Shown here: positions 1 to 64,000 of the stretch, one piece after another
Numbering within the stretch: position 1 is the stretch's first letter
Layout: every line of letters starts with the position of its first letter
Source: Dehalococcoidia bacterium
GTDB taxonomy: Bacteria > Chloroflexota > Dehalococcoidia > UBA6926
Assembly (NCBI GenBank): GCA_965243495.1
Contig: CBDEUZ010000007.1
Location: forward strand, 154,450 to 218,449
DNA length: 64,000 nucleotides
Reading direction: 5' to 3'
The notes under the pieces: generated by a model
What the model saw: only the letters and a program-made list of their open reading frames with translations
Told to the model about the DNA's origin: nothing
Databases searched by the model: none
Translations under genes and position numbers: made by a program

Positions 1-805
1 CGCCGAACCGGTCGCCGAATTTGATCCGGATGAGTTTTTCAACTTCACGGACTACCGCCCAATCGTAAACGTCGATGACTCCGGCGTACGGTCTCTCACG
101 TGGCCGCAGAACCGCTTCAACCTCGCCCCCGGCACGGACGCGACGGAGCCCCTTTTGCTCTTCTCCGGCATTGAGCCGCATCTGCGGTGGAAGCGATTCA
201 GCGACCAGTTCGTTGATTTTCTCCTCGAGTGTGGCGTTGAGCACATGATCTCATTCGGCGCGCTGCTGAACGCCGTGCCCCACACCCGCAAGCCGTTCGT
301 GAACGGCAGCAGCAGGAGGCCGGAGATCAAGGCAACAATGGAACGCCTCGGAATCTCGCGCGGCGGCTCCTACAACGGCCCGACGGGAATTTCGTCCGCC
401 ATCGCGGAGGCATGCCAACGGCGCGGCATCAGCACCTCCGGCTTCTGGGGTCATGTGCCGCACTACATCCAGACGTCGCCGAACCCCACCATGATCCACG
501 CCATTCTGGACACGTTGCGTCAGTCAATCGGGATCGGCGCGGATCTCCGTGAGCTGGAGGGCGAGTCCGCGGCGTTCTATGAGCAATGCGAAGAGGCCAT
601 CGAGGAAGAGCCGTCCATGCGCCAGTACGTTCGGAAACTTGAGCAGTACTACGACGAGACGGAGGCGGAACAGCAGACCGGTCGCCCAAGCAGCACGGGA
701 ATTATCACCCCCGGCTCGCCGGAATTCCCTGACGCGCAGGACCTCGTCGACGACCTTGAAGATTTCCTCCGCCGCCGCCCACCCTTCAACGGCTCCTCTT
801 CCTAG
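1..805 (+). CDS. PAC2 (proteasome assembly chaperone-like) family protein, 5' partial
   Basis: Frame 2 is open from the window edge. The translation (...DPDEFFNFTDYRPIVNVDDSGVRSLTWPQNRF...GIEPHLRWKRFSDQF...) resembles actinobacterial/Chloroflexi PAC2 family proteins. It ends with an acidic tail. Confidence 0.55.
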   Translation, partial: AEPVAEFDPDEFFNFTDYRPIVNVDDSGVRSLTWPQNRFNLAPGTDATEPLLLFSGIEPHLRWKRFSDQFVDFLLECGVEHMISFGALLNAVPHTRKPFVNGSSRRPEIKATMERLGISRGGSYNGPTGISSAIAEACQRRGISTSGFWGHVPHYIQTSPNPTMIHAILDTLRQSIGIGADLRELEGESAAFYEQCEEAIEEEPSMRQYVRKLEQYYDETEAEQQTGRPSSTGIITPGSPEFPDAQDLVDDLEDFLRRRPPFNGSSS

Positions 806-853
806 ACCCCAACACCCCACCCCGCTCCCTACCCCGCGCTAGAATGGGATGGA

Positions 854-927
854 CGGGGCGTAGCGCAGCCCGGCAGCGCGCCTGCTTTGGGAGCAGGAAG
901 TCCCCGGTTCAAATCCGGGCGCCCCGA
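854..927 (+). tRNA. tRNA-Pro (anticodon TGG)
   Basis: Cloverleaf folded by hand. Acceptor CGGGGCG/CGCCCCG, D-stem GCGC, anticodon stem CCTGC/GCAGG with loop TTTGGGA, T-arm CCCGG-TTCAAAT-CCGGG, discriminator A. CCA is not encoded. Confidence 0.85.
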
Positions 928-937
928 CTTTTCTAGT

Positions 938-966
938 CGTCATTCCCGCGAAAGCGGGAATCTGAA
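938..966 (+). repeat. Isolated copy of repeat module A (gtcattcccgcgaaagcgggaatc) just downstream of tRNA-Pro
   Basis: Exact match to the CCCGC-GAAA-GCGGG hairpin module seen more than 15 times in the window. Confidence 0.8.
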
Positions 967-990
967 TCTTGTTGGGCAGGTCAGACCACC

Positions 991-2226
991 CTACGCCGCC
1001 CCACCCTCACCCCTCACCGCCCCGATCCCACGACTCATGGCGGCTAAGGAAACAACAATGCTGACCACAACGATCAGAGCCGCAACCGTGTACGGCGTTC
1101 CGGTTAGCCCATCTGCCGCGTCCGCGATGCGGCCGCTCATAGCTGCTCCGGCAGCCACACCCAGTGAGTACGCGCCGTAGAAAATGCCGAACGCTCGGCC
1201 CCGATGGCGGGTTCCGCCTGAATCCGCCACCAGAGCGGCAGCGGCGGGAAACAGGAGCCCGAACCCCAGCCCGACAACACCCATACCCAGGAACACTGCC
1301 CACACGTCCTGGTTGGCTGCCATAAGCACAAGGCCCGCCCCGAAGAGCAACAGTCCTCCGCTAACGATGGCGAGTCGGTTGAAGCGGTCGCCAAAGACAC
1401 CCATCGCGCCCACCATCATAATCAGCGCCATCACAGCGTACAGGGTGAAAGCCGTCCCTGACGTCCTCGACGTCTCCCCCAACTCCTCAACGTGCAGCGG
1501 CAGATAGGCCGCAAGCGTGCCGATACCAATCGTCAGCGCAACAACAACCACAGACGCTACCGTCAGACCCACAGCGTCCAAACGGCTGCCTTCTGGTTCG
1601 TCAACAGGTTCGGCAATCTCTTGCGTGGTAGGTATCTCTCCCACCCCGCGCGACCCAATCACATAGATCACTGCCGTCGCCGCCATCAACCCTGCTGCAA
1701 TGAGAAACACTGGTTCATATCCAAACCTGTCGGCGAGGATTCCGGCAGACGCCGGACCAACCACAGCGGCGACCGCGATGCCTGCCGCGCTGCGCCCCAT
1801 TCTCCTGGCACGTTGGCCCTGCTGGGTGGAATCTCCAAGCATGGCGAATGCTCCGGGAGTCAGTACAGCGGCTGCGATTCCATGCAGTCCCCTGACAGCA
1901 AGAAGTACTTCCGCGCTGTTGGCCACGGCATATCCTGCAAGAGCGAGCGAAGTGACTACCAAGCCCGTCGTGATGGGGATTCTCCGACCAAACCGATCCA
2001 AAAAATATCCCGCCACGACATTGCCCGGAAGGTTCGTGATTGAGTACGCCGCGACGATGATGCCGACCATCGTGGCAGACGCGCCCAGATCATCGGCATA
2101 CGTCGGAACAAGCGGCAGTCCAATGAAGAAATCAAGGAATGCGACGAAGACAACAAGTGTCGCGAGTTGAGCGCTGCGCTGCCCGGTCATTCCCGGTGCG
2201 ACAGCAATGTGATTCGATGAAGACAT
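991..2226 (-). CDS. MFS transporter
   Basis: 12-TM hydrophobic profile with MFS signature (GYFLDRFGRR...). The likely start is MSSSNHIAV at 2226; the longest ORF extends to 2274. Confidence 0.8.
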   Translation of the reverse strand: MSSSNHIAVAPGMTGQRSAQLATLVVFVAFLDFFIGLPLVPTYADDLGASATMVGIIVAAYSITNLPGNVVAGYFLDRFGRRIPITTGLVVTSLALAGYAVANSAEVLLAVRGLHGIAAAVLTPGAFAMLGDSTQQGQRARRMGRSAAGIAVAAVVGPASAGILADRFGYEPVFLIAAGLMAATAVIYVIGSRGVGEIPTTQEIAEPVDEPEGSRLDAVGLTVASVVVVALTIGIGTLAAYLPLHVEELGETSRTSGTAFTLYAVMALIMMVGAMGVFGDRFNRLAIVSGGLLLFGAGLVLMAANQDVWAVFLGMGVVGLGFGLLFPAAAALVADSGGTRHRGRAFGIFYGAYSLGVAAGAAMSGRIADAADGLTGTPYTVAALIVVVSIVVSLAAMSRGIGAVRGEGGAA

Positions 2227-2339
2227 GGCGTATAGTCTGACCCTGCGCTGACGCGCGTTGAGGCGATGCCACACTAACGTATCACGGACGACGCTCGGGC
2301 TATCATCAATAAGAGTCCACAGAGAGATAGGGAGGCGTT

Positions 2340-2705
2340 GTGGCGGCGGTTCGATACATCGTCAGAGACGTAGAGCAGGCGGTGACGTTTTATACGTCTC
2401 TACTGGGTTTCTCGGTGGCCGAACAATACGGCCCCGCAATGGCAATCGTGACGCGCGGCGATCTGAGCCTTTGGCTGGCAGGGCCGCGCGCATCCGCCTC
2501 CCGCCCCATGCCGGACGGCCGCCAACCTGAGCCGGGCGGCTGGGCACGCATCGTCATCGAAACCGACGATATCGAGTCCACCACCGCCGCCCTCCATGAC
2601 GCGGGCGCGGCTTTCCGCAATGACATCATCAGCGGCCCGGGAGGTAGACAGGTCATCGTGGAAGACCCCTCCGGCAACCCAATCGAGATATTCCAACCCA
2701 GCTGA
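2340..2705 (+). CDS. VOC family protein (glyoxalase/bleomycin-resistance fold)
   Basis: 121-aa product MAAVRYIVRDVEQAVTFYTSLLGF... GTG start preceded by GGGAGG. Confidence 0.7.
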   Translation: MAAVRYIVRDVEQAVTFYTSLLGFSVAEQYGPAMAIVTRGDLSLWLAGPRASASRPMPDGRQPEPGGWARIVIETDDIESTTAALHDAGAAFRNDIISGPGGRQVIVEDPSGNPIEIFQPS

Positions 2706-3075
2706 GGCCGCCGTCATTCCCGCGAAAGCCCCCGTTCGCCCTGAGCCTGTCGAAGGGGGCTCCCGAACGGGGACCTATCATACCCATGTCATTCCGAGCG
2801 CAGTCGAGGAATCTAAAGTCTCAATTGCCCACCCAAGAAGGAACGCGGCACACCAAACACAGCGGCCACCCGCGCCGGACCGCGAACCGAGAGCCGTAAC
2901 GCAGTTACCCCGTTCGCCCTGAGCTTGTCGAAGGGTGAACCCCGCGCCACCCCTAATCCTTCAGTCGAAGCACTTCCCCACTGTCATTCTGAACGCAGCG
3001 CAGCGGAGTGAAGAATCCAAAGACTCATTGAGCTTCCCAACACGGCTTTAGATTCCTCGCTCCGCTCGGAATGAC
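2706..3075. repeat. Mosaic intergenic repeat array (modules A-partial, B, C, F, B, C, inverted C)
   Basis: Module B at 2730-2773 and 2911-2945. Module C at 2797-2835 and 2983-3025, with an inverted copy at 3040-3072. Module F (gagagccgtaacgcagttacccc) at about 2885-2910. Confidence 0.85.
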
Positions 3076-3136
3076 ATGCGCAGTAGTATTGTCAGAGAGC
3101 AGCACGACTGCATTTCGAACCAATAGTGGAGGAACT

Positions 3137-3934
3137 ATGCCCGGCCTGAACGAATTCAGCCTTGACGGAAAGACGGCAATCGTCACCGGCGCCGGTCAGG
3201 GAATCGGCAAGGGCATCGCCCTCGCGCTGGCTGAGGCCGGAGCAGACGTGGTCGTCGCCGGCATCACCGTCGCGGACCGCTCGCGTTCCGAAGCCGACCT
3301 CGAAGCAACGGCGGACGAGATCCGCCTCCTTGGCCGCTCTGCCCTGCCCGTCGTCGCGGACGCCCGCGATGACGCCGATGTCCGCGCGTTGGTTGACGCC
3401 ACTCTTGCGGAGTTCGGCGGGTTGGACATCATGGTCAACAACGCGGGCGGAAGCTTCTATGCCCGCTTTCCGGACATCAGCGAGGGTGGCTTTGAGGCGA
3501 TTGTCCGGAACAACCTCAAAAGCACCTTCCTCTGCTGTCAGGCCGCAGGGGCCGTCATGAGGGAAAGGCAGACCGGAGTAATCATCAACCTCTCGTCCGG
3601 CGCGGCCTTCGCAGGTTCCATTGCCCAGCCTGTCTACGCCGCAACGAAAGCGGGCATCACCAACCTGACACAGACGCTGGCCGCTGAGTTCGCCCCTCAC
3701 GTCCGCGTTGTCTCCCTCGCCCCCGGCCTCACGGATACCGTCGGGATGAGAGCGGGCTACGGCGACGAGGCCGAAGCGAGGGTCGCGGCGCAGGCCCAGA
3801 CCATGGCCGCCAAACGTCTCGCCACGCCGCGTGACATGGGGCTGGCCTGTGTCTTCCTTGCCAGCGACGCGGCCTCCTACGTCAGCGGCATCACCCTGCG
3901 CGTTGATGGCGGCGGACGCGCGGCAGATGACTAA
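3137..3934 (+). CDS. SDR family NAD(P)-dependent oxidoreductase
   Basis: TGAGQGIGKGIALALAEAGADVVV Rossmann motif and NNAG motif. RBS GGAGGA 5 nt before ATG 3137. The ORF track start at 3071 lies inside a repeat. Confidence 0.85.
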   Translation: MPGLNEFSLDGKTAIVTGAGQGIGKGIALALAEAGADVVVAGITVADRSRSEADLEATADEIRLLGRSALPVVADARDDADVRALVDATLAEFGGLDIMVNNAGGSFYARFPDISEGGFEAIVRNNLKSTFLCCQAAGAVMRERQTGVIINLSSGAAFAGSIAQPVYAATKAGITNLTQTLAAEFAPHVRVVSLAPGLTDTVGMRAGYGDEAEARVAAQAQTMAAKRLATPRDMGLACVFLASDAASYVSGITLRVDGGGRAADD

Positions 3935-3965
3935 GAGGCGTACGAGTCCATAAGGTCACGACGGC

Positions 3966-5189
3966 ATGACCCTCGACGATACCCTTTCCGAAGAGCTGCG
4001 CCTGCTGCGCCATTCCGTGCGTGAGCCTGTGCGCGATAAGGTCGCTCCCCGCGCATGGCAGATCGACCAGGATCGCGAATACCCGCAAGACATCTTTGAG
4101 ACCTTTCGCGACCAGGGCTTGTTCGCCTTGGCGCTCCCTGAGAACGAGGGTGGAACCGGCGCGGGAACAATGGGATTGGCCATCGCCGTTGAAGAGGTCG
4201 CGCGGGCCTGTGCCTCGTCGGCTCAGATGCTCATCCTCTCCGCCCTTGTCACGTGGCCCATGCGCCTGTTCGGCACGGACGCCATGCGGCAAAACGACGT
4301 CCGCGCCGTTGCGGACGGCAGCAAACGCGGCTCCTTCGCCCTGACGGAACCCAACGCCTCCTCGGATCTCGGCTCCATGGTCACTCGCGCCGAAAAAGCA
4401 GGCTCCGACTACATCATCAGCGGAGAAAAAGATTTCATCAGCGGCTCCCCTCAGGCTGATTTCTTCATCGTCTTTGCCGGAGCAGGCGATAACTCAGACA
4501 TGCGAGAAAGCATGACCGCGTTCCTCGTCGACGTGCCCCAGCCCGGCGTCATCTTTCTCCGGCGCGACGAGGGTATGGGTCTCAAGGGAATGCCCCACTG
4601 CGATTGGTCTTTTGACGGCTGCCGCACACCGGAGTCGCACGTGATCGGCGATATCGGACAGGGAGAGGAGATTGCCCGCCTGAGCATGAACGCCATCCAG
4701 CCGCTACTCGCCGCCCGCGGACTCGGCGCGGCGGAGGAGGCGCTGGCATTCGCGCGAGACTACGCCAACACGCGCCGCATCTACGACGGACTGCTCGCAG
4801 ACCTGCAGACCACCCAACTCCACCTCGCCGAAATGGCCGTCAACGTTGAAGCGACGCGTCTGCTGACGTACCAGGCGGCACGCATGGTGGATGAAAATCG
4901 ATTCCGTGACGAGGGTGATGCCGCTTACCTAAACGCCGCCAAGCTCATGTCCGCCCGCACTGCCGCCCACGCCACCGATCACGCCATGCAGGCCGTCGGC
5001 GGCCACGGCTACATGGAAGTCCACCCGCTTGAGCGTATGTATCGTGACGCCCGCCACCTGAGCCTCTACATGGGAACAAGCGAGGTGCTCAGCCTGCGTG
5101 TGGCCCGCGCAGTTCTGGACGGCTCGCTCGGCTACGGCCCGTCCGTCTCTCGCCAATCAACCGAGGAACGTTCGCGGCGGCAGGGGTAG
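3966..5189 (+). CDS. acyl-CoA dehydrogenase family protein
   Basis: 407-aa product with ACAD-like N-terminal, middle and C-terminal regions (..FALTEPNASSDLGSM.., ..GGHGYMEVHPLERMYRDAR..). Confidence 0.85.
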   Translation: MTLDDTLSEELRLLRHSVREPVRDKVAPRAWQIDQDREYPQDIFETFRDQGLFALALPENEGGTGAGTMGLAIAVEEVARACASSAQMLILSALVTWPMRLFGTDAMRQNDVRAVADGSKRGSFALTEPNASSDLGSMVTRAEKAGSDYIISGEKDFISGSPQADFFIVFAGAGDNSDMRESMTAFLVDVPQPGVIFLRRDEGMGLKGMPHCDWSFDGCRTPESHVIGDIGQGEEIARLSMNAIQPLLAARGLGAAEEALAFARDYANTRRIYDGLLADLQTTQLHLAEMAVNVEATRLLTYQAARMVDENRFRDEGDAAYLNAAKLMSARTAAHATDHAMQAVGGHGYMEVHPLERMYRDARHLSLYMGTSEVLSLRVARAVLDGSLGYGPSVSRQSTEERSRRQG

Positions 5190-5210
5190 GATAGGGGTGG
5201 AGGGGGTAGC

Positions 5211-6086
5211 ATGTCTGAATTCACGATGCATGTCGGCAACGCTGAAATCATCGCCGTGACGGACATGAACATCATCTATCCGAGGCCCCTGTCGGAACTA
5301 TTCCCTGCCGTGCCTGTGGAGGCATGGGACGACTATCGCGACGAATTTGCGGACACGTTCGCAGGCAACCACATCCGGCTGGAGATTGGGTGCTACGTCG
5401 TCCGCTCGCAGGGACAGACAATCCTCATTGACACCGGCTACGGCCCCGGCCCCATCGAGGGAGAGGATGGCCAGCTCATGGACAATCTCTCAGCCGCCGG
5501 CGTTGAAGCTGCGGATGTGGATGTTGTCTTCTTCTCGCACCTGCACCCCGATCACACCGGCTGGAACATGGTTTGGGGAGAAGAGATTCCCACTGAGCCG
5601 ACCTTTCCAAACGCGCGCTACGTCGTCCACGAGCTTGACCTCGAGCACTTCCGCAAGCCGGAAACGCAGGCGGCAATGTCGTTCCCCTTCATGCACCATG
5701 ATGTGGAGCCGCTGGACACGCTCGGCATACTCGACACGATCGATGAAGATACGGACCTCACGCCTGAGGTGAGAGCCGTCCACACGCCCGGCCACACCCC
5801 GGGTCACATGAGCGTCGTGGTTGAGTCCGGCGGCCAGGACGCCATCATCCAGGGCGATGTGTTCATCCACCCGGCGCAGGTTGTCGAGGACGACTGGAAT
5901 TGCATCTTTGACGTCGATTGGCCGTTGGCGACCGAGGGGCGTCGCAAGATGCTGGACGAGGCCGCTGACAAGGGTACGCCACTGATTTCATGCCACTTCC
6001 CCCTGCCCGGTTTCGGACGAATCGGACGCAGGGGAGGCAAGAGATACTACCAGGTCGGCCTGGACATCATGCCGGTCAACAACTAG
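5211..6086 (+). CDS. MBL-fold metallo-hydrolase
   Basis: HLHPDHTGW (HxHxDH) motif plus downstream His/Asp ligands. 291 aa. Confidence 0.8.
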   Translation: MSEFTMHVGNAEIIAVTDMNIIYPRPLSELFPAVPVEAWDDYRDEFADTFAGNHIRLEIGCYVVRSQGQTILIDTGYGPGPIEGEDGQLMDNLSAAGVEAADVDVVFFSHLHPDHTGWNMVWGEEIPTEPTFPNARYVVHELDLEHFRKPETQAAMSFPFMHHDVEPLDTLGILDTIDEDTDLTPEVRAVHTPGHTPGHMSVVVESGGQDAIIQGDVFIHPAQVVEDDWNCIFDVDWPLATEGRRKMLDEAADKGTPLISCHFPLPGFGRIGRRGGKRYYQVGLDIMPVNN

Positions 6087-6097
6087 GAGAAATCGAC

Positions 6098-7345
6098 ATG
6101 GCAACCGACGCAGAGCAACGGGTTCTCGACAGCATCAATACCGCCGAGATGACGAGTCTTGCGGAACAGCTTGTCAGCATTCCTAGCTTCAAGACGGAGG
6201 AGACGGAAGTCGCTCGTTTTCTGGAGGGATATTTCTCAGATCGCGGCTACGAAGTCCAGGTGCAGGAGGTGGAGCCCGGACGCCTTCAGACCATCGCTAT
6301 CCTTCGCGGTTCAGGCGGCGGCAAGTCCTTCATGCTCAACGGCCATACGGACATCGACCCACTCGCCATGGGCTGGAAACGCGATCCGTGGACGCCCAGC
6401 GTCGAGGATGACCGCATCTACGGCGCAGGCATCCGCAACATGAAGGCCGGCGTTGCCTCCATGATTACCGCGGCGGAGGCGCTGCGAACATCAGGCGTAG
6501 AACGGCGCGGCGACATCGTCATCGCGTGTGTCGTCGGCGAACTGCAGGGCGGCGTGGGGACCATCTACCTCTGTGAGAACGGCCCGCTTGCGGACATGGC
6601 CGTCATCCCGGAACCGCACGGCGCGAACAATATCCTGACCACCCACGCAGGCGTCGTCGAATTCGCAGTCCACATCATCGGCAACTCGCGTCACATCGTT
6701 CGCAAGGATGAAGCGGTGGACGCCATCGCCAACATGGCCAAGGCCGTCCCTGCCCTCAACAGCGTCGAATTCACCCACACACCGCGTGAAGACCTGCCCG
6801 GCCTCCCTCGCATCAACGTCGGTGCCATCATCGGCGGCCGCGGACGCGACTATGACCTCCGCGGCCCCAACTGGGTCGCGGACTTCTGCACCGCCCTTGT
6901 CGACGTGCGATTCCTGCCCGGCATGTCCTCGGAATCCGTCAGGGCTGACATCGAGCGCGCTCTGGACGCCATCAAGAGTGACGACCCCGATTTCAACTAT
7001 GAAATCGAGATGCCGCCCGACCCGAAATACCGCGTGTTCACGCGTGTGATGGAGCCGTTCGATCTACCGAAGGACGAGTACATCGTGGACGCCGTTTTGC
7101 GGAGTTTCCGTGCCGTCACGGGGCGCGAACCGGACGGATTCGGCACGGTGCTGCCCGGCTCCTACACCGGCGACGACACCACGCACCTCTGGCGCGCCGG
7201 CGTCTCGTGCCTCCTCTATGGCGCTGGTGGGGCATCTGAATCCGAGACCATCCCGGATGAATACGTCCGCATCCCTGACATGGACCAAGTCGCCCGCGTC
7301 CTCGCGCTCACCGCCCTGGACGTAATCAGCTTGCCCAGCGATTAG
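6098..7345 (+). CDS. M20 family metallopeptidase (ArgE/DapE-like deacylase)
   Basis: LVSIPSFKTEE..NGHTDIDP motifs. RBS AGGAG before ATG 6098. The ORF track start at 5990 overlaps the upstream gene. Confidence 0.8.
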   Translation: MATDAEQRVLDSINTAEMTSLAEQLVSIPSFKTEETEVARFLEGYFSDRGYEVQVQEVEPGRLQTIAILRGSGGGKSFMLNGHTDIDPLAMGWKRDPWTPSVEDDRIYGAGIRNMKAGVASMITAAEALRTSGVERRGDIVIACVVGELQGGVGTIYLCENGPLADMAVIPEPHGANNILTTHAGVVEFAVHIIGNSRHIVRKDEAVDAIANMAKAVPALNSVEFTHTPREDLPGLPRINVGAIIGGRGRDYDLRGPNWVADFCTALVDVRFLPGMSSESVRADIERALDAIKSDDPDFNYEIEMPPDPKYRVFTRVMEPFDLPKDEYIVDAVLRSFRAVTGREPDGFGTVLPGSYTGDDTTHLWRAGVSCLLYGAGGASESETIPDEYVRIPDMDQVARVLALTALDVISLPSD

Positions 7346-7640
7346 ACCATCATCCCCGTCTTCATCTCGTCATTCCCGCGAAAGCGGAAATCCAGTGCGG
7401 CGCACAGCGCCGTCTCCTCCACTCAGGCTGAAGCCCGCCGCCTCCCCCGTTCGCCCTGAGCTTGTCGAAGGGGGCTCCCGAACGGGGAAATATACCTTCC
7501 CTCATTCCCGCGAAAGCGGGAATCCAGTGCGGCGCACAGCGCCGCCTCCCCCGTTCGCCCTGAGCTTGTCGAAGGGGGCTCCCGAACAGGGGAATATACC
7601 ACCCCTCATTCCACTGCCACGCCGGAACGTCCAGCACGAA
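7346..7640. repeat. Mosaic repeat array with internal tandem duplication of an A+B composite (about 105-125 nt unit x2)
   Basis: Unit 1 at 7371-7496 and unit 2 at 7497-7601 share A (cattcccgcgaaagcgg[g/a]aatccagtgcggcgcacagcgccg) followed by B (ccccgttcgccctgagcttgtcgaagggggctcccgaac). Unit 1 carries a 25-nt extra insert. Confidence 0.85.
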
Positions 7641-7754
7641 CTCACTGACCCATCAACACAGCTCGCGAACCCCAGAATCCACACATCAGTTACGCCGGAA
7701 CGCGGCGGACCAACTGATTCCTAAACCAAAGCCGGATCGCGAACTCCAAAAAAC

Positions 7755-9308
7755 TCACATCATGCGGGCGTCATCAGGGCCCATGCCGGGCGGCGGGCTT
7801 TCCTCGTGTGGCCGGAGGTCCGGACGGACACGCATCCAGCGCGGCAACGGGGCGCGAACCGGACCTTCTTCGGTTGCCGTAGCAGCGGGCTTCCTCTCCG
7901 GTCGATGGCGCGGAGGCGGATACAGTTCTCGGATGTTAGACCAGATGGCACGGAGCTGCCCAACGTCCTCACGGGACGGCGGGATGCCGCCGTACCGCGC
8001 CCGCACGAACGAGTCCGTGAAGATGGCGATATCCTGCCCCACGAAGAGTCGACTGAGTTCCGGATGAAACTCCTCCGGCGTCTCCCACCCCTCGCGTGCC
8101 ACTCCGTGGTCGTCGGCCAGTGCTACCAGTCCCCGGTACGCGCCCAGCGCAACGGAAACTGGGTTGTTGGGGTCCAGATCAGTCGTAATGTCGGCATGCT
8201 TGGGTGAGCGTCGGAATCGGGCGGCCAGTGCTGACATCGCGGAAGAAAGGTCTTCAACAATCGTCGTCTCGCCCTGCAGCCGCTCGCGCTCTTCGCCCAT
8301 CTCTGCTTGCGAGCGCCGCCCCCGAAAACCGCTGAACAGCCGCCACAGGAACCACGCCACCCCAACGACGGCTGCCGTAACGGCCGCCCAGCCGAATATT
8401 CTGGACAGCCAATACAGCAGCCTGTTCTCTTCTTCGTCGCGTGTGAAGATCCGCTCAAAATCCGGCGCGGACGGCAGTTGAAGTTCGGGGCTCTCTCCCT
8501 CCGTGGCGAAGAGGCCTATCACCTGAAAGAACGCCCAGACGAACGCCTGGATGACTATCTCAAAGACCCAGCCGACAACAACCAACACGGGTATGAACAG
8601 CCGCCCTGCGAACCCGAATACCGTCGCTGCGACTCGCCCCAGTTCGCCCTCCGCCAGAACGGCCAGCAGAACACTGCCGATGAGGATGCCACCCACGGTA
8701 AGCGCCATCATGCGCGGCCAGTCTTTCAGTCCGGCGCTCTGCTCCGGGTCCATTGACGTGATATGGATCAACGCAAATGATGCGATACCCATCCCAAAGA
8801 AGAGGAACGTGGGAATCGGCGCGCCGGAATAGCTCTCGATTAAGACATCGATTACCACCCCCACCACCACAACGGCAACACCGATGCGGAAGGACTGCGC
8901 TAGTGAATTGACCCAAACGGATTCCTGTCCAAGATGTGTGCCGCGCCACCAGAAAACGCCGAGCATGATGCCGCCGACGATTGGGTGGCGGCCCTCCTGC
9001 CAGTCCTGCCAGAACCACAGCGGCCATGAAAAATCCCAGCCCACCTGCGGAAGCATGGCAATACCGAGATAGATGACGATTGCGCCGCCCCCGGCCACGA
9101 TACCCCGCGCCGCGGGCATGGTCGCGCCCGCGGGCACAATCCAGCGGGTGAGGATATACCCGGAAGCGGCGACGATCAAAGCCAGCCACACGGGCACCAG
9201 GCTCTCCCCCGCCCCGATCATCAGCAGAGCGAGAGCGCCGGCAATGGTGATCCACGCCACCTCCATCGTGAGGCGCGCCCCCTCCAATGCCAGCGGCGCC
9301 CATCTCAT
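7755..9308 (-). CDS. Polytopic membrane protein with C-terminal DUF4129-like domain (MoxR/DUF58-associated)
   Basis: Multiple TM helices, then a soluble C-terminal region (..ETPEEFHPELSRLF..DSFVRARYGG..). It sits as third gene of a MoxR-DUF58 operon; its start overlaps the DUF58 stop. Confidence 0.55.
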   Translation of the reverse strand: MRWAPLALEGARLTMEVAWITIAGALALLMIGAGESLVPVWLALIVAASGYILTRWIVPAGATMPAARGIVAGGGAIVIYLGIAMLPQVGWDFSWPLWFWQDWQEGRHPIVGGIMLGVFWWRGTHLGQESVWVNSLAQSFRIGVAVVVVGVVIDVLIESYSGAPIPTFLFFGMGIASFALIHITSMDPEQSAGLKDWPRMMALTVGGILIGSVLLAVLAEGELGRVAATVFGFAGRLFIPVLVVVGWVFEIVIQAFVWAFFQVIGLFATEGESPELQLPSAPDFERIFTRDEEENRLLYWLSRIFGWAAVTAAVVGVAWFLWRLFSGFRGRRSQAEMGEERERLQGETTIVEDLSSAMSALAARFRRSPKHADITTDLDPNNPVSVALGAYRGLVALADDHGVAREGWETPEEFHPELSRLFVGQDIAIFTDSFVRARYGGIPPSREDVGQLRAIWSNIRELYPPPRHRPERKPAATATEEGPVRAPLPRWMRVRPDLRPHEESPPPGMGPDDARMM

Positions 9309-10591
9309 TCCATCACCGCCTGTGCCGGAACGACGTGCTCAACACGACGAGTCACACCCGGTCGGAAGACCGATTCGTGCTCTAATTGCGCCATCTGATG
9401 ACCAATCTCATGCACGATGATGTCCGGATCAGACAGTAGCGGCGATGGTGTTTCCGATGTCCAGACCACACTCGGCTTAGCCCCTGCTCGCCGCAGGCTG
9501 TGCAGCGCATCGATGGTTTCCTCGTCCATCACGCTTGTGACCAAAACAACAGTCGCGCCAACCGGTAGTCGACGTGTCTGCTCCAGCAGGAACTGCCCCA
9601 TAGCTTGGCGTCCCAGCGGTGTCACGACCGCGAGGTTTTCAAGGACCGTCGCCAGCTGCTCCCGCCTGCGATTCGGCAGCACCCGGATTGGCTCATCTGT
9701 TAAAGGTGAAACGCTATTCGTCATCAGCCCGAATGACATCTTTTGCGCATACGCCCATTCCGCAATGGACGCCGCCGCCGTCACTCCCCGCTCCAACAGC
9801 AGGGGCGAATAACCCCATTGCCCCTCCGCTGCAGTTAGCGTCTGGGCGTTCAGGGCAAGAATCATGGTCTCCGAGACGGACGGAGAAAAGAGCCGCACAG
9901 TCAGCGCCTGCGAACGCGCCGTAGCTTTCCAATCCACGCGTCTCAGCGAGTCGCCCGCCTCATACGGCCGCAGACCCCGCAGTCTGCTCGGATCCTCGTG
10001 ATACGGCTGACCTCCGCGCTGCTCCCCGAACGGGCGCCTCGCGGGAATCCCCAGCGCAGGCAGCGGCAGCGTCTGCGGATAGACGATGACGTGATCCCAC
10101 TTCGGCTCAAGACGCTCAGAGAAGAAGAACCCGAACACGTCTCCGCTCGTCACGCTTGCCGGGCCGAATCGATACAGCCCACGCTTCCTGCACTCCATCG
10201 TGAATCGCCATGTGACCCGTTCATACCGCGCCAATGATGTTGAGCGCGTCGTGGTGTACGTCCCCTGCTCCACGCGAATCGTGCGCGGCTTGTCCGCCTC
10301 CTCAAGTCCGGATGGGAATTGATCCTCAAGCGTGATCCACGGCATGGGAATCGCCTTGCGGTTGGTCACCCGCAACTGAACGGTCACGTCATCACCGACA
10401 AACGCCCGCGTCTCGGAGAGCGACCGTTCAAACGTCACCCGCCCCAGTGAAACGCGATTCCACCCATACGCAACCAGGTACGTCAGGATAATCAGCGCGC
10501 CCAGTCCCACCAACAGCCCCTGCCCCGTCGCGAGGCCGATAATTAGCAGCAGGCCGAACGTGGCTACCCAGCCCCCGGTGAGCGTGAGCAT
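9305..10591 (-). CDS. DUF58 domain-containing protein (vWA-like, MoxR partner)
   Basis: N-terminal 2 TM, RRVDWKATARS motif typical of DUF58. Directly downstream of MoxR with a 3-nt gap. Confidence 0.75.
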   Translation of the reverse strand: MLTLTGGWVATFGLLLIIGLATGQGLLVGLGALIILTYLVAYGWNRVSLGRVTFERSLSETRAFVGDDVTVQLRVTNRKAIPMPWITLEDQFPSGLEEADKPRTIRVEQGTYTTTRSTSLARYERVTWRFTMECRKRGLYRFGPASVTSGDVFGFFFSERLEPKWDHVIVYPQTLPLPALGIPARRPFGEQRGGQPYHEDPSRLRGLRPYEAGDSLRRVDWKATARSQALTVRLFSPSVSETMILALNAQTLTAAEGQWGYSPLLLERGVTAAASIAEWAYAQKMSFGLMTNSVSPLTDEPIRVLPNRRREQLATVLENLAVVTPLGRQAMGQFLLEQTRRLPVGATVVLVTSVMDEETIDALHSLRRAGAKPSVVWTSETPSPLLSDPDIIVHEIGHQMAQLEHESVFRPGVTRRVEHVVPAQAVME

Positions 10592-10593
10592 CT

Positions 10594-11550
10594 CTAGCGG
10601 TCCGCGGCTACCTCTTCGGCCACGGCATCGTCCTCCGGCTGCCCGCTGATCGGCACGGGCACAGTGCGGAGAACGTCGTCCACTACATCAATGGACGTCA
10701 GACCGCGCAGCCGCGCCTGCGCATTCAGGATGACGCGATGGGTCAACACGTATGGCGCAAGACGCTTCACATCATCAGGTGTCACATAGTCCCGCCCCTG
10801 CTGCAGCGCCAATGCCTGCGAGGTGTGATGAAGCGCCAGCGACGCCCGCGGGCTCGCGCCGAGATCCAGTGACGGATGGTCGCGCGTCGAGTGAACGATA
10901 CCGATGATGTAGTCCTCCAGCGCCGGCTCCACCCGCGCGGTTGCAATCTGGTCCTGCATGGACAGAAGCTCCTGTGTCGAAAGAACCGGCCGCACCCGTT
11001 CAAGCGGGTCGTCTGCGTTGAACCGGTGAATCATCCGCGCCTCTTCCTCCGGCGAGGGCAAGCCGAGGCTTAGCCGCATCAGGAACCGATCCAACTGTGC
11101 TTCCGGCAGCGGGAATGTCCCCTCAAGTTCGATAGGATTCTGGGTGGCCATCACAAGGAACGGCGCGGGCAGCGGCAGGGTCTCCCCCTCAATAGTCACC
11201 TGCCCTTCCTGCATCGCCTCCAGCAGCGCCGACTGCGTCCGCGGCGTCGCGCGATTCACCTCATCGGCCAGCATGACCTGCGAGAATATCGGCCCGTTCC
11301 GTAGCTCGAAATCCCCGGACCGCTGATTGTAGTAGTTGATGCCCGTGATGTCCGCGGGCATCAGGTCCGGCGTGAACTGTACGCGGCTGAACGTGCATCC
11401 CAATGAGGCGGCCAACGCCTTGGCCAGCGTCGTCTTCCCGCTCCCCGGCACATCCTCAAAGAGCAGGTGGCCACGGCACAACAACGCTGTGATGGCCAAC
11501 TCGATGACGTTATCCTTGCCGACGATGACCGAGGCCACGCTCTCTGCCAC
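10594..11550 (-). CDS. MoxR family AAA+ ATPase
   Basis: GKDNVIELAITALLCRGHLLFEDVPGSGKTTLAKALA Walker A; whole-length MoxR signature. 318 aa. Confidence 0.9.
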   Translation of the reverse strand: MAESVASVIVGKDNVIELAITALLCRGHLLFEDVPGSGKTTLAKALAASLGCTFSRVQFTPDLMPADITGINYYNQRSGDFELRNGPIFSQVMLADEVNRATPRTQSALLEAMQEGQVTIEGETLPLPAPFLVMATQNPIELEGTFPLPEAQLDRFLMRLSLGLPSPEEEARMIHRFNADDPLERVRPVLSTQELLSMQDQIATARVEPALEDYIIGIVHSTRDHPSLDLGASPRASLALHHTSQALALQQGRDYVTPDDVKRLAPYVLTHRVILNAQARLRGLTSIDVVDDVLRTVPVPISGQPEDDAVAEEVAADR

Positions 11551-11779
11551 ACGCCGCGCGGCCTCTTGAACAGTTAAGGATTGGTTAGCGATTGCACGCC
11601 CCCTCCTGTTGGTTCACACAAGTCTACGGGCTGCCCTGCCAAGCGGCAAGGAACCGCACTGCTTCTCTCTATACACTCCCATCGCTGACTGCTAGGATGA
11701 GGCGTGGTGGGGGAATGTCTACGCGTGGCGTGGCGTCTGGCCCGCACGAGAAACGAGCCAAAGATTCTGGGAGGAAGAA

Positions 11780-12442
11780 ATGCCGGACACGATTGTCTCT
11801 CACGACGTTGACCTGGTGAAGGGCTACGCTGCCTATCCGATGGCGGAGGGCAAGTACCCGGGCATCGTCGTGATCCAGGAGTGGTGGGGACTTGATGAGC
11901 ACATCCGGGACGTAACCCGCCGATTCGCTCGACAGGGCTACACCGCCATCGCGCCTGACCTGTTCCACGGCGACGTGGTAAATGAGCCGTCCGAGGCGCA
12001 GAAGCTGGCGATGGGTCTTGATCGCGGCCGTGCGGTTCGCGACACCCGCGCAGCTATCGATTACATCAAGAGTTGCGAATCTTCAAACGGCAGCGTGGCT
12101 GTCATCGGCTACTGCCTCGGCGGCGGCGTTTCCCTGCTGACCGCAACGGAGGACGACGGCGTCTCCGCGACCATCGTCTACTACGGCGGCATCCCTGATC
12201 CCGCCGACCTGCTGGACAACGTGAATTCGCCTGTGCTCTCCGTCTATGGCAGCGACGAGGCGGACCGCGCCAACCAGCTGGAAAGCGAGTTGAACGCGCG
12301 CGGCAAGTCCGTCGAGACGCACATCTATGAGGGCGCGACGCACGGCTTCTTCAACGACTCCGGCCAGGGCCACCACGCAGAGGCCTCCGCCGACGCATGG
12401 GAGAAGACCCTCGCCTTCCTCAAGGCAAACGTCCCGGCCTAG
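11780..12442 (+). CDS. dienelactone hydrolase family protein
   Basis: 220 aa. IVVIQEWWGLDEHIRDVTRRFARQGYTAIAPDLFHG and GYCLGGG nucleophile elbow. RBS GGGAGGAAG. Confidence 0.85.
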   Translation: MPDTIVSHDVDLVKGYAAYPMAEGKYPGIVVIQEWWGLDEHIRDVTRRFARQGYTAIAPDLFHGDVVNEPSEAQKLAMGLDRGRAVRDTRAAIDYIKSCESSNGSVAVIGYCLGGGVSLLTATEDDGVSATIVYYGGIPDPADLLDNVNSPVLSVYGSDEADRANQLESELNARGKSVETHIYEGATHGFFNDSGQGHHAEASADAWEKTLAFLKANVPA

Positions 12443-12466
12443 CAGCCGTAATCCCGACTAAACAAG

Positions 12467-12498
12467 GCGGGGCGGGTCAATGACCCGCCCCGCCTTTG
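12467..12498 (+). terminator. Rho-independent terminator after the dienelactone hydrolase gene
   Basis: Perfect GC-rich palindrome GGCGGGGCGGGTCA / TGACCCGCCCCGCC followed by TTTG. Confidence 0.6.
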
Positions 12499-12850
12499 TC
12501 ATTCTGAGCATGTCGAAGAATCCCCGTTCGCCCTGAGCCTGTCGAAGGGGGCTCCTGAACGGGGAATCACTTATCCGTCATTCCGCGCCCCCATTCGTCA
12601 TTCCCGCGAAAGCGGGAATCCAGTGCCGCCCATAGGGCGGCCTCCCCTCTCCCTCGGGGAGAGGGCTAGGGTGAGGGCCCTGTCATTCCAGGCGCCCCTC
12701 CGTCATTCCGAGCGCAGCCGAGGAATCTAAAAACTCATTTGGCAAACATGCCGGAACGCGGTGCCAAACTTGGATGCCATTCAACCCTAATCGCGAACCT
12801 TGGCTGTAGGCACTGCCTACCCCACTCCAGCCACCCTTCCCTATAATGTC
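12497..12850. repeat. Mosaic repeat array (C-variant, B, A, D, C, E)
   Basis: Module C variant at 12497-12525, B at 12524-12570, A at 12596-12650, D (ctctccctcggggagagggctagggtgaggg) at 12650-12690, C at 12700-12740, E (..cttggctgtaggcactgcctaccc) at 12745-12840. Confidence 0.85.
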
Positions 12851-12908
12851 CCTTAACGTGCCCGACTAACACGCAGCAAACCTTGTCGGGATAAGCCGGA
12901 GAATCGCA

Positions 12909-15900
12909 ATGGCGAGAACCCCCCGTTCTGGCTTGATTATTCTTTTGATTGCCGCGGCAATCATTCTTATCGTCTTCGCTTGCGAAAGACCAAGCCCCAC
13001 CCCTACCCCGCCGCCTCCCTCCCCTACACCGACGCCCGAGCCGACACCCGAACCAACCGCCATAGAGCGCCTTGCCTGGTTCGATGCCCGACCTGACACC
13101 GCCCATTGGATCGCGTGGAACGCTCTCCGTCGGATGGCCATCGATGACGAACCGCTCACCCAGCAGATCGCCTCTCTCGACTGGGTGGTTGACGGCATAA
13201 CTGCTGAAGAAGCCGGTGCCCTCGATGATGTGTCGTGGCTCCTTCGGGAGAATCCTGCCATCGCCGACACAGCCCTGAACTTGCCGTGGATGGCGACGGA
13301 CAGCGTCATAAGCGCGGAAGACCGGCGCGCCCTCCGTGCAATTCGCGCCGCAGCGTCCACCGACGAGGACCTTGGCGCAACCCTCGCCGGGTATGAGTGG
13401 CTGACGAACGGACTCACGCAGGATGAGGCAGAGGCGCTGGAAACCATTGGAGAAATCGTCACTCCCGGCTTCACCACCCAAACCGCAACTGGCATCGGCG
13501 CAATCCGGTTAGACCGCTCCGGTACCGCAACACCGCCGTCGGTCTCCCCACGAACGCTTCAGTTCGCCACGTCTGTCTCTCAATTTCCCTGGATGCAAGA
13601 CGACGTCACCTCGCTTGAGACCGTGTTCATTGCCAACCTCAATGGACTAGTTGAAACGGCTGGCAGCATGCACGCAGGTGCAGCGGACACCATCGTGTCC
13701 TATGACTGGATACAGGACGGGATAGAGCTGAATGAGTCGCGTTCACCGCTTCTCTACGAACCGCTCTTCAGGGCGGCAGGTGTGGAAGATACCGACATCC
13801 TGCCGATCATGCTCGAATATGAGTGGATTGCGGATGGACTGGGTTCTAACGAATCACGCGCTATCAGCGGGCTCACACCCCTCCTCAACGCCAGTTCTTC
13901 GGATGACGTAGACGTTATGCGAACCATGGTGAGCTACCCATGGCTCACGGATTCAATCGAAGGCCCTGAATATACTTTGCTAGATGAATTCGCTTACCTC
14001 CTGCGCTTGGAAGAGTCTGCAGGCGCGACATATCGCCAGACCGTACTCGGCTATGACTGGCTCCTAGACGACGTCACCCCAACGGAAATCGCATTCATTC
14101 ATGAACTAACCGAACTCACCCGGACGGCCGATGATTTCCACGCAGAGTCTCTTGACATCGTCGCGTCATACGACTGGGCAGTAGACGGCATTGACGAGCC
14201 AGAGGTTGCTTTCTTGCGGCGCCTCACCCTCCTGTTTGAACACGCAGGAACCGAAGACGCAGTAGCCCTGCAAACCGTGCTTGGATACGAGTGGATCACG
14301 GATGGCGTGATTGTGTCCGAGTTAGACTTTGTGAGGAAAATTGCCTACCTCTTTAACGCAAGTTCTCAGGAAGATGCTCAGGCAATAACCATTATCTCTG
14401 AGTACCCGTGGCTGGCAGATTCTGTGGAGGGCTTTTATGAGAGGGACGCGTTGCGAGCGTTCGATGCTCTGTTGCGACCACAGGGAAGCCAGTACGTAGT
14501 CCCCCAGGAAACGATTCTCGCTTTCGATTGGGTATCCGACGGCATGAGCGTCTATGGGGACGTCTATGAGCATATTGCTCTGGCTGATCTTGTGGAAACG
14601 ATACTTCTCCTTGCCTCGGAACGACCGGAACTCATGGTTTCTTTTGTGGAATCCGAATGGCTCTTGGACAGTCTCTCATTTGAGGAACGTGATGGCCTAT
14701 CCAGAGTCAGAGACATAGTTCCTGACATAAAACTGTTGAACCGATTGGTAGACGCCCTTCCTTACACTGTCAACGATGAGCTGACGAACATATCGGTTGG
14801 AGACGAATGGTTGCAGGGTCAATTCTCCGACTCATTCCTTGAGGAACTTCACTCGACCCAACAGATACTGGCGCAACGCATTTCTCTTATCGATCGAGTC
14901 AGCAACGCCTTGGATGTCGCCCCCGAATTTGCTTGGTTGCAAGACGGACTTTCGCCTATGGAAATGGAATGGCTGCTGGCTTTCAATGAATTGTTTGATG
15001 TAATCGGCCAACCGGAAGCTCTTAACTTCGCTTCCCTGCCATGGTTTCAGGACAACATTGATGCCTTTGACATGAGTGTTATGAACCTCTTGATGTGGAG
15101 AAAACTTATCTTGAGGCCGGAAATTGCCGACTTGAATCTGTCTGCTGATGGTATCTCTGAAAATGATGGTTTCTACTTGATGGCTCTCGGCGATGCCCTG
15201 AACCGTTCCGAGCACCAATATCAGGATCTCCTCAACCAACATCACATCGCCAGCCGAACGCTCACCATGCCCTTGGCGGGAGACATTGACGTTACAGTGG
15301 TTCGTCACACACCTTTTCCAAACAACGACCCTACCCTTGATCTGACAGAGGACATCGCACTCCAGCTAGAAGAGTTCATGGGAGTACCCTTCCCTTTGGA
15401 CAACATCCTGATACTCATACTGGAAGCCAGTGTCCGCAACGGAGAGAGACCGATGATCGGCGTCGCCTATGCCATCTGGGGTCATCTCGTCATGGTTCCC
15501 CCTCGCCATAATCCCGGCTTCCACCTTGCCGTCTTCCATGAGGTTAGTCACTTGTACTGGGGCGGCCACACCGGAGCTCCACCCTGGTGGACGGAGGGGG
15601 CCGCAGGCTTTCTGCCGGACATCGCGCGAGACGCCCTGGGGCATGAAACCCTGGAAGAGCGACGCAAGCAATTGCTCTGGGACACGAGCCGTGAATGTTG
15701 GAATCAGGGCATCAGAACTGTTTCCACTTACTACCATTTACAGAGAACTCAACCCCACGTTGCGCAAGATCGCGGCATCTGCATATACGCCTTGGGAGAG
15801 ATTTTCCTGGTGGAGATGTACCTCCTGCTCGGCCATGACGCCACCTCCACCGCCATGCGACAGCTCTACGTCGATGCCCGTGATTCCGGGTGGCTTGACC

Positions 15901-16031
15901 CCATCACCGATCAGAAAATCTATGATGCCTTTCGGGCCAACACCCCGGATGACAAGGTGGAAGAGTTCCGCAAACTGTTCCTCCGCCTCCACGGCGGCGC
16001 CAACGTCAACCTCTCCGAATCAACCACCTAG
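12909..16031 (+). CDS. Large lipoprotein: signal peptide/lipobox, PT-rich linker, about 16 tandem ~40-aa repeats, C-terminal M1-like (gluzincin) zinc-metallopeptidase domain
   Basis: N-terminus MARTPRSGLIILLIAAAIILIVFAC has lipobox VFAC, followed by PSPTPTPPPPSPTPTPEPTPEPT. The repeat motif x-Y-[DEP]-W-[ILV]-x-D-[GSD]-[ILV]-x3-E recurs about 16 times between aa 95-710. The C-terminus has AVFHEVSHLYWGGHTGAPPWWTEGAAGF, i.e. HExxH(x)nWWxEG as in M1 aminopeptidases. GC is visibly lower than flanking DNA over about 13.9-15.4 kb. Confidence 0.7.
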   Translation: MARTPRSGLIILLIAAAIILIVFACERPSPTPTPPPPSPTPTPEPTPEPTAIERLAWFDARPDTAHWIAWNALRRMAIDDEPLTQQIASLDWVVDGITAEEAGALDDVSWLLRENPAIADTALNLPWMATDSVISAEDRRALRAIRAAASTDEDLGATLAGYEWLTNGLTQDEAEALETIGEIVTPGFTTQTATGIGAIRLDRSGTATPPSVSPRTLQFATSVSQFPWMQDDVTSLETVFIANLNGLVETAGSMHAGAADTIVSYDWIQDGIELNESRSPLLYEPLFRAAGVEDTDILPIMLEYEWIADGLGSNESRAISGLTPLLNASSSDDVDVMRTMVSYPWLTDSIEGPEYTLLDEFAYLLRLEESAGATYRQTVLGYDWLLDDVTPTEIAFIHELTELTRTADDFHAESLDIVASYDWAVDGIDEPEVAFLRRLTLLFEHAGTEDAVALQTVLGYEWITDGVIVSELDFVRKIAYLFNASSQEDAQAITIISEYPWLADSVEGFYERDALRAFDALLRPQGSQYVVPQETILAFDWVSDGMSVYGDVYEHIALADLVETILLLASERPELMVSFVESEWLLDSLSFEERDGLSRVRDIVPDIKLLNRLVDALPYTVNDELTNISVGDEWLQGQFSDSFLEELHSTQQILAQRISLIDRVSNALDVAPEFAWLQDGLSPMEMEWLLAFNELFDVIGQPEALNFASLPWFQDNIDAFDMSVMNLLMWRKLILRPEIADLNLSADGISENDGFYLMALGDALNRSEHQYQDLLNQHHIASRTLTMPLAGDIDVTVVRHTPFPNNDPTLDLTEDIALQLEEFMGVPFPLDNILILILEASVRNGERPMIGVAYAIWGHLVMVPPRHNPGFHLAVFHEVSHLYWGGHTGAPPWWTEGAAGFLPDIARDALGHETLEERRKQLLWDTSRECWNQGIRTVSTYYHLQRTQPHVAQDRGICIYALGEIFLVEMYLLLGHDATSTAMRQLYVDARDSGWLDPITDQKIYDAFRANTPDDKVEEFRKLFLRLHGGANVNLSESTT

Positions 16032-16035
16032 CCCC

Positions 16036-17538
16036 ATGCTGCCATTCCGACCGCCTCCGTCCGTCATTCTGCTGGCACTGTGCATCCAGTTGGCTCTTCT
16101 TGCAGGGTGCGAGTCAGATGACGCTCCAAGCTCAGGCCGTGATCCGGCGAGCCAGTTGATCCCCACACCAACCCCCCATGCGGATGTCCTGCCCTACTTG
16201 CCCTACACGGTTCCCCCCTCACTGGAAGAGCAGGTCGGCTCAGCAGTGATCGTGCGCGCCACTCTTGTGTCGGTGACACCGGATGCTGAGACGATGCCCA
16301 GCGGCGAGGGTGTCGCCCCCACCTACCGTCCGATGCAGACACTCCGATTCAGGGTTCACGAGTACCTGAGAGGCAGCGGTCCAACAGAAGCCATCGTGGT
16401 GGTGCGTGGCGACCACACGTACCTGACGGAAGCAGAGGCGCGTCGTGCGGCCAGCCGGCGCAACAGCACATGGGACGAACGGGAAGCGGTGCTGTTCTTG
16501 GATCCACCATTCGGAGCTGCGGGCGGCGCCTCCGGTATGTCGCAGTCTACGAGGGAACTCACATTCTTTCTGAACAATCACACGGACACACCGTTTGATT
16601 ACTCAGTGGACACGCTGAGCCGCGTTTGGCTGCCTGCAAGGGACGCCCCGAGGTCCAGGGGCGCTGCTGGTGAATCATCGACGCCTGGGCCGTACATCAC
16701 CGACGGCGCGGCGTCCCAACCGCCGACCGTCTCACTGGCCGACATCAAGGCCGCTATCGCCAACCTGGAGGCGGAGATCGAGCGAGGAGCGGGCATAGAG
16801 GGTTACTACGACTGCATGAGCTACAGGACTCTCTACAAGCGGACTCGCCGCGCCGCGCCGTGGGTGCCGATCCGGGAGTCAACGGCGTTGGTGTCCGGTT
16901 CAGCCGCCGGGATCAAGTTCTACACGCATGACTACACTTACAGGGATCCACAGTACGATCGGTTCTGGCTCTCCGGCCCCGACGGGAACCTTTTCACGGC
17001 CCCCATCGACGACGATGACACCGACCCTTCCAACGGCTATCACTTCGCGCTTGCCGCCGCACGTCCGTTGCCTGCGGGCAGCTATCAAATCCATCACCAC
17101 CTTCAGATCTCCGAGTACATCCCCTGCAACTTCAAGCCAACCGATGCTTACGACGTCTTTACGGTGACTGTGACATCGTCTGCTGGCACCCTGCATGAAG
17201 CCTTCTTTGATCCGGTGACCATCGGCACGACGGTCGGCGCGGACGCTTCCAACGGCGTTATTGATCCGGATGAGTTCACCGTCGGCAGCGATGACTATGA
17301 GATCGAGAGCATCGTGTGGGATAACGATGACGATGAGGTCGTCCTGACACTGGATGACCATGTCTCGTTGTCCGGGAAGACGCTGGACTTCATCGAGTTG
17401 GACGGCTCCATCGACACCTCCCTGGACGTTTCGGACGCCACCGTTAACAAGACAGCGACCACGTGGACATGGAGCCTCACAAGCGCGCCATGGGAAGACG
17501 GCGACACCTTGATGCTCCGCATCCGCGACACGGAGTGA
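16036..17538 (+). CDS. Hypothetical lipoprotein (translationally coupled to the upstream repeat-peptidase gene)
   Basis: ATG is 5 nt after the upstream stop. MLPFRPPPSVILLALCIQLALLAGC has lipobox LLAGC, followed by a PT-rich stretch. No recognisable catalytic motif. The ORF track version from 15469 is an artefactual upstream extension overlapping the previous gene. Confidence 0.6.
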   Translation: MLPFRPPPSVILLALCIQLALLAGCESDDAPSSGRDPASQLIPTPTPHADVLPYLPYTVPPSLEEQVGSAVIVRATLVSVTPDAETMPSGEGVAPTYRPMQTLRFRVHEYLRGSGPTEAIVVVRGDHTYLTEAEARRAASRRNSTWDEREAVLFLDPPFGAAGGASGMSQSTRELTFFLNNHTDTPFDYSVDTLSRVWLPARDAPRSRGAAGESSTPGPYITDGAASQPPTVSLADIKAAIANLEAEIERGAGIEGYYDCMSYRTLYKRTRRAAPWVPIRESTALVSGSAAGIKFYTHDYTYRDPQYDRFWLSGPDGNLFTAPIDDDDTDPSNGYHFALAAARPLPAGSYQIHHHLQISEYIPCNFKPTDAYDVFTVTVTSSAGTLHEAFFDPVTIGTTVGADASNGVIDPDEFTVGSDDYEIESIVWDNDDDEVVLTLDDHVSLSGKTLDFIELDGSIDTSLDVSDATVNKTATTWTWSLTSAPWEDGDTLMLRIRDTE

Positions 17539-17545
17539 CAGACCG

Positions 17546-18553
17546 CTAATTCGGCCGATTGATCAGATAATCCCCGATCTCGAGCAGCGCCGCTGCGCCG
17601 CTCTCCGGCAGCCCCGCCGACTCAATCAGCGCGCGCGCCTGAGCCCAGTGCGAGGCCGCCTCCGCCGCGCAGAAGTCGGACGCGCCCAACGACTCCAATA
17701 GAGTAACGATGTCACCCACCGCATCCGGGCCAAACCCACTCCGATACATCTCGCGGAGCCGCTCAGCTTCCGGCGAGTCCCCCTGCATGAGACCATAGAT
17801 GACGGGAAGGCTCTTTTTGCCGTCCCGTATATCCAGCGCGGTCTCCTTGCCGATGATGTCCCCACCCCAGATATCAAGCACGTCGTCATGGATCTGGAAT
17901 GCGATTCCCATCTCGAACCCCGCCTCGCCAAGCAGCCTTCCCCGCTCCGCTGATCCGCCTGCAAACGCGCTGCCGATCTCCAGGGCGCACCGGAACGCCT
18001 CAGCCGTCTTGTTGCCGATCATCCCCTTATAGTCGTCAACTGTCACGTCGGTTCGGCTCTCAAACTCCATGTCCGATGTCTGTCCCTCACACAGCGCAAG
18101 GCACGTCTCATCCAGCATCTTTACGGCGTGGAGAACACTCTGTGGCGGCGCGCCGTCCTCCGCCATCCGGAGCACCACAAGCTGCGAGAGAGCGTGCATC
18201 GCGTCCCCCGCGTTGATGGCCTGTGACGCCCCCCATCGGCTCCACACCGTTGGGCGATTGCGCCGATACGTGCTTTCATCCTGGATATCATCGTGGATCA
18301 GTGAGAAGTTGTGCAGCAGCTCCAGCCCAACCGCGGCCGGCAGCGCGTCCTCCCACTTCCCGCCGCACGCCTCCGCGGTCACCAGCGCAAGAGTAGGCCG
18401 AAGGTATTTGCCGCCCTGCGTCAACTCGCCGTCCTCCCACCCAAGGTGGTGGCGCATCATGTCGAAAAGCTGGCCCTGACGACCGGTCAGAATACGAGCG
18501 ATAGCCTCATCTATGGTGGAGCGGAATCTGTCGAGAGACGTCGGGGCTTCCAT
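17546..18553 (-). CDS. polyprenyl synthetase family protein (short-chain trans-prenyl diphosphate synthase, e.g. GGPP synthase-like)
   Basis: First aspartate-rich motif LIHDDIQDES and second FQIHDDVLD. 335 aa. Confidence 0.85.
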   Translation of the reverse strand: MEAPTSLDRFRSTIDEAIARILTGRQGQLFDMMRHHLGWEDGELTQGGKYLRPTLALVTAEACGGKWEDALPAAVGLELLHNFSLIHDDIQDESTYRRNRPTVWSRWGASQAINAGDAMHALSQLVVLRMAEDGAPPQSVLHAVKMLDETCLALCEGQTSDMEFESRTDVTVDDYKGMIGNKTAEAFRCALEIGSAFAGGSAERGRLLGEAGFEMGIAFQIHDDVLDIWGGDIIGKETALDIRDGKKSLPVIYGLMQGDSPEAERLREMYRSGFGPDAVGDIVTLLESLGASDFCAAEAASHWAQARALIESAGLPESGAAALLEIGDYLINRPN

Positions 18554-18612
18554 CGGAACGTCCCTCCCACACCGGTTCGTCCGTCCGGATGAAACCCGCT
18601 CGTCGCCGATGC

Positions 18613-19311
18613 CTAGCTGACGCGCGTCCGCCTGCCCCGCGGATTCTGCCCCTCGTTGGAGTCGGAATCGGCGATGGCGGCAATGACTTCATCCGACGGG
18701 ATCGCGCCCTCGCGAAGCACTTGGGGCCGGCTGGTTGTCAGATCAACGATGGTAGACGGCTGACCGGCGGGCAGAGTTCCCTCACCCACCGCATAGTCCA
18801 GCCACGGGCCAAGCTCCTCCAGGACATCATCAAGTGAGCGGGCATCCGACGAGCCGGAGCGATTGGCGCTCGTGCCAATAACAGGCCGCCCAAATTCCTG
18901 GATCAGGTCGCGTGCGATTGGATGATCCGGTACGCGAACAGCGACGGTTGTCGCCCCGCCGCTCACGATATCCGGTAGGTCCGGCGAGCGCTTCACGACC
19001 ATCGTCAGCGCGCCCGGCCAATACCGATTCGCCAGCTTCCATGCGCTGTCAGGCAGGTCGATGGCTACTTTGTTGAGCTGCTCGGCGTCCGCAAGAAGTA
19101 CGGGCAGTCCCTGCCCATGGTCGCGGCCCTTTGCTCGATAAACCCGTTCGACCGCCTCGGCATTAAAAGCGTCAGCGCCAAGCGCGAAAAGGGTATCCGT
19201 CGGAAAGCACACAATCCCGCCAACCCGAAGCATCACGACTGCTGCGCGAATCTGAAGCTCTGGGTCGGTTGCCTTGACTTCTGCCTCGTCTACGACGGTT
19301 TGATCGGTCAC
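18613..19311 (-). CDS. tsaC: L-threonylcarbamoyladenylate synthase (TsaC/YrdC/Sua5 family)
   Basis: YrdC fold motifs (..CFPTDTLFALGADAFN..AVERVYRAKGR..LPVLL.., ..GTSANRSG..). GTG start at 19311 is preceded by AAGGAG; the longest ORF reaches 19482. Confidence 0.75.
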   Translation of the reverse strand: MTDQTVVDEAEVKATDPELQIRAAVVMLRVGGIVCFPTDTLFALGADAFNAEAVERVYRAKGRDHGQGLPVLLADAEQLNKVAIDLPDSAWKLANRYWPGALTMVVKRSPDLPDIVSGGATTVAVRVPDHPIARDLIQEFGRPVIGTSANRSGSSDARSLDDVLEELGPWLDYAVGEGTLPAGQPSTIVDLTTSRPQVLREGAIPSDEVIAAIADSDSNEGQNPRGRRTRVS

Positions 19312-19441
19312 GTTGTGACTCCTTGACCAAGTATAGCACCGGTTAGTAGGCTGAGCGTCAATGGGGACGCTGTGATGGTCACGGCGTCGGCGTGGCGCGG
19401 GAGTCGGTTCCGCGAACGCCTCTGGGGGACTGGCAGCGCAC

Positions 19442-21112
19442 GTGAGCAATGAGCAACCTGGGGTGAGCCACCGCATCGCCACGGGCGATGATCGCGAAAT
19501 CGCGACCTACCTTGAGATTGCCCAGCACGCCGAGGCGCGCCACCCTGACGCAGACACGGAACAGCCCCCTGCCCGTGACCTCATCATCGTCATTGATTTC
19601 GGCTCCCAGTACAGCCGTCTTATCGCCCGACGCATCCGTGAACTGAACGTCTATTGCGAGGTGGTGCCTGCCACGACGCCATGGACAGAAATCCAACGGC
19701 TGCGTCCAAAGGGATTCATCTTCTCCGGTGGTCCGGCAAGTGTCTATGAGCCGGACGCGCCCATGGCTCCTGCAGAGGTCTATGAGGCGGGCGTGCCGAT
19801 CCTCGGCATCTGCTACGGAATGCAGCTCCTTGCCCACCAGCTTGGCGGAGCCGTCGAGAACTCCACCCACCGCGAATACGGCCACTCCGTGCTTCACCGC
19901 GCCGCCACGATTACCGATCCGCTCCTCGAAGACCTGCCGCCAACCATGCCCGTTTGGATGAGCCACGGCGACCACGTGACGACCCCTCCGGCGGGTTTCC
20001 AGACGCTGGCATTCACGGACAACTCCCCCATCGCGGCAATGGCCAATGAGTCCGGCTACTACGGCATCCAATTCCACCCAGAAGTCGTGCACACGCCCAA
20101 CGGCAAGCAGCTGCTTGAGAATTTTCTGTTCAGGGTCTGCAAGTGCGAGCCGACGTGGACCGCGGCCAACTTCGTCGAGGCCACGGTGGCGCACATCCAC
20201 GAGCAGGTGGGAGACGGCCACGCAATCTGCGCCCTCTCCGGCGGGGTCGATTCAGCAGTAGCCGCCGCCCTCGTCCACCGCGCCATCGGAGACCGGCTCA
20301 CCTGCATCTTCGTCAATAACGGCCTCCTTCGTAAGGATGAACCGGAACGACTGCGCGAGACGTTCGAGCGCAACCTCCACATGAATCTCATCGTCAGCGA
20401 GTCCACGGACAGGTTTCTTGACCGCCTTGAGGGAATCACCGACCCGGAAACAAAGCGAAAGACCATCGGCGAGGAGTTCATCTGGGTGTTCGAGGAGGAG
20501 GCGGGCAAGCTCGGCGAGGTCGATTTCCTCGTGCAGGGCACCACCTACCCTGATGTCATCGAGAGCCTGACCGCGGACAACACCGCCTCCGCCGTCATCA
20601 AGACCCACCACAACGTCGGCGGCCTGCCGGAGGAGATGCGACTGGAACTGGTTGAGCCGCTGCGCTACCTCTTTAAGGACGAGGTTCGCGCTGTCGGCTC
20701 TGAGTTGGGTCTGCCCGATGAAATCGTCTGGCGGCAGCCGTTCCCCGGACCGGGCCTGGCCATCCGCATCCTCGGCGAGGTGACACGCGAAGGATTGCAT
20801 ACGCTCCGCGAGGCCGACGCCATCGTCAACGAGGAGATCCGCAACGCCAACCTGACACGGGAGCTCTGGCAGTCGTTTGCCGTCCTGACCGCCTCCCGAA
20901 CCGTCGGCGTGCAGGGCGACTTTCGGACGTATGGAAACGTCATCGCCATCCGCGCCGTCACCTCTGAAGACGCCATGACCGCCGATTGGGCGCGCCTGCC
21001 CTACGACCTGCTGGCCCGTATATCTTCGCGAATCGCCAACGAGGCCCCAAACGTCAACCGCGTCGTCTACGACATCACCAGCAAACCCCCGGGAACAATA
21101 GAGTGGGAATAG
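19442..21112 (+). CDS. guaA: GMP synthase (glutamine-hydrolysing)
   Basis: Class I GATase domain ([11 protein letters not shown], catalytic Cys) plus ATP-pyrophosphatase domain ([14 protein letters not shown]-loop) and C-terminal dimerisation domain. There is a roughly 45-aa N-terminal extension if ATG 19442 is used. Confidence 0.9.
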
Positions 21113-21117
21113 CTGCT

Positions 21118-21165
21118 CCCTACTGTCATTCTGAGCGCAGCGAAGAATCTAAAGACTCATTGCCC
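21118..21165 (+). repeat. Single module C copy (gtcattctgagcgcagcgaagaatctaaagactcattg)
   Basis: Exact family C consensus between guaA and purD. Confidence 0.8.
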
Positions 21166-21199
21166 AACCACCTCTGCCCCCTCCTGATATGGTGACCCC

Positions 21200-23077
21200 A
21201 TGTTAAAAACAATCCTGCTGCGCGTGACCCTCATGGCGCTTGCCGTCGTGTTCATGCTCATCGGCGTCGTCACCGCCCTTTTCCCGCGACCCGTCATCGA
21301 ACTCCTGGATCTCGGGCAGGTAAATGTCATCCTCCTCGGGATGTGGGGCGCTATGCTCGTTCTGCTCGGCGTCGGCGCATTCCTTGCAAACCGTGACCCC
21401 ATACGACACATCCTTTGGCTGCGGCTCACAATTGGATTCCTCTTTGGCATCGCGCTCTACGCCGGACTCGTGTACTGGGGCGGCGGCATCTCCCGGGACA
21501 CGGCAATCGTCCTAGCCGTCATCGGCATCGTCCCCGGCGTCGGGTTGCTTATCCTCTTCCCGCGCTCCCCGCGTTTCGTTTCCACCCGTGTTCGCTCCCC
21601 CGACGGTGTGCTCTTCACGGACGCGGACGACGGCGGCCTCTTCGTGCGCCGGAGCGGCGGCAGGTTCAACCCCTATGTCATCCGCCTCCCTCGCGAGCCC
21701 GCCATGCCGGACACGCATCACCGCCTCCACCCGACTACGGTCACAAACCCCTCCCGCGTCATGGTCGTCGGCGGCGGCGCGCGAGAACACGCCATCGCCG
21801 TCAAACTCCGGCAGAGCGCCGGACTCGAAGAACTCTACATGGCCCCAGGCAACGGCGGCACGGCATCGATCGCCGAGAATCTCCCCATATCAGCCACCGA
21901 CACCGAAGCCATCGTGCAGGCGGCACAGGAACGAAACGTCGAGCTTGTCATCATCGGCCCCGAAGCTCCGCTGGCCCTCGGCCTCGGCGACGCCGTCCGT
22001 GAGGCCGGTATCCTCTGCCTCGGCCCCTCACAAGAGGCGGCGCGCATTGAGTGGAGCAAGTCTTTCGCCAAGCAGGTCATGGACGACGCCGGAGTTCCCA
22101 CCGCCGCATGGACGAAATTTGACAACTACTCACAGGCCACGGAGTACGTCCGCGCGCACCCCGCTCCCCACGTCATCAAGGCGGACGGCCTCACAGCCGG
22201 AAAGGGCGTTGCCGTCTGCGAAACGGAACAGGATGCCGTCACATTCCTGCACCACGTCATGCGACTCCGCGACTTCGGCGAGTCAGGAGATTCCGTGGTG
22301 ATCGAGGAGACACTGTCGGGCGTCGAACTCTCCGTCTTTGCGTTCTGCGACGGCGAGCAGATGCTGCTCGTTCCCCCCGCCTGCGACTACAAGCGCATCT
22401 ACGACGACGATGAAGGTCCCAACACCGGCGGCATGGGATCATATAGCCCGCCGGAGTTCGTCACGGACAAACTCATGGCGGACATCCGTGACACCATCAT
22501 CCGCCCCGTCCTGCGCCGCATGGTTGAACTCGGCACGCCTTACAGCGGCATCCTTTACGCCGGACTCATGCTCACAGACGATGGCCCCAAGGTCATTGAA
22601 TTCAACTCCCGCATGGGCGACCCCGAGGCTCAGGTCGTCCTGCCCCGTATCACGTCCGATTTCCTGCAGCTCGCCGCCGCAACGGCCGCAGGCAAACTTG
22701 AAGACGTGCATCTTGAGTGGACGCCCCAGCCCGCCGTCGGCATCGCCATCGCTTCCGAGGGCTACCCCGGCGACTACCCAACCGGCCTGGAAATCACCGG
22801 ACTCAACACCCTTGACTACGATGCAATTGCCTTCCATGCCGGCACCCGCCTCGAACCCGCCCCTTCCGCTCACCCTGAGCCTGTCGAAGGGCCCAAACTC
22901 GTAACCGCCGGAGGCCGTGTCCTCACCATCACCGCGCTCGGCGACACGATGGAGCAGGCACGCGAGAAAGCCTACGCGAACGCCGCCCGCGTCCAGTTCC
23001 AGGGCGCGCACTACCGCAAAGACATCGCCCTCCGCGCCGTACCCGCTAAGCCCACCGAAGAACACCCTTCACCCTGA
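21200..23077 (+). CDS. purD: Phosphoribosylamine--glycine ligase with in-frame N-terminal 4-TM membrane extension
   Basis: Residues from MVVGGGAREHAIAV (ATG 21761) to the end are a complete PurD (438 aa). Upstream, the same frame is open back to ATG 21200 and encodes about 120 aa of clear TM helices with coding-like GC3. There is no stop between the two parts. A family B repeat fragment is embedded at 22855-22895 (..AHPEPVEG..). Confidence 0.8.
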   Translation: MLKTILLRVTLMALAVVFMLIGVVTALFPRPVIELLDLGQVNVILLGMWGAMLVLLGVGAFLANRDPIRHILWLRLTIGFLFGIALYAGLVYWGGGISRDTAIVLAVIGIVPGVGLLILFPRSPRFVSTRVRSPDGVLFTDADDGGLFVRRSGGRFNPYVIRLPREPAMPDTHHRLHPTTVTNPSRVMVVGGGAREHAIAVKLRQSAGLEELYMAPGNGGTASIAENLPISATDTEAIVQAAQERNVELVIIGPEAPLALGLGDAVREAGILCLGPSQEAARIEWSKSFAKQVMDDAGVPTAAWTKFDNYSQATEYVRAHPAPHVIKADGLTAGKGVAVCETEQDAVTFLHHVMRLRDFGESGDSVVIEETLSGVELSVFAFCDGEQMLLVPPACDYKRIYDDDEGPNTGGMGSYSPPEFVTDKLMADIRDTIIRPVLRRMVELGTPYSGILYAGLMLTDDGPKVIEFNSRMGDPEAQVVLPRITSDFLQLAAATAAGKLEDVHLEWTPQPAVGIAIASEGYPGDYPTGLEITGLNTLDYDAIAFHAGTRLEPAPSAHPEPVEGPKLVTAGGRVLTITALGDTMEQAREKAYANAARVQFQGAHYRKDIALRAVPAKPTEEHPSP

Positions 23078-23079
23078 AC

Positions 23080-23345
23080 CCATTTGAAAAGTCCCCGTTC
23101 GCCCTGAGCGTAGTCGAAGGGGGCTCTCGAACGGGGAGCCGCTCCCACTCTTACTTCGTCATTCCCGCGAAAGCGGGAATCCAGTACGGCGCGCAGCGCC
23201 GTCTAACTTGTCATTCCGAGCGTAGCCGAGGAATCTAAAGCCTCAATTGACCGCCAAAGCCGGAACGCGGCGGACAAACGCCACAAACCAACCTCACCTG
23301 AACGCGAACTTTGGCCGTAGGCACTGCCTACCCCACCCCCACTAA
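23080..23345. repeat. Mosaic repeat array (B, A, C, E)
   Basis: B at 23095-23140, A at 23155-23205, C at 23208-23250, E (..cgcgaactttggccgtaggcactgcctaccc) at 23255-23335. Confidence 0.85.
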
Positions 23346-23388
23346 TGCCATAATCTCTGTAGGTGCATCACCAAAGGGGGTAACACGA

Positions 23389-23850
23389 ATGGCCGCAATC
23401 GTTGGCATTCTCATGGGCAGCCGCTCCGATGAAGAGCTCGTTCAACAGACGCAGAAAGTCCTTGAGGACCTCGGCATCGAGTACGAGACAAACGTCCACT
23501 CCGCGCACCGCACCCCGGACAAGGTCGCCGAATACGTCCGAACCGCCCAGGATCGCGGCATCGATGTCCTCATCGGCGTCGCAGGCGCAGCAGCGCACCT
23601 ACCGGGTGTTATGTCTGCCTACACCACCCTGCCCGTCATCGGCGTCCCCGCCACCGGCAGCGCCCTCAACGGCCTCGACGCCCTCTACTCCATCGTCCAG
23701 ATGCCGCCCGGCGTCCCCGTCGCATCCGTCGCCGTCGGCTCAATGGGCGCGCGCAACGCCGCCTACCTAGCCGCGTCCATCCTCGCCCTCAAACATCCTC
23801 ACGTCCGTGAAAGCTATGAAGCGTTCCGCCGAAAGCAGTCAGAGGGCTAA
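23389..23850 (+). CDS. purE: 5-(carboxyamino)imidazole ribonucleotide mutase
   Basis: Classic PurE sequence (IVGILMGSRSD..HRTP..AGAAAHLPGVMSAYTTLPVIGVP). RBS AAGGGGG before ATG 23389. Confidence 0.9.
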   Translation: MAAIVGILMGSRSDEELVQQTQKVLEDLGIEYETNVHSAHRTPDKVAEYVRTAQDRGIDVLIGVAGAAAHLPGVMSAYTTLPVIGVPATGSALNGLDALYSIVQMPPGVPVASVAVGSMGARNAAYLAASILALKHPHVRESYEAFRRKQSEG

Positions 23851-23928
23851 ATCAACAGTCGGACCCGAAGAAGGAACAACCCAAGAGTCCCTCTCCCACT
23901 GAGAGAGGGTTAGGGTGAGGGCAACAGA

Positions 23929-25218
23929 ATGATCGACCGCTACGCCCGGGACGCCATGAAGGCCGTCTGGCAGGACCAATTCAAGTTCGAAACATGGCTT
24001 GAGGTGGAGCTTGCCGTCTGCAGGGCGTGGGCGGAGCATGGCGAGATTCCTGCCGAGGACATTCCCCTGCTGGAACGCGCCACTTTTGACATGCCCCACT
24101 GGCAAGAGGCGTTCAAGACGACGCGCCATGACGTGACCGCGTTTCTCTCCTCCATCTCCCGCGATCTCGGCCCGGAGAGCCGCCACATCCACAAGGGCCT
24201 CACGTCCAACGACGTGTGGGACACGGCCACCGCGCTGCAGCTCCGCGCCGCCGCCAACATCCTCCTTGAGGACATCGACAAGCTCGAAGAAGCCATCACC
24301 CGCCGCGCCGTCGAGCACAAGAACACCCTGATGATGGGGCGAACACACGGCGTCCACGCGGAGCCCACCACCCTTGGCCTCAAACTTGCCCTCTGGGTGG
24401 AAGAGACGCGCCGCATGAAGCAGCGACTTGAGCAGGCCGCGCGCGGTGTCAGCGTCGGCAAGTTCTCGGGCGCAGTCGGCACCCACGCCACCCTGCCGCC
24501 CGAGGTCGAGAAAACGGCCTGCCGATTCCTGGGGTTGGAAGTTGAAAATATCTCGAGCCAGATCGTGCCGCGTGATCGCCACGCCGAGTTCGTCACAGCG
24601 CTCGCCCTCTGTGCCGCCTCCCTTGAGAAATTCGCCACGGAGATCCGCAGCCTCCAGCGCACGGAGGTGCTTGAGCTGGAAGAACCGTTCCATGCAGGTC
24701 AGACCGGCTCATCCGCCATGCCCCACAAGCGCAACCCCGAGTTGTCCGAGCGCATCTGCGGTCTTGCCCGGCTCATCCGCGGCCATGCTGTCACCGCTCT
24801 CGAGAACGTCGCTCTCTGGCATGAGCGGGATATCTCCCACTCCTCCGCCGAGCGCATCATCCTGCCCGACGCCACCATGGCCCTCGACTACATCCTCGAC
24901 CTCGCCACCTATGTCATCGGCGGCATGGTTGTGTACCCCGACAACATGATGGCGAACGTAGAAAAGACACATGGCCTCGTCTTTTCCCAGCGCGTCATGC
25001 TCGCACTCATCGACAAAGGTCTCACCCGTGACGAGGCCTACAAGGTCACCCAGACCGCCTCCATGGAGAGTTGGAACACCGGCCAGGACTTCCGCGACCT
25101 CCTCCGCCAGAACGCGGATGTCGCCCAACACCTCACCCCGAACGAACTCGAATCCCTCTTCGACTACACCTACTACACCCGCTACGTAGACCAGTCCTTC
25201 GAGAGGATTGGGCTGTAA
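23929..25218 (+). CDS. purB: adenylosuccinate lyase
   Basis: Full-length PurB (MIDRYARDAMKAVWQDQFKFETWLEVELAV..., fumarate-lyase signature GSSAMPHKRNP). Confidence 0.9.
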   Translation: MIDRYARDAMKAVWQDQFKFETWLEVELAVCRAWAEHGEIPAEDIPLLERATFDMPHWQEAFKTTRHDVTAFLSSISRDLGPESRHIHKGLTSNDVWDTATALQLRAAANILLEDIDKLEEAITRRAVEHKNTLMMGRTHGVHAEPTTLGLKLALWVEETRRMKQRLEQAARGVSVGKFSGAVGTHATLPPEVEKTACRFLGLEVENISSQIVPRDRHAEFVTALALCAASLEKFATEIRSLQRTEVLELEEPFHAGQTGSSAMPHKRNPELSERICGLARLIRGHAVTALENVALWHERDISHSSAERIILPDATMALDYILDLATYVIGGMVVYPDNMMANVEKTHGLVFSQRVMLALIDKGLTRDEAYKVTQTASMESWNTGQDFRDLLRQNADVAQHLTPNELESLFDYTYYTRYVDQSFERIGL

Positions 25219-25323
25219 TTGCCCATGCCCACCACCCGCATGTCATTCTGAGCGTAGCGAAGAATCCAAAGACTCGCCCTGCATGTCGACGGGACTCTCA
25301 CACGAACGCCAGGAGCGCTGACC

Positions 25324-25506
25324 ATGCCCGCCAGAGAGGATAATGGTGGCCACGCGCCCACCCGTGGTGAAAAACGCCAGGACAAAAGGCGCCGAGCCCG
25401 CAAGATGGGCGTCAGCGGCAAGAGCTACGTCAACGCCGTCCGCAACGCCATGCTCAAACGCAAAGCCGAGATCGAAGTCCGCGACCGTGAGAATAAATCC
25501 CAATAG
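25324..25506 (+). CDS. Hypothetical small basic protein (60 aa)
   Basis: ORF in a short lower-GC patch after a module C repeat; product is Lys/Arg-rich. Weak evidence and no recognisable family. Confidence 0.25.
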   Translation: MPAREDNGGHAPTRGEKRQDKRRRARKMGVSGKSYVNAVRNAMLKRKAEIEVRDRENKSQ

Positions 25507-25600
25507 GACAATCTATTATTCTGTTGAAACCCGCAAACCATCAATTGCCGTAGAAAAACAATAACTCTGTAGATATTCCCAATACAGAAACAATAAAGAA

Positions 25601-25640
25601 GCGCCCCCGCCGTACGGCGGGGGCGCTTTCGTCGTTCTTG
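25601..25640. terminator. Bidirectional rho-independent terminator
   Basis: GCGCCCCCGCCG-TA-CGGCGGGGGCGC hairpin with T-rich runs on both sides (TTTCGTCGTTCTT plus strand; TTCTTTATTGTTTCTG minus strand). It lies at the 3' end of the minus-strand ABC ATPase pair. Confidence 0.6.
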
Positions 25641-25653
25641 TCAGGGTAGTACT

Positions 25654-26676
25654 TTACACCCGGTGGCACGCCACCCAGTGGTCGCCGCCCATATCCCGGA
25701 ACTCCGGATCCTCCTCATTGCACACATCGATCGCGATGGGGCAGCGGGTGTGGAACCGGCAGCCGGACGGCGGGCGGATCGGGCTCGGCACGTCGCCTGT
25801 AAGCACGATGCGCTCTCGCTGACGCTCAACGATTGGGTCCGGAATCGGCACCGCTGACATCAGCGCGCGCGTGTACGGGTGAAGCGGGTTCTCATACAGC
25901 TCCTCGCGCGTCGCAATCTCCACAATCTTGCCGAGGTACATCACGGCGACCCGGTCGCTGATGTGCCGGACGACGGAAAGATCGTGCGCGATGAAGATGT
26001 ATGTCAGGTCGAACTGCTCCTGCAACTCTTCCAGAAGGTTGATGACCTGCGCCTGGATGGACACGTCGAGCGCCGACACCGGCTCGTCGCAGATGATCAG
26101 GCTTGGTCGCACCGCCAAAGCGCGTGCGATGCCGATGCGCTGCCGCTGGCCGCCGGAGAACTCGTGGGGATAGCGATCGCGCATGTACGGGTTCAGTCCC
26201 ACAACGCGCAGCAGTTCCTCCACCTGGTCCACGTAGTCACCGCGGCTACTCGACATATTGTGGATGCGGATCGGCTCTCCAATGATGGAACCGGCGGTCA
26301 TGCGTGGATTGAGGGAGCTGTACGGATCCTGGAAGATCATCTGCAGTCGACGGCGCATGCGGCGCATCCGACCCGGGCTCAGCTTGGCGAGGTCAGTTCC
26401 TTCGAAAATGACCTCGCCCTGTGTGATGTTGTAGACCTGCATGATGCAGCGCCCCACGGTGGTCTTGCCGCAGCCGGACTCACCCACCACGCCCAGCGTC
26501 TCGCCCTTGCGGACGAAGAAGCTGATGTCATCAACCGCCTTCACGTCGGCGACGTGGCGCGGAATGATTCCCCGGGAATTCACCGGAAAATACATCTTCA
26601 GATTGTTGACTTGAAGAAGAGTATCGTCGGCCAAATTGGTTGCTTCAGCCGAGGCTGCGCTGTCTGCCTGCGTCAT
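25654..26676 (-). CDS. ABC transporter ATP-binding protein (Opp/Dpp F-type)
   Basis: Walker [10 protein letters not shown], signature LSGGQRQR, Walker B, C-terminal oligopeptide-type extension. ATG at 26676 (RBS AGGGAG) overlaps the upstream stop (TAATG). Confidence 0.85.
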
Positions 26677-27698
26677 TAGTTGCTCCCTGCCTGCGCGCCG
26701 GACACCTGCGTCACGTCCACCCAGCACGCCTTGTGTTGATCTGTCGTTCCCTCCACCAGTTCGAAGGGCGGGTATTCGGCGCAACGATCGATTGCGAACG
26801 GACACCGTGGGCGGAAAGAGCATCCACCCGGAAGATTCATGAGATCAGGGGGCATCCCCTCAATCGGATCAAGCTTCGCCCTGCGCGGTTCATCCAGCCG
26901 CGGAACCGAAGAGAGCAGCCCGATCGTATACGGATGCCGCGGGTCCTTGAAGATTTTCTCAGCCGGACCGGACTCGACGATCTTTCCGGCGTACATCACA
27001 TTGATCCAGTGCGCGTAGCGCGCCACCACGCCAAGGTTGTGCGTGATGATGATGACAGCCGTACCCAACTCTTCATTCAGCCGCTGCATCAACTCAAGAA
27101 TCTGCGCCTGAATCGTCACGTCCAGCGCCGTTGTCGGCTCGTCCGCAATCAGCAGGCGTGGCTCGCAGCTCAGCCCCATCGCGATCATCACACGCTGCCT
27201 CATCCCGCCGCTGAACTGGTGCGGGTAGTCGCTCAGGCGATTTCGCCCGTCGGGGATGCCGACCATTTCCAGCAGTTCACCGGCGCGGCTTGAAGCCTGC
27301 TCCCGGTTCATCCCCAAGTGCGTCTCAAGCGCCTCTGTCAACTGGCGGCCGATGGTGAGAACGGGATTGAGAGAGGTCATCGGCTCCTGGAAAATCATGG
27401 CGATCTTCGCGCCGCGCACCTCAAGAACACGCTCCTCGCTCATCTTCAGCATGTCCTCGCCGTCAAGAAGTGCCTCGCCGGCCTCAATGCGCCCCCCGGG
27501 CGGGGGGATCAGCCTCATCACGGAGAGCGCAGTCACGCTCTTGCCGGAGCCACTCTCACCCACGACGCCGACGATCTCGCCCGCATGCACGTCGTAGCTA
27601 ACGCCATCAACGGCCTTGACGATGCCGTCTGTCGTATAAAACCTCGTTACCAGGTCCTTGATTTCCAGAACCTTGGTCTGAGACGTCTCGGTTGCCAC
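26676..27698 (-). CDS. ABC transporter ATP-binding protein (Opp/Dpp D-type)
   Basis: Walker [10 protein letters not shown], signature [11 protein letters not shown] start at 27698 is preceded by GAGGAGG; the longest ORF reaches 27749. Confidence 0.85.
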
Positions 27699-27795
27699 AG
27701 AGCCTCCTCGCTGCACTCCCCCAGGGCACGCATGCCCGCTGCTTACCAACCTTGACCGAACAATCCGGTCGCCACACCTGCCGGTTTCGTTCTCG

Positions 27796-27877
27796 TGGGG
27801 AAGAGGAGACTCGAACTCCTACGCCTTGCGGCACATGATCCTAAATCATGCTCGTCTGCCAGTTCCGACACTTCCCC
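27796..27877 (-). tRNA. tRNA-Leu (anticodon TAG), type II with long variable arm
   Basis: Reverse complement folds as GGGGAAG / D-arm / CATGA-TTTAGGA-TCATG / long variable arm TGCCGCAAGGCGT / AGGAG-TTCGAGT-CTCCT / CTTCCCC + A. Confidence 0.8.
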
Positions 27878-27892
27878 CATTTATTCACCGTG

Positions 27893-27966
<74 letters not shown>

Positions 27967-28149
27967 GCAGTGAATATCTATTGTATGCGTGTTTCGGTCG
28001 GATGACGACAGTACGCCCCGAGTTTCCTCTCCTCCCCATACGTCCATAAGAACGATGCCGTAGCGCCTTCCAAGCGTTACGACAATGCGCGGACGGTAGC
28101 ATACCCCCCGTTCACCGTCAAGCAGCGCACCCACATCCCCACCATTAAA

Positions 28150-28520
28150 GAACCTCTCACCCTAACCCCGTCGAAGGACTTTCGTCATTCCCGCGAAAGC
28201 GGGAATCCAGTGCGGCGCGCAGCGCCGTCTAACTTGTCATTCAGAGCGCAGCGAAGAATCTAAGGAGACTCATCTGGCAAGCATGCCGGAACGCGGCTAG
28301 CCGACTGCAGAGGCAAGACAACCCGGAACGCGAACCTTGGCCGTAGGCACTGCCTACCACGTTCGCCCTGAGCCTGTCGAAGGGGGCTCCCGAACGGGGA
28401 CCTAGTCCCGCCTCCCATGTCATTCCGAGCGCAGTCGAGGAATCCAAAGCCTCACCTGTGCCTTCCCCCTCATTCCGAGCGCAGCCGCGTAATCCGAAAT
28501 CGGATTCCTCAGCCCAAACC
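28150..28520. repeat. Mosaic repeat array (A, C, E, B, C, C-variant)
   Basis: A at 28185-28232, C at 28238-28275, E at 28280-28350, B at 28360-28410, C at 28420-28455. A variant C at 28462-28500 has a different internal hairpin (aatccgaaatcggatt). Confidence 0.85.
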
Positions 28521-28552
28521 GTCACGCCGTATGTATTATCATTTCCCTGCTC

Positions 28553-29509
28553 ATGCTCTCCATATGGTGGGACGGCCTTACCCTCAATGCCCTGGCGCTT
28601 CTTCTGGCTGTTGGGTTGGATCGCGTTTTGCCGGAGCCCCCTGCGAGAATCCACCCGGTCGTTTGGATAGGACGCACCATCGCCGCCCTGGAACGCGCGG
28701 CGCCCCGGAGGCCGACGCCTGCATTCATTTATGGGTGCATCATCGTCATCACGGTGACCGTAATTTCGACAGCTTTAGCATGGCTCGCGGTGATTGCGCT
28801 CGCCTCCATACACCCACTGGTTTACGTGACGGGCAGCGCAATAATCCTGCGCACCACCTTTACGGTAAGGGGTCTCTCCTCCGCGGCAAGGCAGACCCGG
28901 GAGGCCCTGCGAGAGGGTCGACTGGAACCGGCGCAGGCCAGCCTGCGTAACTTGGTCAGTCGCGACCCGACAACCCTGACCCCGCCACTGGTGGCTGCAT
29001 CCGCCATAGAGTCCGTGGCTGAGAACACCACGGACAGCTTCGTGGGTCCCTGGCTGGCATTCGCAGTGTTCGGGGTGCCGGGCGCAGTGGCCTATAGAGC
29101 CGTAAACACGCTGGACAGCATGCTGGGATATCGCGGCAGGTATGAGTACCTTGGCAAGGCCTCCGCTCGTCTGGACGACGCCCTCAACTTTGTACCGGCG
29201 CGGCTGAGCGCCCTCTTCCTATTGCTCGGTGGGGCGCTGGGTCGCCTGCCCGTGCGCCGCGCGTGGTTGATCATGCTGAGAGACCGTCAAAGCACCGCCA
29301 GTCCCAACGCAGGGTGGACTATGAGCGTAATGGCAGGGCTCCTGGGAGTACGGCTGGAGAAGCCGGAGCACTACGTCCTCGGCGAGGGCATGCGAGAGCC
29401 AAACACCGAGGACATTGGCGCGGCAATCAGACTCGCTGAGTGGACTGCGATACTGGGAATATTAGCGGCGCTGGGCTTGCTGACGATGAGGCACGCCATC
29501 ATGGGCTAG
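28553..29509 (+). CDS. cbiB: adenosylcobinamide-phosphate synthase CbiB/CobD
   Basis: 318-aa membrane protein with characteristic N-terminus (LLLAVGLDRVLPEPPARIHPVVWIGRTI) and full-length similarity to CobD/CbiB. Confidence 0.85.
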   Translation: MLSIWWDGLTLNALALLLAVGLDRVLPEPPARIHPVVWIGRTIAALERAAPRRPTPAFIYGCIIVITVTVISTALAWLAVIALASIHPLVYVTGSAIILRTTFTVRGLSSAARQTREALREGRLEPAQASLRNLVSRDPTTLTPPLVAASAIESVAENTTDSFVGPWLAFAVFGVPGAVAYRAVNTLDSMLGYRGRYEYLGKASARLDDALNFVPARLSALFLLLGGALGRLPVRRAWLIMLRDRQSTASPNAGWTMSVMAGLLGVRLEKPEHYVLGEGMREPNTEDIGAAIRLAEWTAILGILAALGLLTMRHAIMG

Positions 29510-29516
29510 GGCGAGG

Positions 29517-30584
29517 TTGATGGGGTTGAAAATGATTCATGGGGGTTTGGACGAAGGAGAGTTGCGCTCTCTGGGCCTACGGCCGGAGCGGGTGCTCGAC
29601 TTTAGCGCCAACATCAACCCCTTGGGCCCGTCCCTCGGCGTTAGCCGCGCCGCAGCTCAGGCGAACGTGTCTGCCTACCCGGACCGCCATAGCTTGGCCT
29701 TGCGTGAGGCTCTTGCGGAAAGGCTGGGGGTTGGTATCGACAACCTCATCATCGGTAACGGCTCCACGGAGCTCATCCATCTTCTGGCCCGCGCTTATCT
29801 TGGACCTGGAGTCACGTCCCTGATCTTTGCTCCGACGTTCGGGGAATACGAAACTGCCGCAGCACTGGCCGGAGCCAACGTATGCCACTTTCACGCCGAT
29901 GAGTCTCAGGACTTTCGATGGCCGCTTAATGAAGCGGTAAAGACAATCGAACGGACGCGACCCGCCCTGGTCTTCCTCTGTAATCCCAACAATCCAACAG
30001 GCGTCTATCTGGATCGCAGCGATGTCGAGAAGATTCATGGAGCTTTGAGAGGGGACTCGTTGCTGGTGTTGGACGACGCCTATAGCTCCCTGGCAGATCG
30101 CGCATGGGATCCCATCCCACTGCTCCGCAAAGGCAACATCGCGATATTGCGTTCCATGACAAAGGATCACGCGCTTGCAGGCGTAAGGCTCGGGTACATG
30201 GTCGCCGAGCCTCATGTCATCTCAAGCGTGCGTCGACTTCAACCGGCCTGGAGCGTCAACGCCGTCGCTCAGGCGGCGGGCATTGCCGCGTTGAATGATC
30301 AGCAGCATGTTGCCGCGGCGAGAAAAATCATCGCGGAGGCGAAAGAATATCTTTCGGGTCAGCTTGCAGCATTGGGGATTCCGGTAACCGTCTCTGCCGC
30401 CAATTTCGTGCTTGCAAAAGTGGGGGCGGCATCGGAAGTGCGCCAGGAGCTGCTGCGCCGACACATCGCCGTGCGTGACTGCGCATCCTTCGGTCTTCCC
30501 GAACACATACGCATCGCCGTCCGGCGGCGCGAGGACTGCGACAGGCTCATAGAATCGCTGCGAGAGGTGTTGGGGCATGAGTAG
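29517..30584 (+). CDS. PLP-dependent aminotransferase-fold enzyme, HisC/CobD family (candidate L-threonine-O-3-phosphate decarboxylase)
   Basis: HisC-like class II aminotransferase fold (..LDFSANINPLGPS.., conserved Lys region ..LRSMTKDHALAGVRLGY..). Its position directly after cbiB suggests the CobD decarboxylase role. Confidence 0.7.
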   Translation: MMGLKMIHGGLDEGELRSLGLRPERVLDFSANINPLGPSLGVSRAAAQANVSAYPDRHSLALREALAERLGVGIDNLIIGNGSTELIHLLARAYLGPGVTSLIFAPTFGEYETAAALAGANVCHFHADESQDFRWPLNEAVKTIERTRPALVFLCNPNNPTGVYLDRSDVEKIHGALRGDSLLVLDDAYSSLADRAWDPIPLLRKGNIAILRSMTKDHALAGVRLGYMVAEPHVISSVRRLQPAWSVNAVAQAAGIAALNDQQHVAAARKIIAEAKEYLSGQLAALGIPVTVSAANFVLAKVGAASEVRQELLRRHIAVRDCASFGLPEHIRIAVRRREDCDRLIESLREVLGHE

Positions 30585-31479
30585 TCGCCAACGTGCCGGA
30601 GGCATCGGAGTAGCCTCAGCTCCCGCAACCTGCGGCGAGTTGGCACAAGGAATCCTGGACGGAACGCCGGTCATGGCAACCTGCCCCATCAACATGTTCT
30701 CAACAGTCACCGTCGACCTGGTGAAAGGCTCGGGTCGCGTTCATGGCTCGGCCAACTCTCGTAAAGCCTGCCGCGCCGTGGAGCTGACGCTGGCGCTCAT
30801 GGAACGGACTGACGTGGATGCCCGTCTGAACATTGAGAGCTGCATCCCGCGCAAGAAGGGAATGGCAAGCAGCACCGCGGACATCATTGCAGCCATCGCA
30901 GCGACGGGTGCTGCGCTCGACACTGACATATCGGTCTCCCAGCAAGCCGAGTTGGCCCTTTCCATCGAACCGAGCGACGGGACAATGCTGCCGGGTATTG
31001 CGCTCTTTGATTACAGGCATGGAAGCATCGCGCGATCCCTGGGGCACCCGCCTGGCATGCGAATCCTGGTGTTGGAGTTCGAGGGAGACCTTGACACTGA
31101 ATCATTCAATGCAGTGAACCGGGAGGCTGAACTCCGGGGGCAGTCGCCGCGTCTCCGCGACGCGCTTGAGTTGATCACAGAGGGGTTGGAGTCATGCGAC
31201 GCCGAGGCCGTTGGCCGCGGCGCGACACTGAGCGCCCTGACATACCAGGCGGTGCTCCCCAAGCCGCAACTGCCCACAGTGCTCTCACTTGCACAGGACG
31301 CCGGGGCAGTAGGTGTGAACGTCGCCCATAGCGGTACCGTCATCGGGCTGCTCTTCAGAGACGACTCGGATCGGACAGCATGGGCAGCAACTGAAGCCTC
31401 GAAGCGCCTCCCCAACCTCACAGCGATACACAACTGCAAGCTCATAGGCGGCGGTGTACAACAAACCGTCCCGCGCTAG
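30577..31479 (+). CDS. GHMP kinase family protein (candidate L-threonine kinase, PduX/BluE-like)
   Basis: GHMP motif KGMASSTADIIAAIAA. Overlaps the preceding gene by 8 nt. The functional call rests on its position after cbiB and the decarboxylase. Confidence 0.6.
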   Translation: MSSRQRAGGIGVASAPATCGELAQGILDGTPVMATCPINMFSTVTVDLVKGSGRVHGSANSRKACRAVELTLALMERTDVDARLNIESCIPRKKGMASSTADIIAAIAATGAALDTDISVSQQAELALSIEPSDGTMLPGIALFDYRHGSIARSLGHPPGMRILVLEFEGDLDTESFNAVNREAELRGQSPRLRDALELITEGLESCDAEAVGRGATLSALTYQAVLPKPQLPTVLSLAQDAGAVGVNVAHSGTVIGLLFRDDSDRTAWAATEASKRLPNLTAIHNCKLIGGGVQQTVPR

Positions 31480-31484
31480 GCACG

Positions 31485-32095
31485 CTCTCCCCCATCGTCA
31501 TTCCCGCGAAAGCATGCCCCGTACTCTGATACGGGGCGGCAATGGATTCTCGCCCGCAGGACGGCCTCTTCCGTCATTCCGAGCGCAGTCGAGAAATCCA
31601 AAGGCTCAATAGACCGCCAAAGCGGGAACGCGGTGTGCAACATACACAGGTCATTCAGAGTTCGACCGCGAACCTTGGCTGTAGGCACTGCCTACCCGAG
31701 AGCCGTAGCGCAGCTACCCGTTCGCCCTGAGCCTGTCGAAGGGGGCTCCCGAACGGGGATCTAGCCCCCCTCGTCATTCCCGCTAAAGCATGTCCCGTAC
31801 TTGATACGGGGCGGGAATCCAGTGCGGTCCGTAGGGCAGCCTCTTCTGTCATTCCGAGCGCAGTCGAGGAATCCAAAGACTCATATGGCAAGCATGCTGG
31901 AACGCGGGTGCCAGACTGCACTGGCCAGACGACCCGGAACGCGAACTAAAAGCCGTAGCGCAGCTACCCGTTCGCCCTGAGCCTGTCGAAGGGGGATCCC
32001 GAACGGGGGTCTAGCCCCTCTTCGTCATTCCCGCGAAAGCGGGAATCCAGTGCGGCGCGCAGCGCCGCCCAACCTCACCCCTTTGCTATCATCAC
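31485..32095. repeat. Mosaic repeat array, about 610 nt, the longest in the window (A-variants with nested hairpin, C, E, F, B, A ...)
   Basis: A-variant at 31497-31545 and 31785-31850 carries a second hairpin (atg[c/t]cccgtact[c]tgatacgggg) inserted in the A loop. C at 31562-31600 and 31845-31885, E at 31620-31700, B at 31720-31765 and 31965-32010, A at 32025-32080. Confidence 0.85.
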
Positions 32096-32099
32096 CAAT

Positions 32100-33371
32100 A
32101 TGAAAAAGACGGTCAGCGATATCGACGTGTCCGGCGCGCGATGCCTCGTGCGCGTCGATTTCAACGTTCCGTTCGAACCCGGCACAACCACAATCTCCGA
32201 CGACTCCCGCATCCGCGCCGCCCTACCAACCATCAACTACCTTCGTGAGCGGGGCGCGCGCGTCATCCTCGCAACCCATGTGGGCAGACCAAAGGGCATC
32301 GACGACGGCTTGCGCGTAGCGCCCATGGCCGCACGGCTCTCCGAACTCCTCTCATCGCCCGTCACTGTCGCGCCCGACTCCATCGGCGAGGAAACCGAAA
32401 AGCTCGCCGCCGCGCTCGGCCCCGGTGATGTCCTCTTCCTTGAAAACACGAGGTTCCACCCCGAAGAGGAGAAGAACGCTCCTGATCACTCAGCCGCCCT
32501 CGCCCGTCTTGCGGACTTCTATGTGAACGATGCCTTTGGGTCCGCCCACCGCGCCCACGCCTCCACGGAGGGCGTCGCCCATCTCCTGCCCGCCGTCGCG
32601 GGGTTCCTCCTTGATAAGGAGATCCGCATGTTGGGCGGCATCCTTGAATCGCCCCGCCGTCCGCTGGCAACGCTCATGGGCGGCGCAAAGGTCGGCGACA
32701 AGATGGCCGTCATGGAGCGACTCATCGAGAGCTCGGACATGCTCATCGTCGGCGGTGGCATGGCCGCCGCGTTCCTGGAAGCCCGTGGAATGCGAACCGG
32801 TAAGAGCCTGCTCGAAGCGGACGGCCCGCAGATGGCAGGGCGAATCGAAAGCGCCGCAAGGGCCCGAGGCATCCAACTGCTGATTCCGACGGACGTGATC
32901 GTGGCAACCGAACTCTCCGCCGATGCCCCCGTGTCCGCCGTAAGCAGCGACGCCATCCCTGCAGATGGAATGCTCCTGGACATCGGCCCCGAGACGCGCG
33001 ATACCTACACGCGCGCCTTGCGACTCTGCCAGACAGTACTTTGGAACGGCCCGATGGGTGTATTCGAGTACGACCAATTCGCCGGAGGCACACGCGCTAT
33101 CGCCGAATGCCTCGCCCAACACGCCGGCGCTCCCACCTCCCTTCGTCATTCCCGCGAAAGCGGGAATCCAGTGCGGCGCGCAGCGCCGCCACCTTCTCAC
33201 GCCCCACACGGCGCAACCGTCGTCGTTGGCGGCGGCTCGACGGCTGAGGCCGTCGACGCCCTCGGATATGCCGACGCCATGACCCATGTGTCCACCGGCG
33301 GCGGCGCGGCCCTCGAATTCCTTGAAGGCCGTGTCCTCCCCGGCATCGCCGCCCTCCAGGACATGGACTGA
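32100..33371 (+). CDS. pgk: phosphoglycerate kinase carrying an in-frame repeat-element insertion
   Basis: Full-length PGK (..VRVDFNVP.., ..VWNGPMGVFE.., ..GGGSTAEAV..STGGGAALEFLEG..). Between ..ECLAQHAGA and TVVVGGG, 27 extra residues (PTSLRHSRESGNPVRRAAPPPSHAPHG) are encoded by an exact copy of repeat module A at 33143-33189. Confidence 0.9.
   Translation: MKKTVSDIDVSGARCLVRVDFNVPFEPGTTTISDDSRIRAALPTINYLRERGARVILATHVGRPKGIDDGLRVAPMAARLSELLSSPVTVAPDSIGEETEKLAAALGPGDVLFLENTRFHPEEEKNAPDHSAALARLADFYVNDAFGSAHRAHASTEGVAHLLPAVAGFLLDKEIRMLGGILESPRRPLATLMGGAKVGDKMAVMERLIESSDMLIVGGGMAAAFLEARGMRTGKSLLEADGPQMAGRIESAARARGIQLLIPTDVIVATELSADAPVSAVSSDAIPADGMLLDIGPETRDTYTRALRLCQTVLWNGPMGVFEYDQFAGGTRAIAECLAQHAGAPTSLRHSRESGNPVRRAAPPPSHAPHGATVVVGGGSTAEAVDALGYADAMTHVSTGGGAALEFLEGRVLPGIAALQDMD
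33143..33189 (+). repeat. Module A copy inside the pgk coding frame
   Basis: cgtcattcccgcgaaagcgggaatccagtgcggcgcgcagcgccgcc is identical to the intergenic copy at 32035-32080. Total inserted length keeps the frame open. Confidence 0.9.
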
Positions 33372-34140
33372 ACTTTTCTCTGCCATTCCAAGCGCAACTA
33401 AAGGGTCCCCGTTCGGGAGCCCCCTCGTCATTCCCGCGAAAGCGGGAATCCAGTGCGGCGCGTAGCGCCGCCATTAATCCCCTCTCCCTGAGGGGGAGGG
33501 TTAGGGTGGGGGTGACTCCCCCGTCATTCCGAGCGCAGCCGAGGAATCCAAAGACTCCACAGACCGCCAAAACCGGAACGCGGCACACCAAACCCAACGA
33601 CGACCCTCCCCGGCATCGCCGCCCTCCAGGACGCGGACTAGTCCCCGTTCGCCCTGAGCCTGTCGAAGGGGGCTCCCGAACGGGGAACCAACATCCCCTC
33701 CCCCTCGTCATTCCCGCGAAAGCGGGAATCCAGTGCGGCGCGCTGCGCCGCCATTAATCCCCTCTCCCTCAGGGAGAGGGTTAGGGTGAGGGGGGCTGTA
33801 ATTCCGAGCGCCCTTACTGTCATTCCGAGCGCAGTCGAGGAATCCAAAGCCTCAATAGACCGCCAGAGCAGGAACGCGCATCCGAACCCAACGGCCGCCC
33901 GCACCGGAACGTGAACTTTGGCCGTAGCGCAGCTACCGAGAGCCGTAACGCAGTTACCCCGTTCGCCCTGAGCTTGTCGAAGGGGGCTCCCGAACGGGGA
34001 CCTAGCTCCCCTTCGTCATTCCGGCGCAGGCCGGAATCCACCCCGTGGCCCGTAGGGCCACAACACTCTCCTGCAAACCTTTGTGCTATTCTCAAATTCG
34101 GTGTACAGCGGCATCAAGAGTACAAAGGAATAATTTGAGG
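33372..34140. repeat. Mosaic repeat array (A, D, C, E, B, A, D, C, E, F, B, A-variant)
   Basis: Two successive composite blocks A-D-C-E at about 33420-33600 and 33705-33900, then F+B at 33911-34005 and an A-variant (cgtcattccggcgcaggccggaatcc) at 34015-34045. The D copies contain (G3N3)3G3 tracts. Confidence 0.85.
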
Positions 34141-35196
34141 ATGGAAACCTTTGACGAAGTAATACGGGCAGCGCTGGAGGCAGCCCGGCAGCGTGAAGGC
34201 TATATCGGCCCGCTTGAGGACTTTACGATTGCCCTTGCTAGCAGAGACTGGCAGGAGAGAGACCCCGTTATTGAAGGAATACTCACCGACATCAGGGCTG
34301 GCTCACAAGAACCTCTGACACTATGGCATGCACAGCATCATGGTGTTGAGGACACGATTCTCCAGAAGTGGAACGAACCCCTGCGACTTCTTGATCTCCT
34401 GATTGTCCTTGCTGGGCAATTCGGCACAGATTTCTACAGGGAACGCATAGCAACAGTGGAAGACGGTGGTGAGCGTTTACTGCTCACGGTGCTCACTGAG
34501 CTACACGCCAGAGCTTGCCAAATATCCTCCGCTATACATCTGCTGCTGCGTTCAGGATATGCGGATGACGCTCACGCGCGATGGCGCACACTGCACGAGA
34601 TTTCAGTAATAGCCAATTTTGTGAAGGACGGCGGGGCATCACTTGCTGAAAGATACCAAGAGCATGGAACCATACAGCGGTGCAAGGAATTACGTGCATT
34701 CCGTGAACGTAGTCAGTTATTCGGGAACGAGCCGGAATGGACTGTTGCTGACCATTGGTTCGAGGAACGCTATGAATTGCTTATACAAAAGTATGGCTCG
34801 TCCTTCAAGGAGGACTACGGCTGGGCTGCGGATGCACTCGGCAAGAAGAAGCCAACTTTCAGAGACATTGAGAATAACGTGAAGATAGCCGATACAGTGC
34901 CTATGGCGCTGATGCGCGCGCAATACAGGATGGCAAGCGCAAATGTTCATGCATCCGCACACGGCACTCAATTTCGGTTAGGACTGGGTAAGCATAGTAG
35001 CACTGGAATCCTGTTTGGCCCTAGTATTCAAGGTCTAGGTGACCCAGGGTTTGCGACTGCAAATGCTCTTTGTGAAACGGCACTTACGCTTCTTCAGACA
35101 AGATCGAATGAAGACGATGTCGTGCGCATCTCGATACTGACGAATCTCACCGAGACAACTTCGAACGTATTCCTCACAACGCCGGACGATGATTAG
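34141..35196 (+). CDS. Hypothetical protein (351 aa), lower-GC, first gene of the two-gene island
   Basis: RBS GAGG before ATG 34141. No recognisable catalytic family from sequence. It contains an R-x4-H stretch (RWRTLHE), weakly reminiscent of HEPN-type motifs. GC is about 52% against about 65% in flanking DNA. Confidence 0.55.
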   Translation: METFDEVIRAALEAARQREGYIGPLEDFTIALASRDWQERDPVIEGILTDIRAGSQEPLTLWHAQHHGVEDTILQKWNEPLRLLDLLIVLAGQFGTDFYRERIATVEDGGERLLLTVLTELHARACQISSAIHLLLRSGYADDAHARWRTLHEISVIANFVKDGGASLAERYQEHGTIQRCKELRAFRERSQLFGNEPEWTVADHWFEERYELLIQKYGSSFKEDYGWAADALGKKKPTFRDIENNVKIADTVPMALMRAQYRMASANVHASAHGTQFRLGLGKHSSTGILFGPSIQGLGDPGFATANALCETALTLLQTRSNEDDVVRISILTNLTETTSNVFLTTPDDD

Positions 35197-35240
35197 GCTG
35201 GTAACCGTCCTGAACTTGTCCATGAAAGAGGCAGCACCCT

Positions 35241-36884
35241 ATGACGACCGACTGGAAAAACAAACTCTACTTCGGCGATAACCTCCCCATCATGCGGGAG
35301 CACATCCCGGACGAGTCCGTCGATCTCATCTACCTCGATCCGCCCTTCAACTCCAACGCCACCTACAACGTCCTCTTCCGCGAGCACGATTCCTCGGAGT
35401 CCGCCGCCCAGATTCAGGCATTCGACGATACCTGGCACTGGAGCACGGACGCCGAATGGCATTACCAGCAGGTCGTCACCACCGGCCCGCGAAAACTCGC
35501 GGACATGCTTGGGGCCATGCGCACATTCCTCGGCCAGAACGACATGATGGCCTACCTCACCATGATGGCCCCGCGCATGGTGGAACTGCACCGCGTCCTC
35601 AAGCCCACCGGCAGCATCTACCTCCATTGCGACCCCACCGCCAGCCACTACCTCAAGCTCCTCATGGACGCCGTGTTCGGGCCGACAAGGTTCAGGAACG
35701 AAATCACGTGGAAACGCTCTCATCCCAAGGGATTAGCATTCACTCGCTTCGCATCAAACCATGACGTGATTTTGGTGTACGGCTCCACCAGCGATGCCAC
35801 CTGGAATGCAATGTATACGGAGAACCCTCGCGCCCACGAGCAATACAACCTCATTGAAGAAGGCACAGGACGTAGATACCAGTTGACCAGTCTATTGAAT
35901 CCAAATCCAGATCGCCCAAACCTGACATACGAATTCAAGGGCGTAACGAGAGTATGGCGATGGACAAAAGAACGCATGGAACAAGCTGATAAAGACGGGC
36001 TAATCGTTGTTCCGCGTGAGGGACAAGGGGTTCCGAGACTGAAGAGGTATCTTGATAAACAGGAAGGGATTCCAGTAGGCGACACTTGGGATGACATCCC
36101 AATTGCGGCTGGCAAAGAGCGCCTCGGCTATCCCACCCAGAAGCCCGAGGCCCTGCTTGAACGCATCATCTCCGCCTCCAGCAACGAGGGCGATGTCATC
36201 CTCGACCCCTTCTGCGGCTGCGGCACCGCCGTCGCCGTCGCGGAACGCCTGAACCGCAAGTGGATCGGCATCGACGTCACCCATCTCGCCATCTCCCTCA
36301 TGCGCAGCCGCCTGCGTGACTCGTTCGGCGATGACCTGTCCGACTATGAGGTCGTCGGCTCCCCCGCGGACGCGGAGAGCGCCCGCGCACTGTCGCTTGA
36401 GGGCGGCAACACCGGCCGATACCAGTTCGAATACTGGGCGCTCGGCCTGGTTGAGGCCCGCCCTGCCCGCGACATGAAGAGGGGCGCGGACGCCGGTATC
36501 GACGGCTACATCAACTTCTTTGACGACAACTCCGGCAAAGCCAAGTCCGTCATCGTCCAGGTCAAGAGCGGTAACGTGGGCCGCAACGTCATCGCCACCC
36601 TGAAGGGCGACATGGAACGCGAAAACGCCGAAATGTCTCTGCTGATCACCTTGCGTCCGCCCACCAAACCGATGCTTGATGAGGCTGCGTCCGCCGGATT
36701 CTACACGCCGGAGGCCTACCCGGACCGACAATTTCCCCGCGTCCAGATCGCCACCATTGAGGACATCCTCAACGGCAACGGCCCCGCGATACCCCAACTC
36801 GGCCTCTCCCAACCCCCGACCTTCCGCCGCGCCCCCCGCCGCCGCCGAACAGACTCCACATCCCCCCGCATGAACATCGGCTAG
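35241..36884 (+). CDS. Beta-class N6-adenine/N4-cytosine DNA methyltransferase fused to a C-terminal Mrr-like (PD-(D/E)xK) nuclease-type domain
   Basis: Motif IV LIYLDPPFNS near the N-terminus, motif I/X ..GYPTQKPEALLERII..VILDPFCGCGTAV.. after a central target-recognition region (beta-class order). The C-terminal approximately 190 aa carry ..DAGIDGYINFF..SVIVQVKSGNVGRNVIATLKG..LLITL.., matching the Mrr catalytic-domain pattern. The central TRD segment (about 35700-36110) is about 48% GC while both flanks are about 65%. Confidence 0.8.
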   Translation: MTTDWKNKLYFGDNLPIMREHIPDESVDLIYLDPPFNSNATYNVLFREHDSSESAAQIQAFDDTWHWSTDAEWHYQQVVTTGPRKLADMLGAMRTFLGQNDMMAYLTMMAPRMVELHRVLKPTGSIYLHCDPTASHYLKLLMDAVFGPTRFRNEITWKRSHPKGLAFTRFASNHDVILVYGSTSDATWNAMYTENPRAHEQYNLIEEGTGRRYQLTSLLNPNPDRPNLTYEFKGVTRVWRWTKERMEQADKDGLIVVPREGQGVPRLKRYLDKQEGIPVGDTWDDIPIAAGKERLGYPTQKPEALLERIISASSNEGDVILDPFCGCGTAVAVAERLNRKWIGIDVTHLAISLMRSRLRDSFGDDLSDYEVVGSPADAESARALSLEGGNTGRYQFEYWALGLVEARPARDMKRGADAGIDGYINFFDDNSGKAKSVIVQVKSGNVGRNVIATLKGDMERENAEMSLLITLRPPTKPMLDEAASAGFYTPEAYPDRQFPRVQIATIEDILNGNGPAIPQLGLSQPPTFRRAPRRRRTDSTSPRMNIG

Positions 36885-37277
36885 CCCTGCCCACCCTGAG
36901 CCTGTCGAAAGGCCTTCCACTTCCCGTTCGCCCTGAGCCTGTCGAAGGGGGCTCCCGAACGGGTACCTAGCCCCCTCGTCATTCCCGCGAAAGCGGGAAT
37001 CCAGTGCGGCGCGCAGCGCCGCCTCTCATGTCATTCCGAGCACAGCCGAGGAATCTAAAGACTCCACAGACCGCCAAAGCCGGAACGCGACACACCAGCC
37101 TCACGCACAAATCGACGCTGATCGCGAGCTATGGTTGTAGGCACTGCCTACCCGCCCAAAGCCGGAACGCGGCACACCAAACCCACGAACCGTTCTCGCC
37201 GGAACGTGAACTTTGGCCGTAGCGCAGCTACCCGAGAGCCGTAACGCAGTTACCCCCGCTATACTGTCCACACGCAT
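36885..37277. repeat. Mosaic repeat array (B-partial, B, A, C, E, E, F)
   Basis: B fragments at 36895-36965, A at 36975-37020, C at 37025-37065, E at 37065-37200, F (gaactttggccgtagcgcagctacccgagagccgtaacgcagttacccc) at 37198-37255. The F copy is a direct repeat of 33905-33961 on the other side of the island. Confidence 0.85.
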
Positions 37278-38495
37278 ATGGCCGACTTTGAACTGATCAA
37301 GAGCCTCGCCCGCAAGACGGACACAAAGGTCGTCCTGCTTGTCATGGACGGCTTGGGTGGCATTCCACACCCAAAGACACTGCGCACCGAACTGGAGGTT
37401 GCCGAGAAGGATAATCTCGATCGCCTCGCGCGCTCCTCACAGACCGGCCTGTCCATCCCCGTCGCGCACGGCATCACGCCCGGCAGTGGACCTGGCCACC
37501 TTGCCCTCTTCGGGTATGACCCCATCAAGTACCTCATCGGCCGTGGCATCCTTGAAGCTCTTGGGTTGGACATGGATGTCCGCGACGGAGACGTTGCCGC
37601 CCGAGGAAACTTCTGCACCATCGGCGAAGACGGCACCATTACCGACCGCCGCGCCGGGCGCATCGCAACCGATCTCAACCGTGAGCTGACCGAGCAGCTG
37701 AATGCCATCTCCGTCGAAAATGCGCAGCCCATCATCGCCTCGGGCCGCGAGCATCGCTTTGCCCTGCTTTTTCGACCGGAGGACGGAGGCCCCCAGCTCA
37801 GCGATGCCCTGACGGACAGTGACCCCCAAAGAGAAGGTTTGGCTCCCTTAGCGGTCACCCCAACTGAGCCATGGGCGGATAACACCGCCAACATTGTGAA
37901 TTCCTTCCTTAGGGCTGCAATGTCCGTTATTGCCGACGCCCACCCCGCAAACGGCCTTGTTCTACGCGGTTTTGCGACAATACCGGACCTCCCGCAAATG
38001 TCGGACGTTTACGCCCTGAATCCTGCCGCAATCGCCGCCTATCCAATGTACCGGGGCCTCGCGCAGCTGGTGGGCATGAACGTCGTGCCAACCGGCGAAA
38101 CATTCGAAGACGAAATCCAAACCGCCCGAGACATCTGGGACGATCACGACTTCTTTTTCATCCACTACAAGTACACGGACAGCACCGGCGAGGACGGCGA
38201 CTACGATGCTAAGGTAGCCGCCATCGAGCAGCTGGATCGCGCCCTGCCCGCCCTGCTGGACCTGGATCCTGATGTGTTGATCGTGGCGGGGGATCATTCA
38301 ACTCCCAGCGCCATGGCCGCCCACAGCTGGCACCCGGTTCCCGTGATGATTCGGTCGCGGCACATTGCTGCCGGCTTTTCGGAGGCGTTCACGGAACGGG
38401 AATGCGCGAAGGGAATGCTGGGAACCATGGCGGCAACAGACATCATGCCGATAGCCCTCGCAAATGCCGGGAAACTGGACAAATTCGGCGCTTAG
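37278..38495 (+). CDS. apgM: 2,3-bisphosphoglycerate-independent phosphoglycerate mutase, archaeal type
   Basis: 405 aa with ..VVLLVMDGLGG.. N-terminus and ..LIVAGDHSTPS.. metal-binding region characteristic of ApgM-type iPGM. Confidence 0.85.
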   Translation: MADFELIKSLARKTDTKVVLLVMDGLGGIPHPKTLRTELEVAEKDNLDRLARSSQTGLSIPVAHGITPGSGPGHLALFGYDPIKYLIGRGILEALGLDMDVRDGDVAARGNFCTIGEDGTITDRRAGRIATDLNRELTEQLNAISVENAQPIIASGREHRFALLFRPEDGGPQLSDALTDSDPQREGLAPLAVTPTEPWADNTANIVNSFLRAAMSVIADAHPANGLVLRGFATIPDLPQMSDVYALNPAAIAAYPMYRGLAQLVGMNVVPTGETFEDEIQTARDIWDDHDFFFIHYKYTDSTGEDGDYDAKVAAIEQLDRALPALLDLDPDVLIVAGDHSTPSAMAAHSWHPVPVMIRSRHIAAGFSEAFTERECAKGMLGTMAATDIMPIALANAGKLDKFGA

Positions 38496-38521
38496 AGACC
38501 CTGCATTGTGAAAAAGTGAAC

Positions 38522-39292
38522 ATGACATCTGAACGCAGGCCGCTGATTGCCGGCAATTGGAAAATGAACACGACGCTGGCAGAGGCGCGAATACTTGCCT
38601 ACAACATCGTTCATATGGTTGGCGTTCCCAAGGACGTTGACGTGGCCGTGTGCCCGCCCTTCGTTTCCCTACCCATCGTTGCCGAGGCATTGCGTGGATC
38701 ACCAGTTGCGCTTGGCGCGCAGAACCTGTATCCGGCAGAGTCAGGCGCCTACACGGGAGAGGTTGCGCCCAACATGCTGCAAGGATTGTGCCGTTACGTG
38801 ATTGTTGGACACTCCGAGCGCCGCGCCTATTTCGCTGAGGCTGACGAATTCGTCAATGCAAAGGTTCGCACGGCCCTTGAATACGACCTCACTCCAATCA
38901 TGTGCGTCGGCGAAACCCTACAACAGCGAGAGGCGGGCGAAACGGAAGACGTCCTCAGGACACAAACATCCGGTGGTTTGGCTGACGTGGACGATGTACC
39001 GGCAGTTGTCATCGCCTACGAACCCGTGTGGGCTATCGGCACCGGTGTGGCTGCGACGCCCGACGATGCGCGCGAGGGAATCGCCGTCATCCGCAACACA
39101 GTTGCCGAGGCGCATGGGCAAGACACAGCTGACTCCGTCCGCATCCTGTACGGCGGCTCCATGAACCCGCAGAACGTTGCATCACTGCTTGAACAATCGG
39201 GCATTGACGGTGGGCTGATCGGCGGCGCGGCGCTCAACGCAGAGCAGTTCGTTGCACTCGTGCGGGCGGCGGAAGAACACGAGCGCGAATAA
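38522..39292 (+). CDS. tpiA: triose-phosphate isomerase
   Basis: MTSERRPLIAGNWKMN.., ..VGHSERR.., ..AYEPVWAIGTG.. The ORF track start at 38402 is an upstream extension. Confidence 0.9.
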   Translation: MTSERRPLIAGNWKMNTTLAEARILAYNIVHMVGVPKDVDVAVCPPFVSLPIVAEALRGSPVALGAQNLYPAESGAYTGEVAPNMLQGLCRYVIVGHSERRAYFAEADEFVNAKVRTALEYDLTPIMCVGETLQQREAGETEDVLRTQTSGGLADVDDVPAVVIAYEPVWAIGTGVAATPDDAREGIAVIRNTVAEAHGQDTADSVRILYGGSMNPQNVASLLEQSGIDGGLIGGAALNAEQFVALVRAAEEHERE

Positions 39293-39315
39293 CCCTTGCT
39301 CCATCCCAATTCCAG

Positions 39316-39344
39316 TTAGAACAGTCCGTTCCGTTGTCTATACT
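39316..39344 (+). promoter_or_regulatory. Putative sigma-70-type promoter for the Gfo/Idh/MocA gene
   Basis: TTAGAA - 17 nt - TATACT in an unusually AT-rich spacer about 100 nt upstream of ATG 39451. Confidence 0.3.
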
Positions 39345-39450
39345 GAACGCAGGCAAATTGCATAGCCAAACAACATCCATAGCAACCTGACTCACTACTA
39401 CTGCCACATCGTTCTTAGAGAGCAGTCATTTCCAGGAGGAAAGCATCAGC

Positions 39451-40452
39451 ATGTCCACAGGATCCACTCTTCGTATCGGCCTCGTTGGCGCAGGTCGATT
39501 CTCTCAGCGGCGTGTCGTTCCGGAACTCGCAAAGGTTCCGGGGATTGAGTTCGTAGCTGTCGCGAATAACAGCGCCGAGTCCACTGCTCGTGTCGCCGAG
39601 CAATTCAACGTTGCCACACAAGCATCCTCCTGGCAGGACGTTGTTTCCTCGCCGGATGTGGATCTTGTCTTCAACGGGACCCAGGCGCCGCAGCATCGCG
39701 ATATCCTGCTTGGCGCACTGGAGAACGATAAACATCTGCTCACAATGAACCCGCTGGCCATGACAGGCGCGGAGGGACGTGAAATCGTGGCGGCGCTTGA
39801 GGCACGTCCGCAGCTAAAGGCGCGGCAATATCCGGCATTTCCCGGCGGCCCATATGACCGTGAAGATGCGCTTGTCCTGCGGCTTCTGTCTGAGGGGCGC
39901 ATCGGACGCGTTTTGAGCGCGGAGATGCAGTGGCACACACCCTTCCTCGCCTTCGGCAGCTACTTTGACATCCTGAATCGATGGCTTGGACGGCACCGCC
40001 GTTTGCTGGTCGTTCGCAAGCAGCACGAGGTGGATAACCGGCGCGTCGGATTCTCAGCCATCGTGGCCGAACTCGATGATGACGTTGCCGTGCGGTATTT
40101 GCATGACAACCTCGCGCCGAAAGCCACACACAATGCCCACATCGCCCTGCACGGCGAGGAGGGCTCCATCATTATTGAGGGTTATCCTGCCGACCCTTTC
40201 TCGTCTGTACGGATCGCTTCAGGCGACGGCGAGGCTGAGGTCGTGCCGGTGCCGGACGACCTACGGCAGGCGTATGAAGATGAACGACGCGTCAATATCG
40301 AGGAGCAGTTCCTTGGATGGGTGACGGGCGGCGCCGAACCGACTCCACTCCTCCTGACCTTACAGGAGGGCCTGCAATCCATTGACGCGGCGGAGGCGTT
40401 TGTCTCCTCAATGCGGCAGGGCGGCGCGTGGGTGGAGCTGCCACAAGACTAG
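39451..40452 (+). CDS. Gfo/Idh/MocA family oxidoreductase
   Basis: N-terminal Rossmann LRIGLVGAGRFSQRRVVPEL. 333 aa. RBS AGGAGGA. Confidence 0.85.
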   Translation: MSTGSTLRIGLVGAGRFSQRRVVPELAKVPGIEFVAVANNSAESTARVAEQFNVATQASSWQDVVSSPDVDLVFNGTQAPQHRDILLGALENDKHLLTMNPLAMTGAEGREIVAALEARPQLKARQYPAFPGGPYDREDALVLRLLSEGRIGRVLSAEMQWHTPFLAFGSYFDILNRWLGRHRRLLVVRKQHEVDNRRVGFSAIVAELDDDVAVRYLHDNLAPKATHNAHIALHGEEGSIIIEGYPADPFSSVRIASGDGEAEVVPVPDDLRQAYEDERRVNIEEQFLGWVTGGAEPTPLLLTLQEGLQSIDAAEAFVSSMRQGGAWVELPQD

Positions 40453-40496
40453 GTTCCCCCGCATCGCGCGCCATCAAGCAAAGTCAGATCTCAGCC

Positions 40497-41414
40497 ATGG
40501 GCACACCAGTCATTGCGCTTGTCGGGGCAACGGCGGTTGGAAAGTCGGCCGTCGCAGTAGAACTTGCTCGACGCATTGGCGGAGAAATCATCAACGCGGA
40601 TAGCCGACAGGTCTACCGTGGCATGGCAATCGGTACAGGCGTGCCGCCTGAGGATGAACGGGGCGACGTGCCACACCATCTCTATGGCATATCTGAGCCC
40701 GATGACGACTTTTCATTGGGGCGGTTTCTCACTGCCGCCACGTGCGCCATACAGGACATCCTTGAGCGGGAAAAGACACCAATCGTCGTGGGCGGCACCG
40801 GCCAATACGTGTGGGCTCTCCTTGAAGGATGGAACGTTCCTGAGGTGGCTCCAAACCCGGACTTGCGGCAGGAGTTGATGGAGCGCGCCGAAGCCGAAGG
40901 GCGAGACGCCCTGCACGAGGAACTCCGCCGTCTTGATCCTGCCGCCGCCGAACTCATCCACCCTAACAATCTGATCCGCACTGTGCGCGCGCTGGAAGTT
41001 GTCGTGACGACTGGCCGCCCTTTCTCCGAGCAGCGGACCCAGACTGTCCCGCCTTGGAACACACACATCAGCGGAGTCAGCATGGAGCGCGCGGCGCTGG
41101 ACGCCCGCATAGAACAGCGCATCGACCACCAGTTGCAGGACGGCTGGGGCGACGAGGTCAAAAATCTCCTGGAGCAGGGCTACTCACCGTCGCTGTCGTC
41201 TTTCCGCAGCATCGGCTACAGGGAGATCTCTGCGCATCTTGAAGGTCGCATGCCGTTTGAAGAAATGCGGCAAGCCATCATTAACAAGACACGTCGATTC
41301 GCCCGAACACAATTCGCGTGGTTCCGTCATGATGACGAACGCATCACATGGATCGATGCAAGCGAGGACTCAAGACAAATGGCGGAACAGATACAGGCTA
41401 CGCTGGGACTATGA
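40497..41414 (+). CDS. miaA: tRNA dimethylallyltransferase
   Basis: P-loop VIALVGATAVGKSAVAVELA, ..INADSRQVYRGMAIGT.. The longest ORF starts at 40428, overlapping the upstream gene. Confidence 0.85.
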   Translation: MGTPVIALVGATAVGKSAVAVELARRIGGEIINADSRQVYRGMAIGTGVPPEDERGDVPHHLYGISEPDDDFSLGRFLTAATCAIQDILEREKTPIVVGGTGQYVWALLEGWNVPEVAPNPDLRQELMERAEAEGRDALHEELRRLDPAAAELIHPNNLIRTVRALEVVVTTGRPFSEQRTQTVPPWNTHISGVSMERAALDARIEQRIDHQLQDGWGDEVKNLLEQGYSPSLSSFRSIGYREISAHLEGRMPFEEMRQAIINKTRRFARTQFAWFRHDDERITWIDASEDSRQMAEQIQATLGL

Positions 41415-41439
41415 CAGCGGACAACGGTATACTTGGCGC

Positions 41440-42315
41440 ATGAACTTCACAAAGATGCACGGTACAGGCAACGACTTCATTGTTGTCGAAGGCGGTTCTG
41501 CTGAGGCCGATTCCACGAATTGGCCGAAGGTCGCGCGGGAGGCGTGCAGCCGCCGATTCGGCGTGGGCGCGGACGGAATCCTTGTCATTCGCCCCTCAGA
41601 TGACGCCGCCCTGCGCATGCAAATCTTCAACCCGGACGGCTCCGAGGCGGAGATGTGCGGCAACGGCATCCGCTGCGTCACCAAATACGCCATCGAGCGC
41701 GGTGTTGTCGACAGCTCGGCGCTCCGCAACGAGGCCGGTCTGCCAATCGAGACCCTTGGCGGGCTGATGACTGTTTGGCCACAGAACGGAAGCGTGGGCG
41801 GAGCCATCGAGGCCGTTCGCGTCGGAATGGGCGCGCCGATACTTCAACCCCGTGAAATCCCCGTCGCCGTGGATGGTCCGGGACCTGTACAGGGCCACGC
41901 GCTAGAGATAGGCGGCTATGCCCTGAACCTTTCCTTTGTTTCCATGGGGAATCCCCACGCCGTCGCATTCATCGACACGCCGGTTGCGGACTTCCCGCTC
42001 GAGACCATCGGGCCGATGGTGGAGAATCACTCCCTGTTCCCAGAGCGCGTCAACTTTGAGATTGTCAATGTCCAGTCTCGCGAAGAGATAACCATGCGTG
42101 TGTGGGAGCGTGGCGCGGGCCTCACCATGGCGTGCGGCACAGGCGCTTGCGCCACGGTTGTCGCGGCGCGTATCGCCGGTTTCGTGGATGATTGCGTGTC
42201 AGTGGAGTTGCCGGGTGGATCGCTCACCATCGAGTGGGACGGCAACCCGGACAGCCAGGTCTACATGACCGGCCCCGCCACAACGGTCTACGCCGGCCAG
42301 TTGCTCACGAGCTAG
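41440..42315 (+). CDS. dapF: diaminopimelate epimerase
   Basis: MNFTKMHGTGNDFIVV.., active-site Cys motifs ..EMCGNGIRC.. and ..MACGTGACA.. The ORF track start at 41239 overlaps miaA. Confidence 0.85.
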   Translation: MNFTKMHGTGNDFIVVEGGSAEADSTNWPKVAREACSRRFGVGADGILVIRPSDDAALRMQIFNPDGSEAEMCGNGIRCVTKYAIERGVVDSSALRNEAGLPIETLGGLMTVWPQNGSVGGAIEAVRVGMGAPILQPREIPVAVDGPGPVQGHALEIGGYALNLSFVSMGNPHAVAFIDTPVADFPLETIGPMVENHSLFPERVNFEIVNVQSREEITMRVWERGAGLTMACGTGACATVVAARIAGFVDDCVSVELPGGSLTIEWDGNPDSQVYMTGPATTVYAGQLLTS

Positions 42316-43588
42316 AGCGCTCTCCGGTTCCGGTTTCGGCGGTAGTTCCTGATTCGACGTACGTTTGCCGGAGGCGGGCAGGTAGCTGCGGCCGCTTCAT
42401 CGTCATATACATGTACAGCGAGATAATGGCCATCATCCCGAGCGCGAAGAATGCCCAACGGTAGCCGTCAGCGCCGAATTCGTCATACATGAAACCGGCG
42501 AAGACGGGAGCAAAGATCCCTCCGAGCGCCGTGAAAGTAAATTGAAGTCCTAGCAACTGCCCGTACACCTGGCGTCCAAAGAGTTCGCCCAGGAGAGCAG
42601 ACCGCGGCGGGTTGCCGAGGCCGAACCCGAATCCAAAGAACACTGCAAAGAGCACGGCGGTAATCGGATCCCGCGCCAGGAAGAGCAGCACTGCGCCGAT
42701 TATCTGCATCGTGAACGAGATCGAGACAATCTTACGCTTGTCATACATATCGGCAAGAATGCCGCCCAGGATACGAGCCGGGAAACTGGAGAGCGGGAGG
42801 AGTGTCACTAGAAACGTGACCCACCCTGTAGAAAAACCAAACGACTCCCACAACACAAACTGGTGAATGATGAACGAGCCGAAGAAGATGAACCCGAAAA
42901 TGTTCGCCACAACGTACTTCCAGTACGTCGTCGTTCTAATCGCTTCCTTTACCGTGAACGTCGTATCGGAGTAGCGCTCGTCCGTGTCCATTTCCGCGTG
43001 TCGAGCGGCCTCCTCATCGCTCATGCCATCCGGCCTCAGCCCGTACTTCTCGGGAGCGTCACGCATCATGAGGCCGAGCGGCAGCCCGACGACAAACGTC
43101 GCTATCCCGAGATAGAACAGCGCATCTCTCCACGCGAAGAGGGCGATCAGGCCCACGACGAGCGGCACAATCAGGGCACTCACTCCCGCTCCGTAGGACA
43201 CGATGGCCATGGCAGTGCCACGCCGACGGATGAACCAGGCGTTGACGGCGGTGTTGACGGTAAGGAAGGAGCCGAATGCGAGGCCAAGGGCCATCACTGC
43301 AAAGGCCGCAAAGAATTGCCAGAGCTCCTGCACGAAACTCAACCCAATGAATCCACAGCCGAGAATAAACATCCCGCCAAGGACGGACTTTCTGGGCCCA
43401 AATCGATCGACGACGTATCCAACCAGGGGCCCGAAGATGCCCTGCTCCATGCGCTGAAACGCAAAGGCGATGGAGGCCACGCCCGCCGGCCACCCAAACT
43501 CGTCAAGAATTTCCGCAAAGAACGGCGAGAAGCCGTAGAAGAACACACCGGCTGTGTAAAAGAGGACGCCGAAACTGGCAATCGCCAA
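42305..43588 (-). CDS. MFS transporter (OFA-like)
   Basis: 12 TM with MFS motifs; N-terminal region similar to the four upstream paralogs. Confidence 0.8.
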   Translation of the reverse strand: MAIASFGVLFYTAGVFFYGFSPFFAEILDEFGWPAGVASIAFAFQRMEQGIFGPLVGYVVDRFGPRKSVLGGMFILGCGFIGLSFVQELWQFFAAFAVMALGLAFGSFLTVNTAVNAWFIRRRGTAMAIVSYGAGVSALIVPLVVGLIALFAWRDALFYLGIATFVVGLPLGLMMRDAPEKYGLRPDGMSDEEAARHAEMDTDERYSDTTFTVKEAIRTTTYWKYVVANIFGFIFFGSFIIHQFVLWESFGFSTGWVTFLVTLLPLSSFPARILGGILADMYDKRKIVSISFTMQIIGAVLLFLARDPITAVLFAVFFGFGFGLGNPPRSALLGELFGRQVYGQLLGLQFTFTALGGIFAPVFAGFMYDEFGADGYRWAFFALGMMAIISLYMYMTMKRPQLPARLRQTYVESGTTAETGTGERSSS

Positions 43589-43745
43589 CCACCAGCCGTA
43601 GAAAACGCGGTTGGGGTGGATCAGAACCGATAATGCAGCGTTTACGGCGACCTCCCAACAAAAACCAAAGCCCGCGAACGGGCGGATTGAATAAGTATAG
43701 CCCCGCTACGCTATCGGGCGGGCATTTCCTATGTAACCAGTCTGA

Positions 43746-45044
43746 CTATGGGGATGCCGGTGGCGGCGCAGTGGATTGCCTCGGCCGAGTAACGGTTAGT
43801 GTCAACGGTACCGAAAGACTCAGAATCGCGGCTACAATTACGAACCCGATCACGTAGCTGTCCGTCTGATCGTAGAGCCAGCCGATAGCAACGGGCGACA
43901 AGATGGCCGGTAGCGAGGCCAGACCCTGTTGGATACCGGCTACACGTCCGAATATTGCGAGTCCCCAATATTCGGCTTGGAGCGCCAGCCGTACCGATGA
44001 TTGTGAGCCGATGGCGCTCCCCAGGAGAAATCCAGCGAGTATCGTCAGCCACGGAATGGTAGACAAGGGTATTAGCACAATTGCGATCCCCTGCACGGTA
44101 ATTCCGATTGCAAGCACCACTCGCTTGTCCACATAGTCGGCTATCGTCCCGGCGATGACGCGGATGGGAATGCTGGAAGCTGTTTGCCAAGCGAACATGA
44201 AGGCGATGAATTCTTTGGAGAATCCATTCTTCTGCAGGATGAGCGCCTCATACGTGACGATTGCCCAGGACCCTCCCAACAACGCGCTCGCGATGACGTA
44301 CTGCCAATAACCCCGGCTGCGAAGCACATCCCGCAGTGTGAAGTTGGCTTCCGGCAAAACGTTCGCGCGAGACGACGGCGCGGTTTGGTTCTCGGGAGCT
44401 TCGCCGCCGTCAGGTTCCATCCCATAGTCCTGCGGCCTGTTGCGGATGAGGGGAATCAGGAGCATCCCGACAACCCAGAACCCCACACCCGCGCCAAACA
44501 AGACAGACCGCCATCCAAACTCTGGGATTATCCAGGCCCACACCCCTGCCAGCAGCCCGGACATGCCCGGCCCAACAATCATGATGCCGTTGGCACGTCC
44601 TCGAAATCGCCTAAACCATGCGTTGATCGCCGCAGCCGTGACGATGAACGACCCCGCGCTCAAACCGAACGCAAAGACGATGAAGACACCGTAGTACTGC
44701 CAAATATTGTTGACCTGGCTCATCAGCATGCAGCCGCCACCGGACACGAAGTAGCCGACTATCAGAATCTTGCGAGCGCCATATCGATCGACCAGGTAAC
44801 CGGTCAAGGGAGCTGTGATGCCGGATTCAAGCCGTTGTAACGAGGGGCCAATGCCTGCCAGCGCTTGCGACCATCCAAAGTGCGTCACCATCGCCGCGAA
44901 GAAGTTTGAGAAGCCCCAGAAGCCGATGCCGTCTGTGTAGGCGGCGAGGCCCGTGCCCGACAGCGTCACCCACCAGCCGTAGAAAACCTGCCGCGGATGT
45001 CTGGCGAACATCCACGCCGTCATAACGGTTTTCTGGGTCCTCAT
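43746..45044 (-). CDS. MFS transporter (OFA-like), tandem paralog 1
   Basis: MRTQKTVMTAWMFARHPRQVFYGWWVTLSGTGLAAYTDGIGFWGFSNFFAAMV.. is near-identical at the N-terminus to the next gene upstream. Confidence 0.8.
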   Translation of the reverse strand: MRTQKTVMTAWMFARHPRQVFYGWWVTLSGTGLAAYTDGIGFWGFSNFFAAMVTHFGWSQALAGIGPSLQRLESGITAPLTGYLVDRYGARKILIVGYFVSGGGCMLMSQVNNIWQYYGVFIVFAFGLSAGSFIVTAAAINAWFRRFRGRANGIMIVGPGMSGLLAGVWAWIIPEFGWRSVLFGAGVGFWVVGMLLIPLIRNRPQDYGMEPDGGEAPENQTAPSSRANVLPEANFTLRDVLRSRGYWQYVIASALLGGSWAIVTYEALILQKNGFSKEFIAFMFAWQTASSIPIRVIAGTIADYVDKRVVLAIGITVQGIAIVLIPLSTIPWLTILAGFLLGSAIGSQSSVRLALQAEYWGLAIFGRVAGIQQGLASLPAILSPVAIGWLYDQTDSYVIGFVIVAAILSLSVPLTLTVTRPRQSTAPPPASP

Positions 45045-46342
45045 GTCCTGGCAAGCCTCGTTCCATCAGCGGTGCTGCTCTTCGGGCGTGTCATCGTGAG
45101 CGTCAACGGAACGGAGATGCTCAGAACCGCAGCAACAATCATGAATCCAACAAGGTAGCTGCCCGTCTCGTCGTAGAGCCAGCCGATGGCGAACGGCGCA
45201 ATGATGGACGGTATGGACGCCAGTCCCTGCTGAATGCCAACGACACGCCCAAAGATTGCCAGGCCCCAATACTCAGCTTGTAAAGCAAGCCTCACAGATG
45301 ACTGTGAACCGATCGCGCTGCCCAGCAAGAACCCCGCTATCATCGCGATCCACAGTTCAGTCGCCAGAGGGAACAGCACAATAGCTACACCCTGCACGAT
45401 GATGGCAACGGCAAGGACAACGCGCTTGTCTATGTAGTCGGCGACTGTGCCTGCAACCACACGGATCGGAATACTGGAGGAGGTCTGCCAGATGAAAACG
45501 AGTGCAATTGCCCTGTCCGTTAAGCCATTCTCACTCAGCATCAGAGCCTCGAACGTGATGACCGACCAGGACGCGCCGAGCAGTGAACTAGCGATTACGA
45601 ACTGCCAGTATCCCCGGCTTCGTAGCACATCCCGCAGGGCATAGTTGGCATCAGGCAGTACGCTGCTGCGGGCAGTCGGAGCGGTCTCACTTTCGGGCGC
45701 CGGGCCGCCGTCCGGTTCCATCCCATAGTTCTCCGGCCTGTTGCGAATCAGGGGAATCAAAGCCATACCGACGATCCAGAATCCGATACCGGCGGCAAAC
45801 AGCACCGTGCGCCAACCGAATTCCGGTATCACCAGCGCCCAGAATCCAGACAACACTCCCGACAGTCCCGGTCCCACAAGCATGATGCCGTTCGCGCGTC
45901 CCCGATAACGACGGAACCATGCATTGATCGCCGCCGACGTCACAGTGAAAGCGCCCGCGCTGAGACCGAACGCAAGAATGATGAATGAACCATAGTATTG
46001 CCACAGGTTTTCGATCTGGCTCATCAGGATGCAGCCGCACCCCGCCGCGATGTAGCCGATAACCAGCACCTTTCGAGCTCCGTAGCGATCCACCATCGCG
46101 CCGGTGATTGGCGCGGCAATGCCGGATTCAAGCCGATGCAGGGACGGACCGATAGCCGCGATGGCTTGAGGCCAGCCGAAATGGCGGACTATTGCCGCAA
46201 AGAAATTGGTGAATCCCCAGAAGCCGATGCCGTCCGTGTAGGCGGCGAGACCGGTTCCCGCCAGCGTTACCCACCAGCCGTAGAAGACCTGCCGCGGATG
46301 CCGCGCGAACATCCACGCCGTCATAACGACCATTTCGGTTCT
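45041..46342 (-). CDS. MFS transporter (OFA-like), tandem paralog 2
   Basis: (V)RTEMVVMTAWMFARHPRQVFYGWWVTLAGTGLAAYTDGIGFWGFTNFFAAIV.. GTG start at 46342 or ATG at 46333; the longest ORF extends to 46609. Confidence 0.8.
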   Translation of the reverse strand, partial: RTEMVVMTAWMFARHPRQVFYGWWVTLAGTGLAAYTDGIGFWGFTNFFAAIVRHFGWPQAIAAIGPSLHRLESGIAAPITGAMVDRYGARKVLVIGYIAAGCGCILMSQIENLWQYYGSFIILAFGLSAGAFTVTSAAINAWFRRYRGRANGIMLVGPGLSGVLSGFWALVIPEFGWRTVLFAAGIGFWIVGMALIPLIRNRPENYGMEPDGGPAPESETAPTARSSVLPDANYALRDVLRSRGYWQFVIASSLLGASWSVITFEALMLSENGLTDRAIALVFIWQTSSSIPIRVVAGTVADYIDKRVVLAVAIIVQGVAIVLFPLATELWIAMIAGFLLGSAIGSQSSVRLALQAEYWGLAIFGRVVGIQQGLASIPSIIAPFAIGWLYDETGSYLVGFMIVAAVLSISVPLTLTMTRPKSSTADGTRLART

Positions 46343-47634
46343 CACGCGGCGAGTCTCACAGTATCGGCAGCGCCTCTCTGTGGGCGGGTCATGAGAAGAA
46401 CCATGATTACGGCTAGAGCAAGCGGAATCACGACGGTCATAAACGCTATGCGGTAATCGTAAACATCCGCGAGCCAGCCGACCAGCACGGGTGAGATCAA
46501 ACCGCCCACCGCCCCTGCCCCAACCTGCAAACCCATCAGCGAGCCGAATATGCCACGGCCCCAATAGTCGCCTTGTAATGACAGCCGCGCCGCGTTGCTG
46601 CCTCCCCACCCCGTGCCATAGATGATCTCAAAGATGATTGCCACCCAGATGTTGGCGATGAAGATGAACAGAATGCCCCCTGCAAGCTGGAAGCTCAGCA
46701 TCGTTGCGACCACTAACTTCTTGTTGAACCTGTCCGCGAGCGCGCCGGAGAAGAAACGCATCGGGATGCTGGCGACGGTGAACACAACGACCATCGCACC
46801 GGCTGTTTCCATGGAGAAGCCGTAGCTGACAAGCGCAGGGATGTGGTGGACGACCATCGCAGTGATGGCCACCTGCTGCATGGAGAGAGCGCCGACATAG
46901 AGCAAGTATGACCGACTCAGCAGGATGGAGCGCACCGCTCCGGGCGACGGTTCAGGCTCAGCCGCCTCTCCGGCCTGACCTGATTCCGAGTCGGCTGTTT
47001 CCGGTGGATCACCATCCATACGCAAGCCGTAGTGCTCCGGCCGTCTCCTCAGAACCATCGCAAGCGGGATGCACGTTATCCATGTGCCAATTCCCGTGAA
47101 CAGGGCGGCGTCGCGCCAGCCATACTCGCGTATCAGCACGACCAGCAGCGCCGTCATGATGCCCCCAAAGCCCGGCCCGATGAAGGTCAGGCCCAGCGCC
47201 TTGCCGCGATTGCGCAGGAACCAGTTGCTGATTGCCGTCGCCACCATGACGTAGGATGTTGCGCCCATGCCGCTGCCGATGAGAACGAACGCGACATAGT
47301 ATTGCCACGCATGCTCAACTTGGCTCAGGACAATGAATCCCGTCCCGCCGCTGAACATCGCTACGGCCGTGACAAAGCGAGGCCCTAACCGGTCCGTAAG
47401 GGCGCCAATCGTTGGACTCAAAATCGCCGTGAACACTGCCATCATCGCGGGTCCGCGTGAGACCTGCTCACGCGTCCAGTTGAGATCGAGGCGGATGCTG
47501 TCAAAGAACGCGCTGAACCCAAAGAAACTGACGCCCGTCGTATAGAACATCAGGTACATGCCGGACAGCGCCATCCACCACCCATAGAAAAGGCGTGGAC
47601 GACGCCGGCGCGGGGTTGAGACACCGGCACTCAT
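46342..47634 (-). CDS. MFS transporter (OFA-like)
   Basis: ..RLFYGWWMALSGMYLMFYTTGVSFFGFSAFF.. 12 TM. Confidence 0.8.
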   Translation of the reverse strand: MSAGVSTPRRRRPRLFYGWWMALSGMYLMFYTTGVSFFGFSAFFDSIRLDLNWTREQVSRGPAMMAVFTAILSPTIGALTDRLGPRFVTAVAMFSGGTGFIVLSQVEHAWQYYVAFVLIGSGMGATSYVMVATAISNWFLRNRGKALGLTFIGPGFGGIMTALLVVLIREYGWRDAALFTGIGTWITCIPLAMVLRRRPEHYGLRMDGDPPETADSESGQAGEAAEPEPSPGAVRSILLSRSYLLYVGALSMQQVAITAMVVHHIPALVSYGFSMETAGAMVVVFTVASIPMRFFSGALADRFNKKLVVATMLSFQLAGGILFIFIANIWVAIIFEIIYGTGWGGSNAARLSLQGDYWGRGIFGSLMGLQVGAGAVGGLISPVLVGWLADVYDYRIAFMTVVIPLALAVIMVLLMTRPQRGAADTVRLAA

Positions 47635-49043
47635 GCCGCCACCTGCGGCTCGTTCTCAGCCGACGGGGTTCTGTCCCGAGGCTTCTTCATTAGCAGGACA
47701 AGGAGGAGGGCGATGGAGAGAAGGGCAACGACGACATAAGGGATAACTTCACTTTGTGTCTCCGGTGTGACAAATGACAGTAATTCTCTGAAAAGCACAA
47801 ACACACCAAGTGAAGTAGCGGCCAGTATACCCAGAGCCAGACCGAAACGTTCGATACCCCAATATTCGACTTGCAGCACAATAATTGGAACACAGAGGAT
47901 TCCAGCGCCAGTGCCGATCACTACAGCAAGTGCCAAAGTACTCCAATCCCCGATGCCTATGTATATTGCAGTCACACATATCAGTTGCGTAACCATCGCG
48001 CCCATCACAACTCGTCGAGCGCCATATAAATCCACCAAAACACCAGTTACGACTACTGCAAGAACACCCACCAACACCACTTCGGGTTGAGGCTCTTGAA
48101 ATAGCCAAAGTCCTTCCGCCAACCGCGCCGGAAAGTAGTGTGGGGAGAAACTATAGAGACCTGCTCCAATGAGGACACGAGGAAGCAACAGAATCGCGCT
48201 TGTCTGACAGGCGCTAGCCAAGAGTAGGAGCAGGTGGGGATGATTAAGTAAAACTGAACGCAATGGTAATGACGATTCAGGAGTTATCTGAACAGTTGGC
48301 TTCTGTTCTTTCGCTACCTCAGGATCATCTGAGACAAACTGCCCTTTGCTATGAGCGAATACATCATTGGCGAGGAGGCGTCTTAGCAGCAAATAGGCAA
48401 GTATGATGCCCGGAACGAACAAAAAAGCAATATCGATGAGCGAAAGGGGCTGGAATCCGGGTACATCAGGCCGGACAACCCGAGCGAGATCGGAAGGCAG
48501 AATCCAGTACAGAAAACGATGAATACGTGGCAAAGGAAGTATCGTCGCAAGAATGACGGCGGCCAACAACGCTGAAAGAGCCCTTCCACGATTCGAAATG
48601 AACAGCGCTGTGGTCGCCTTGGCAAATCCAATCAGCAGTGCCCCTGCCAGAGCGCCATCAATTACTAGCCAGGCGAGGTACAGTACCCAGTTATCCTCGA
48701 TCAATTCAGCAGCTACAAATATGACTGCCGCTCCGCTCATGATTGGAATGACCGCAGAGACCAGTCTCATACGATCCGCCGCATACCCGGCAATGGCAGC
48801 CACAATGATTGCGAGCGAGAGAAACAGGTAGATGTCGAACGCTGATGGAAACGCGTCGGACCCCGCTCTTGTGCTGGCTCTATCCATTTCAAAGATAAGG
48901 TCCGTATGTGTCTGTGCCCTGATCGCCACAGCCAACAAGAAGAAACCAACCAGCACCACCCACCAGCCGCGATAGAGGCGGCGGCTGGTCAGCCACTCAG
49001 GAAGCAGGGGCTCGGTTCGATAATCCCTATCCTGCTCGTTCAT
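47631..49043 (-). CDS. MFS-like polytopic membrane protein (divergent fifth member of the array)
   Basis: ..RRLYRGWWVVLVGFF.. resembles the FYGWW N-terminal motif of the neighbours, with many TM helices. The ATG at 49043 was chosen; the longest ORF reaches 49187. Confidence 0.55.
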   Translation of the reverse strand: MNEQDRDYRTEPLLPEWLTSRRLYRGWWVVLVGFFLLAVAIRAQTHTDLIFEMDRASTRAGSDAFPSAFDIYLFLSLAIIVAAIAGYAADRMRLVSAVIPIMSGAAVIFVAAELIEDNWVLYLAWLVIDGALAGALLIGFAKATTALFISNRGRALSALLAAVILATILPLPRIHRFLYWILPSDLARVVRPDVPGFQPLSLIDIAFLFVPGIILAYLLLRRLLANDVFAHSKGQFVSDDPEVAKEQKPTVQITPESSLPLRSVLLNHPHLLLLLASACQTSAILLLPRVLIGAGLYSFSPHYFPARLAEGLWLFQEPQPEVVLVGVLAVVVTGVLVDLYGARRVVMGAMVTQLICVTAIYIGIGDWSTLALAVVIGTGAGILCVPIIVLQVEYWGIERFGLALGILAATSLGVFVLFRELLSFVTPETQSEVIPYVVVALLSIALLLVLLMKKPRDRTPSAENEPQVAA

Positions 49044-49165
49044 GCCCCATGCTAGGCGCGGGCGTATCCCAAACACAAACATAAGGTGGCAGTCAGAAGG
49101 ATTGCTACAATAGGTTTCAGCGCGCAGTTCACTCGTCAAACCAGATACAGAGGAGACCCAGCCAA

Positions 49166-50347
49166 ATGCCCCTACCTGAGCAGGCACGTCGCGTCGCGCA
49201 GCTACCCCCGTACCTCTTTGTGGAGGTCACACGCAAGATCAACGAGAAGCGCGCCCGCGGCGAGGACGTCATCTCGCTCGCCATCGGCGACCCTGACCTG
49301 CCCTCCGCCCCGCACGTCATCAGCGCGCTCGTCACATCACTGGAGGATGTAGCCAACCACCGCTACCCGGAATCCGACGGCCTGCCGGCCTTCAGGCGCT
49401 CAGTCGCCGACTGGTACAAGAAGCGGTTTGGTGTGGAGTTTGATCCCGATACAGAAGTCCTGCCCACCATCGGCTCGAAGGAAGGCATCGCCCACATCGC
49501 ATGGTGTTACATCGACCAGGGAGACATCGCGCTGGTGCCGGACCCCGGCTACCCCGTCTACAGTGTCGGCACCATGCTGGCTGGGGGCGAGTCGTACTAC
49601 ATGCCGCTCCACCGGGAGACAGGCTTCCTGCCAGACCTTGATGCCATCCCTGAGGACGTGGCCCGGAAAGCCAAGCTCCTATGGATCAACTACCCCAACA
49701 ACCCGACGGCTGCGGTGGCCGAGCTGGATTTCTATGAGCGGGTCGTCGAGTTCGCCAAGAAGTACGATATCGTCGTCTGTCACGACGGCCCCTACACAGA
49801 GGTCGCTTTTGACGGATACAAACCCGTGAGCTTCATGCAGGTGGACGGGGCAAAGGATGTGGGCATTGAGTTCCACTCACTGTCCAAGTCGTACAACATG
49901 ACAGGCTGGCGAATCGGCATGACCGTCGGCAACGCGGAGGTCACCAACGCGCTGATGCGTATCAAGTCCAACGTGGACTCCGGCGTGTTCCAGGCCGTGC
50001 AGTTGGCAGGGATCGCTGCGATTGAGGGACCGCAGGACATCATCGACCACCACAACGCCGTCTACCAGGCAAGGCGAGACAAGCTTATCCCTGCCCTGCG
50101 CAAGATGGGCCTCGAGGTCGATCCTCCCAAGGCGAGCCTCTACGTCTGGGCTAAACTGCCGGATGGTGTCTTATCCGGCGACTTCGCGTCACGCCTCATC
50201 GAAGAGGCGAACGTCGTTGTGACGCCCGGCCGCGGCTACGGCGAGGCGGGCGAGGGATATATCCGCTGCTCACTGACCGTCAGTGACGACGCCCTTGATC
50301 GCGCGCTGGAGCGGCTAAGCAACGTCAACATCTCTGATCTTGTCTAG
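49166..50347 (+). CDS. Class I/II PLP aminotransferase, LL-diaminopimelate aminotransferase-like
   Basis: ..[34 protein letters not shown].. pattern typical of DapL-type enzymes. PLP Lys region ..[14 protein letters not shown].. dapF lies 7 kb upstream. Confidence 0.75.
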
Positions 50348-50355
50348 GTATACGA

Positions 50356-50697
50356 ATGGATATGGCACAAGTGAACAACACGCGGCACACAGAGAACGCT
50401 GTCAGCCCATTTCACGTTGACGAGGAGCGTGTGATACTCGTTTTGGCGTGGGCGGAGCGCTCTATGACGTTGCGTGAGTTGTCTGCGAGCCTTGAGACCT
50501 CTGCGGAGAGTTTACGCGAAGCGATGCGTTCGCTTTACCGACGTCATTTCATCCTGGTATCACGGGGCATCGGTCAGATTGAAGATACGTACCTGCTTTC
50601 GCAATCTGCCCGCTTGTATGCCCGCCGTTACCTGCTCCCCGAAACGCCGCGTGATCTGCCGATAGAGACTCTCTCTACCCCGAACAAGCGGCGCTAA
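50356..50697 (+). CDS. Hypothetical protein (113 aa)
   Basis: ORF with a reasonable codon pattern. It may be a small winged-helix-like regulator (..LRELSASLETSAESLREAMRSLYRRHFI..), which is speculative. Confidence 0.4.
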   Translation: MDMAQVNNTRHTENAVSPFHVDEERVILVLAWAERSMTLRELSASLETSAESLREAMRSLYRRHFILVSRGIGQIEDTYLLSQSARLYARRYLLPETPRDLPIETLSTPNKRR

Positions 50698-51413
50698 AGG
50701 TCCGCGTTGAACGCGAACCAGTTGACCCACCAGTAGTAGGTGATATACGCGCCCGCGCCGATGAGCATGACCGGGCTCGCCCACTCCACGATCGGCATCG
50801 CCTGGCGAATCACCACGCGGATAAGATCCTTGAAGACTGCGGCTCCCAGCGTCAGGCCAATCAGGCCCACACCCATCCCCGCGCCATAGATCAGGAACAT
50901 GATGAAAGCCGCATAGCCGCCGATGACCTGCCCCTGCGCGAGAATGGCCAGGAAGATGGGAAACGTGCAGCTTAACGTGGCGAGCGCATAAGCCAGCCCG
51001 AACAGGAAAACGGACGTCAACCCCCGGCTCCCTGTGCCCCAATTGACTCCAATGGTCGGAATGAGCGCGATGGAGCGCTTGTTCACCAGCATGAATACGA
51101 TCATGTACGCGCCCAAAAGCGCGAGCGCCACCCCGACGATGATCGCGATATAGGGGATGATGTCGCGCAGGATAGTTCCCACCGCACTCCACACGACGCC
51201 GAAAGCGCCGAACAAAAACAGGAACGCGAGTGCCGCTGTGCCACCGACAAGCATCGCCTGCCCTAGGCGAAGCGCAATGGGACGCTCCTCGTAGCCTTCT
51301 TCGCGTGAGCCGATGTAGTAGCCGATGTACGCCGGCAGCATCGCCACGCCGCATGGACTCGCCAATGCGACAAAACCGGCGCTGAAAGCAAAGGCAAAGG
51401 GGAGGTTGAACAT
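50694..51413 (-). CDS. ccdA: cytochrome c-type biogenesis / thiol-disulfide transmembrane electron transfer protein CcdA
   Basis: 6 TM with the two conserved Cys motifs (..ALASPCGVAMLPAY.. and ..LATLSCTFPIFL..). Confidence 0.75.
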   Translation of the reverse strand: MFNLPFAFAFSAGFVALASPCGVAMLPAYIGYYIGSREEGYEERPIALRLGQAMLVGGTAALAFLFLFGAFGVVWSAVGTILRDIIPYIAIIVGVALALLGAYMIVFMLVNKRSIALIPTIGVNWGTGSRGLTSVFLFGLAYALATLSCTFPIFLAILAQGQVIGGYAAFIMFLIYGAGMGVGLIGLTLGAAVFKDLIRVVIRQAMPIVEWASPVMLIGAGAYITYYWWVNWFAFNADL

Positions 51414-51503
51414 TATCCGGCCCTCATATACCAAAAGTATACGGGCGCGGCATTATCCCTTGTCGGCTTGCGCCAACGACGTTCGTTGAGAAAGAGGCTG
51501 CTC

Positions 51504-51887
51504 CTAGACGTTTACAGCCTCTTGGTCAATGACCGCGCAGGACATCAGGCGCTCTGTCGTCTCCGTAAGCATGGCATCACCTAGGGCAAGGATGTCCTTC
51601 ACACGCTGATCCGTTACTGAATAGAAGACGTTGCGGCCACGCCGATCCGCGTCAACGAAACCACACCAGCGAAGGCAGGAAAGGTGACTGGAAACGCGGC
51701 CCTGCGGTGCGCCCAGCATCTCTACAAGTTCAGAGACGCTGCGCTCTGACTCCAAAAGGATATGGAGGATCCGCAGCCTCGTTGGGTCTCCAAGTCCGCG
51801 GAAGAATCGGGCGGTCGCCTCTGCGCCGGAGGGCGCAGCAATCATAGGGCCTGTTTGCGTGAGGGTCATTGCGTGCATTGCGCTCAT
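51504..51887 (-). CDS. ArsR/SmtB family transcriptional regulator
   Basis: ..GLGDPTRLRILHILLESERSVSELVEMLGAPQGRVSSHLSCLRWCGFV..GRNVFYS.. winged-helix motif. The longest ORF extends to 51968. Confidence 0.7.
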   Translation of the reverse strand: MSAMHAMTLTQTGPMIAAPSGAEATARFFRGLGDPTRLRILHILLESERSVSELVEMLGAPQGRVSSHLSCLRWCGFVDADRRGRNVFYSVTDQRVKDILALGDAMLTETTERLMSCAVIDQEAVNV

Positions 51888-52033
51888 TACGTGAGTCCGT
51901 CCAATCCCGGTTCTTCCGCTCGTCCTACCCTGTCCATTTCGGAGGGCGCACAATGCACCGCTCCTCACACGTCATGGACTTCTTAACTATATCGTATGTC
52001 ACAGAGTGAGTCCGCCCGTACAATTGAAAGCAG

Positions 52034-53200
52034 ATGCACACGCCCAGTTATGCTCAGACCCTCCTTCGACGCTTGTTGACCCCGTTGCGACACGCGGCCA
52101 TTCTCACCGTGGGCATTGTTGCCATACTCGCGGCGTCCTGCGCCAGCGAGCCAACTCCAACACCCACCCCACAGCCCACTCACACAAGCACTCCAACGGC
52201 GACATCGATCCCAACAGCAATCCCGATCCCCACTACCTTCCACACACCACGCCCGATCAGCCTGCCCGCGGATGAAGCGTCACACACCGATCCGGTGGAG
52301 TGGTGGTACTACAGCGGCGTCATGGAGGATGAGGATGATGCCGGTTATGGATTCCACTTCGTCATATTCCAGGTGACGAACCCGGAAAACGGCGATGCGG
52401 GCTACATGTCCCACGCCTCCGTGTTTGATGTGGGCTCGGGACTCAGGGAACAGTCGGTGCGCTTCGGGACGGGCGCACAGGCGCAACCGCCTTCGGGATT
52501 TGATTTCTCCGTGGCGGACTGGACGCTCAGCGGCGACGATGGCAAACACTCATTCGCCGCAACGACGGACACGTTCGCATTCAATCTCTCCGTGGAGGCC
52601 AACAAGCCTGCCATTCTCCACAACAAGACAGGCTACCTGGAGGCGCTGAACGGCTGGACCTACTACTACAGCTGGACAGACATGGACGTGCGCGGCACGC
52701 TCACCGTCAATGGGCAAGAGCTGGATGTCACTGGCGAAGCCTGGATGGACCACCAATGGGGCGATTTTGTCGTCAGGGGATACCCGAGCGGCTGGCAGTG
52801 GTTCGCCGTCTCCATGGACAACAACTACGAGTTGATGGTGGCCGAGGCCCGTGAGTCCGATGGGCAGGTCATCACGTACGGCACGCTGGTTGACCCGTCC
52901 GGTGTGACAACGCACATCGACGCCGAGGACATCGAAATCGAAGTTCTCAGCACATGGACAAGCCCCCATACCGGTGGGGAATATCCTGCAGGATGGCTCA
53001 TCACGATCTTCGAGCATGAACTCTCCATAAAGCTCACGCCCTTGCTGGATGACCAGGAATTCACGCTCGCCTTTCCGCCGAACACCATCTACTGGGAAGG
53101 GCTGACGGAAACGGACATCACATTCGGCGGCCAGCCCGTTGGCGGTTCTGCTTACGTAGAACTTGTCGGATACGCGCCGCTCCCGACTCCGACTTCCTGA
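52034..53200 (+). CDS. AttH/CrtC-like (lipocalin-like hydratase superfamily) lipoprotein
   Basis: Lipobox ILAASC, PT-rich linker, then ..PVEWWYYSGVM.. and ..WMDHQWGDF.. motifs characteristic of the hydroxyneurosporene-synthase/AttH fold. Confidence 0.55.
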   Translation: MHTPSYAQTLLRRLLTPLRHAAILTVGIVAILAASCASEPTPTPTPQPTHTSTPTATSIPTAIPIPTTFHTPRPISLPADEASHTDPVEWWYYSGVMEDEDDAGYGFHFVIFQVTNPENGDAGYMSHASVFDVGSGLREQSVRFGTGAQAQPPSGFDFSVADWTLSGDDGKHSFAATTDTFAFNLSVEANKPAILHNKTGYLEALNGWTYYYSWTDMDVRGTLTVNGQELDVTGEAWMDHQWGDFVVRGYPSGWQWFAVSMDNNYELMVAEARESDGQVITYGTLVDPSGVTTHIDAEDIEIEVLSTWTSPHTGGEYPAGWLITIFEHELSIKLTPLLDDQEFTLAFPPNTIYWEGLTETDITFGGQPVGGSAYVELVGYAPLPTPTS

Positions 53201-53230
53201 ATCACTGTAAGGAGATTCGGGGAACCTGCG

Positions 53231-53956
53231 CTATTCGTCGTCCTCATCCTCCATCCCGTATGTGCGAAATGTTGCGCCCCAACGGTCTGAATGCTTGTAC
53301 GTGAGATCTTCAAATAGCCCGGTGAATTGTGGGGTGTCGATTGGGTCTGTCGTCATGACGTAAGCATCCTCACCGTTGTCGGAGTAGTAGCGCTTGCGTC
53401 GCCCAACAATTCTGAATCCGTACTTCTTATAGAGATTCTGAGCGACTTCATTGGATACCCGAACCTCAAGCGTCACAGCACGGCAATTGAGCAGCTTGCT
53501 CGCCTCCACTGCGCCGATGATCAACAGTTCACCGATTCCCTGTCCTCGATGCGACTTACGAACGCCTACGCTTGTCACGTGCCCTTCATCAATGACAGCC
53601 CACAAGCCGAGATAACCGGCGATCAACTCCTCAGTTGGAGGCGGCAAGTCTGTACTGACCCTGAGCAGCCTCTTGACAGTGTTCGTGATGCCTCCACCAC
53701 GTCCCCGGCCATTACCGCCGGATCCCCCGATACGTGGTAGTTCGTGCGTGAGGGCATAATCGTTATAGGCCGCATCATGGGCAACCGCAACCAGATAATG
53801 TGCATACTTCCGATCACGGATATCGCGCCGGAACGGCGGCGGGTACCTGTTCTCCGGAAATGCGTCGCGGTCAATCTGGGCGGCTTGAGTGATATCACCC
53901 TCATGCATGGGGCGAAGCAGCCAGGGCATTTCGTCAAACGCGTTGTTGTCCACCAT
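53231..53956 (-). CDS. GNAT family N-acetyltransferase (RimI-like) with internal Gly/Arg-rich insertion
   Basis: ..YLGLWAVIDEGHVTSVGVRKSHRGQGIGELLI..NEVAQNLYKKYGFRIVGRRKRYY.. acetyl-CoA binding motifs. A GSGGNGRGRGGG insertion sits in the N-terminal half. Confidence 0.7.
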   Translation of the reverse strand: MVDNNAFDEMPWLLRPMHEGDITQAAQIDRDAFPENRYPPPFRRDIRDRKYAHYLVAVAHDAAYNDYALTHELPRIGGSGGNGRGRGGGITNTVKRLLRVSTDLPPPTEELIAGYLGLWAVIDEGHVTSVGVRKSHRGQGIGELLIIGAVEASKLLNCRAVTLEVRVSNEVAQNLYKKYGFRIVGRRKRYYSDNGEDAYVMTTDPIDTPQFTGLFEDLTYKHSDRWGATFRTYGMEDEDDE

Positions 53957-54050
53957 TGATCTCTCGTCGCCTGCAAAGAGGATAAAGTGAAACAGTCGTC
54001 AACGCGCAGCTAACCCTGAGAGGAACCTAAACGTTATCTGGATGTAGTGA

Positions 54051-54665
54051 ATGAACCAGGAGCCAGCACGCATTCACTCGGGGACGGAAACATCACTGAC
54101 AGATGGTGACATCGCAGCCATTGTTCAGAGGGCACAGAACGGGGAGGCAGCTGCGTTTGGTCAACTCTATGAAATCTATTCCGACAGGGTCTTTCGATAC
54201 GTCGCATATCGCGTAGATAGTGACGCGGACGCGGAGGACATCACGGAGGATGTGTTCATTCGTATGTTAGAGGCAATCGGCTCATTCAAATGGAGGGCCG
54301 TACCGTTCTCGGCGTGGCTTATGCGCATAGCGCACAACCGAGTCATTGACCACTACCGTCGTGGCCGGCTCCGAACGGCAACGCCGCTTGATGATGCGCC
54401 GCCTCTTCCCTCCCGCGACCGAGACCCCCAGGAAAGAGTGGACACATTCTCAGATCTCCAGGAATTGCGCGTGGCGATGGCCGGCCTTACTGACCTGCAG
54501 CGGCAGGTGATATCCCTCAGATTCGGCTCGGATCTGTCAATCGCTGAAACCGCTCATGTGATGAATCGCAATGAGGGCGCGGTGAAGGCGCTGCAGCACA
54601 GCGCGATTCGGGCTCTGCGTCGGCTCATGTTGCCAAGAAGTGCAGAAGGCGGTGCAACGCCATGA
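54051..54665 (+). CDS. RNA polymerase sigma-70 factor, ECF subfamily
   Basis: Region 2 (..FGQLYEIYSDRVFRYVAYRV..AEDITEDVFIRM..) and region 4 (..LQRQVISLRFGSDLSIAETAHVM..). Confidence 0.85.
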   Translation: MNQEPARIHSGTETSLTDGDIAAIVQRAQNGEAAAFGQLYEIYSDRVFRYVAYRVDSDADAEDITEDVFIRMLEAIGSFKWRAVPFSAWLMRIAHNRVIDHYRRGRLRTATPLDDAPPLPSRDRDPQERVDTFSDLQELRVAMAGLTDLQRQVISLRFGSDLSIAETAHVMNRNEGAVKALQHSAIRALRRLMLPRSAEGGATP

Positions 54666-56035
54666 CAACGCTGCCTCCTGACGACCCTGCCCTTGCGGAA
54701 GTCGTAAATGACTGCCTGGAAGCGCTCCGACACGGTGAGTCGATTGACGACTGTCTGAGCCGTCATCCTGACATCGCGGATGAGCTACGGCCTCTACTGA
54801 CCGCCGCCCTGGCAATGGCCGAAGTTGCTCCGGCTCGTGATGGCACAGCACGCCGTATGGCACACACCCGCTTCGAGGGTGCCGTAAGGCATCACCTCGC
54901 CACAAACCGGCGGATTGCTGCGAGATTCTCAATTCGTGACTGGTGGAACACACGCGCCTCAGGGTGGAGACGTGTTTGGGCCGCTGGATTCGCCAGCATG
55001 GCGCTGTTTGTCATCCTCAGTACGGGAGCTGCGTATGCCTCCAACGACGCACTGCCTGATAGCCCGCTCTACCCTGTCAAGCGCGCGACTGAGCACGCGC
55101 GGCTCGCGATCACGTTCTCAGACGAGAGCCGGGCCATCTATCACCTGGAACTTATAGAACGCCGCACTTTGGAACTGGCAGCTGTCGCTGAATCCGGCGA
55201 TCAGACAAGGGCGGAGGCGCTCAGTCGTGACGTGCTCAAGAACATTGAATTCGCGCGCGTGGAAGCAGGGTACACAGAGGCTGGTGTTGCACAGCAAGAG
55301 GCCGTGCAACAGACAGAGGCTACTGACCAATTGGCCGGCGAGACAGCGGCGACAATCACGCTTGCTCCTGACGACAGTGACGCAAGCTCTGCCGAGGTCA
55401 CCGATATCGTGCAGGTCCGCGTGGATCCGCGTCTTCATGCATACATTGAAGCCGAGCGAGAAACCGCCGCCCGCGCGTACGCCACGCTCCAAATCGCCCA
55501 CCAACTCGCTCCGCCACATATGCGACCGCATGTCTTGAACGCGCTAACTCTCGCAGAGCAGCGCTATAGAACAACCCGTTTCCCCGGCGAGCCGGCCCCA
55601 ATCTCCCGCACACTCTTTGCGCAGGGAATCGCCCGTATCACCGACCGTGGTATGACCATCAGCGGCAAACTTCCGTTTGAAATCTCCCACAATGCTCTCG
55701 GTAATCGTCCGCCGCAGGATGGTGATGCTGTAACCGTCGGAGGATACGTTCGGGACGATGGCGTCCTCCTTGTACTGCGCCTGTATGCATTCGAGGCGGG
55801 GGAAATTACAGAGGATCAAATCTGGCTACAGTCTGAAGCGCTTGGCCGGAACGAAGGTGTCCTCTTTATCCCCGGGTTCAACGTCTCAGTGGACGACTGG
55901 GCACAGGTGGGGAACCCGGCAACCAATCAAGGTAGCTGGGTCTACGTAGAAGGAACGGTGAGGGACTACGGCGAAGTTGATGGGGAGGACATTCACCTGC
56001 TCGGGGAAGGCCCTATTCTCTTCCCACGCCCATAA
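54662..56035 (+). CDS. Putative anti-sigma factor (single TM, DUF5667-like extracytoplasmic domain)
   Basis: Overlaps the sigma gene stop (ATGA). N-terminal cytoplasmic segment, TM (WAAGFASMALFVILSTGAAYA), then ..PDSPLYPVKRATEHARL.. Confidence 0.6.
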   Translation: MTTLPPDDPALAEVVNDCLEALRHGESIDDCLSRHPDIADELRPLLTAALAMAEVAPARDGTARRMAHTRFEGAVRHHLATNRRIAARFSIRDWWNTRASGWRRVWAAGFASMALFVILSTGAAYASNDALPDSPLYPVKRATEHARLAITFSDESRAIYHLELIERRTLELAAVAESGDQTRAEALSRDVLKNIEFARVEAGYTEAGVAQQEAVQQTEATDQLAGETAATITLAPDDSDASSAEVTDIVQVRVDPRLHAYIEAERETAARAYATLQIAHQLAPPHMRPHVLNALTLAEQRYRTTRFPGEPAPISRTLFAQGIARITDRGMTISGKLPFEISHNALGNRPPQDGDAVTVGGYVRDDGVLLVLRLYAFEAGEITEDQIWLQSEALGRNEGVLFIPGFNVSVDDWAQVGNPATNQGSWVYVEGTVRDYGEVDGEDIHLLGEGPILFPRP

Positions 56036-56085
56036 TGCTTTGCCTGGCGTACAGGCGGGCAAACGTAACGTAACTCGCGCTATAC

Positions 56086-57912
56086 TTGGATGTTATGAAC
56101 CGTCCCGCCCAAAAGTCGGGCGTTTGGTATAACGTTCGGATCTTTCTGCGACTGCAGACTTTCCTCCTGCCGTATTGGCATCGGGCGACCCTGACGTATG
56201 TCCTTTTGTTCGTCTCCAGCGCCAGCGCCCTGGTGATCCCTTGGCTCTTTGGACGAGCAGTCGATCGACTCGTTGAGCAGGCTTCCTTAGGAACGATTCT
56301 CACCGTCGCTGGATGGATCCTGGCTGCCGCCATCGTCCGTGGAGCCACGTCGTACGGGCAGAGCTATTTCAGCCAGGCCGTTTCGCAGCTCGTTGCGTAC
56401 GACCTACGCAACGCCATGTACGACCGATTCCAACGGCAGAGTTTCTCGTTCTTCGATACGTCGCGGACGGCCGAGCTAATGTCACGGGCAACGGCGGACG
56501 TGGAGTCCGTACGCATGCTGATGAGCTTCGCGCTGGTTCGCATCGTCCAAGTCGCCGTGATGCTCTTAATGGTGACCGTCGTACTGCTCCAATCCAATTG
56601 GCAGTTGGCATTGGTCACGCTGGCCGTCCTGCCGTTCATCGCCTACCGCACGACGCGAACAAGCCGCCGCCTGCGCCCTGTTTGGCTCTCCGTGCAGCAG
56701 GAAATGGCGGCCTTGAGCACTGTTCTTCAGGAAAGCCTGTCCGGAATGCGCGTCGTCAAGGCGTTCGGACGCGAGAAAGAGGAGACGAATCGCTTCAGCA
56801 AGCAGGCATACAAGCTCTACGAACGCAACATCACTGCGAACGATGAGCAGGCCCTCAACACGTCCCTAATGACGTTCTCCGTTTATTTCGCCGCAGGCAT
56901 CCAGTTGCTCTACGGCGGGTACATGGTCATGCAGGGTAATCTCACACCCGGCGACCTCACCGCCTTCCTCTTCTATCTGCTAACCATTACGGTCTACATT
57001 CGCATGATCGGCTGGCTCGGCAATCAGCTTTCTCGCGCCGTCGCCTCCGGTGAACGCATCTTTGAGATCCTGGACGCCCGCCCGGAGGTACGCGAGAAGC
57101 CGGATGCGACGGATAACGCCGTTCTTGACGGTCGAGTCGCGTTCAATACAGTCTCGTTCGGTTATGGCGGGCGGGACGATGTTCTGCAGGACGTGACTTT
57201 CGTGGCGGAGCCGGGCCAGGTCATCGCCGTCGTGGGAGCAACAGGCAGCGGAAAAACAACCCTCGTTAGCCTGATTCCACGGTTCTACGACCCGACGCGT
57301 GGGGCGGTCGTTATCGATGGCGAGGACGTGCGGAACATGACGCTGGACCACCTGCGCGGCTCAATCGGCCTTGTCCAGCAGGATGTCTTCCTATTCTCGG
57401 CGACGATTCGCGACAACATTGCTTACGGAGTGCCTGACGCGCCGGAGGAAGAAATCATCGCCGCGGCCAGTGCCGCCCGCCTTGACAGCTTTATCCGCAG
57501 CCTGCCCGACCAATATGACACGTGGTTGGGCGAGCGTGGCATCAACCTCTCTGGCGGACAGCGGCAGCGGCTCGCCATCGCCCGAACCCTGCTGCTCGAC
57601 CCTCGCATCCTGATCCTGGATGATTCCCTCTCCAGCGTGGACGCGGAAACAGAGAGGTCAATCCAGCAGGCTCTTGATCGCGTGATGCAAGGGCGAACGA
57701 CAATCGTTGTCGCCCAGCGGTTGGCCAGTGTTCTGCGAGCCGATCAGATACTCGTGTTGGATGAGGGCCGCATCGTCCAGCGCGGGACCCACGCGGAACT
57801 TGTCGCATACCCGGGGCCTTACCGCCAGATCTACGAATTGCAGTTGCGTCACCAGGAGGAGGCGTATGCAGCCGCTCCGGATACGATGACCGTTGGGGGA
57901 ACGCAGCCATGA
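56086..57912 (+). CDS. ABC transporter permease/ATP-binding protein (exporter half-transporter A)
   Basis: 6-TM domain plus NBD ([23 protein letters not shown]). Confidence 0.9.
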   Translation: MDVMNRPAQKSGVWYNVRIFLRLQTFLLPYWHRATLTYVLLFVSSASALVIPWLFGRAVDRLVEQASLGTILTVAGWILAAAIVRGATSYGQSYFSQAVSQLVAYDLRNAMYDRFQRQSFSFFDTSRTAELMSRATADVESVRMLMSFALVRIVQVAVMLLMVTVVLLQSNWQLALVTLAVLPFIAYRTTRTSRRLRPVWLSVQQEMAALSTVLQESLSGMRVVKAFGREKEETNRFSKQAYKLYERNITANDEQALNTSLMTFSVYFAAGIQLLYGGYMVMQGNLTPGDLTAFLFYLLTITVYIRMIGWLGNQLSRAVASGERIFEILDARPEVREKPDATDNAVLDGRVAFNTVSFGYGGRDDVLQDVTFVAEPGQVIAVVGATGSGKTTLVSLIPRFYDPTRGAVVIDGEDVRNMTLDHLRGSIGLVQQDVFLFSATIRDNIAYGVPDAPEEEIIAAASAARLDSFIRSLPDQYDTWLGERGINLSGGQRQRLAIARTLLLDPRILILDDSLSSVDAETERSIQQALDRVMQGRTTIVVAQRLASVLRADQILVLDEGRIVQRGTHAELVAYPGPYRQIYELQLRHQEEAYAAAPDTMTVGGTQP

Positions 57913-59789
57913 TGGGCGGCTACTATGACGGCTGGGACGACGAACAGCTTGGTGCGGTCTATGACCGACGCGTCGCCGTCAGGTTGATCCCCTACATCGC
58001 TCAATTCAAGCTATGGGCGGCCATCGCCGTCGTCGGTATGTTGGCCGCGACGTTCAGCAGCGTCGCCATGCCTTTGTTTATCGGCCTCACCGTCGATACT
58101 GCCATCGCCACGGGCAACACAGCGCGGCTCGCGTGGATGGCGGGCATTTTCTTCGGACTCGTCGTAATCAACGCCATCGGCCTCTGGCTCCAGTCCCGCT
58201 ACATGGCCAAGGTGGCGCACGCGATGCTCGTCAACATCCGGACGGAGCTCTTCGGCCACCTGCAGAAGCAATCGCTGAGCTTCTATGACAAGCAGCAGGT
58301 GGGACGACTCATGTCCCGCGTCGTGAGTGACGTTGAGCAGATTCAACAGGTCATGACGGGCGGAGTCATCGGGACGCTCAGTGACGTTCTTACGCTGGTA
58401 GGCATCGTTGTAATCATGTTCGTCATGGACTGGTCGCTTGCGTCAGTTACGCTCAGCGTTGTTCCTGCCCTGATCATCATCTCGATCTTCTGGCAGAAGC
58501 GTGCGCGTGTGGCGTTCCTGCGCGTCCGCCGGGCCATCTCCGTCGTGAACGGTAGTTTGCAGGAGAACGTCTCCGGTGTGCGTGTCGTCCAGAGCATGAA
58601 CCGCGAGGACGAGAACATGCGCCGCTTTGATCGGATCAACTACGACCACCTTGCCGCCAATCTGCGCGCCTCTCGTCTGACTGCCGGCATGTTCCCTGCC
58701 GTGGAAATCATGGTTGGCATCTCCATGGCCGTAGTAATCATCTACGGCGGTTGGCAGGTATTACAGGGCGCTTTGACGGTGGGCTTCCTGGTGGCGTTCA
58801 CATTGTGGGTGCAGCGGTTCTTCGATCCCATCCGCAACATCACCATGCAATACACGGAAGTCCAGCGTGCCATGGCCTCCGGTCAACGGATATTCGAGCT
58901 GTTGGACACCCGGCCCAAAGTCGCTGACAAGGAAGGCGCACAGCCAATACCGTCAATTGCAGGCCGTGTCAATTTCGAGAACGTCTCGTTCTCATATGAA
59001 GACGACATCCCCGTGCTGCGTAACGTCTCGCTCAATGCGGAGCCGGGGGAGACTATCGCGCTTGTAGGTGAGACGGGAGCAGGCAAGACGACGTTTGTAA
59101 GTCTTATCTCCCGTTTCTATGACGTCACGAGCGGCCGGCTAACCATCGACGGCCACGACGTGCGGGACGTGCAGCACGAGAGCCTGGCGCACCAGATGGG
59201 CATCGTGCCACAGGAGCCGTTCCTGTTCTCTGACACCATCGAGGAGAATATACGCTTCGGAAAGCCTGACGCGACACGCGCGGAGGTGGAGGAGGCGGCG
59301 AAGGCGGCCGGACTGCACGAGATCATCATGCACATGGACAACGGCTACGACACGGAGCTGCAGGAGCGCGGCGCGAACCTCAGCGTCGGCCATCGACAGC
59401 TCGTCAGCTTCGCCCGCGCCATCCTCGCCGACCCCCGCATCGTGATCCTGGATGAGGCGACGGCCAACATCGATACACGCACCGAGGCCCGCATACAGGA
59501 CGCGCTGCGACGGCTCCTGCCGGGCCGCACGTCATTCGTCATCGCCCACCGGCTGTCCACCATCCGTGAGGCTTCACGCATTCTGGTGATGGACAACGGC
59601 GCGATCGTTGAGAGCGGCACACACAATCAACTGCTGGCCAATGACGGCATCTACGCCCGCCTCAACGCCATCTCTTACGGCGCAGATGCGATAAATGGCC
59701 ACGTGGATGACCCGGCAACTCCTCTTCCCGCCCCGATACGCAGAATGGAGGACGAGCAGGCGTTCAGAGACCCAGGCTTACGCTTTTAG
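57909..59789 (+). CDS. ABC transporter permease/ATP-binding protein (exporter half-transporter B)
   Basis: Overlaps the previous gene by 4 nt. 6 TM plus NBD (GETGAGKTT, LSVGHRQL, IVILDE). Confidence 0.9.
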   Translation: MMGGYYDGWDDEQLGAVYDRRVAVRLIPYIAQFKLWAAIAVVGMLAATFSSVAMPLFIGLTVDTAIATGNTARLAWMAGIFFGLVVINAIGLWLQSRYMAKVAHAMLVNIRTELFGHLQKQSLSFYDKQQVGRLMSRVVSDVEQIQQVMTGGVIGTLSDVLTLVGIVVIMFVMDWSLASVTLSVVPALIIISIFWQKRARVAFLRVRRAISVVNGSLQENVSGVRVVQSMNREDENMRRFDRINYDHLAANLRASRLTAGMFPAVEIMVGISMAVVIIYGGWQVLQGALTVGFLVAFTLWVQRFFDPIRNITMQYTEVQRAMASGQRIFELLDTRPKVADKEGAQPIPSIAGRVNFENVSFSYEDDIPVLRNVSLNAEPGETIALVGETGAGKTTFVSLISRFYDVTSGRLTIDGHDVRDVQHESLAHQMGIVPQEPFLFSDTIEENIRFGKPDATRAEVEEAAKAAGLHEIIMHMDNGYDTELQERGANLSVGHRQLVSFARAILADPRIVILDEATANIDTRTEARIQDALRRLLPGRTSFVIAHRLSTIREASRILVMDNGAIVESGTHNQLLANDGIYARLNAISYGADAINGHVDDPATPLPAPIRRMEDEQAFRDPGLRF

Positions 59790-60341
59790 ATACTCCGCCA
59801 ACCGCCCCAACGCCGCTTTCCAGTAGGCGCGACGCGCCTCCACATCTTCTGTATCGGCGAGCTTCGACTGCATAACCGTGATGCGGCTCTTCGCATCACC
59901 GTTCGAGTAGAAGCTGATATCGAGGCTTGATTCAGTGCCGTCGCCGTCTGTCCACGTCGCGCGGGTCGTTTTCTCAGGGGTGTCCTTGCGAATCGTGATT
60001 GGCGCCTCCGGCAGCCATTGTCCACGGTGTGAGAGATTGGCAAACGTGCCATAGAGTTCCGATAGAGACACGGGGAGTGTCTTACTCACGCTGACCTGGT
60101 AGCCACGCGTGGTCTGATACCGCTCCCGCATCCCGCGCGCCCGTTCATAGTCAACGGTCACGTGCTGACTCCACCACGGAGTTACGCCGTGGTTCTCCCG
60201 AAGCATCGTCGCGATCTCCTTGTGCGTCAGATCCCGCGCCCCCGCCGCATCGAGGATGGAGTTCCACTCCTCCGGCGTCTTGCCCGTGGCCTTAACTACA
60301 GCCTCCGGTGAGGCTTCAGAACGGCTCTTGCGTGCAGTCAT
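59778..60341 (-). CDS. DUF4287-like hypothetical protein
   Basis: ..GKTPEEWNSILDAAGARDLTHKEIATMLRENHGVTPWWSQHVTVDYE.. resembles DUF4287 N-terminal domains. Start MTARK at 60341; the longest ORF extends to 60374. Confidence 0.5.
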   Translation of the reverse strand: MTARKSRSEASPEAVVKATGKTPEEWNSILDAAGARDLTHKEIATMLRENHGVTPWWSQHVTVDYERARGMRERYQTTRGYQVSVSKTLPVSLSELYGTFANLSHRGQWLPEAPITIRKDTPEKTTRATWTDGDGTESSLDISFYSNGDAKSRITVMQSKLADTEDVEARRAYWKAALGRLAEYLKA

Positions 60342-60518
60342 AGTGTTCAGTGTAGCGCAGGGCACTCCCCCCATTGACCACCTACACGCCCTCCAATAGA
60401 GTGGGTATAGTCACCGACCGACTGGTCAGTCGGTTTTGTATGGAGGACGAATATCTCAACGGTTTCAGACACCGGCAAGGCGTCGACGCGAGAGCGCATT
60501 CTTGAGGCGGCGGCGCAG

Positions 60519-61079
60519 GTGTTCGCAGAGTCCGGCTACCACGGCGCAAGCGTCGATGACATCGCCACCGCCTCCGGCGGCTCCAAGGGCGGCATCTATT
60601 TCCATTTCCCCGGCAAACGCGAGATTTTCTTTGCGCTTGTCAATCGCTTCGCTGATCGACTGCTTGCCGACGCAAACACATCCATCGCCAACCAAACCAG
60701 CGGTGTTGAGCAGGCCGGCGCGGTCATTGAAGCCACGCTTCAGACCTTCGCGAACCATGCCCGGCTCGCGAAGGTGCTGATGGCAGTTGGCCTGGGCCCC
60801 TCTTTTGATGAGCCGCTGCTAAATCTCCATGACAAGTTTGCTGACCTGATTCGTGAACGGCTGGACGCCGCTGTGGAAGATGGCTCAATCCCGCCGCTCG
60901 ATACTACCCTCGCCGCTTACGCGTGGATGGGGGCACTGAATGAAATCATCCTCCGGTGGCTGTACACGGGAGAGCCTTCTCCCCTCACGTCAGCCGCGCC
61001 ACAGCTGAAATCGATCCTGCTGTCAAGCGTGGGCGTGAGCAAGGCGGGCTTGCCAACCACTGACGAGGGGGCTGACTAA
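60519..61079 (+). CDS. TetR/AcrR family transcriptional regulator (start uncertain)
   Basis: ..RERILEAAAQVFAESGYHGASVDDIATASGGSKGGIYFHFPGKREIF.. HTH. The first canonical start (GTG 60519) lies inside the HTH. The same frame is open upstream to 60411 and already encodes ..SDTGKASTRERILEAA.. there. Confidence 0.7.
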   Translation: MFAESGYHGASVDDIATASGGSKGGIYFHFPGKREIFFALVNRFADRLLADANTSIANQTSGVEQAGAVIEATLQTFANHARLAKVLMAVGLGPSFDEPLLNLHDKFADLIRERLDAAVEDGSIPPLDTTLAAYAWMGALNEIILRWLYTGEPSPLTSAAPQLKSILLSSVGVSKAGLPTTDEGAD

Positions 61080-61081
61080 TC

Positions 61082-62557
61082 ATGGCGAAGGCTTTTCGAG
61101 ACCTCAGCGAGTTCATTAAGTTCCTCGAGGGACATGGCGAACTAAAGCGCATCACGGCGCCCGTGACGTGGGATCTTGAGATTACGGAGATTACCCAGCG
61201 CGTCCTGCGCGAGGGTGGTCCTGCCCTCCTTTTCGAGAACGTTGAGGGCTACAGCGACACGCCGGTGCTCATCAACCTCTATGGGACTGAGCAGCGCGCG
61301 GCGTGGGCACTCGGCGTCGATGAGCTCAACGAGCTTCCCGCGCAGATTGAGAAGATGATGGCGATGGCGCAGGGCGGCCCCCCCGAAGGCTTGATGAGCA
61401 AGCTGCGTATGCTAGGTGACCTGGTCAAGCTCGGACGCATCGGTCCGCGCACTGTGGAGCGTGAGGATGCTCCCTCTCAGGAAGTCATCATGCAGGATGA
61501 CGATGTCGATCTCCTGTCGCTGCCCATTCTCAAGACGTGGCCGCAGGACGCCGGCCGCTATATCACACTGCCGCTCGTCATCACCAAAGACCCTGACAAC
61601 GGCACCCACAACCTCGGCATGTACCGCATGCAGGTCTATGACAAGAACACCACCGGAATGCACTGGCAGACGCATAAAGTTGGAACGCAACATGAGCGAG
61701 CGTCGGCAGAGCGCGGCGCGGGACGCATGGAGGTCGCGGTAGCGCTGGGCGGCGATCCGGCTCTCATTTGGGCCGGATCCGCCCCGTTGCCCGCGGACGT
61801 CAGCGAGTACGTGCTGGCCGGATTCTTGCGGGGCCAGCCGGTGCCTGTTACGAAAGGCATCACGGTCGATCTCGATGTGCCCGCGCAAGCCGAGTACATC
61901 CTTGAGGGCTACGTCGATCCGTCGGAGCGGCGTCCTGAGGGCCCGTTCGGCGACCACACCGGCTACTATTCCATCCAGGATGGGTATCCCGTCTTTCACG
62001 TGACGGCCATCACACGCCGCCGCAGCCCAATCTACCCGACCATCGTCGTGGGCCGACCACCCCAGGAAGACTACTGGATGGGCGTTGCCACTGAGCGGCT
62101 CTTCCTACCCCTGATGCGGCTGATGCTGCCGGAGATCGTTGATGTTCACATGCCTGCGGAGGGCGTCTTTCACAACCTCGTGCTTGTCTCCGTCAAGAAG
62201 GAGTACCCCGGCCATGTGCAGAAGACGGTGAGCGGGATGTGGGGACTGGGGCTGATGTCACTGGCGCGCGCAATCGCTGTTTTTGATGATGACGTGGATA
62301 TCCATGATCCGTCAGAGGTCGTGTGGCGGCTGTCGAACAACGTTGATCCCCGGCGCGACATTTTCTTCGCAGACGGGCCGATTGACGACCTTGATGTTGC
62401 ATCACCCACCGCGCGCGTCGGCAGCAAGATCGGCATCGACGCCACGCGTAAGTCCGGCGAGGGTGAGATGGGTGAGCGTCAATGGATGCCGGACATCACT
62501 ATGGATTCGGCGATGGTCGAGCAGGTAACGCGACGCTGGAAGGAATACGGATTCTGA
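61082..62557 (+). CDS. ubiD: UbiD family decarboxylase (prenylated-FMN dependent)
   Basis: 491 aa with full-length UbiD similarity (MAKAFRDLSEFIKFLEGHGELKRITAPV..). Confidence 0.9.
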   Translation: MAKAFRDLSEFIKFLEGHGELKRITAPVTWDLEITEITQRVLREGGPALLFENVEGYSDTPVLINLYGTEQRAAWALGVDELNELPAQIEKMMAMAQGGPPEGLMSKLRMLGDLVKLGRIGPRTVEREDAPSQEVIMQDDDVDLLSLPILKTWPQDAGRYITLPLVITKDPDNGTHNLGMYRMQVYDKNTTGMHWQTHKVGTQHERASAERGAGRMEVAVALGGDPALIWAGSAPLPADVSEYVLAGFLRGQPVPVTKGITVDLDVPAQAEYILEGYVDPSERRPEGPFGDHTGYYSIQDGYPVFHVTAITRRRSPIYPTIVVGRPPQEDYWMGVATERLFLPLMRLMLPEIVDVHMPAEGVFHNLVLVSVKKEYPGHVQKTVSGMWGLGLMSLARAIAVFDDDVDIHDPSEVVWRLSNNVDPRRDIFFADGPIDDLDVASPTARVGSKIGIDATRKSGEGEMGERQWMPDITMDSAMVEQVTRRWKEYGF

Positions 62558-63459
62558 TGGATTCTGTCGGTCGCCCGCCACTCCCACGCCCTTGGTCCTT
62601 TATGGGCCGTCTTGGCATCATGCTCGATTCCATCCGGTTCGAGCACTCCATTTTCGCCCTGCCCTTCGCCTATCTCGGCATGATTCTCGCCGCTGGCGGC
62701 TGGCCGACGCTCTCACAATTCATCTGGATTACGGTGGCAATGGTCGCCGCGCGCACCGTAGCCATGAGTGCAAATCGGCTCATCGACCGTGAGATGGACG
62801 CGGAGAACCCCCGCACCGCCATGCGTGCCCTGCCCTCCAAGCTGCTTCGTCCATCCGACATGCTCGGCATGTTGCTTGTCAGTCTCGTAATCTTTTTCTT
62901 CGCCGCATACATGCTGAACACTCTTGCGCTGATTCTCGCACCCGTCGCCGCAATCATCGTCATCACGTATTCCTACGCCAAGCGATTCACGTGGACGGGA
63001 CATTACTGGCTTGGGTTCGCGGACGGCATCGCGCCGGCTGGCGGCTGGATCGGCGTTTCTGGGGAACTGCCACTTGAGGCTGTCATTCTCGCCATGGCCG
63101 TCACAACGTGGGTGGCCGGATTCGATCTCATCTACCAATGCATGGACTATGACTTCGACATCCCACGCAAGATCCACACAATCCCTGTCAAATGGGGCAT
63201 TGCCGCAGCCCTGCGGTGGGCCCGCGTCACCCATTTCTTGACGATTGCATTCCTGGTCGCGCTTGGGGTCATGATGAGCCTTGCGTGGCCGTACTACATC
63301 GGCGTTGCCATCGCCGCCGCCTTGCTCGCGTGGGAGCATTCACTCGTCAAGGCGGACGATTTCTCCCGTGTCACCATCGCCTTCTTCAATATCAACGGCG
63401 TCATCGCCATCATCGTCTTTATCTTTACGGCGGTCGCCGTCCTGATGGGTAACGCTTGA
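62557..63459 (+). CDS. ubiA: UbiA family 4-hydroxybenzoate polyprenyltransferase
   Basis: ATG overlaps the ubiD stop (TGATGG). ..AARTVAMSANRLIDREMDAENPRT.. Asp-rich motif; 8-9 TM. Confidence 0.85.
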   Translation: MDSVGRPPLPRPWSFMGRLGIMLDSIRFEHSIFALPFAYLGMILAAGGWPTLSQFIWITVAMVAARTVAMSANRLIDREMDAENPRTAMRALPSKLLRPSDMLGMLLVSLVIFFFAAYMLNTLALILAPVAAIIVITYSYAKRFTWTGHYWLGFADGIAPAGGWIGVSGELPLEAVILAMAVTTWVAGFDLIYQCMDYDFDIPRKIHTIPVKWGIAAALRWARVTHFLTIAFLVALGVMMSLAWPYYIGVAIAAALLAWEHSLVKADDFSRVTIAFFNINGVIAIIVFIFTAVAVLMGNA

Positions 63460-64000
63460 TGCAGATGCAACAAGGTCAAGATCAACTTCCGGTGGTTGTC
63501 GGAATCTCTGGTGGCAGCGGCATGGCCATCGCAGGGCGCATCATCGACTCGCTGCTGGAGGCACAGATCCCCGTGATCTGCACCATCACCTCCGGCGGGC
63601 GGCAAGTGTGGGCTCAGGAAATGGACGAGCCATTCTCACGGGCACTCGAAGCGTGGTCGGCCAATGAGTGTTTTTCTTACTACACGTCCAAGCAGCTTGG
63701 CGCGCCCATAGCGAGCGGTGGGATCCCGACACGGGGAATGATTGTCGCCGCGTGCAGTATGGCGACGGTGGCGGCCATCTCACACGGCCTCGGCGACAAT
63801 CTTCTGCGGCGCGCGGCGGACGTGACCATCAAGGAGCGTCGTCCGCTGGTGCTCATCCCTCGTGAATCGCCCTTGTCTGCCATCCACCTGGACAATATGA
63901 AACGACTGGCGGAACTGGGAGCAACAATTCTCATGCCCGCCCCTGCTTTCTATCTGAAACCGCGCACAGTCGATGACATCGTCGACTATTTTGTGGCGCG
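63459..64000 (+). CDS. ubiX: flavin prenyltransferase UbiX, 3' partial
   Basis: ATG overlaps the ubiA stop. MQMQQGQDQLPVVVGISGGSGMAIAGRIIDSL.. The gene runs off the window edge. Confidence 0.85.
   Translation, partial: MQMQQGQDQLPVVVGISGGSGMAIAGRIIDSLLEAQIPVICTITSGGRQVWAQEMDEPFSRALEAWSANECFSYYTSKQLGAPIASGGIPTRGMIVAACSMATVAAISHGLGDNLLRRAADVTIKERRPLVLIPRESPLSAIHLDNMKRLAELGATILMPAPAFYLKPRTVDDIVDYFVA

Follow-up and report, generated by a model that had tools for sequence, protein, structure and literature searches.

The window analysed here, a stretch of 64,000 nucleotides from a Dehalococcoidia bacterium (contig CBDEUZ010000007.1), carries at positions 12909-16031 an open reading frame (gene 1) for a lipoprotein of 1040 residues in which a repeat array is joined to an M1-like zincin domain. 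The question raised by this locus is what such a protein does, and whether it does so together with the lipoprotein gene that follows (gene 2). In the ocean, in sediments and in sponges, Dehalococcoidia and related Chloroflexota are abundant heterotrophs, most of them uncultured, and, as far as we are aware, their attack on extracellular protein is poorly known. We favor, with moderate confidence, the possibility that gene 1 specifies a zinc metallopeptidase that is extracytoplasmic and lipid-anchored, is carried on a fast-evolving alpha-solenoid arm and cuts its substrates internally, and that gene 2 is not part of this arrangement. Features described below lie on the plus strand unless stated otherwise.

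Predicted membrane anchor and repeat array

The gene 1 protein begins with a signal peptide, MARTPRSGLIILLIAAAIILIVFAC, that ends in the lipobox IVFA-C (12909..12983), where Cys25 fits the pattern [LVI][ASTVI..][GAS]C; this assignment is by pattern match only. It is followed by a Pro/Thr-rich linker, ERPSPTPTPPPPSPTPTPEPTPEPT, read from the sequence at residues 26-50 (12984..13058), so that the lipobox signal peptide and linker claimed in the preliminary description are both present. A cysteine near position 25 and a Pro/Thr linker are common to most full-length homologues. Lipidation at Cys25 is predicted on these grounds, and signal peptide, lipobox cysteine and linker would then anchor the protein on the outer side of the membrane. 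The linker was also the only part of the protein that a single-sequence search of the PDB matched, through low complexity.

Residues 79-734 (13143..15110) make up an array of 39-residue repeats, delimited with a repeat HMM and an AF2 model and predicted to be alpha-helical. About 16 tandem repeats had been claimed and we found 16 units marked by a tryptophan (at residues 92, 127, 164, 228, 267, 306, 345, 384, 423, 462, 501, 541, 584, 634, 676 and 712), with the consensus x12-Y-x-W-x2-D-G-x4-E-x3-L, as well as one further degenerate unit lacking the tryptophan at about residues 745-760. The strictly periodic core spans residues 214-608 (nt 13548-14732), and the spacing is exactly 39 residues over eight successive units. 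An HMM made from the gene 1 units recovers 15 of them, and the motif [YFLS][DEPA]W[ILVMAF]x[DNQ][GSDN] occurs 14 times in the protein versus 0.03 times across 2000 shuffles. Mean identity between units is 21%, and a tandem-repeat scan of the DNA found no repeat within the array, the only ones in gene 1 being one of 21 nt and one of 12 nt in the Pro/Thr linker; the array is therefore old. An origin by recent gene duplication was rejected, as the units are just 21% identical. An EF-hand-like calcium loop at D-G-[ILV]-x3-E was considered as well and dropped, because, as we read the motif, its register is shifted by one and a hydrophobic residue occupies position 3. Within the array lies a TGIGAIR motif (aa 194-200, 13488..13508) that is invariant in an alignment of the close subfamily; the segment is modelled with low confidence and is apparently unstructured.

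Whether the repeats form a solenoid was one of the checks suggested earlier. The full-length AF2 model, which is of moderate confidence (pLDDT 71.9, pTM 0.45), predicts that the repeat region is all-alpha and solenoid-like. This level of confidence does not extend to the shape of the arm or to how it sits against the active site. A Foldseek search of the full-length model against the PDB gave no match for the repeats, the C-terminus alone matching M1 and M61 enzymes, and among the PDB matches listed the repeats resemble designed helical repeat proteins only. Compared with ARM/HEAT-like alpha-solenoids, designed DHR proteins and FD15, the gene 1 repeats differ in that they match no Pfam repeat family (HEAT, ARM, TPR, Sel1, PPR and others were covered) and no natural repeat protein is among the listed PDB matches. 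When Pfam was run on 46 relatives, the only repeat families matched were LRR and Ank, which occur in a few of the proteins and there in separate regions. We know of no named repeat to which the signature Y-x-W-x2-D-G-x4-E can be assigned and, as judged against the Pfam and NCBIfam profiles, this 39-residue helical repeat is previously undescribed.

Across the family it is the repeat arm that changes fastest, and the number of units in it is not constant: relatives have between 1 and 19. Against a homologue at another locus (P0002) that is 78% identical overall, the repeats are 64% and the zincin domain 95% identical; against the syntenic copy described below, the zincin domain is 65% identical. 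Our working model is that the roughly 16 helical repeats form an elongated alpha-solenoid that would hold the catalytic domain off the membrane and probably supplies a substrate-binding surface.

A gluzincin domain without the M1 flanking domains

The C-terminal 300 residues (aa 740-1040, 15126..16028) were predicted by profile, AF2 and Foldseek to be a thermolysin-like gluzincin domain, closest to the catalytic domain of M1 aminopeptidases. The evidence for this is as follows: (i) a profile of the family alignment (A1) matched ERAP1 (5e-7), IRAP (7e-7) and ERAP2 and F3 (1e-5) in the PDB; (ii) an AF2 model of the domain was confident (pLDDT 91.4, pTM 0.87), and its top Foldseek matches were M61 and M1 enzymes (E 5e-7 to 1e-4); (iii) in profile alignments the HEVSH motif falls on the M1 HExxH, and Glu896 on the glutamate of WLNEG in ERAP1 and IRAP; and (iv) Tyr960, in C-I-Y-A-L-G, aligns to the tyrosine of 'SYFKG' in IRAP, which we take to be the catalytic tyrosine of that enzyme, and lies 64 residues past Glu896 where M1 enzymes have about 60-65. 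The models thus place the HExxH region in a zincin fold, the thermolysin-like catalytic fold of clan MA(E). The motif HEVSH (aa 877-881, 15537..15551) followed by Glu896 of WWTEG (15594..15596) is the HExxH plus downstream glutamate of clan MA(E) gluzincins. In the predicted site, zinc would be coordinated by His877, His881 and Glu896, with Glu878 as the catalytic base that activates water and Tyr960 (15786..15788) stabilising the transition state.

These residues are well conserved. The two histidines, both glutamates, the tryptophan and two cysteines are invariant in A1 and, in 100 distant domains taken from a search with the repeat only, conservation is 93%, 94% and 94% for the H, E and H of HExxH, 94% for the third-ligand glutamate and 88% for the tyrosine. 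The invariant cysteines, Cys930 (15696..15698) and Cys958 (15780-15782), are 100% and 97% conserved in the wider family. From this conservation it is possible that they form a disulphide, which would fit an extracytoplasmic location.

The likeness to M1 (ERAP1, IRAP, aminopeptidase N, LTA4 hydrolase and tricorn-interacting factor F3; PF01433) covers HExxH with its downstream W-x-x-E-G ligand and a catalytic tyrosine in Y-x-x-G at equal spacing from the glutamate. The glutamate comes 18 residues past HExxH in M1 (HExxH-x18-E) and 14 in gene 1, where HMMER opens a gap relative to M1. The GxMEN motif is missing; the position facing GAMEN of ERAP1 reads 'NGERPM' ('aGerps' in the profile), and the corresponding loop has gaps or varies among the 100 distant domains. 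In the AF2 model the catalytic domain is preceded by helical repeat alone, with no N-terminal beta-sandwich (domain I), and about 13 residues beyond the final catalytic-domain helix the chain stops, with no C-terminal helical domain IV of the ERAP1_C type. Sequence identity to M1 enzymes is 10-16%, and gene 1 differs again in its predicted lipid anchor and novel N-terminal repeat array. The description of HEVSH...WWTEG as a zincin motif without the rest of a standard M1 enzyme is supported by the profile matches to M1 structures, the aligned tyrosine and the absence of GxMEN and of both flanking domains. The two-domain M1 enzyme of Deinococcus radiodurans (PDB 6a8z), whose PDB entry titles describe binding of substrates and of free amino acids, differs in retaining the M1 N-terminal domain, in place of which gene 1 has repeats. 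The M61 glycyl aminopeptidases (PDB 7xyo, 8j9d) are alike in their gluzincin catalytic domain and gave the top Foldseek match (E 4.6e-7, TMq 0.57).

It had also been suggested that no named peptidase family fits, and this holds for the Pfam and NCBIfam libraries, neither of which matched the gene 1 protein; the repeat is covered by none of their models, and none scores above threshold on the domain. PF01433 gave no match at E<=1 for the protein or its domain and did not reach its gathering score, and it was weakly matched by 6 of 22 family members (best 4.9e-5). NCBIfam found nothing meaningful in 22 relatives of the domain.

M1 enzymes hold the free N-terminus of the substrate by means of the N-terminal beta domain and the GxMEN motif. 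Given that both are missing, we think it most likely that the gene 1 enzyme would cleave within peptides or proteins rather than trim N-termini, and that it is probably not a classical aminopeptidase. The nearest structural and sequence neighbours are all aminopeptidases, so the enzyme may yet be an exopeptidase, and the M1 catalytic tyrosine is conserved. One could therefore picture a classical M1-type enzyme that trims N-termini, with the repeat array closing the active site in place of the missing M1 domains; a helical-repeat domain IV caps the active site in M1 enzymes, and the helical array could act as such a cap. We regard this as unlikely, since GxMEN is neither present nor conserved, the AF2 model has no N-terminal beta domain, PF01433 remains below threshold, and the repeats precede the catalytic domain instead of following it. 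The specificity of an M1-like core that has lost its exopeptidase determinants would be a worthwhile target for biochemistry.

A widespread family without a name

A profile search with the repeat only recovered 936 protein clusters (at 50% identity). Among the best 146 of these 936, the zincin domain is present in 119, and most of the remainder are short; repeat and zincin domain can thus be considered one family without a name. With profile A1 the homologue search gave 28 further relatives, which are short. Genomes were scanned for gene 1 homologues with a second profile alignment (A2), and all 13 genome matches were Dehalococcoidia or Chloroflexota MAGs, few members of the family being traceable to a genome. 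The family is therefore widespread and unannotated (about 900 clusters), and its traceable members belong to the Chloroflexota/Dehalococcoidia. Nothing was found in the literature by accession. Current domain libraries leave the family blank; it has an intact predicted metallopeptidase centre and a new repeat, and annotation would gain two new profile models. In some relatives Pfam also finds PPC pre-peptidase, LRR, ankyrin or M60 modules, which are typical of secreted proteases or binders.

Such additions bear on an alternative in which the protein does no catalysis and is a surface adhesin or a 'eukaryotic-like' repeat protein, its zincin domain serving as a binding module only. The LRR and ankyrin modules would suit this idea, as would the loss of HExxH in some members; about 6% of the family has a degenerate active site, which indicates that non-catalytic roles exist within it. 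At least one homologue (L019) comes from a MAG, 'APA_bin_32', whose name fits a series of bins from symbionts of the sponge Aplysina aerophoba, 'APA_bin' MAGs being derived from that sponge (PMC11706023). Against this, all of the catalytic residues are intact in gene 1, PPC pre-peptidase domains occur in relatives, and the 88-94% conservation of catalytic residues across the family points to selection for catalysis. We consider the adhesin explanation very unlikely and prefer that of a surface-anchored metallopeptidase.

A bolder version of this preferred reading, which we put forward only tentatively, is that repeat and truncated M1-like domain constitute a new family of cell-surface endopeptidases, to date traceable to Chloroflexota only, in which the diversifying arm selects the protein substrate. 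If so, the arm would do the job of M1 domains I and IV, and candidate substrates would be host matrix or particle proteins encountered by sponge-associated or marine Dehalococcoidia.

The downstream lipoprotein gene and the GC dip

Gene 2 (16036..17538) encodes a 500-residue lipoprotein with a lipobox by pattern match (LLAG-C25) and a Pro/Thr linker. As originally described, it has no known domain: we found nothing in Pfam or NCBIfam, nothing in the PDB by profile, and nothing in Pfam over 34 relatives. Its ATG lies 4 nt past the gene 1 stop, a scan found no terminator-like site between the two genes, and co-transcription is plausible on this arrangement.

The spacing, together with the lipobox and Pro/Thr linker that the two proteins share, invites the idea of a two-gene substrate-capture system at the cell surface whose members act together and are co-inherited. 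When homologous pairs were looked for, adjacency turned out not to be conserved. In a close relative (L009, MAG S16_98), the syntenic locus has the polyprenyl synthetase gene immediately after gene 1, and gene 2 is missing as a clean indel; 11 of 13 other gene 1 loci have no gene 2 homologue within 8 kb, nor did three additional loci that were read. Homologues of the two genes were found within 8 kb of each other at two loci (L012 and L020), on opposite strands. The gene 2 family is much larger than that of gene 1 and rich in paralogues (at least 599 matches, five of them on one contig), and occasional proximity to gene 1 is therefore expected by chance. Those gene 2 relatives that were examined adjoin another gene 2 paralogue or a recombinase, with no gene 1 relative beside them. 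Absence at the syntenic locus and rare adjacency elsewhere mean that there is no conserved two-gene system, and the idea of joint action is largely refuted and deserves little credence. Gene 2 is an independent neighbour, mobile or dispensable, and an unrelated insertion/deletion difference rather than a conserved partner. Of the earlier proposal of a surface-anchored protease or substrate-capture system, we therefore favor the former, a surface-anchored metallopeptidase, based on the lipobox and active-site conservation, and discard the two-gene capture system.

A foreign origin had been suggested from a drop in GC content. The dip is real: GC is 0.48-0.53 at 13.8-15.3 kb versus about 0.62 in the flanks, and GC3 is 0.54-0.60 in the dip versus 0.78-0.82 in housekeeping neighbours. 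Gene 1 and its syntenic counterpart have also diverged far more than the genes on either side. However, four other Dehalococcoidia genomes have homologues with this mid-gene dip (0.49-0.53, with flanks at 0.61-0.62), the same position is occupied in the related genome S16_98, and the 13 genome matches all fall within Dehalococcoidia or Chloroflexota. The shared dip and the synteny indicate a property of the gene family and provide no evidence of recent import, which we consider scarcely credible. An operon partner and a foreign origin are thus two tempting misreadings of this locus that can be corrected.

Scans of the surrounding DNA gave no sigma-70-like site on the plus strand of the spacer (12443..12908) between the dienelactone-hydrolase (DLH) gene and gene 1; sigma-70 and terminator scans gave counts at or below shuffle expectation and carry no information, and Rfam and tRNA scans found nothing near the locus. 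By eye, a GC-rich hairpin, which the terminator scan did not list, is followed by a T-rich stretch directly after the DLH stop, and octamer counts revealed five copies of a dispersed GTCATTCY element in the same spacer.

A C-terminal domain related to the M1 peptidases

The core of gene 1 (window 12909-16031, + strand; 1040 residues) is a divergent, minimal M1-like gluzincin fused to a repeat that has no named family. The preliminary description (lipobox, Pro/Thr linker, about 16 repeats, HExxH domain and an adjoining second lipoprotein) proved accurate on re-reading, as did its failure to place repeat or domain in a named family; no Pfam or NCBIfam model matched the gene 1 protein. Its M1-like zincin reading was also right. 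In an alignment of residues 740-1040 with 21 relatives (A1), some of them only 18-30% identical, we found that His877, Glu878, His881, Trp893, Glu896, Ala899, Cys930 and Cys958 are invariant and Tyr960 nearly so. Searched against the PDB, the A1 profile matched M1 catalytic domains (ERAP1, 5e-7; IRAP, 7e-7; ERAP2, 1e-5; tricorn factor F3, 1e-5; puromycin-sensitive aminopeptidase, 5e-5), and a sub-profile of the domain aligned C-x-Y-x-x-G of the gene 1 family with S-Y-F-K-G of IRAP, which we take to hold the M1 catalytic tyrosine. The 64-residue spacing between Glu896 and Tyr960 is M1-like. In agreement with this, AlphaFold2 run on A1 gave a confident model (pLDDT 91.4, pTM 0.87) with a five-stranded sheet followed by helices, for which Foldseek retrieved M61 and M1 enzymes from the PDB (E 5e-7 to 1e-4, TMq 0.5-0.6). 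However, gene 1 differs from M1 enzymes in that: (i) the GxMEN motif is missing, the aligned loop reading NGERPM and being variable across the wider family; (ii) neither an N-terminal beta domain nor a C-terminal helical domain is present; and (iii) the spacer from HExxH to the Glu ligand is 14 residues rather than 18. We therefore regard the domain as a gluzincin that is nearest to M1 and lacks several of the features defining M1 membership.

We treat as established the architecture, the catalytic-domain homology and predicted fold, the conserved metal-binding and catalytic residues, the strict linkage between repeats and domain and the conserved lipoprotein-type N-terminus. We lean towards the view that the product of gene 1 is an active metallopeptidase at the cell surface that bears a repeat arm. 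Acylation of Cys25 would anchor the protein on the outer face of the membrane, with the solenoid serving as a stalk and substrate-binding platform and the two invariant cysteines of the zincin domain paired as a disulphide. M1 enzymes work by an established scheme of zinc ligands, a water-activating Glu and a Tyr; by analogy, His877, His881 and Glu896 would hold a zinc ion, Glu878 would activate water and Tyr960 would stabilise the tetrahedral intermediate. With the determinants that clamp a free N-terminus (GxMEN loop and domain I) missing, the cleft would be open, and the enzyme may then act as an endopeptidase or oligopeptidase. Such a mechanism is within expectation for clan MA peptidases.

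The repeat array and the wider family

The protein begins MARTPRSGLIILLIAAAIILIVFAC, in which a hydrophobic core separates the positively charged N-terminus from a lipobox-type Cys25, and continues with a 25-residue Pro/Thr linker; a Cys near position 25 and such a linker are common to most full-length homologues. The array of 39-residue repeats (+ strand) occupies residues 79-734. The motif [YFLS][DEPA]W[ILVMAF]x[DNQ][GSDN] occurs 14 times versus 0.03 in shuffles, eight successive units are spaced by exactly 39 residues, and an HMM derived from the units detects 15 repeats; by the marker Trp there are 16 units, plus a degenerate one without Trp that opens the C-terminal module. Because the units share a mean identity of 21% and no DNA-level tandem repeat was found across them, the array is ancient rather than a recent expansion. 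Among 35 diverse units (alignment A4), Trp is the sole invariant residue and Asp is nearly invariant, while Tyr, Gly, Glu and Leu are majority residues, each at a fixed position. The idea that AlphaFold might show a repeat solenoid was borne out in part: every unit is helical, but the full-length model is of just moderate confidence (pLDDT 71.9, pTM 0.45). In it, a helix of about 10 residues runs up to Tyr, a one-turn helix lies at W-x-x-D and a helix of 14-16 residues follows D-G-x-x-x-E. The array also holds the segment T-G-I-G-A-I-R (window 13488-13508, residues 194-200), which is invariant in 26 of 45 closer homologues, nearly missing from the wider family (2/146) and unstructured in the model (pLDDT<50). 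This conserved linear motif may serve as a processing site, a docking peptide or an autoinhibitory peptide.

A first search with gene 1 returned just 45 relatives, all unannotated, with LRR domains in several distant ones; every one carries repeats (1-14 detectable units) and, wherever complete, the zincin domain. We then searched 1.84 billion cluster representatives with a 39-position profile of the repeat only, which retrieved 936 proteins at E<=1e-3, 430 of them at E<=1e-10. The 150 best matches included 146 proteins not retrieved before, of which 119 contain the zincin domain by local HMM search; those without it are mostly short and probably fragments. Units number 3 to 17 per protein in the local search (the library search counted as many as 24 matched stretches in a single protein), and in a few proteins they flank the catalytic domain on both sides. 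Across 100 complete zincin domains from this repeat-only retrieval, conservation was 93% for the first His, 94% each for the catalytic Glu, the second His and the third-ligand Glu, 99% for Trp, 100% and 97% for the Cys pair and 88% for Tyr. Such conservation marks the family as one under selection for catalysis, with a minority of copies degenerate. The zincin domain is kept and HExxH lost in P0174, P0194, P0214, P0224, P0253, P0261, P0269, P0273 and P0044, all homologous proteins that are probably pseudo-peptidases; P0044 bears two zincin copies, one reading REVGH.

Extra modules among 46 long members comprise LRR (4), bacterial pre-peptidase PPC (4), M60 peptidase (1) and ankyrin repeats (1). 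The source names recovered were only 'hypothetical protein' of Chloroflexi/Chloroflexota MAGs or unnamed JGI records, and scanning a single genome for each species gave 13 gene 1 loci, all in Dehalococcoidia or Chloroflexota MAGs, with at most two paralogues per genome. One of these, APA_bin_32, has a name from the series used for Aplysina aerophoba sponge MAGs (PMC11706023). Current libraries leave roughly 900 protein clusters of this family unannotated, and it should be useful for the annotation and biology of uncultured Chloroflexota.

Measured by region against the gene 1 protein, the copy at the syntenic locus L009 is 79% identical in the N-terminal region, 56% in the repeats and 65% in the zincin domain (neighbouring proteins, 87-90%), and P0002, from a different locus (L003) in another genome, is 91%, 64% and 95% identical. 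The lengths of P0002 and the gene 1 protein differ by 41 residues, and the alignment of P0002 breaks inside the array (query 350/382), which would fit the loss of roughly one 39-residue unit. No other part of gene 1 thus evolves as fast as the repeats, which change by whole units; an exposed surface that determines interactions would be expected to behave in this way. The mosaic similarity to P0002 and L009 suggests exchange or replacement among paralogues.

The drop in GC had been read as a mark of foreign origin, a reading that found no support. Mid-gene GC is 0.48-0.53 in gene 1 versus 0.60 for the window, and GC3 is 0.54-0.60 versus 0.78-0.82 in neighbouring housekeeping genes. The homologues in four other genomes dip equally (flanks 0.61-0.62, gene 0.56-0.57, minimum 0.49-0.54 in the repeat zone). 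The dip belongs to the gene family as a whole, is most marked in the repeats and gives no evidence for recent import into this genome; the lineage may have acquired the gene in ancient times.

Gene 2 and its relation to gene 1

Gene 2 (window 16036-17538, + strand) starts with an ATG four bases past the gene 1 stop and encodes 500 residues; LLAG-C25 and a short PT stretch are present in its product. It belongs to a large lipoprotein family with at least 599 relatives and several paralogues in each genome (one 3.46-Mb contig carries five), often with appended cadherin or fibronectin-III domains, C-terminal in many; its core matched no Pfam model and no PDB relative. Family invariants include two Cys and H-E-x-x-F-D-P at residues 387-393 (homologues P0046-P0165). 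Paralogues sometimes lie in tandem (locus L006) or beside a serine recombinase (locus L007).

Gene 2 is not a partner of gene 1, and the two-gene layout of the preliminary description did not recur. A gene 2 relative lies within 8 kb of gene 1 at just 2 of the 13 loci, on the opposite strand. In three genomes the gene 1 homologue sits between CoA-transferase and GBBH-like genes with no gene 2 relative, in a fourth it has yet another context, and the closest gene 2 relatives adjoin another gene 2 paralogue or a serine recombinase. The decisive case is L009 (MAG S16_98). This locus runs collinear with the window (82-87% DNA identity in the polyprenyl synthetase, TsaC/Sua5, GuaA and PurD genes) and has gene 1 in the same place (71-78% identity). 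There, no more than six bases separate the gene 1 stop from the 3' end of the polyprenyl synthetase gene, and the 1.5 kb of gene 2 is missing (junction L009 2956-2962 versus window 16036-17538). The 1.5-kb difference is a clean one: gene 2 is either present or absent, and in the window it lies precisely between the stop codons of a convergent gene pair; the junction alignment revealed no obvious repeats at its boundaries. Co-transcription in the window is plausible, as predicted from the 4-nt gap and from our finding no terminator-like site between the genes, and would be an accident of insertion rather than a sign of a functional unit.

Dispersed repeats and upstream genes

The octamer GTCATTCY occurs 35 times in the window (32 on the + strand) versus 4.1 expected, and its copies gather in intergenic stretches (2186-3075, 12498-12709, 23158-23217, 31497-32031, 33145-34022 and 36978-37037); the spacer upstream of gene 1 has five. 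Small palindromic elements of two recurrent types, CGTCATTCCCGCGAAAGCGGGAATCCAGTGCGGCGCG..CGCCGCC and CGTCATTCCGAGCGCAGCCGAGGAATC, are headed by the octamer and look like REP- or MITE-like dispersed repeats. Trios of MoxR-type AAA, DUF58 and DUF4129 genes are often seen and poorly understood; one such tight cluster (AAA_3 ATPase, DUF58 protein and DUF4129 membrane protein) lies upstream at 7755-11550 on the - strand.

Follow-up and report, generated by a model that had tools for sequence, protein, structure and literature searches.

A repeat-derived segment in the coding sequence of purD from a Dehalococcoidia bacterium

How does the sequence of a short intergenic repeat come to lie, in frame, inside the gene of a housekeeping enzyme? 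The question is raised by purD in the 64-kb stretch of DNA that we analysed (the window), where a preliminary description had noticed an exact 19-mer match to the core of a repeat named module B. We consider it very likely that a unit of this abundant intergenic repeat was copied in frame into purD, at a site that encodes a β-hairpin tip of the C-terminal domain, and the best reading of the insert is selfish or neutral repeat DNA.

The purD reading frame and the module B repeat

The purD ORF (21200..23077, + strand) encodes 625 aa and is assigned from the ORF list, Pfam GARS_N/A/C and PDB matches. It begins with a transmembrane extension of ~170 aa (21200-21703, + strand), conserved in P0001-P0016, and the catalytic part of PurD (GAR synthetase) runs from about 21755 on the same strand according to Pfam and the PDB. 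The C-terminal 440 aa match Pfam GARS_N, GARS_A and GARS_C, solved PurD structures match the same region at E = 1e-116, and all residues that are invariant across PurD are kept. The source organism is a sponge-associated Dehalococcoidia bacterium.

The exact core, CCCTGAGCCTGTCGAAGGG, lies at 22873..22891 on the + strand, inside the ORF, and reads (H)PEPVEG. The purD frame across it is ...LEPAPSAHPEPVEGPKLV..., which contains the ..SAHPEPVEGPK.. of the preliminary description. The flanks had been described as partly conserved, and indeed the stretch 22866..22891 (+ strand, CCGCTCACCCTGAGCCTGTCGAAGGG, repeat family D7) is in register with intergenic module B at 24/26 positions and spans part of its 5' hairpin arm (CCGYTCR) as well as the core. 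When compared codon by codon with 14 orthologues that are empty at this site, the insert block (22859..22894, + strand) has 12 codons (APSAHPEPVEGP) in place of three (A-T-G), a net gain of 27 nt (9 aa). The ancestral codons have thus been substituted, and the insert is not a clean addition. The earlier estimate of about 10 extra residues falls between these 9 aa, which also hold against the closest empty orthologues, and the 11-residue gap that opens at the insert in alignments to the solved PurD/GARS structures 2yrw and 2qk4.

Across the window the core occurs 13 times when up to 2 mismatches are allowed, and 8 of these copies are exact. The purD copy is counted among the 13 and the other 12 are all intergenic. 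The canonical intergenic unit of module B is CCCCGTTCG-CCCTGAGCCTGTCGAAGGG-GGCTCCCGAACGGGG, a hairpin with 9-bp arms, and in the frame that had been named for the repeats elsewhere it translates to PVRPEPVEGGSRTG. Searches with blastn-short of the module consensi place a full-length copy with a 1-nt indel just 3' of purD (23093..23137, + strand), as the first member of a purD-purE intergenic array of modules B, A, C and D (23093-23332, + strand). Module A has 15 copies and alternates with modules B-G in the intergenic arrays, and all modules keep a strict single orientation over tens of kb. The arrays differ between relatives. One intergenic copy (36894..36912, + strand, 18/19) is without both hairpin arms, as is the purD copy, and the CCTTCCACTTCCC after it resembles the CCACTCTCCC that comes next to the core, on its 3' side, where relatives have a purD insert. 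For the purD copy, folding into a hairpin is not significant (z = -1.6 for the + strand and -2.2 for the - strand). An Rfam scan of the window returned three tRNAs only, the modules matching no known RNA family, and a literature search with the exact DNA strings and peptides gave no mention of module B.

The insert lies in a surface loop, at a position that the fold is predicted to tolerate. In an AlphaFold (AF2) model of PurD with a mean pLDDT of 94.9, it forms a coil (residues 368-380) between strands 364-367 and 381-384, at the tip of a β-hairpin. The pLDDT of this coil is about 67, against more than 90 for the rest, and it is the only internal block of low confidence. The model suggests that the Pro/Glu-rich peptide is probably disordered. 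In an alignment of 83 PurD sequences the loop between FHAGT and GGRVL has 20-22 residues in most proteins and at most 27. Since its length varies naturally in other Chloroflexota, also up to 27 residues, some length change at this position is ordinary.

Empty and filled alleles among orthologues

Our purD comparison covers 21 loci, which are the window and 20 orthologues with 77-92% aa identity to it. Fourteen are empty at the site (RLDPATGKLL; 77-91% aa identity), and seven, the window included, are filled with 9-34 extra residues at one common codon and in one frame. The identical 19-mer is present in 7/7 filled alleles. The ancestral codons for DPATGK are kept in all 14 empty orthologues, among them the outgroups L015 and L016 and more distant Chloroflexota PurD. 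Scanning metagenomes for more purD alleles added one further close relative only (L072, empty) and no 'fresh' full-hairpin insertion. These alignments show that the empty state is ancestral and that the segment derives from the repeat.

Several relatives hold more of the repeat than the window does. L078, the nearest of the filled alleles, agrees with module B at 26/26 positions, and L009, L010 and L014 read CCCCGTTCGCCCTGAGCCTGTCGAAGGG, that is, the 5' hairpin arm and the core. The inserts of relatives contain the module's 5' arm (CCCCGTTCG) together with what decay has left of the 3' arm (CTCCC(G)AA). Versions of +9, +12, +27 and +34 aa exist at the one codon across related species, and some of them have grown through 21-nt tandem subunits (HPEPTPV). 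The repeat family is found in genomes in which purD is empty (L003, L006, L008 and L011), and therefore the direction is from the repeat into purD. With 14 empty orthologues, a repeat in register and relatives that carry more of it, the sequence comparison supports the earlier reading of this part of PurD as repeat-derived coding sequence.

The preliminary description had named two observations that would speak against this reading, namely the same peptide in orthologues from distant taxa and a compositional cause of the match. In the 83-sequence alignment the peptide ..PEPVEG.. is confined to the window and its closest relatives, and none of 80 more distant PurD sequences has it. As to composition, a chance match of GC-rich sequence coding for Pro and Glu would be favoured by a genome of 60% GC and a loop that is Pro-rich. 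But 100 dinucleotide-preserving shuffles of the window gave no copy of the core, in line with the earlier view that a chance match of this length is negligible, the best ungapped 19-mer match at the empty sites is 8-10/19 against 19/19 in the filled alleles, and in relatives the similarity runs on into the 5' arm of the module. The shuffles and the empty orthologues refute a coincidence, and we give it practically no weight. An artefact of assembly or binning, with repeat reads mis-joined in purD, has to be considered because the window probably stems from a metagenome-assembled genome and repeats commonly cause misassembly. It is highly improbable here: the reading frame is uninterrupted, purD continues as orthologous sequence on both sides of the insert, and seven independent assemblies from different studies are filled at this site, two at chromosome level (OZ244736.1 and OY762213.1). 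Nothing beyond the shared sequence speaks for the reversed direction, in which the intergenic family would descend from the purD segment. The outgroups and most relatives are empty in purD yet carry the repeat family nearby, and the intergenic copies possess the hairpin arms that the window's purD copy is without, so that we regard this direction as next to impossible.

Conservation of the core and the origin of the segment

Conservation of the 19-nt core is unusually high. Of all purD sites 29.7% differ among the seven filled alleles, rising to 66% of third codon positions, and none of the 1173 19-nt windows in the rest of the gene is invariant, whereas the inserted 19-mer is. The six third codon positions within it are all invariant, and the flanks of the insert vary freely. 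So perfectly conserved a core stands out from the diverged gene as a concrete anomaly that can be tested.

A second part of purD offers a comparison. The C-terminal tail, VPAKPTEEHPSP followed by the stop (23039..23077, + strand), consists of decayed copies of the same repeat unit, the best of which matches the core at 12/19, and the TGA stop codon (23075-23077, + strand) is the TGA of a degenerate TCACCCTGA unit. In relatives outside clade A, purD ends in ...RAVTQPD followed by the stop, immediately before the conserved spacer tgccataatctc. The clade A proteins end in HPEPVEGSSP, HPGPGEGPST, HPKPVEGPSP or PPKPVEESHSP, and there the tail copy has decayed to 12-18/19. Judged by this resemblance, the tail and the stop codon of purD are repeat-derived as well, and the tail copy is older than the loop copy. 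As the core is invariant in the filled alleles and the tail copy has decayed, the loop copies should be of recent and recurrent origin, kept alike by homogenisation, or under constraint as DNA. We infer that they arose or were refreshed recently and more than once.

In the purD tree the filled alleles are scattered over two clades. The window and the empty L002 are sisters (99% bootstrap), L001 clusters with two empty alleles, L004 and L017 (87%), and a further empty allele, L013, falls within the group of the filled L009, L010 and L014 (100%). Trees of flanking genes give the same three clades. The internal topology of clade A is not the same among these genes, and therefore the number of independent gains is uncertain: we put it at two or three at least, which is not a firm count. 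The insert is polymorphic among related species and not unique to this genome, and its gain is probably a recurrent event. The right junction is similar in all filled alleles (GAAGGGC-NNNN-CTCCC-AA-AAA), which could reflect a single origin and not recurrent insertion. We also asked whether the insert had come, together with the DNA around it, from another filled lineage. Nearest neighbours in sliding windows around the site, where the segments are short, pointed to no clear donor, with the 150 nt upstream of the insert closest to the empty L002 and the 126 nt downstream closest to empty alleles of clade C.

A copied module B unit would have replaced three codons and lengthened the loop by a Pro/Glu-rich peptide which the enzyme would tolerate. 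It may have survived through landing in frame, bringing no stop codon and meeting a permissive loop. The seven filled alleles might then reflect repeated insertion at a hotspot where CCCCG, with which the module's 5' arm begins, is already present, the spread of one allele via recombination, or gene conversion from the many intergenic copies. Candidate movers of the unit would be a site-specific recombinase, a REP-type transposase or template switching. No transposase or recombinase was found for the purD insert, nor was a RAYT/TnpA gene identified, and none of the nine window ORFs that we scanned against Pfam is a recombinase. The junctions of the insert show no clean target-site duplication and are blurred: the left one merges with the pre-existing CCCCG, three codons have been exchanged and the 3' arm has degenerated. 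By eye, the empty site and the module share CCCCG on the left and have CAAAC and CGAAC, respectively, on the right, a microhomology that is too short for statistics.

Two further explanations turn on the invariant core. One ancient insertion in the ancestor of clades A and B, inherited vertically, lost later in the empty alleles and with its core kept by selection on the peptide or a DNA motif, would account for the shared codon and frame and the similar right junction (GGGC.AC.CTCCC.AAAA) of all filled alleles. It also suits the window and L078, which clearly have one insert structure and differ by a 9-nt deletion only. However, the nested empty alleles retain the ancestral GCAACCGGC (A-T-G) codons that are missing in the filled ones, and no simple deletion could restore them. 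Nor would selection for the peptide guard synonymous sites such as the six core third positions, and the tail copy within purD decays normally. We therefore find a single ancient insertion unlikely. The insert could instead be kept for a function, with the core as a protein-binding site or as an RNA or DNA signal inside the coding region, or with the loop mediating an interaction of a membrane-anchored PurD. This would fit a core that is the most conserved 19 nt of purD among filled alleles, next to freely varying flanks, and intergenic copies that are nearly identical across species about 15% apart. Yet most close relatives lack the insert, AF2 gives a coil of low confidence, orthologous intergenic copies in L003 and L008 bear private substitutions and there is no match to an Rfam family, which makes a retained function rather improbable.

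Beyond the preferred reading of a copied selfish or neutral unit, we tentatively raise the possibility of an active, sequence-specific process that in different species keeps writing or re-copying the same short repeat units into identical permissive codons of the essential genes purD and pgk. It might consist of a recombinase or transposase acting on NIME/REP-like hairpins, or of gene conversion templated by the arrays. Under such a process the 19-nt core would stay identical while the surrounding gene diverges by about 15%, and mobile repeats would land recurrently, and in a targeted way, in loops of housekeeping proteins, from which new peptide segments might arise.

Known repeat systems and a second gene

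REP and BIME elements and REPINs are short, GC-rich, highly repeated hairpins in mosaic intergenic clusters, mobilised by RAYT (IS200/IS605-like Y1 transposases), and REPs are extragenic by definition. The repeats of the window are likewise short, GC-rich, highly repeated hairpins in mosaic intergenic clusters, and their strict single orientation, together with CCCCG at the empty purD target, would fit an insertion of single-stranded DNA beside a target motif, without duplication. Unlike in REPINs there are no inverted doublets, with all copies of the window in one orientation, and the purD insert replaces codons and is without the 3' arm.

The closest known analogue is the Rickettsia palindromic elements (RPEs), which are palindromic repeats located between genes and in frame inside unrelated housekeeping genes (Ogata et al. 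2000, 2002, via the MITE review PMC10969869). In both systems the inserts are missing from orthologues of related species and are compatible with the protein fold. The purD segment is a copy of a dispersed repeat, keeps the frame of orthologues that lack it and lies at a predicted tolerated position, as in the RPE phenomenon. It does not belong to the RPE sequence family, defined by a length of about 100-150 bp and homology, from which its unit of 19-43 nt and its host set it apart. RPEs have a conserved peptide of their own, while the inserts here are 19-48 nt from a mosaic of short hairpin modules, and the host is a Chloroflexota sponge associate and not an alphaproteobacterial endosymbiont. 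Several alleles at one codon in sister species, with an invariant DNA core, are a further difference. In-frame exonisation of intergenic palindromic repeats, best known from Rickettsia, is thus met in an unrelated phylum, with much smaller and modular units and free-standing genes of central metabolism as hosts.

The parent arrays resemble the NIMEs, in which dRS3 inverted repeats (ATTCCC-N8-GGGAAT) flank RS elements and which are described as intergenic and Neisseria-specific, in-frame coding copies being no part of the description (Bentley et al. 2007, PMC1797815). Here, too, arrays of short modules that vary between relatives make up the intergenic regions, and module B takes the place of an RS element between such hairpins. 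The dRS3 consensus is matched by module A (GTCATTCCCGCGAAAGCGGGAATCCAG), which over 27 nt has the very sequence that PMC7593972 prints from upstream of N. gonorrhoeae pilE. The 20-bp dRS3 pattern flanking other units is seen in the parent arrays and not in the purD fragment, and the module orientation, unlike in NIMEs, is uniform. In-frame insertions are also known for MITEs, as in Coxiella QMITE1 (PMC5896051), Anabaena MITEs and intragenic ERIC and BOX elements (PMC10969869), where a non-autonomous repeat is likewise fused in frame to a host ORF and adds a peptide. MITEs, however, have terminal inverted repeats (TIRs) and target-site duplications (TSDs) and are usually over 100 bp, and at the purD junctions we found neither TIR nor TSD.

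The preliminary description had called purD a second case of repeat-derived coding sequence in a housekeeping enzyme, and pgk (32100-33371) does hold a perfect 48-nt module A in frame. We infer that the same process acts on pgk as on purD. Empty and variously filled alleles of sister species in two genes form a natural series for studying how repeats move and how loops absorb them. To gene callers and orthology pipelines such segments will appear as lineage-specific loop insertions or C-terminal extensions. Among the pgk orthologues some are empty and at least four different insertion alleles occur at one site. One allele reads the same hairpin type in another frame, and the allele of L083 has a 27-nt direct duplication, unlike classical MITE TSDs.

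The module B core within the purD reading frame

The stretch at 22850-22900 reads ctcgaacccgccccttccgctcaCCCTGAGCCTGTCGAAGGGcccaaactc, in which the 19-mer in capitals occupies 22873-22891 and lies in-frame in a loop of the C-terminal domain of PurD (GAR synthetase). The preliminary description had reported this exact match to the core of module B, the intergenic hairpin repeat, together with partly conserved flanks, and had considered a chance match negligible. All three points hold. The 64-kb window contains 13 copies of the 19-mer at up to two mismatches, every one on the + strand and 8 without a mismatch, against none at this tolerance in 100 dinucleotide-preserving shuffles, and module B (repeat family D7) agrees in register with purD 22866-22891 at 24 of 26 positions. 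The remaining 12 copies are located between long ORFs. The complete form, CCCCGTTCG-CCCTGAGCCTGTCGAAGGG-GGCTCCCGAACGGGG, is found in 10 intergenic copies (9 of the 12 and an indel variant at 23093), and as single-stranded DNA it gives a hairpin with 9-bp arms (-12 kcal/mol). Truncated intergenic copies at 2908-2935 and 36894-36912 end after GAAGG(G), as the purD copy does.

The purD ORF (21200-23077, + strand) matches Pfam GARS_N, GARS_A and GARS_C and, at 1e-116, solved PurD structures over its last 440 residues, with all PurD-invariant residues kept. When the protein is aligned with the solved structures 2yrw and 2qk4, a gap of 11 residues opens exactly at EPAPSAHPEPV, and the GARS_C match stretches 91 profile positions over 100 residues. 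The earlier estimate of about 10 extra residues agrees with this gap and with the 9 residues gained relative to orthologues lacking the insert. In an alignment of 83 sequences the FHAGT..GGRVL segment is mostly 20-22 residues long, reaching at most 27 in distant homologues, and none of the distant homologues carries PEPVEG, which answers the question whether they share the peptide. An AlphaFold2 model built from this alignment (mean pLDDT 94.9, pTM 0.92) predicts residues 368-380 (PAPSAHPEPVEGP) as coil between strands 364-367 and 381-384, so that in the model the insert is a loop extension at the tip of a β-hairpin. One low-confidence block is internal and falls within this region (about 67); the other is the C-terminal tail (65).

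The protein also has an N-terminal extension of about 170 residues (21200-21703, + strand) with no Pfam match and with four putative transmembrane helices, judged by eye from hydrophobic stretches. Every close relative, even at 65% identity, retains it in-frame (proteins of 605-630 residues), and this conservation suggests a putative membrane-anchored PurD in their clade.

Empty and filled alleles among close relatives

Metagenome-assembled Dehalococcoidia (Chloroflexota) supply the closest purD loci. Some of the assemblies are chromosome-level, and several, judging from isolate names such as SB0661_bin_39 and APA_bin_32, appear to be sponge metagenome bins. The decisive comparison is with 20 close orthologous loci at 77-92% amino acid identity. 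The site is empty in 14 of them (L002, L003, L004, L006, L007, L008, L011, L012, L013, L015, L016, L017, L072 and L079), with the protein reading ...RLDPATGKLLTAGGRV and the DNA CTCGAC CCC GCA ACC GGC AAA CTC. Six loci and the window are filled, at the identical codon and in the identical frame. The gain is 9 residues in the window (EPAPSAHPEPVEGPK), L001 (DPVHPEPVEGQPSPK) and L005 (TPVHPEPVEGPPFQK), 12 in L078 (APSPSVRPEPVEGQLSQK), 27 in L009 and L014 (both ...PTSAHPE..VRPEPVEGP.SQ.) and 34 in L010, which resembles the latter two with one further subunit. As the outgroups are empty, the empty site is ancestral. Its A-T-G codons are missing from the filled alleles, so the change was an insertion with replacement of about 9 nt.

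The purD loop segment is a lineage-specific insertion derived from the repeat, which supports and extends the reading given in the preliminary description. L078 matches CCGTTCGCCCTGAGCCTGTCGAAGGG at 26 of 26 positions, the entire 5' arm CCCCGTTCG is present in the loops of L009, L010 and L014, and every filled allele retains a degraded CTCCC(G)AA resembling the 3' arm. The window allele equals the L078 structure minus 9 nt. The repeat family occurs close to purD in genomes with an empty site, which means that the sequence moved from the repeat into the gene. Tandem subunits of 21 nt, CACCCTGAGCCCACMCCCGTY (HPEPTPV), form part of the longer alleles and are also found in the L004 repeat array, both non-coding and C-terminal. 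Subunits followed by a complete core are seen in the loops of L009, L010 and L014 as well as in the array at the 3' tail in L004 (4340-4410). These patterns suggest that slippage-driven expansion is intrinsic to this repeat.

Neighbour-joining trees of purD with the insert excluded (1191 nt) resolve into three groups, clades A to C. Clade A holds filled (window, L001, L078) and empty loci (L002, L004, L017, L079), as does clade B (filled L005, L009, L010, L014; empty L013, L072), and every locus in clade C is empty. The sister of the window is the empty L002 (99% bootstrap), L001 clusters with two empty loci, L004 and L017 (87%), and the empty L013 lies inside a 100% clade with the filled L009, L010 and L014. 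Trees of guaA, the N-terminal extension, purE and purB return the same clades, with an unstable inner topology of clade A. Deletion could not restore the A-T-G codons, so this patchiness requires at least two to three independent gains or allele exchange through homologous recombination. No clear donor emerged from a sliding nearest-neighbour analysis of the region around the site.

What makes the insert unusual is that sister species fill one codon with different versions of it while its 19-nt core is invariant in a diverged gene. The seven filled alleles differ at 354 of 1191 purD sites (29.7%; 66% at third codon positions), and none of 1173 19-nt windows of purD is invariant (5.7 variable sites in each on average). 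All seven nevertheless share the inserted 19-mer without a single change, the surrounding 27-nt block has just two variable sites, and the parts of the insert beside the core vary freely. Private substitutions occur in the orthologous intergenic copies of L003 and L008, and the copies in the purD C-terminal tail have decayed. Selection on the peptide would leave synonymous positions unprotected and does not explain the invariance; the core must then be young in each lineage, homogenised by conversion, or constrained as DNA or RNA. We favour a core that is young in each lineage, through recurrent insertion or recent spread, or homogenised by conversion from the many intergenic copies, over the constraint on DNA or RNA.

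Insertion route and further in-frame repeats

The left junction of the insert coincides with a CCCCG already present in empty purD, which also starts the module 5' arm. Within the window every module, whatever its family, has the same orientation (about 65 significant + matches against few palindromic self-hits on the - strand), and GC skew is negative over the entire window. These features would fit equally well an IS200/IS605- or RAYT-like activity acting on single-stranded DNA beside a target motif and a microhomology-primed template switch. A scan of nine window ORFs against Pfam identified no transposase or recombinase. The exchange of three codons and the blurred 3' end speak more for template switching. 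Repeat modules are confined to 1-37.3 kb, with none in 37.3-64 kb despite intergenic gaps there.

The purD 3' end has also received repeat units. Clade C relatives and L016 end in ...DIALRAV(TQPD/ASE), and their stop directly adjoins a conserved spacer tgccataatctctataggc that leads to purE; in relatives outside clade A the frame stops about 7 codons sooner than in the window. In clade A, units are inserted ahead of the spacer and the purD frame continues into them, giving the terminal sequences ...PAHPETTPSVHPEPVEGSSP (L001), ...HPETTPPVHPEPVEGPPP (L079), HPKPVEGPSP (L078), HPGPGEGPST (L002) and PPKPVEESHSP (L004). The window ends in VPAKPTEEHPSP (23039-23077, + strand), whose last 12 codons and stop are decayed unit copies, with the TGA supplied by a degenerate TCACCCTGA unit. 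Agreement between the tail copies and the 19-mer is limited to 12-18 of 19 positions, and this decay is the ordinary ageing of an older insertion shared by the clade.

The preliminary description had counted purD as the second case of repeat-derived coding sequence in a housekeeping enzyme, and pgk bears this out. The gene (32100-33371, + strand) has an in-frame insertion of about 28 residues (residues 341-374, about 33120-33221) that splits the Pfam PGK match, has no counterpart past about 6 residues in the alignment to 1php, and includes a perfect module A of 48 nt (33143-33190). Some orthologues have an empty site (397 residues, LAQHARAGATVIVGGG), and the others hold one of at least four distinct inserts there. 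Among these inserts are a hairpin of the same type in another frame (LIPAKAGIH versus RHSRESGNP), a variant hairpin (RHSGEGRNP) and, in L083, a further relative, a 33-nt insert bordered by a 27-nt direct duplication of target sequence. Recurrent, frame-preserving insertion or remodelling at a permissive site is thus a property of these genomes beyond purD.

Known repeat systems and neighbouring features

Repeat DNA within coding sequence ('exonised') is an already known kind of event. Rickettsia palindromic elements are in-frame inserts of many housekeeping genes, and the protein folds can accommodate them (review PMC10969869). The purD insert is likewise an in-frame repeat in a housekeeping gene, and is similar to the in-frame MITEs of Coxiella and Anabaena. 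However, its units are far shorter, modular and from an unrelated host, and do not belong to these sequence families. Neither TIR nor TSD is present at the purD insert.

The parent intergenic arrays of modules A-G (937-37254, for example 23156-23181, 33143-33190 and 36976-37023) resemble the NIME arrays, which are reported as not observed outside Neisseria (PMC1797815). The dRS3 consensus given there, ATTCCC-N8-GGGAAT, is matched by module A (GTCATTCCCGCGAAAGCGGGAATCCAG), which also shares an identical 27-nt stretch with a gonococcal sequence upstream of pilE printed in PMC7593972. This similarity is a lead towards a possible homology.

Between two large repeat arrays lie a DUF5677 protein and a fused N6/N4 DNA methylase-Mrr-like nuclease ORF (34045-36884, + strand). 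In L083 the same methylase is directly upstream of pgk, so gene order near the arrays differs among relatives. The region 43781-45821 contains two adjacent stretches, spaced by about 1.3 kb, that share 72-73% identity over 300 nt or more (families D13 and D14) and probably represent tandem paralogues encoded on the - strand.

Follow-up and report, generated by a model that had tools for sequence, protein, structure and literature searches.

The purD locus of this Dehalococcoidia bacterium carries one long open reading frame (ORF) whose product is predicted to be a PurD anchored covalently at the cytoplasmic side of the cell membrane, and we put the probability that this ORF is one real gene with such a product at roughly 80%. 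Its start codon is the first to follow an in-frame stop. As a preliminary description of the window (the whole 64-kb stretch of DNA analyzed) had noted, the frame meets no stop ahead of its PurD part. The features of the locus are the following.

21191..21195, + strand: Shine-Dalgarno-like GGTGA, 4 nt 5′ of the fusion ORF start codon, read directly
21200..23077, + strand: fusion ORF, 625 aa, comprising a four-transmembrane (4-TM) module, a cytoplasmic beta segment, a linker, and PurD
21224..21280, + strand: TM helix 1, aa 9-27 (hydropathy, charge count, AF2 helix 2-27)
21323..21385, + strand: TM helix 2, aa 42-62, glycine-rich (hydropathy, AF2)
21386..21424, + strand: cytoplasmic loop 2, ANRDPIRHILWLR, aa 63-75, the top-conserved motif of the membrane module
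21425..21475, + strand: TM helix 3, aa 76-92 (hydropathy, AF2)
21503..21556, + strand: TM helix 4, aa 102-119 (hydropathy, AF2)
21557..21697, + strand: conserved cytoplasmic segment, aa 120-166, FPRSPRFVSTRVRSPDGVLFTDADDGGLFVRR..G.FNPYVIRLPRE (conservation), a predicted small four-strand beta meander
21698..21748, + strand: Pro/His/Thr-rich variable linker, aa 167-183 (low conservation and variable length in alignment A1; pLDDT <50)
21749..23077, + strand: complete PurD (phosphoribosylamine-glycine ligase), GARS_N, GARS_A (ATP-grasp), and GARS_C (TIGR00877, Pfam, PDB match)
21761..21763, + strand: internal ATG, codon 188, in all likelihood an ordinary Met of strand beta1
22874..22891, + strand: copy of the dispersed repeat CCTGAGCCTGTCGAAGGG within the PurD C domain, with the in-frame reading ..HPEPVEG..

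The GC contents at codon positions 1, 2, and 3 of the region 21200-21760 (0.67, 0.44, and 0.80) match those of guaA (0.66, 0.44, and 0.79) and of the PurD part (0.70, 0.46, and 0.77), and also those of purB. The region thus has the codon-position GC of a coding region, and the coding-like third position reported for it in the preliminary description is borne out. The GGTGA upstream of 21200 is a candidate for pairing with what we take to be the GAUCACC part of the 16S rRNA 3′ end. Of the 21 related fused loci listed, 10 (L003-L007, L009, L010, L013, L017, and L018) have (G)GTGA(C/G)CC(C/A)ATG at the orthologous start, and four others (L008, L011, L014, and L015) have GGTAAC before it. No riboswitch or other RNA element was detected between guaA and the ORF by an Rfam scan of the whole window at gathering thresholds, which returned only three tRNAs located elsewhere, and a promoter and terminator consensus scan of positions 19000-25500 yielded nothing above shuffle expectation.

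The N-terminal part had been described as hydrophobic helices followed by a linker, and this arrangement was recovered: four hydrophobic segments lie within aa 1-119, and a 68-aa non-hydrophobic stretch (aa 120-187) follows helix 4. The Kyte-Doolittle 19-residue peaks of the four segments range from 1.7 to 2.6, compared to no more than 1.3 anywhere in the PurD part, and AlphaFold places helices at residues 2-27, 43-65, 67/71-93, and 99-119 with a pLDDT of about 80-90 (AF2). As in a multi-pass membrane protein, Lys and Arg are concentrated at the N terminus, in loop 2, and after TM helix 4, the K+R/D+E counts being 2/0 for the N terminus, 1/2 for loop 1, 3/1 for loop 2, 1/1 for loop 3, and 11/6 after TM helix 4. 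The residues before TM helix 1 (MLKTILLR, with two K/R) were assigned to the cytoplasm, and from the charge distribution we infer an N-in/C-in topology in which the N terminus, the linker, and PurD are all cytoplasmic. Glycines 47, 50, 57, and 59 of TM helix 2 are invariant (alignments A2 and A5), as are A63, P67, R69, H70, L72, W73, and L74 of loop 2 in fused and standalone members alike.

The N-terminal 187 aa matched no family in Pfam or NCBIfam, and no fold match in the PDB stood out as specific for the membrane module, whose strict subfamily comprises just 7 clusters among 1.8 billion representatives. Small 4-TM proteins of the BphX-like (PF06139) and DUF4345 (PF14248) families are comparable in size and four-helix layout. 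The N terminus encoded in the window gave no BphX-like match at an E value of ≤1; standalone members produced collinear matches that all remained below the gathering threshold of 24.7 bits (best relative P0128, 22.4 bits, E value of 1.4e-4; others, 12.8-18.3 bits). The DUF4345 gathering threshold (26.5 bits) was not reached either, the sole match being the distant relative P0136 at 17.6 bits. This resemblance gives no account of mechanism. The ARDPxRHxxW loop and the LYPR end recur in about 80 distant 4-TM proteins, which are about 130 aa long and devoid of the cytoplasmic beta segment. For structural comparison, four-helix membrane bundles of the NACHO/TMEM35A-like type (9h9e_C), and the DoxX/NACHO-like 4-TM fold more broadly, can be set beside the module.

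Within the cytoplasmic segment, the residues that never vary among fused and standalone proteins are P121, P124, R125, G136, T140, D143, G145, G146, L147, F148, and P158; the dN/dS ratio of the segment (aa 120-166) is 0.02-0.15. An AF2 model of the N-terminal part alone contains strands at residues 126-133, 136-141, 147-150, and 156-158 with pLDDT values of 66-79; in the full-length AlphaFold model, residues 123-180 have a pLDDT of <50 and no docking of the membrane module on PurD is seen. The linker is poorly conserved, with a dN/dS ratio climbing to ≥1 in distant pairs.

PurD catalyzes the formation of GAR from PRA, glycine, and ATP. The PurD part of the fusion matched TIGR00877 with 493.7 bits (cutoff, 288; E value of 4e-148), aa 186-614 covering positions 2-424 of the 425-position profile, and the three Pfam domains occurred in order, each passing its gathering threshold: PF02844 (118.5 bits; threshold, 29.5), PF01071 (242.8 bits; threshold, 27), and PF02843 (95.0 bits; threshold, 34.8). 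The best solved relative was 2yrw_A (3e-117). Residues G191, G193, R195, E196, H197, E467, F468, N469, R471, G473, D474, P475, and E476 are invariant in alignment A1, unfused PurDs included, and those of GGxREHA and EFNxRxGDPE also align with 2yrw; we take the GGxREHA loop and EFNxRxGDPE to be PurD signature motifs for nucleotide and substrate binding. The PurD part is complete, as the preliminary description had it, and presumably active, and we infer that it acts while tethered. No second, unfused purD was found in the 64-kb window, nor on the same chromosomes among the 120 best PurD matches. Canonical PurDs, such as those of Geobacillus kaustophilus (2yrw) and E. coli (1gso), share all three domains over the full profile length, whereas the 183-residue N-terminal extension with four TM helices is present in no solved PurD. 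The fusion also differs from canonical PurD by an in-frame insertion in the C domain derived from the CCTGAGCCTGTCGAAGGG repeat, of which the window holds 12 copies, one of them in this domain. The insertion (about 11-13 aa) is confined in alignment A1 to the protein of the window, P0008, and P0009, and corresponds to an 11-residue gap relative to 2yrw.

This PurD clade yielded 22 loci, namely, L003-L022 (20 GTDB species representatives), L002, and L029, and the fused frame is open in every one of them; they include the complete long-read chromosomes OZ244736, OZ242019, and OY762213. JGI metagenome contigs contributed one additional locus only, which was fused as well. The orthologous fused ORFs encode 605-646 aa, and at the protein level, 17 fused 90%-identity clusters (P0008-P0024), 605-630 aa long, were 60-90% identical with 96-100% coverage. 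The bearers are Dehalococcoidia with small genomes (1.6-2.4 Mb) that form a clade, sponge-derived metagenome-assembled genomes (MAGs) among them, and the group is sponge and coral associated. Synteny is conserved in the order Sua5, guaA, fusion, purE, and purB. The identity of the N-terminal part is 48-93% in the 20 species-level genomes and 36-39% in outgroups. Compared to the 16 closest loci (L003-L016 and L018; dS of about 0.5-0.8), the dN/dS ratio was 0.05-0.17 for aa 1-122, 0.03-0.15 for aa 123-166, and 0.06-0.11 for PurD. Both halves of the ORF are under purifying selection, and since the N-terminal part is kept as a protein under such selection, the feature lies far beyond chance.

These observations bear on whether the long frame arises from a missing base or a lost stop in the assembly, or from a decaying membrane pseudogene read into purD. 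A single indel could indeed join the two genes as they stand in distant relatives, where they overlap by just 4 nt. However, the same fusion recurs in 22 independent loci, which come from different projects, were sequenced with different technologies, and include closed chromosomes; the membrane part shows the low dN/dS values given above; and the acidic tail of the standalone proteins has been replaced by a shorter linker while the purD start codon and its Shine-Dalgarno sequence have disappeared, i.e., multiple changes have been fixed. We consider such an artifact or decay scarcely credible and rejected both assembly error and recent stop loss, given a frame that is open in all loci and a membrane part under purifying selection.

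In five outgroup Dehalococcoidia and Chloroflexota loci (L023, L024, L025, L026, and L027), the homologous membrane gene is a separate ORF in the gene order (guaA)-membrane gene-purD, and there is a 4-nt overlap (ATGA, GTGA, or TTGA) between its stop and the start of purD. A small membrane protein gene thus precedes purD in these outgroup relatives. Because of this arrangement, the stop loss that the preliminary description had offered as an alternative to a membrane-anchored enzyme is ancient and fixed: it holds as evolutionary history and fails as an assembly indel or a pseudogene. The separating stop occurs only in distant relatives, whose membrane part is 36-39% identical, and does not refute the fusion here. 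In a neighbor-joining tree of the PurD parts, built without bootstrap, all fused forms fall into one clade with the unfused loci as neighbors, which suggests a single fusion of adjacent, translationally coupled genes in the ancestor of the clade. The standalone PurD-adjacent membrane proteins (P0003-P0007, P0128, and P0129; L023-L027) have the 4-TM core in common with the fusion at 36-40% identity, along with the loop 2 motif (DPIRHILWLR) and the PRxPRxV...G.L.TD.D.GGLF segment, and their genes occupy the same genomic position as the membrane part, directly upstream of purD. They differ in being separate proteins of 158-282 aa, most of them ending in a long disordered tail that is acidic or rich in Pro, and in that the stop of their gene overlaps the purD start, whereas in the fusion clade the tail is cut to about 17 aa and runs on into PurD. 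By Rosetta-stone logic, the membrane protein and PurD probably cooperated before they were fused, probably in contact via the conserved cytoplasmic face formed by loop 2 and the beta segment.

Since the ancestral pair relied on termination and reinitiation at the ATGA/GTGA overlap, a comparable recoding event could be envisaged in the fused gene, with programmed frameshifting or termination in the linker normally freeing the membrane protein and PurD being made by coupled reinitiation. The linker, however, varies in length and sequence and contains no conserved slippery sequence or nucleotide stretch, the zero frame is under purifying selection across the junction, where NPSRV is conserved, restart codons are not conserved, and the region has no RNA family match. 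We regard recoding as highly improbable.

Two products could also arise otherwise, i.e., a full-length membrane protein and a soluble PurD that is either initiated internally at ATG 21761 or cleaved off in the linker, the soluble form being the working enzyme and the fusion mainly ensuring coexpression. In keeping with this, codon 188 is ATG in 17 of the 22 sequences compared, window included, and the linker is variable and predicted to be disordered, hence protease accessible. Codon 188 is nevertheless CTG in L003, L006, and L019 and TTG in L007 and L002; in L003 and L006, the sole nearby in-frame start is codon 190, a GTG within the GGGAREHA loop. The 30 nt before codon 188 are C-rich and lack a Shine-Dalgarno sequence, whereas the purD start of five unfused relatives is preceded by a purine-rich one (GAGGA/AGAGGA). 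Moreover, compared to all PurDs, a product initiated at M188 would be 3 or 4 residues short at the beginning of strand beta1, and unfused PurDs have a Leu at this position, so that Met or Leu is simply a hydrophobic core residue. On balance, a working soluble form is unlikely, although less so than recoding; since ATG is kept at codon 188 in most species, a minor soluble isoform may still be made, and the disordered linker may also be cleaved. ATG 21761 as the genuine PurD start giving the main product was rejected, because the codon is unconserved, has no Shine-Dalgarno sequence, and lies inside strand beta1. The placement of the PurD start there in the preliminary description thus does not stand: PDB PurDs align from aa 182-186, and codon 184, which is CCC here (at 21749), is the counterpart of the start codon in the nearest unfused PurDs (MTRVLLVG). 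The other alternative that it offered, a genuine membrane-anchored PurD, is supported by a fusion fixed across the clade (17 protein clusters), by the open frame in 22 loci, by selection on both halves, and by an internal ATG that is neither conserved nor equipped with a ribosome-binding site. For annotation, the 625-aa gene model is correct and should be kept rather than shortened to the internal ATG.

According to the tethered-enzyme reading, translation would start from ATG 21200 and the four helices would insert into the membrane so that both the N terminus and the C-terminal end of helix 4 face the cytoplasm. The segment at aa 120-166 would then lead, through a flexible linker some 17 residues long, into a complete PurD, which would most likely be held at the inner face of the cell membrane. 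PurD is usually treated as a soluble cytosolic enzyme, and to our knowledge none of its substrates (phosphoribosylamine, glycine, and ATP) is membrane bound, which we counted against tethering. In the open-access library searched, we found no report of a membrane-anchored PurD and nothing relevant on BphX or DUF4345. The eukaryotic trifunctional GART (PurD-PurM-PurN) offers a precedent in which PurD is likewise one domain of a larger fusion (2qk4_A, its PurD domain, matched with an E value of 1.2e-111), and in GART as in the fusion described here, joining PurD to another protein reflects the functional coupling of neighboring genes or pathway steps. The partners of PurD in GART are soluble enzymes of the same pathway fused C-terminally of it; here, the partner is a non-enzymatic-looking membrane module placed at the N terminus.

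The membrane family is tied to purD twice, as coupled genes in several lineages and as a permanent fusion in one clade, which is strong comparative evidence that the two proteins act jointly. We tentatively raise the idea, which we consider rather improbable, that PurD has a dedicated and previously unrecognized partner in the 4-TM protein and its cytoplasmic beta segment, and that fusion made this partnership obligatory in sponge- and coral-associated Dehalococcoidia. Such a partner might bring GAR synthesis to the membrane, perhaps together with neighboring purine enzymes, in what would be a bacterial counterpart of a purinosome, or it might gate PurD in response to an imported substrate or to a signal from the membrane or envelope. 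The fusion provides a first functional handle on an uncharacterized family of small 4-TM proteins and raises the question of whether purine synthesis is spatially organized at the membrane in small-genome, host-associated bacteria.

The fused gene of the window is a single ORF:
21200..23077, + strand: 625-aa fusion ORF, starting at the first start codon following an in-frame stop

Its PurD part is complete and forms the C-terminal 440 residues. TIGR00877 matched the fusion protein at 493.7 bits (cut-off, 288), with aa 186 to 614 aligned to profile positions 2 to 424 of 425, GARS_N, GARS_A, and GARS_C each scored far over their own thresholds, and the closest solved structure was Geobacillus PurD (2yrw, 3e-117). 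By these matches, the enzyme half belongs fully to the PurD family. No PDB chain among the PDB matches covered aa 1 to 181. The region 21200-21760 has a GC content of 0.67, 0.44, and 0.80 at codon positions 1, 2, and 3, values no different from those of guaA, purB, and the PurD part, and contains 4 and 1 stops in the other two frames. The open upstream frame of hydrophobic helices joined to PurD, with coding-like third-position GC, was thus correctly recognized in the preliminary description. A Shine-Dalgarno (SD)-like sequence, GGTGA, lies 4 nt ahead of ATG 21200. Of the 21 listed related fused loci, 10 have this motif ahead of the orthologous start and 4 more have a GGTAAC variant; other window genes likewise have G-rich SDs.

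Hydropathy placed four hydrophobic segments within the first 119 residues, with 19-residue Kyte-Doolittle peaks of 1.7 to 2.6 (PurD maximum, 1.3).

Hydrophobic segments and charged residues around them
N terminus: K+R 2, D+E 0
aa 9-27: segment 1
Loop 1: K+R 1, D+E 2
aa 42-62: segment 2
Loop 2: K+R 3, D+E 1
aa 76-92: segment 3
Loop 3: K+R 1, D+E 1
aa 102-119: segment 4
After TM4: K+R 11, D+E 6

AlphaFold modeled these segments as four long helices (pLDDT about 80 to 90), whether the N-terminal part was taken by itself or within the full-length protein. According to the positive-inside rule, this charge distribution predicts that both ends of the module are in the cytoplasm, which is the location that an ATP-dependent enzyme requires. 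The invariant residues of the module comprise helix glycines (G22, G47, G50, G57, and G59) and residues on the cytoplasmic face, i.e., A63, P67, R69, H70, L72, W73, and L74 in loop 2, P121, P124, and R125 after TM4, and G136, T140, D143, G145, G146, L147, F148, and P158 in the segment that follows. The segment behind P121/P124/R125 was modeled as four short strands in the N-terminal part alone (pLDDT 66 to 79) and fell below 50 in the full-length model. The invariant residues in loop 2 and after TM4 therefore seem to form a conserved surface toward the cytoplasm. None of the module's invariant residues is a polar residue lining the membrane core, and such conservation would be expected of a docking or regulatory platform more than of a channel.

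To distinguish a real fusion from an artifact, relatives were compared. A whole-protein search returned 17 clusters (60 to 90% identical, 605 to 630 aa, 96 to 100% coverage), all 17 carrying the N-terminal extension, followed by ordinary PurDs of 417 to 453 aa. A profile of the N-terminal part, run against a single genome for each GTDB species, yielded 24 loci, every one a Dehalococcoidia/Chloroflexota MAG. In the 20 closest (48 to 93% identity to the window N terminus), no stop interrupts the frame between the membrane part and the end of PurD, and the same is true of two further fused loci, L002 and L029 (the sole JGI metagenome match). Several fused loci lie on closed long-read chromosomes of 1.6 to 2.4 Mb (OZ244736, OZ242019, OY762213, and others). 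Nei-Gojobori dN/dS values were calculated segment by segment for each locus against the window; for the 16 closest loci (dS about 0.5 to 0.8), they were 0.05 to 0.17 for aa 1 to 122, 0.03 to 0.15 for aa 123 to 166, and 0.06 to 0.11 for PurD. Constraint is relaxed only in the linker of 17 residues (aa 167 to 183), where dN/dS reaches at least 1 in distant pairs. These low values indicate that the N-terminal part is translated in this frame under constraint nearly as tight as that on the enzyme. The open frame across relatives and this purifying selection rule out both an assembly error and a recent stop loss. With the fused frame conserved and both halves constrained, the first of the two alternatives originally proposed, a genuine membrane-anchored PurD, is upheld: the finding is real, and the protein is most likely a conserved, membrane-anchored PurD.

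PurD had been described as starting at ATG 21761 (M188), yet its homology begins at aa 184 to 186. Most species have ATG at codon 188, and a minor product could conceivably arise by internal initiation there, or PurD could conceivably be released by proteolysis. Internal initiation is, however, at odds with the CTG (L003, L006, and L019) or TTG (L007 and L002) found at this codon in five fused loci; in L003 and L006, the sole nearby in-frame start is a GTG at codon 190, within the GGGAREHA loop. Moreover, the 30 nt ahead of codon 188 are pyrimidine-rich (..cacaaacccctcccgcgtc ATG), whereas five unfused relatives carry GAGGA or AGAGGA right ahead of the purD start. In the nearest unfused PurDs (MTRVLLVG), the start Met aligns with window P184 (NPSRVMVVG) and position 188 is Leu. 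Taken together, the codon variation, the lack of an SD-like sequence, and this alignment argue that ATG 21761 encodes a hydrophobic residue of strand beta1 and is not a relic start codon.

The homologous membrane protein is encoded by a gene of its own, directly ahead of purD, in the four most distant scan loci and on the contig that carries the closest unfused PurD (59% identity).

Unfused outgroup loci: membrane gene, purD start, and overlap
L024: membrane gene 5911..6729, purD from ATG 6726, ATGA
L023: membrane gene 5911..6759, purD from GTG 6756, GTGA
L025: membrane gene 5911..6759, purD from TTG 6756, TTGA
L026: membrane gene ending at 2148, purD from GTG 2145, GTGA
L027: membrane gene 4405..5004, purD from ATG 5001, ATGA

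A separate membrane gene before purD, which the preliminary description had suggested looking for in relatives, was thus found in these five loci but in none of the 20 closest. Its second alternative, an upstream membrane gene whose stop was lost, holds as an evolutionary origin but not as an error. The membrane gene lies directly 3' of guaA in four of the five unfused loci, as in the window. The exception, L027 (the closest unfused relative), has an additional gene of 143 aa (3977-4408) between the two; this gene has a lipoprotein-like N terminus (..LASTALAC..), overlaps the membrane gene by 4 nt, and had no Pfam match. In the fused locus L019, around 6001, the fusion ORF start codon overlaps the guaA stop (GAATAATG), a sign that its translation may be coupled to that of guaA; the corresponding gap in the window is 87 nt long and includes a repeat element. 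The standalone proteins (158 to 282 aa) resemble the window N terminus in their four-helix core and PRxPRxV...G.L.TD.D.GGLF cytoplasmic segment, past which most have a long acidic or Pro-rich disordered tail. In a neighbor-joining tree of PurD parts (no bootstrap), the fused proteins all fell into a single clade, and the unfused loci were its neighbors. The simplest history would be a translationally coupled pair of membrane gene and purD, a single event that shortened the tail and removed the stop and start signals, and inheritance of the fusion by the whole clade. Among the fused MAG series, two (APA_bin and SB0661_bin) were obtained from sponges, namely, Aplysina aerophoba and Ircinia ramosa (PMC11706023).

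The membrane half had no match in Pfam or NCBIfam and appears to fall outside every curated family; its standalone relatives are collinear with BphX-like PF06139 below threshold (best, 22.4 bits; 24.7 required). When 1.84 billion representatives were searched exhaustively with a profile, the PurD-linked subfamily accounted for only 7 clusters (E<1e-30). About 80 further matches were weak and fell on four-TM proteins of 130 aa, in which the ARDPxRHxxW loop and the LYPR end are present and the beta segment is missing. One close relative of the module from the representative search (P0130, 177 aa, E 1e-32) has no beta segment but runs on into a Rhomboid-like one (PF01694, 1.4e-6); fusions of the module with other membrane proteins may exist as well, or this contig may be chimeric or truncated. 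We found no description of a membrane-anchored PurD in the open-access full-text literature. The nearest concept is PurD within multifunctional purine enzymes (GART), where its fusion partners are soluble enzymes, unlike the membrane module.

The window also contains three kinds of short dispersed repeats, all on the + strand and within its first 37 kb.

Repeats and other genes
2740, 2918, 7455, 7559, 12532, 22874, 28367, 31726, 31976, 33653, 33967, 36932, + strand: CCTGAGCYTGTCGAAGGG, 12 copies
7504, 12600, 23161, 28187, 32027, 33148, 33430, 33710, 36981, + strand: ATTCCCGCGAAAGCGGGAATCC, 9 copies
12704, 23212, 33525, + strand: CATTCCGAGCGYAGCCGAGGAATC, 3 copies, with a variant near 21128
35241..36884, + strand: 547-aa ORF, N6/N4 DNA methylase (PF01555, 3.2e-42) with a C-terminal Mrr-type restriction endonuclease (PF04471, 1.3e-8)
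7755..9308, - strand: 517-aa ORF with DUF4129
10594..11550, - strand: MoxR-type AAA_3 ATPase (PF07726, 5e-63), near the preceding ORF

Within the purD-purE spacer (23078-23310) are a copy of ATTCCCGCGAAAGCGGGAATCC (23161), a copy of CATTCCGAGCGYAGCCGAGGAATC (23212), and, spotted by eye, a variant of CCTGAGCYTGTCGAAGGG near 23098-23125. Copies also lie in frame inside two housekeeping genes, purD (22868-22900) and the phosphoglycerate kinase gene (32100..33371, at 33120-33210). The former reads ..PSAHPEPVEGP.. in the PurD C domain and is missing from most fused orthologs, the HPEPVEG peptide also occurring at the end of some orthologous PurDs (P0010 and L004); the latter is an insertion of roughly 30 aa, GAPTSLRHSRESGNPVRRAAPPPSHAPHGA. 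Otherwise, the neighborhood consists of ordinary housekeeping genes: DLH hydrolase, polyprenyl synthase, Sua5, guaA, purE, purB, oligopeptide ABC ATPase, phosphoglycerate kinase, and phosphoglycerate mutase.

The module would act as a membrane anchor, and its cytoplasmic face was presumably in contact with PurD while the genes were still separate, since their adjacency is conserved and they are coupled. In the window clade, PurD would be suspended from the module via a flexible linker of about 17 residues. Such a tether might serve to localize the enzyme, to regulate it, or to couple it to a membrane process. This putatively membrane-anchored PurD is a novel form of a known enzyme, limited to a narrow clade, and its interest lies in the hint it gives of a so far unrecognized membrane partner of PurD.

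Follow-up and report, generated by a model that had tools for sequence, protein, structure and literature searches.

Intergenic spacers of an uncultured member of the Dehalococcoidia (Chloroflexota) carry arrays of short repeats that are anchored by the 28-nt Neisseria Transformation Sequence (NTS). Their sequence marks the arrays as a known repeat system in a host new to it, and not as a new kind of element. The points that are new are the phylum, the ordered and one-directional composite unit into which the motif is built, and the copies that lie in frame within genes. We consider it probable, although well short of certain, that the arrays are NIME-like (NIME, neisserial intergenic mosaic element) and act at the level of DNA, both through the nuclease Ssn and through recombination between their direct repeats.

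Modules, order, and orientation of the arrays

The window (the whole 64,000-nt stretch of DNA that was analysed) contains the same set of short modules in 12 spacers located between 0.9 and 37.3 kb. An initial annotation of this DNA had described at least five to six module types, and we count eight: A, A2, B, C/C2, D, E, F, and G. Module A (full sequence CGTCATTCCCGCGAAAGCGGGAATCCAG) is composed of CGTC-ATTCCCGC-GAAA-GCGGGAAT-CCAG and has on its 3′ side the hairpin A2, GCGGCGC-GCA-GCGCCGC. Module B is CCCGTTCGCCCTGAGCCTGTCGAAGGGGGCTCCCGAACGGGG, whereas D and E are short hairpins of the form GTAG...CTAC and F is CCCTCTCCC...GGGAGAGGG. Modules C and C2, which read (C/T)GTCATTC(C/T)GAGCGCAG..GA(G/A)GAATC, are related elements tagged with CGTC or TGTC, and the tag variants TGTC and CCTC are both present in the window. 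As the initial annotation had recognized, A and C both carry ATTCC...GGAAT. A generic scan of the window for a tag plus a hairpin gave output too noisy for use.

Searches with module cores recovered 11 copies of A (at three or fewer mismatches), 12 of C/C2, and 13 of B, where 100 shuffles give an expectation of 0.00 for each. Repeats are confirmed in every spacer in which they had been annotated. When spacers were compared with one another by BLAST, 42 to 81% of the repeat-bearing spacers was covered; the exception, at 8%, is the purB/oppF spacer (435 nt), where C2 occurs once. The earlier statement that nearly every spacer longer than about 100 nt has repeats was too broad, as they occur in 9 of 13 such spacers and are missing from the 27 kb of the window beyond 37.3 kb. 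Tagged copies number about 33 within 37 kb and zero in the 27 kb that follow. The modules are nevertheless not confined to these 64 kb, since related Dehalococcoidia MAGs carry them on further contigs (L076, L103, and L014/L117).

The description of the modules as palindromic applies to some of them. A and A2 together fold into a pair of strong hairpins (−19.1 kcal/mol, z = −4.8), and B folds as the nested hairpin that had been predicted for it (z = −1.9), but C, C2, D, E, and F are only weakly palindromic and fold no better than shuffled sequence.

The modules follow a fixed, cyclic order, B-A-A2-(F)-C-G-D-E, in a unit of ∼250 to 315 nt. All arrays are cyclically colinear with a 314-nt reference unit (33644–33957), with some modules optionally missing. 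Cores of A, B, and C lie on the + strand in 36 of 36 cases, matches between spacers are direct far more often than inverted (399 versus 16), and the xGTCATTC tags located between genes in the first 39 kb number ∼33 on the + strand and one on the − strand. This arrangement contradicts the earlier view that modules are combined in differing order and orientation.

Coordinates in this and the following paragraph are for the + strand unless noted. The array between the GHMP-kinase gene and pgk (31485–32095) contains ∼2.2 composite units. It begins with A′ (31496–31545), C (31572–31607), G (31612–31632), D (31667–31696), and E (31698–31718), continues with B (31717–31758), a second A′ (31772–31830), C (31847–31882), and E (31948–31968), and ends with B (31967–32008), an exact NTS (32023–32050), and an A2 hairpin (32049–32069). 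Both A′ copies carry the extra hairpin that had been noticed previously, CCCGTA-CTTGA-TACGGG, within the A stem, and the first of them consists of the 5′ half of the NTS plus this inserted hairpin. The largest array (33372–34044), in the spacer between pgk and the gene for a DUF5677 protein, holds the reference unit (B-A-A2-F-C-G-D′-E-E), exact NTS copies at 33426–33453 and 33706–33733, and, at 34014–34041, a variant of the Ssn-related motif (SRM) whose stem has changed in a compensatory manner. Inside the same array lies a relic of the 3′ end of pgk (33609–33641), comprising the last ∼33 nt of the gene with its stop codon and duplicating 33340–33371.

Six further arrays are distributed across the first 37.3 kb. 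The spacer between the methylase/Mrr gene and gpmI (36885–37277) reads B′-B-A-A2-C-G-D-G-E-E with an exact NTS at 36977–37004, and the divergent spacer between tRNA-Lys (− strand) and cobD (+ strand) (28150–28520) has an exact NTS at 28183–28210 followed by A2, C2, D, B, C, and C′. Between purD and purE (23080–23345), the order is B-A-A2-C-G-D with an exact NTS at 23157–23184. The array at 12497–12850, which separates a dienelactone hydrolase gene from two large unannotated ORFs that form a low-GC block, contains an exact NTS (12596–12623) and truncated half elements at 12576 and 12681. A convergent spacer (7346–7650) holds A-A2-B-A-A2-B and begins at the stop codon of an M20 peptidase gene, and the spacer between glyoxalase and SDR genes (2706–3076) has a half-A fused to B, followed by C, E, B′, and C2′. 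The C-type copy at its end (3037–3076) lies on the − strand and is the sole inverted element of the window. Half elements stand directly 5′ of complete ones, with a recurrent break immediately after GAAAGC. Single elements comprise an NTS-like copy with the tail ...AATCT located 10 nt 3′ of tRNA-Pro (938–963), a C2 element 3′ of guaA (21124–21158), an F-type hairpin between purE and purB (23888–23921), and a C2 element 24 nt past the purB stop codon (25241–25275).

Seven of the eight exact NTS copies in the window have a tag of the same orientation no more than 130 nt away. For two apparent inverted partners, the 8-nt pattern has probably matched module F by chance. Among exact copies from other phyla, 85 of 119 are accompanied by an inverted partner. 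Direct NTS clusters are common in metagenomes (>120 stretches), and direct orientation alone is therefore not unique to these arrays. The ordered, one-directional composite unit of ∼300 nt is lineage-specific. JGI metagenomes do not contain the 29-mer that spans the A-A2 junction in this lineage, IMG/VR yielded neither a 35-nt A-A2 pattern nor a 34-nt B pattern, and a protein search with an array-encoded peptide found no further loci of the lineage. Spurious peptides derived from these repeats (VIPAKAGIQ, RHSRESGNP, PFALSLSKG, and others) pollute protein databases.

Relationship of the modules to known repeat systems

The published 28-nt NTS consensus, CGTCATTCCCGCGMAVGCGGGAATCYRG, has eight exact matches in the window, all on the + strand. 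The published SRM search pattern has nine, again all on the + strand, compared with a mean of 0.62 in 100 random or shuffled windows. Only module A fits this pattern (9 of ∼70 module copies), and C and C2 fail it. Module A also conforms to the dRS3 consensus ATTCCC-N8-GGGAAT, as ATTCCC-GCGAAAGC-GGGAAT, and has all features of CGTC-1, namely the CGTC tag, an 8-bp stem starting with AT, a 4-nt loop, and a CCA tail. Because A is an exact NTS, it is therefore also a dRS3 element and a CGTC-1 REP, and the Neisseria member of the CGTC-1 family is indeed the dRS3 repeat (PMC3733652). Twenty-six nucleotides of A are also found upstream of N. gonorrhoeae pilE.

The initial annotation had regarded the module sequences as distinctive, a view that is not sustained, given that Neisseria has a repeat identical to A and that the B, C, and F cores likewise occur in unrelated loci and lineages. 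An exact 29-mer of A is present in >120 stretches of GTDB representative genomes from well over a dozen phyla. Its hosts include Dehalococcoidia, Xanthomonadales-type Gammaproteobacteria, Burkholderiales, sphingomonads, Nitrospirae, and Nitrospinota, as well as Acidobacteria, Planctomycetota, Omnitrophota, Actinomycetota, Ignavibacteria, Myxococcales, and others. A literature search with the B and C core sequences gave nothing relevant, and we know of no partner for B, D, E, F, or G. At one locus (L046), copies of the B core lie beside a Cas1-like ORF.

Three descriptions of the same motif provide points of comparison. In the NTS/SRM-Ssn system (Chenal et al. 2025, Nat Commun 16:2388, PMC11893778), the element is the same as A, including the flanking GTC upstream and C after the palindrome, and copies cluster around genes as NTS-gene-NTS. 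The arrays described here differ in their Chloroflexota host, in their embedding within an ordered multi-module unit, and in orientation, as the published elements are mostly inverted pairs whereas those in the window are nearly all direct. They also include copies that lie in frame within housekeeping genes, whereas few NTS copies of N. meningitidis (2%) are located inside genes (PMC11893778).

NIMEs, which combine dRS3 with RS elements (Bentley et al. 2007, PMC1797815), share the dRS3 consensus and likewise form long arrays interleaved with other repeat families, with syntenic arrays that vary in length among relatives and flank variable genes. NIMEs were described as Neisseria-specific, and their RS elements fall into >100 families bounded by dRS3 inverted repeats (PMC1797815), whereas the window has about eight modules in a fixed cyclic order and one orientation. 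An N. gonorrhoeae example has an inverted dRS3 pair, and it is from this one example that alternation of successive copies is surmised.

CGTC-1 REPs (Di Nocera, De Gregorio, Rocco 2013, PMC3733652) resemble A in tag, stem, loop, and tail and in the TGTC and CCTC variants, and in-frame intragenic copies are known in the family (PMC3733652). CGTC REPs were reported from five phyla, Chloroflexi not among them, and head-to-head dimers dominate while head-to-tail ones are negligible (PMC3733652); in the window, by contrast, true inverted partners are essentially absent. Rickettsia palindromic elements, of which RPE-4 and RPE-6 are CGTC REPs, are similar in that in-frame hairpins in conserved genes leave the protein intact. 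The window differs from them in having two intragenic copies in 64 kb and a host that is presumably free-living or a symbiont, not obligate intracellular.

Mosaic clusters of short intergenic hairpins are also typical of E. coli BIME/REP-RAYT and Stenotrophomonas SMAG elements, and the initial annotation had likened the arrays to these. The general class is correct, but the closest system is dRS3/NIME/NTS and not BIME or SMAG, which have an unpaired GTAG tag, alternating orientation, and a Y1 transposase, none of which is found with the main modules here. The GTAG in D and E, together with mosaic clustering reminiscent of BIMEs, might be taken to indicate classical REP/BIME elements mobilized by a RAYT (an IS200/IS605-like Y1 transposase), or else MITEs of a resident IS. 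However, the GTAG of D and E (GTAGGCACTGCCTAC, GTAGCGCAGCTAC) is base-paired within their stems and is not an unpaired tag, and the main modules are tagged with CGTC, for which no RAYT link is known (PMC3733652). Moreover, RAYT, transposase, and IS are all absent from the 64-kb window, and the modules lack both terminal inverted repeats and short target duplications, the sole duplication being the 33-nt copy of the pgk end. We therefore regard mobilization by a RAYT or a resident IS as very improbable. Membership in the RAYT/BIME, MITE, and terminator classes was rejected, each on a defining test that it fails.

A recurrent enzyme did emerge from the surroundings of A. All ORFs of 120 genome loci around A were clustered before we read the Ssn paper, and a small GIY-YIG ORF was the sole recurrent neighbor (five loci); no IS, RAYT, or transposase family recurred among these loci. 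The use of tblastn raises the count to 6 of 120 genome loci, with the sixth copy truncated. These GIY-YIG ORFs are flanked on both sides by A in inverted orientation, and in 15 of 120 metagenome loci an Ssn-like ORF is bracketed by NTS. The link between Ssn and NTS in the literature is thus reproduced independently, at 21 loci. A RAYT, which had been suggested earlier as the cognate enzyme, is probably not the right candidate; the enzyme linked to this motif is the small GIY-YIG nuclease Ssn.

Action at the DNA level or at the RNA level

SsnA, a GIY-YIG protein of 94 aa, binds the top strand of NTS alone and requires it to be single-stranded; it cuts a few nucleotides upstream of NTS and is inactive on RNA and dsDNA (PMC11893778). 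Strand-specific binding or cleavage was shown for Neisseria and Wolbachia enzymes, and in N. meningitidis SsnA lowers transformation by DNA that carries NTS-gene-NTS (PMC11893778). On the model of this published Neisseria work, we propose that the A elements would act as DNA when the 5′-CGTC... strand is single-stranded. An Ssn-family GIY-YIG nuclease would bind the hairpin and cut a few nucleotides upstream, which would trim ssDNA, such as incoming DNA, and so shape recombination near the flanked genes. The arrays themselves would grow, shrink, and exchange through recombination or duplication between direct repeats, and modules could insert singly, with those inside genes surviving if they are in frame. 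To our knowledge, natural transformation has not been described in this lineage.

The same hairpins could instead be REP elements that function as RNA, being cotranscribed with the upstream gene and serving as 3′ stabilizers or as terminators free of U-tracts. Indeed, 11 of the 12 repeat-bearing spacers lie directly 3′ of a + strand gene, with the repeats in sense orientation and often starting from the stop codon, and the A+A2 double hairpin is very stable. CGTC REPs of other species are also found mainly between unidirectional and convergent genes (PMC3733652).

Several observations nonetheless speak against action as RNA, and with it against the role in termination or 3′ stabilization that had been suggested initially. 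No array hairpin is followed by a T-run, whereas a classical bidirectional terminator exists elsewhere in the window (25598–25629), and a terminator scan of the window returned 11 sites against 13.8 expected, none of them on A, A2, or B hairpins. One array of the window occupies a divergent spacer. In the related genome L103, two A-A2-B triplets in the ribD-ribE and dcd-SIMPL spacers are antisense to operons on the − strand, including the rib operon; a second genome has the same locus (L117). Modules C, D, and E fold like shuffled sequence. The comparison with Rfam that had been recommended matched no repeat family: at the gathering threshold, the scan found three tRNAs only, and nothing relevant was seen at E ≤ 1 in 31400–34200. 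Finally, SsnA does not bind RNA (PMC11893778). A role as RNA is accordingly a decidedly improbable account of the arrays. The lack of T-runs, the array in a divergent spacer, the antisense arrays of L103, and the lack of an Rfam match fit a DNA-level role and the strand specificity of Ssn for ssDNA.

Gene blocks, in-frame copies, and strand composition

A Dehalococcoidia MAG, L076 (CBDBNN010000001.1), is syntenic with 21379–33362 of the window at 86 to 91% identity, which permits the arrays to be compared between relatives. L076 is without the 256-nt array 3′ of purD (23080–23345) and without the C2 element 3′ of purB (25241–25275). It also lacks the three-gene block encoding CobD/CbiB, a class I/II aminotransferase, and a GHMP kinase (28553–31479, + strand), which in the window has arrays on both sides; in L076, one ∼260-nt array with a different module set links the tRNAs directly to pgk. 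A low-GC (0.54) island that encodes a DUF5677 protein and a DNA methylase fused to an Mrr-like nuclease (34045–36884, + strand) likewise has arrays on both sides, and it separates pgk from gpmI-tpiA. The cob block and the DUF5677 gene both have a GC skew unlike that of their surroundings. Recombination or duplication between direct repeats would explain why gene blocks that are present in one genome and absent from another are bracketed by arrays. The single pairwise comparison between the window and L076 suggests that the arrays participate in gene-block exchange, consistent with the earlier proposal that they are recombination substrates. The first bases of the pgk relic (33609–33641) resemble the L076 allele, and the relic may be the trace of a recombination event that involved a related allele.

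Two modules reside within coding sequences. In pgk, an NTS plus an A2 hairpin (33138–33200, + strand) is in frame and encodes ∼28 residues (PTSLRHSRESGNPVRRAAPPPSHAPHG) between residues 340 and 375 that solved Pgk structures do not have; the insertion also occurs in L076. In purD, a B-core hairpin (CCGCTCACCCTGAGCCTGTCGAAGGG; 22860–22891, + strand) forms an in-frame 27-nt insertion in the GARS_C domain that is not present in L076. Single modules thus insert alone, away from arrays.

These features bear on whether the arrays might be a selfish or neutral satellite, in which a ∼300-nt unit has spread and been homogenized by unequal recombination, gene conversion, and slippage during replication. 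Such a unit would lack both a function and an enzyme of its own, with NTS left over as a relic from an Ssn system since lost. The arrays repeat parts of one unit in colinear order, their copy number varies among relatives, and the truncated half elements and the duplicated gene end suggest sloppy recombination. In addition, neither the 64-kb window nor Chloroflexota loci totaling ∼280 kb contain an ssn gene. Conversely, the eight NTS copies are identical over 28 nt whereas the flanking modules are only 60 to 90% alike, which suggests constraint on A. The compensatory stem change at 34014 preserves the hairpin, and the lone insertions in purD and pgk lie outside any array. A functionless satellite is thus possible but, in our judgment, unlikely, and we retain the reading that the arrays would act as DNA.

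The + strand of the window is C-rich, with a mean skew of −0.045 in + strand genes and −0.077 in − strand genes, and because genes on both strands are C-skewed, the skew is strand-wide. By the usual skew rule, the + strand has lagging-strand composition. The CGTC-bearing strand is the C-rich strand in the window, L076, L014, L103, and L117, which amount to three independent regions only, and L014 and L117 belong to one genome and have opposite signs. A general replication-strand rule was rejected, as it fails in a wider sample, with ratios of 14:8 in Dehalococcoidia and 31:28 elsewhere and mixed results in metagenome clusters. Coupling of the CGTC strand to replication in the lineage of the window is thus a lead, not a finding. 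Its rationale would be that the cleavable strand is held off the lagging-strand template, which is exposed as ssDNA. A rather improbable extension of this lead is that this lineage has made an NTS-type target of Ssn part of an ordered, one-directional, multi-hairpin cassette of ∼300 nt whose cleavable strand is the C-rich strand (presumed leading-strand template), such that the cell's own forks are spared while the borders of exchangeable blocks are marked. If true, this would constitute a NIME-like, strand-aware system for cassette exchange or ssDNA restriction outside Neisseria, and the companion modules B, C, D, and E might be targets of further single-strand-specific proteins.

NIME arrays were described as characteristic of Neisseria, and in an uncultured Dehalococcoidia lineage it is the identical 28-nt motif that anchors mosaic arrays. 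Its occurrence there, and that of the 29-mer across well over a dozen phyla, supports the pairing of Ssn with NTS as an ancient or widely transferred module. With its all-direct arrays, its gained or lost gene blocks bracketed by arrays at ∼90% identity, and its tolerated in-frame hairpins, this lineage provides a natural experiment.

Truncated elements and a pgk relic within the arrays

Truncated "half" elements, each consisting of CGTCATTCC and approximately 10 additional nucleotides, are present at positions 2712, 12576 and 12681, where they immediately precede complete elements or module B. The break that defines these half elements recurs directly 3′ of GAAAGC, and it is at this same position that the A′ variants of module A carry their additional inserted hairpin. 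The array downstream of pgk also carries, at nucleotides 33609 to 33641, a second copy of the final ~33 nucleotides of this gene (33340 to 33371), including a stop codon. The relic begins with ACCCTCCCC, in agreement with the allele of the related Dehalococcoidia MAG locus L076; the pgk gene of the window itself has GTCCTCCCC.

NTS and B-core repeats in other genomes

A conserved inverted pair of Neisseria Transformation Sequence (NTS) elements, separated by a spacer of ~60 nucleotides (gccgaagtcgttaatcacggttctgattctttcatcat), is common to several Dehalococcoidia chromosomes (loci L030, L032, L059, L092, L099, L105, L109, L116 and L119). Five of these loci (L092, L105, L109, L116 and L119) have in common a left flank that contains TTGACA. 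In three loci, the partner element of the pair includes a CCCCGTA-CTTGA-TACGGGG hairpin, and the same hairpin is found inserted in module A of the window.

At locus L200 (453 to 1035), five NTS-like elements are arranged head-to-tail as a 33-nt tandem directly adjoining an ORF resembling ssn, the gene of the small GIY-YIG nuclease Ssn, and one inverted NTS-like copy lies on the other side of this gene. A partly N-masked region of a gammaproteobacterial MAG contig (L046, 2475 to 5650) carries six B-core hairpins in both orientations, adjoining a Cas1-like ORF. These hairpins have the form CCCTGAGCCTGTCGAAGGG, with a stem of the GTTCGCCC/GGGTGAAC type.

Other features of the window

The spacer between the convergent genes purB and oppF contains a perfect, GC-rich 14-bp hairpin (25598 to 25629) with T-runs on both strands. 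This is a classical bidirectional intrinsic terminator that is unrelated to the repeat modules. The purD ORF begins ~180 codons upstream of what the GARS domains need; because this 5′ stretch (21200 to 21750) is also conserved in L076, it may represent either an N-terminal extension or a separate small gene. Five MFS-transporter paralogues form a tandem run on the minus strand (42305 to 49187), within which nucleotides 43781 to 44520 and 45082 to 45821 are DNA repeats with 72 to 73% identity.

Gene blocks of deviating GC content

Two large, mutually overlapping ORFs of 1040 and 689 amino acids (12909 to 17538), neither with a match in Pfam, lie immediately 3′ of a repeat array. The GC content of the region that contains them is 0.53, compared with ~0.62 in the surroundings. 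A two-gene island that is likewise low in GC (0.54) is located between the glycolytic genes pgk and gpmI-tpiA (34045 to 36884), and encodes a DUF5677 protein and a fusion of an N6/N4 DNA methylase with an Mrr-like restriction nuclease domain. This island resembles a defence or restriction-modification cassette of acquired origin, and the ORF pair is possibly another acquired block.
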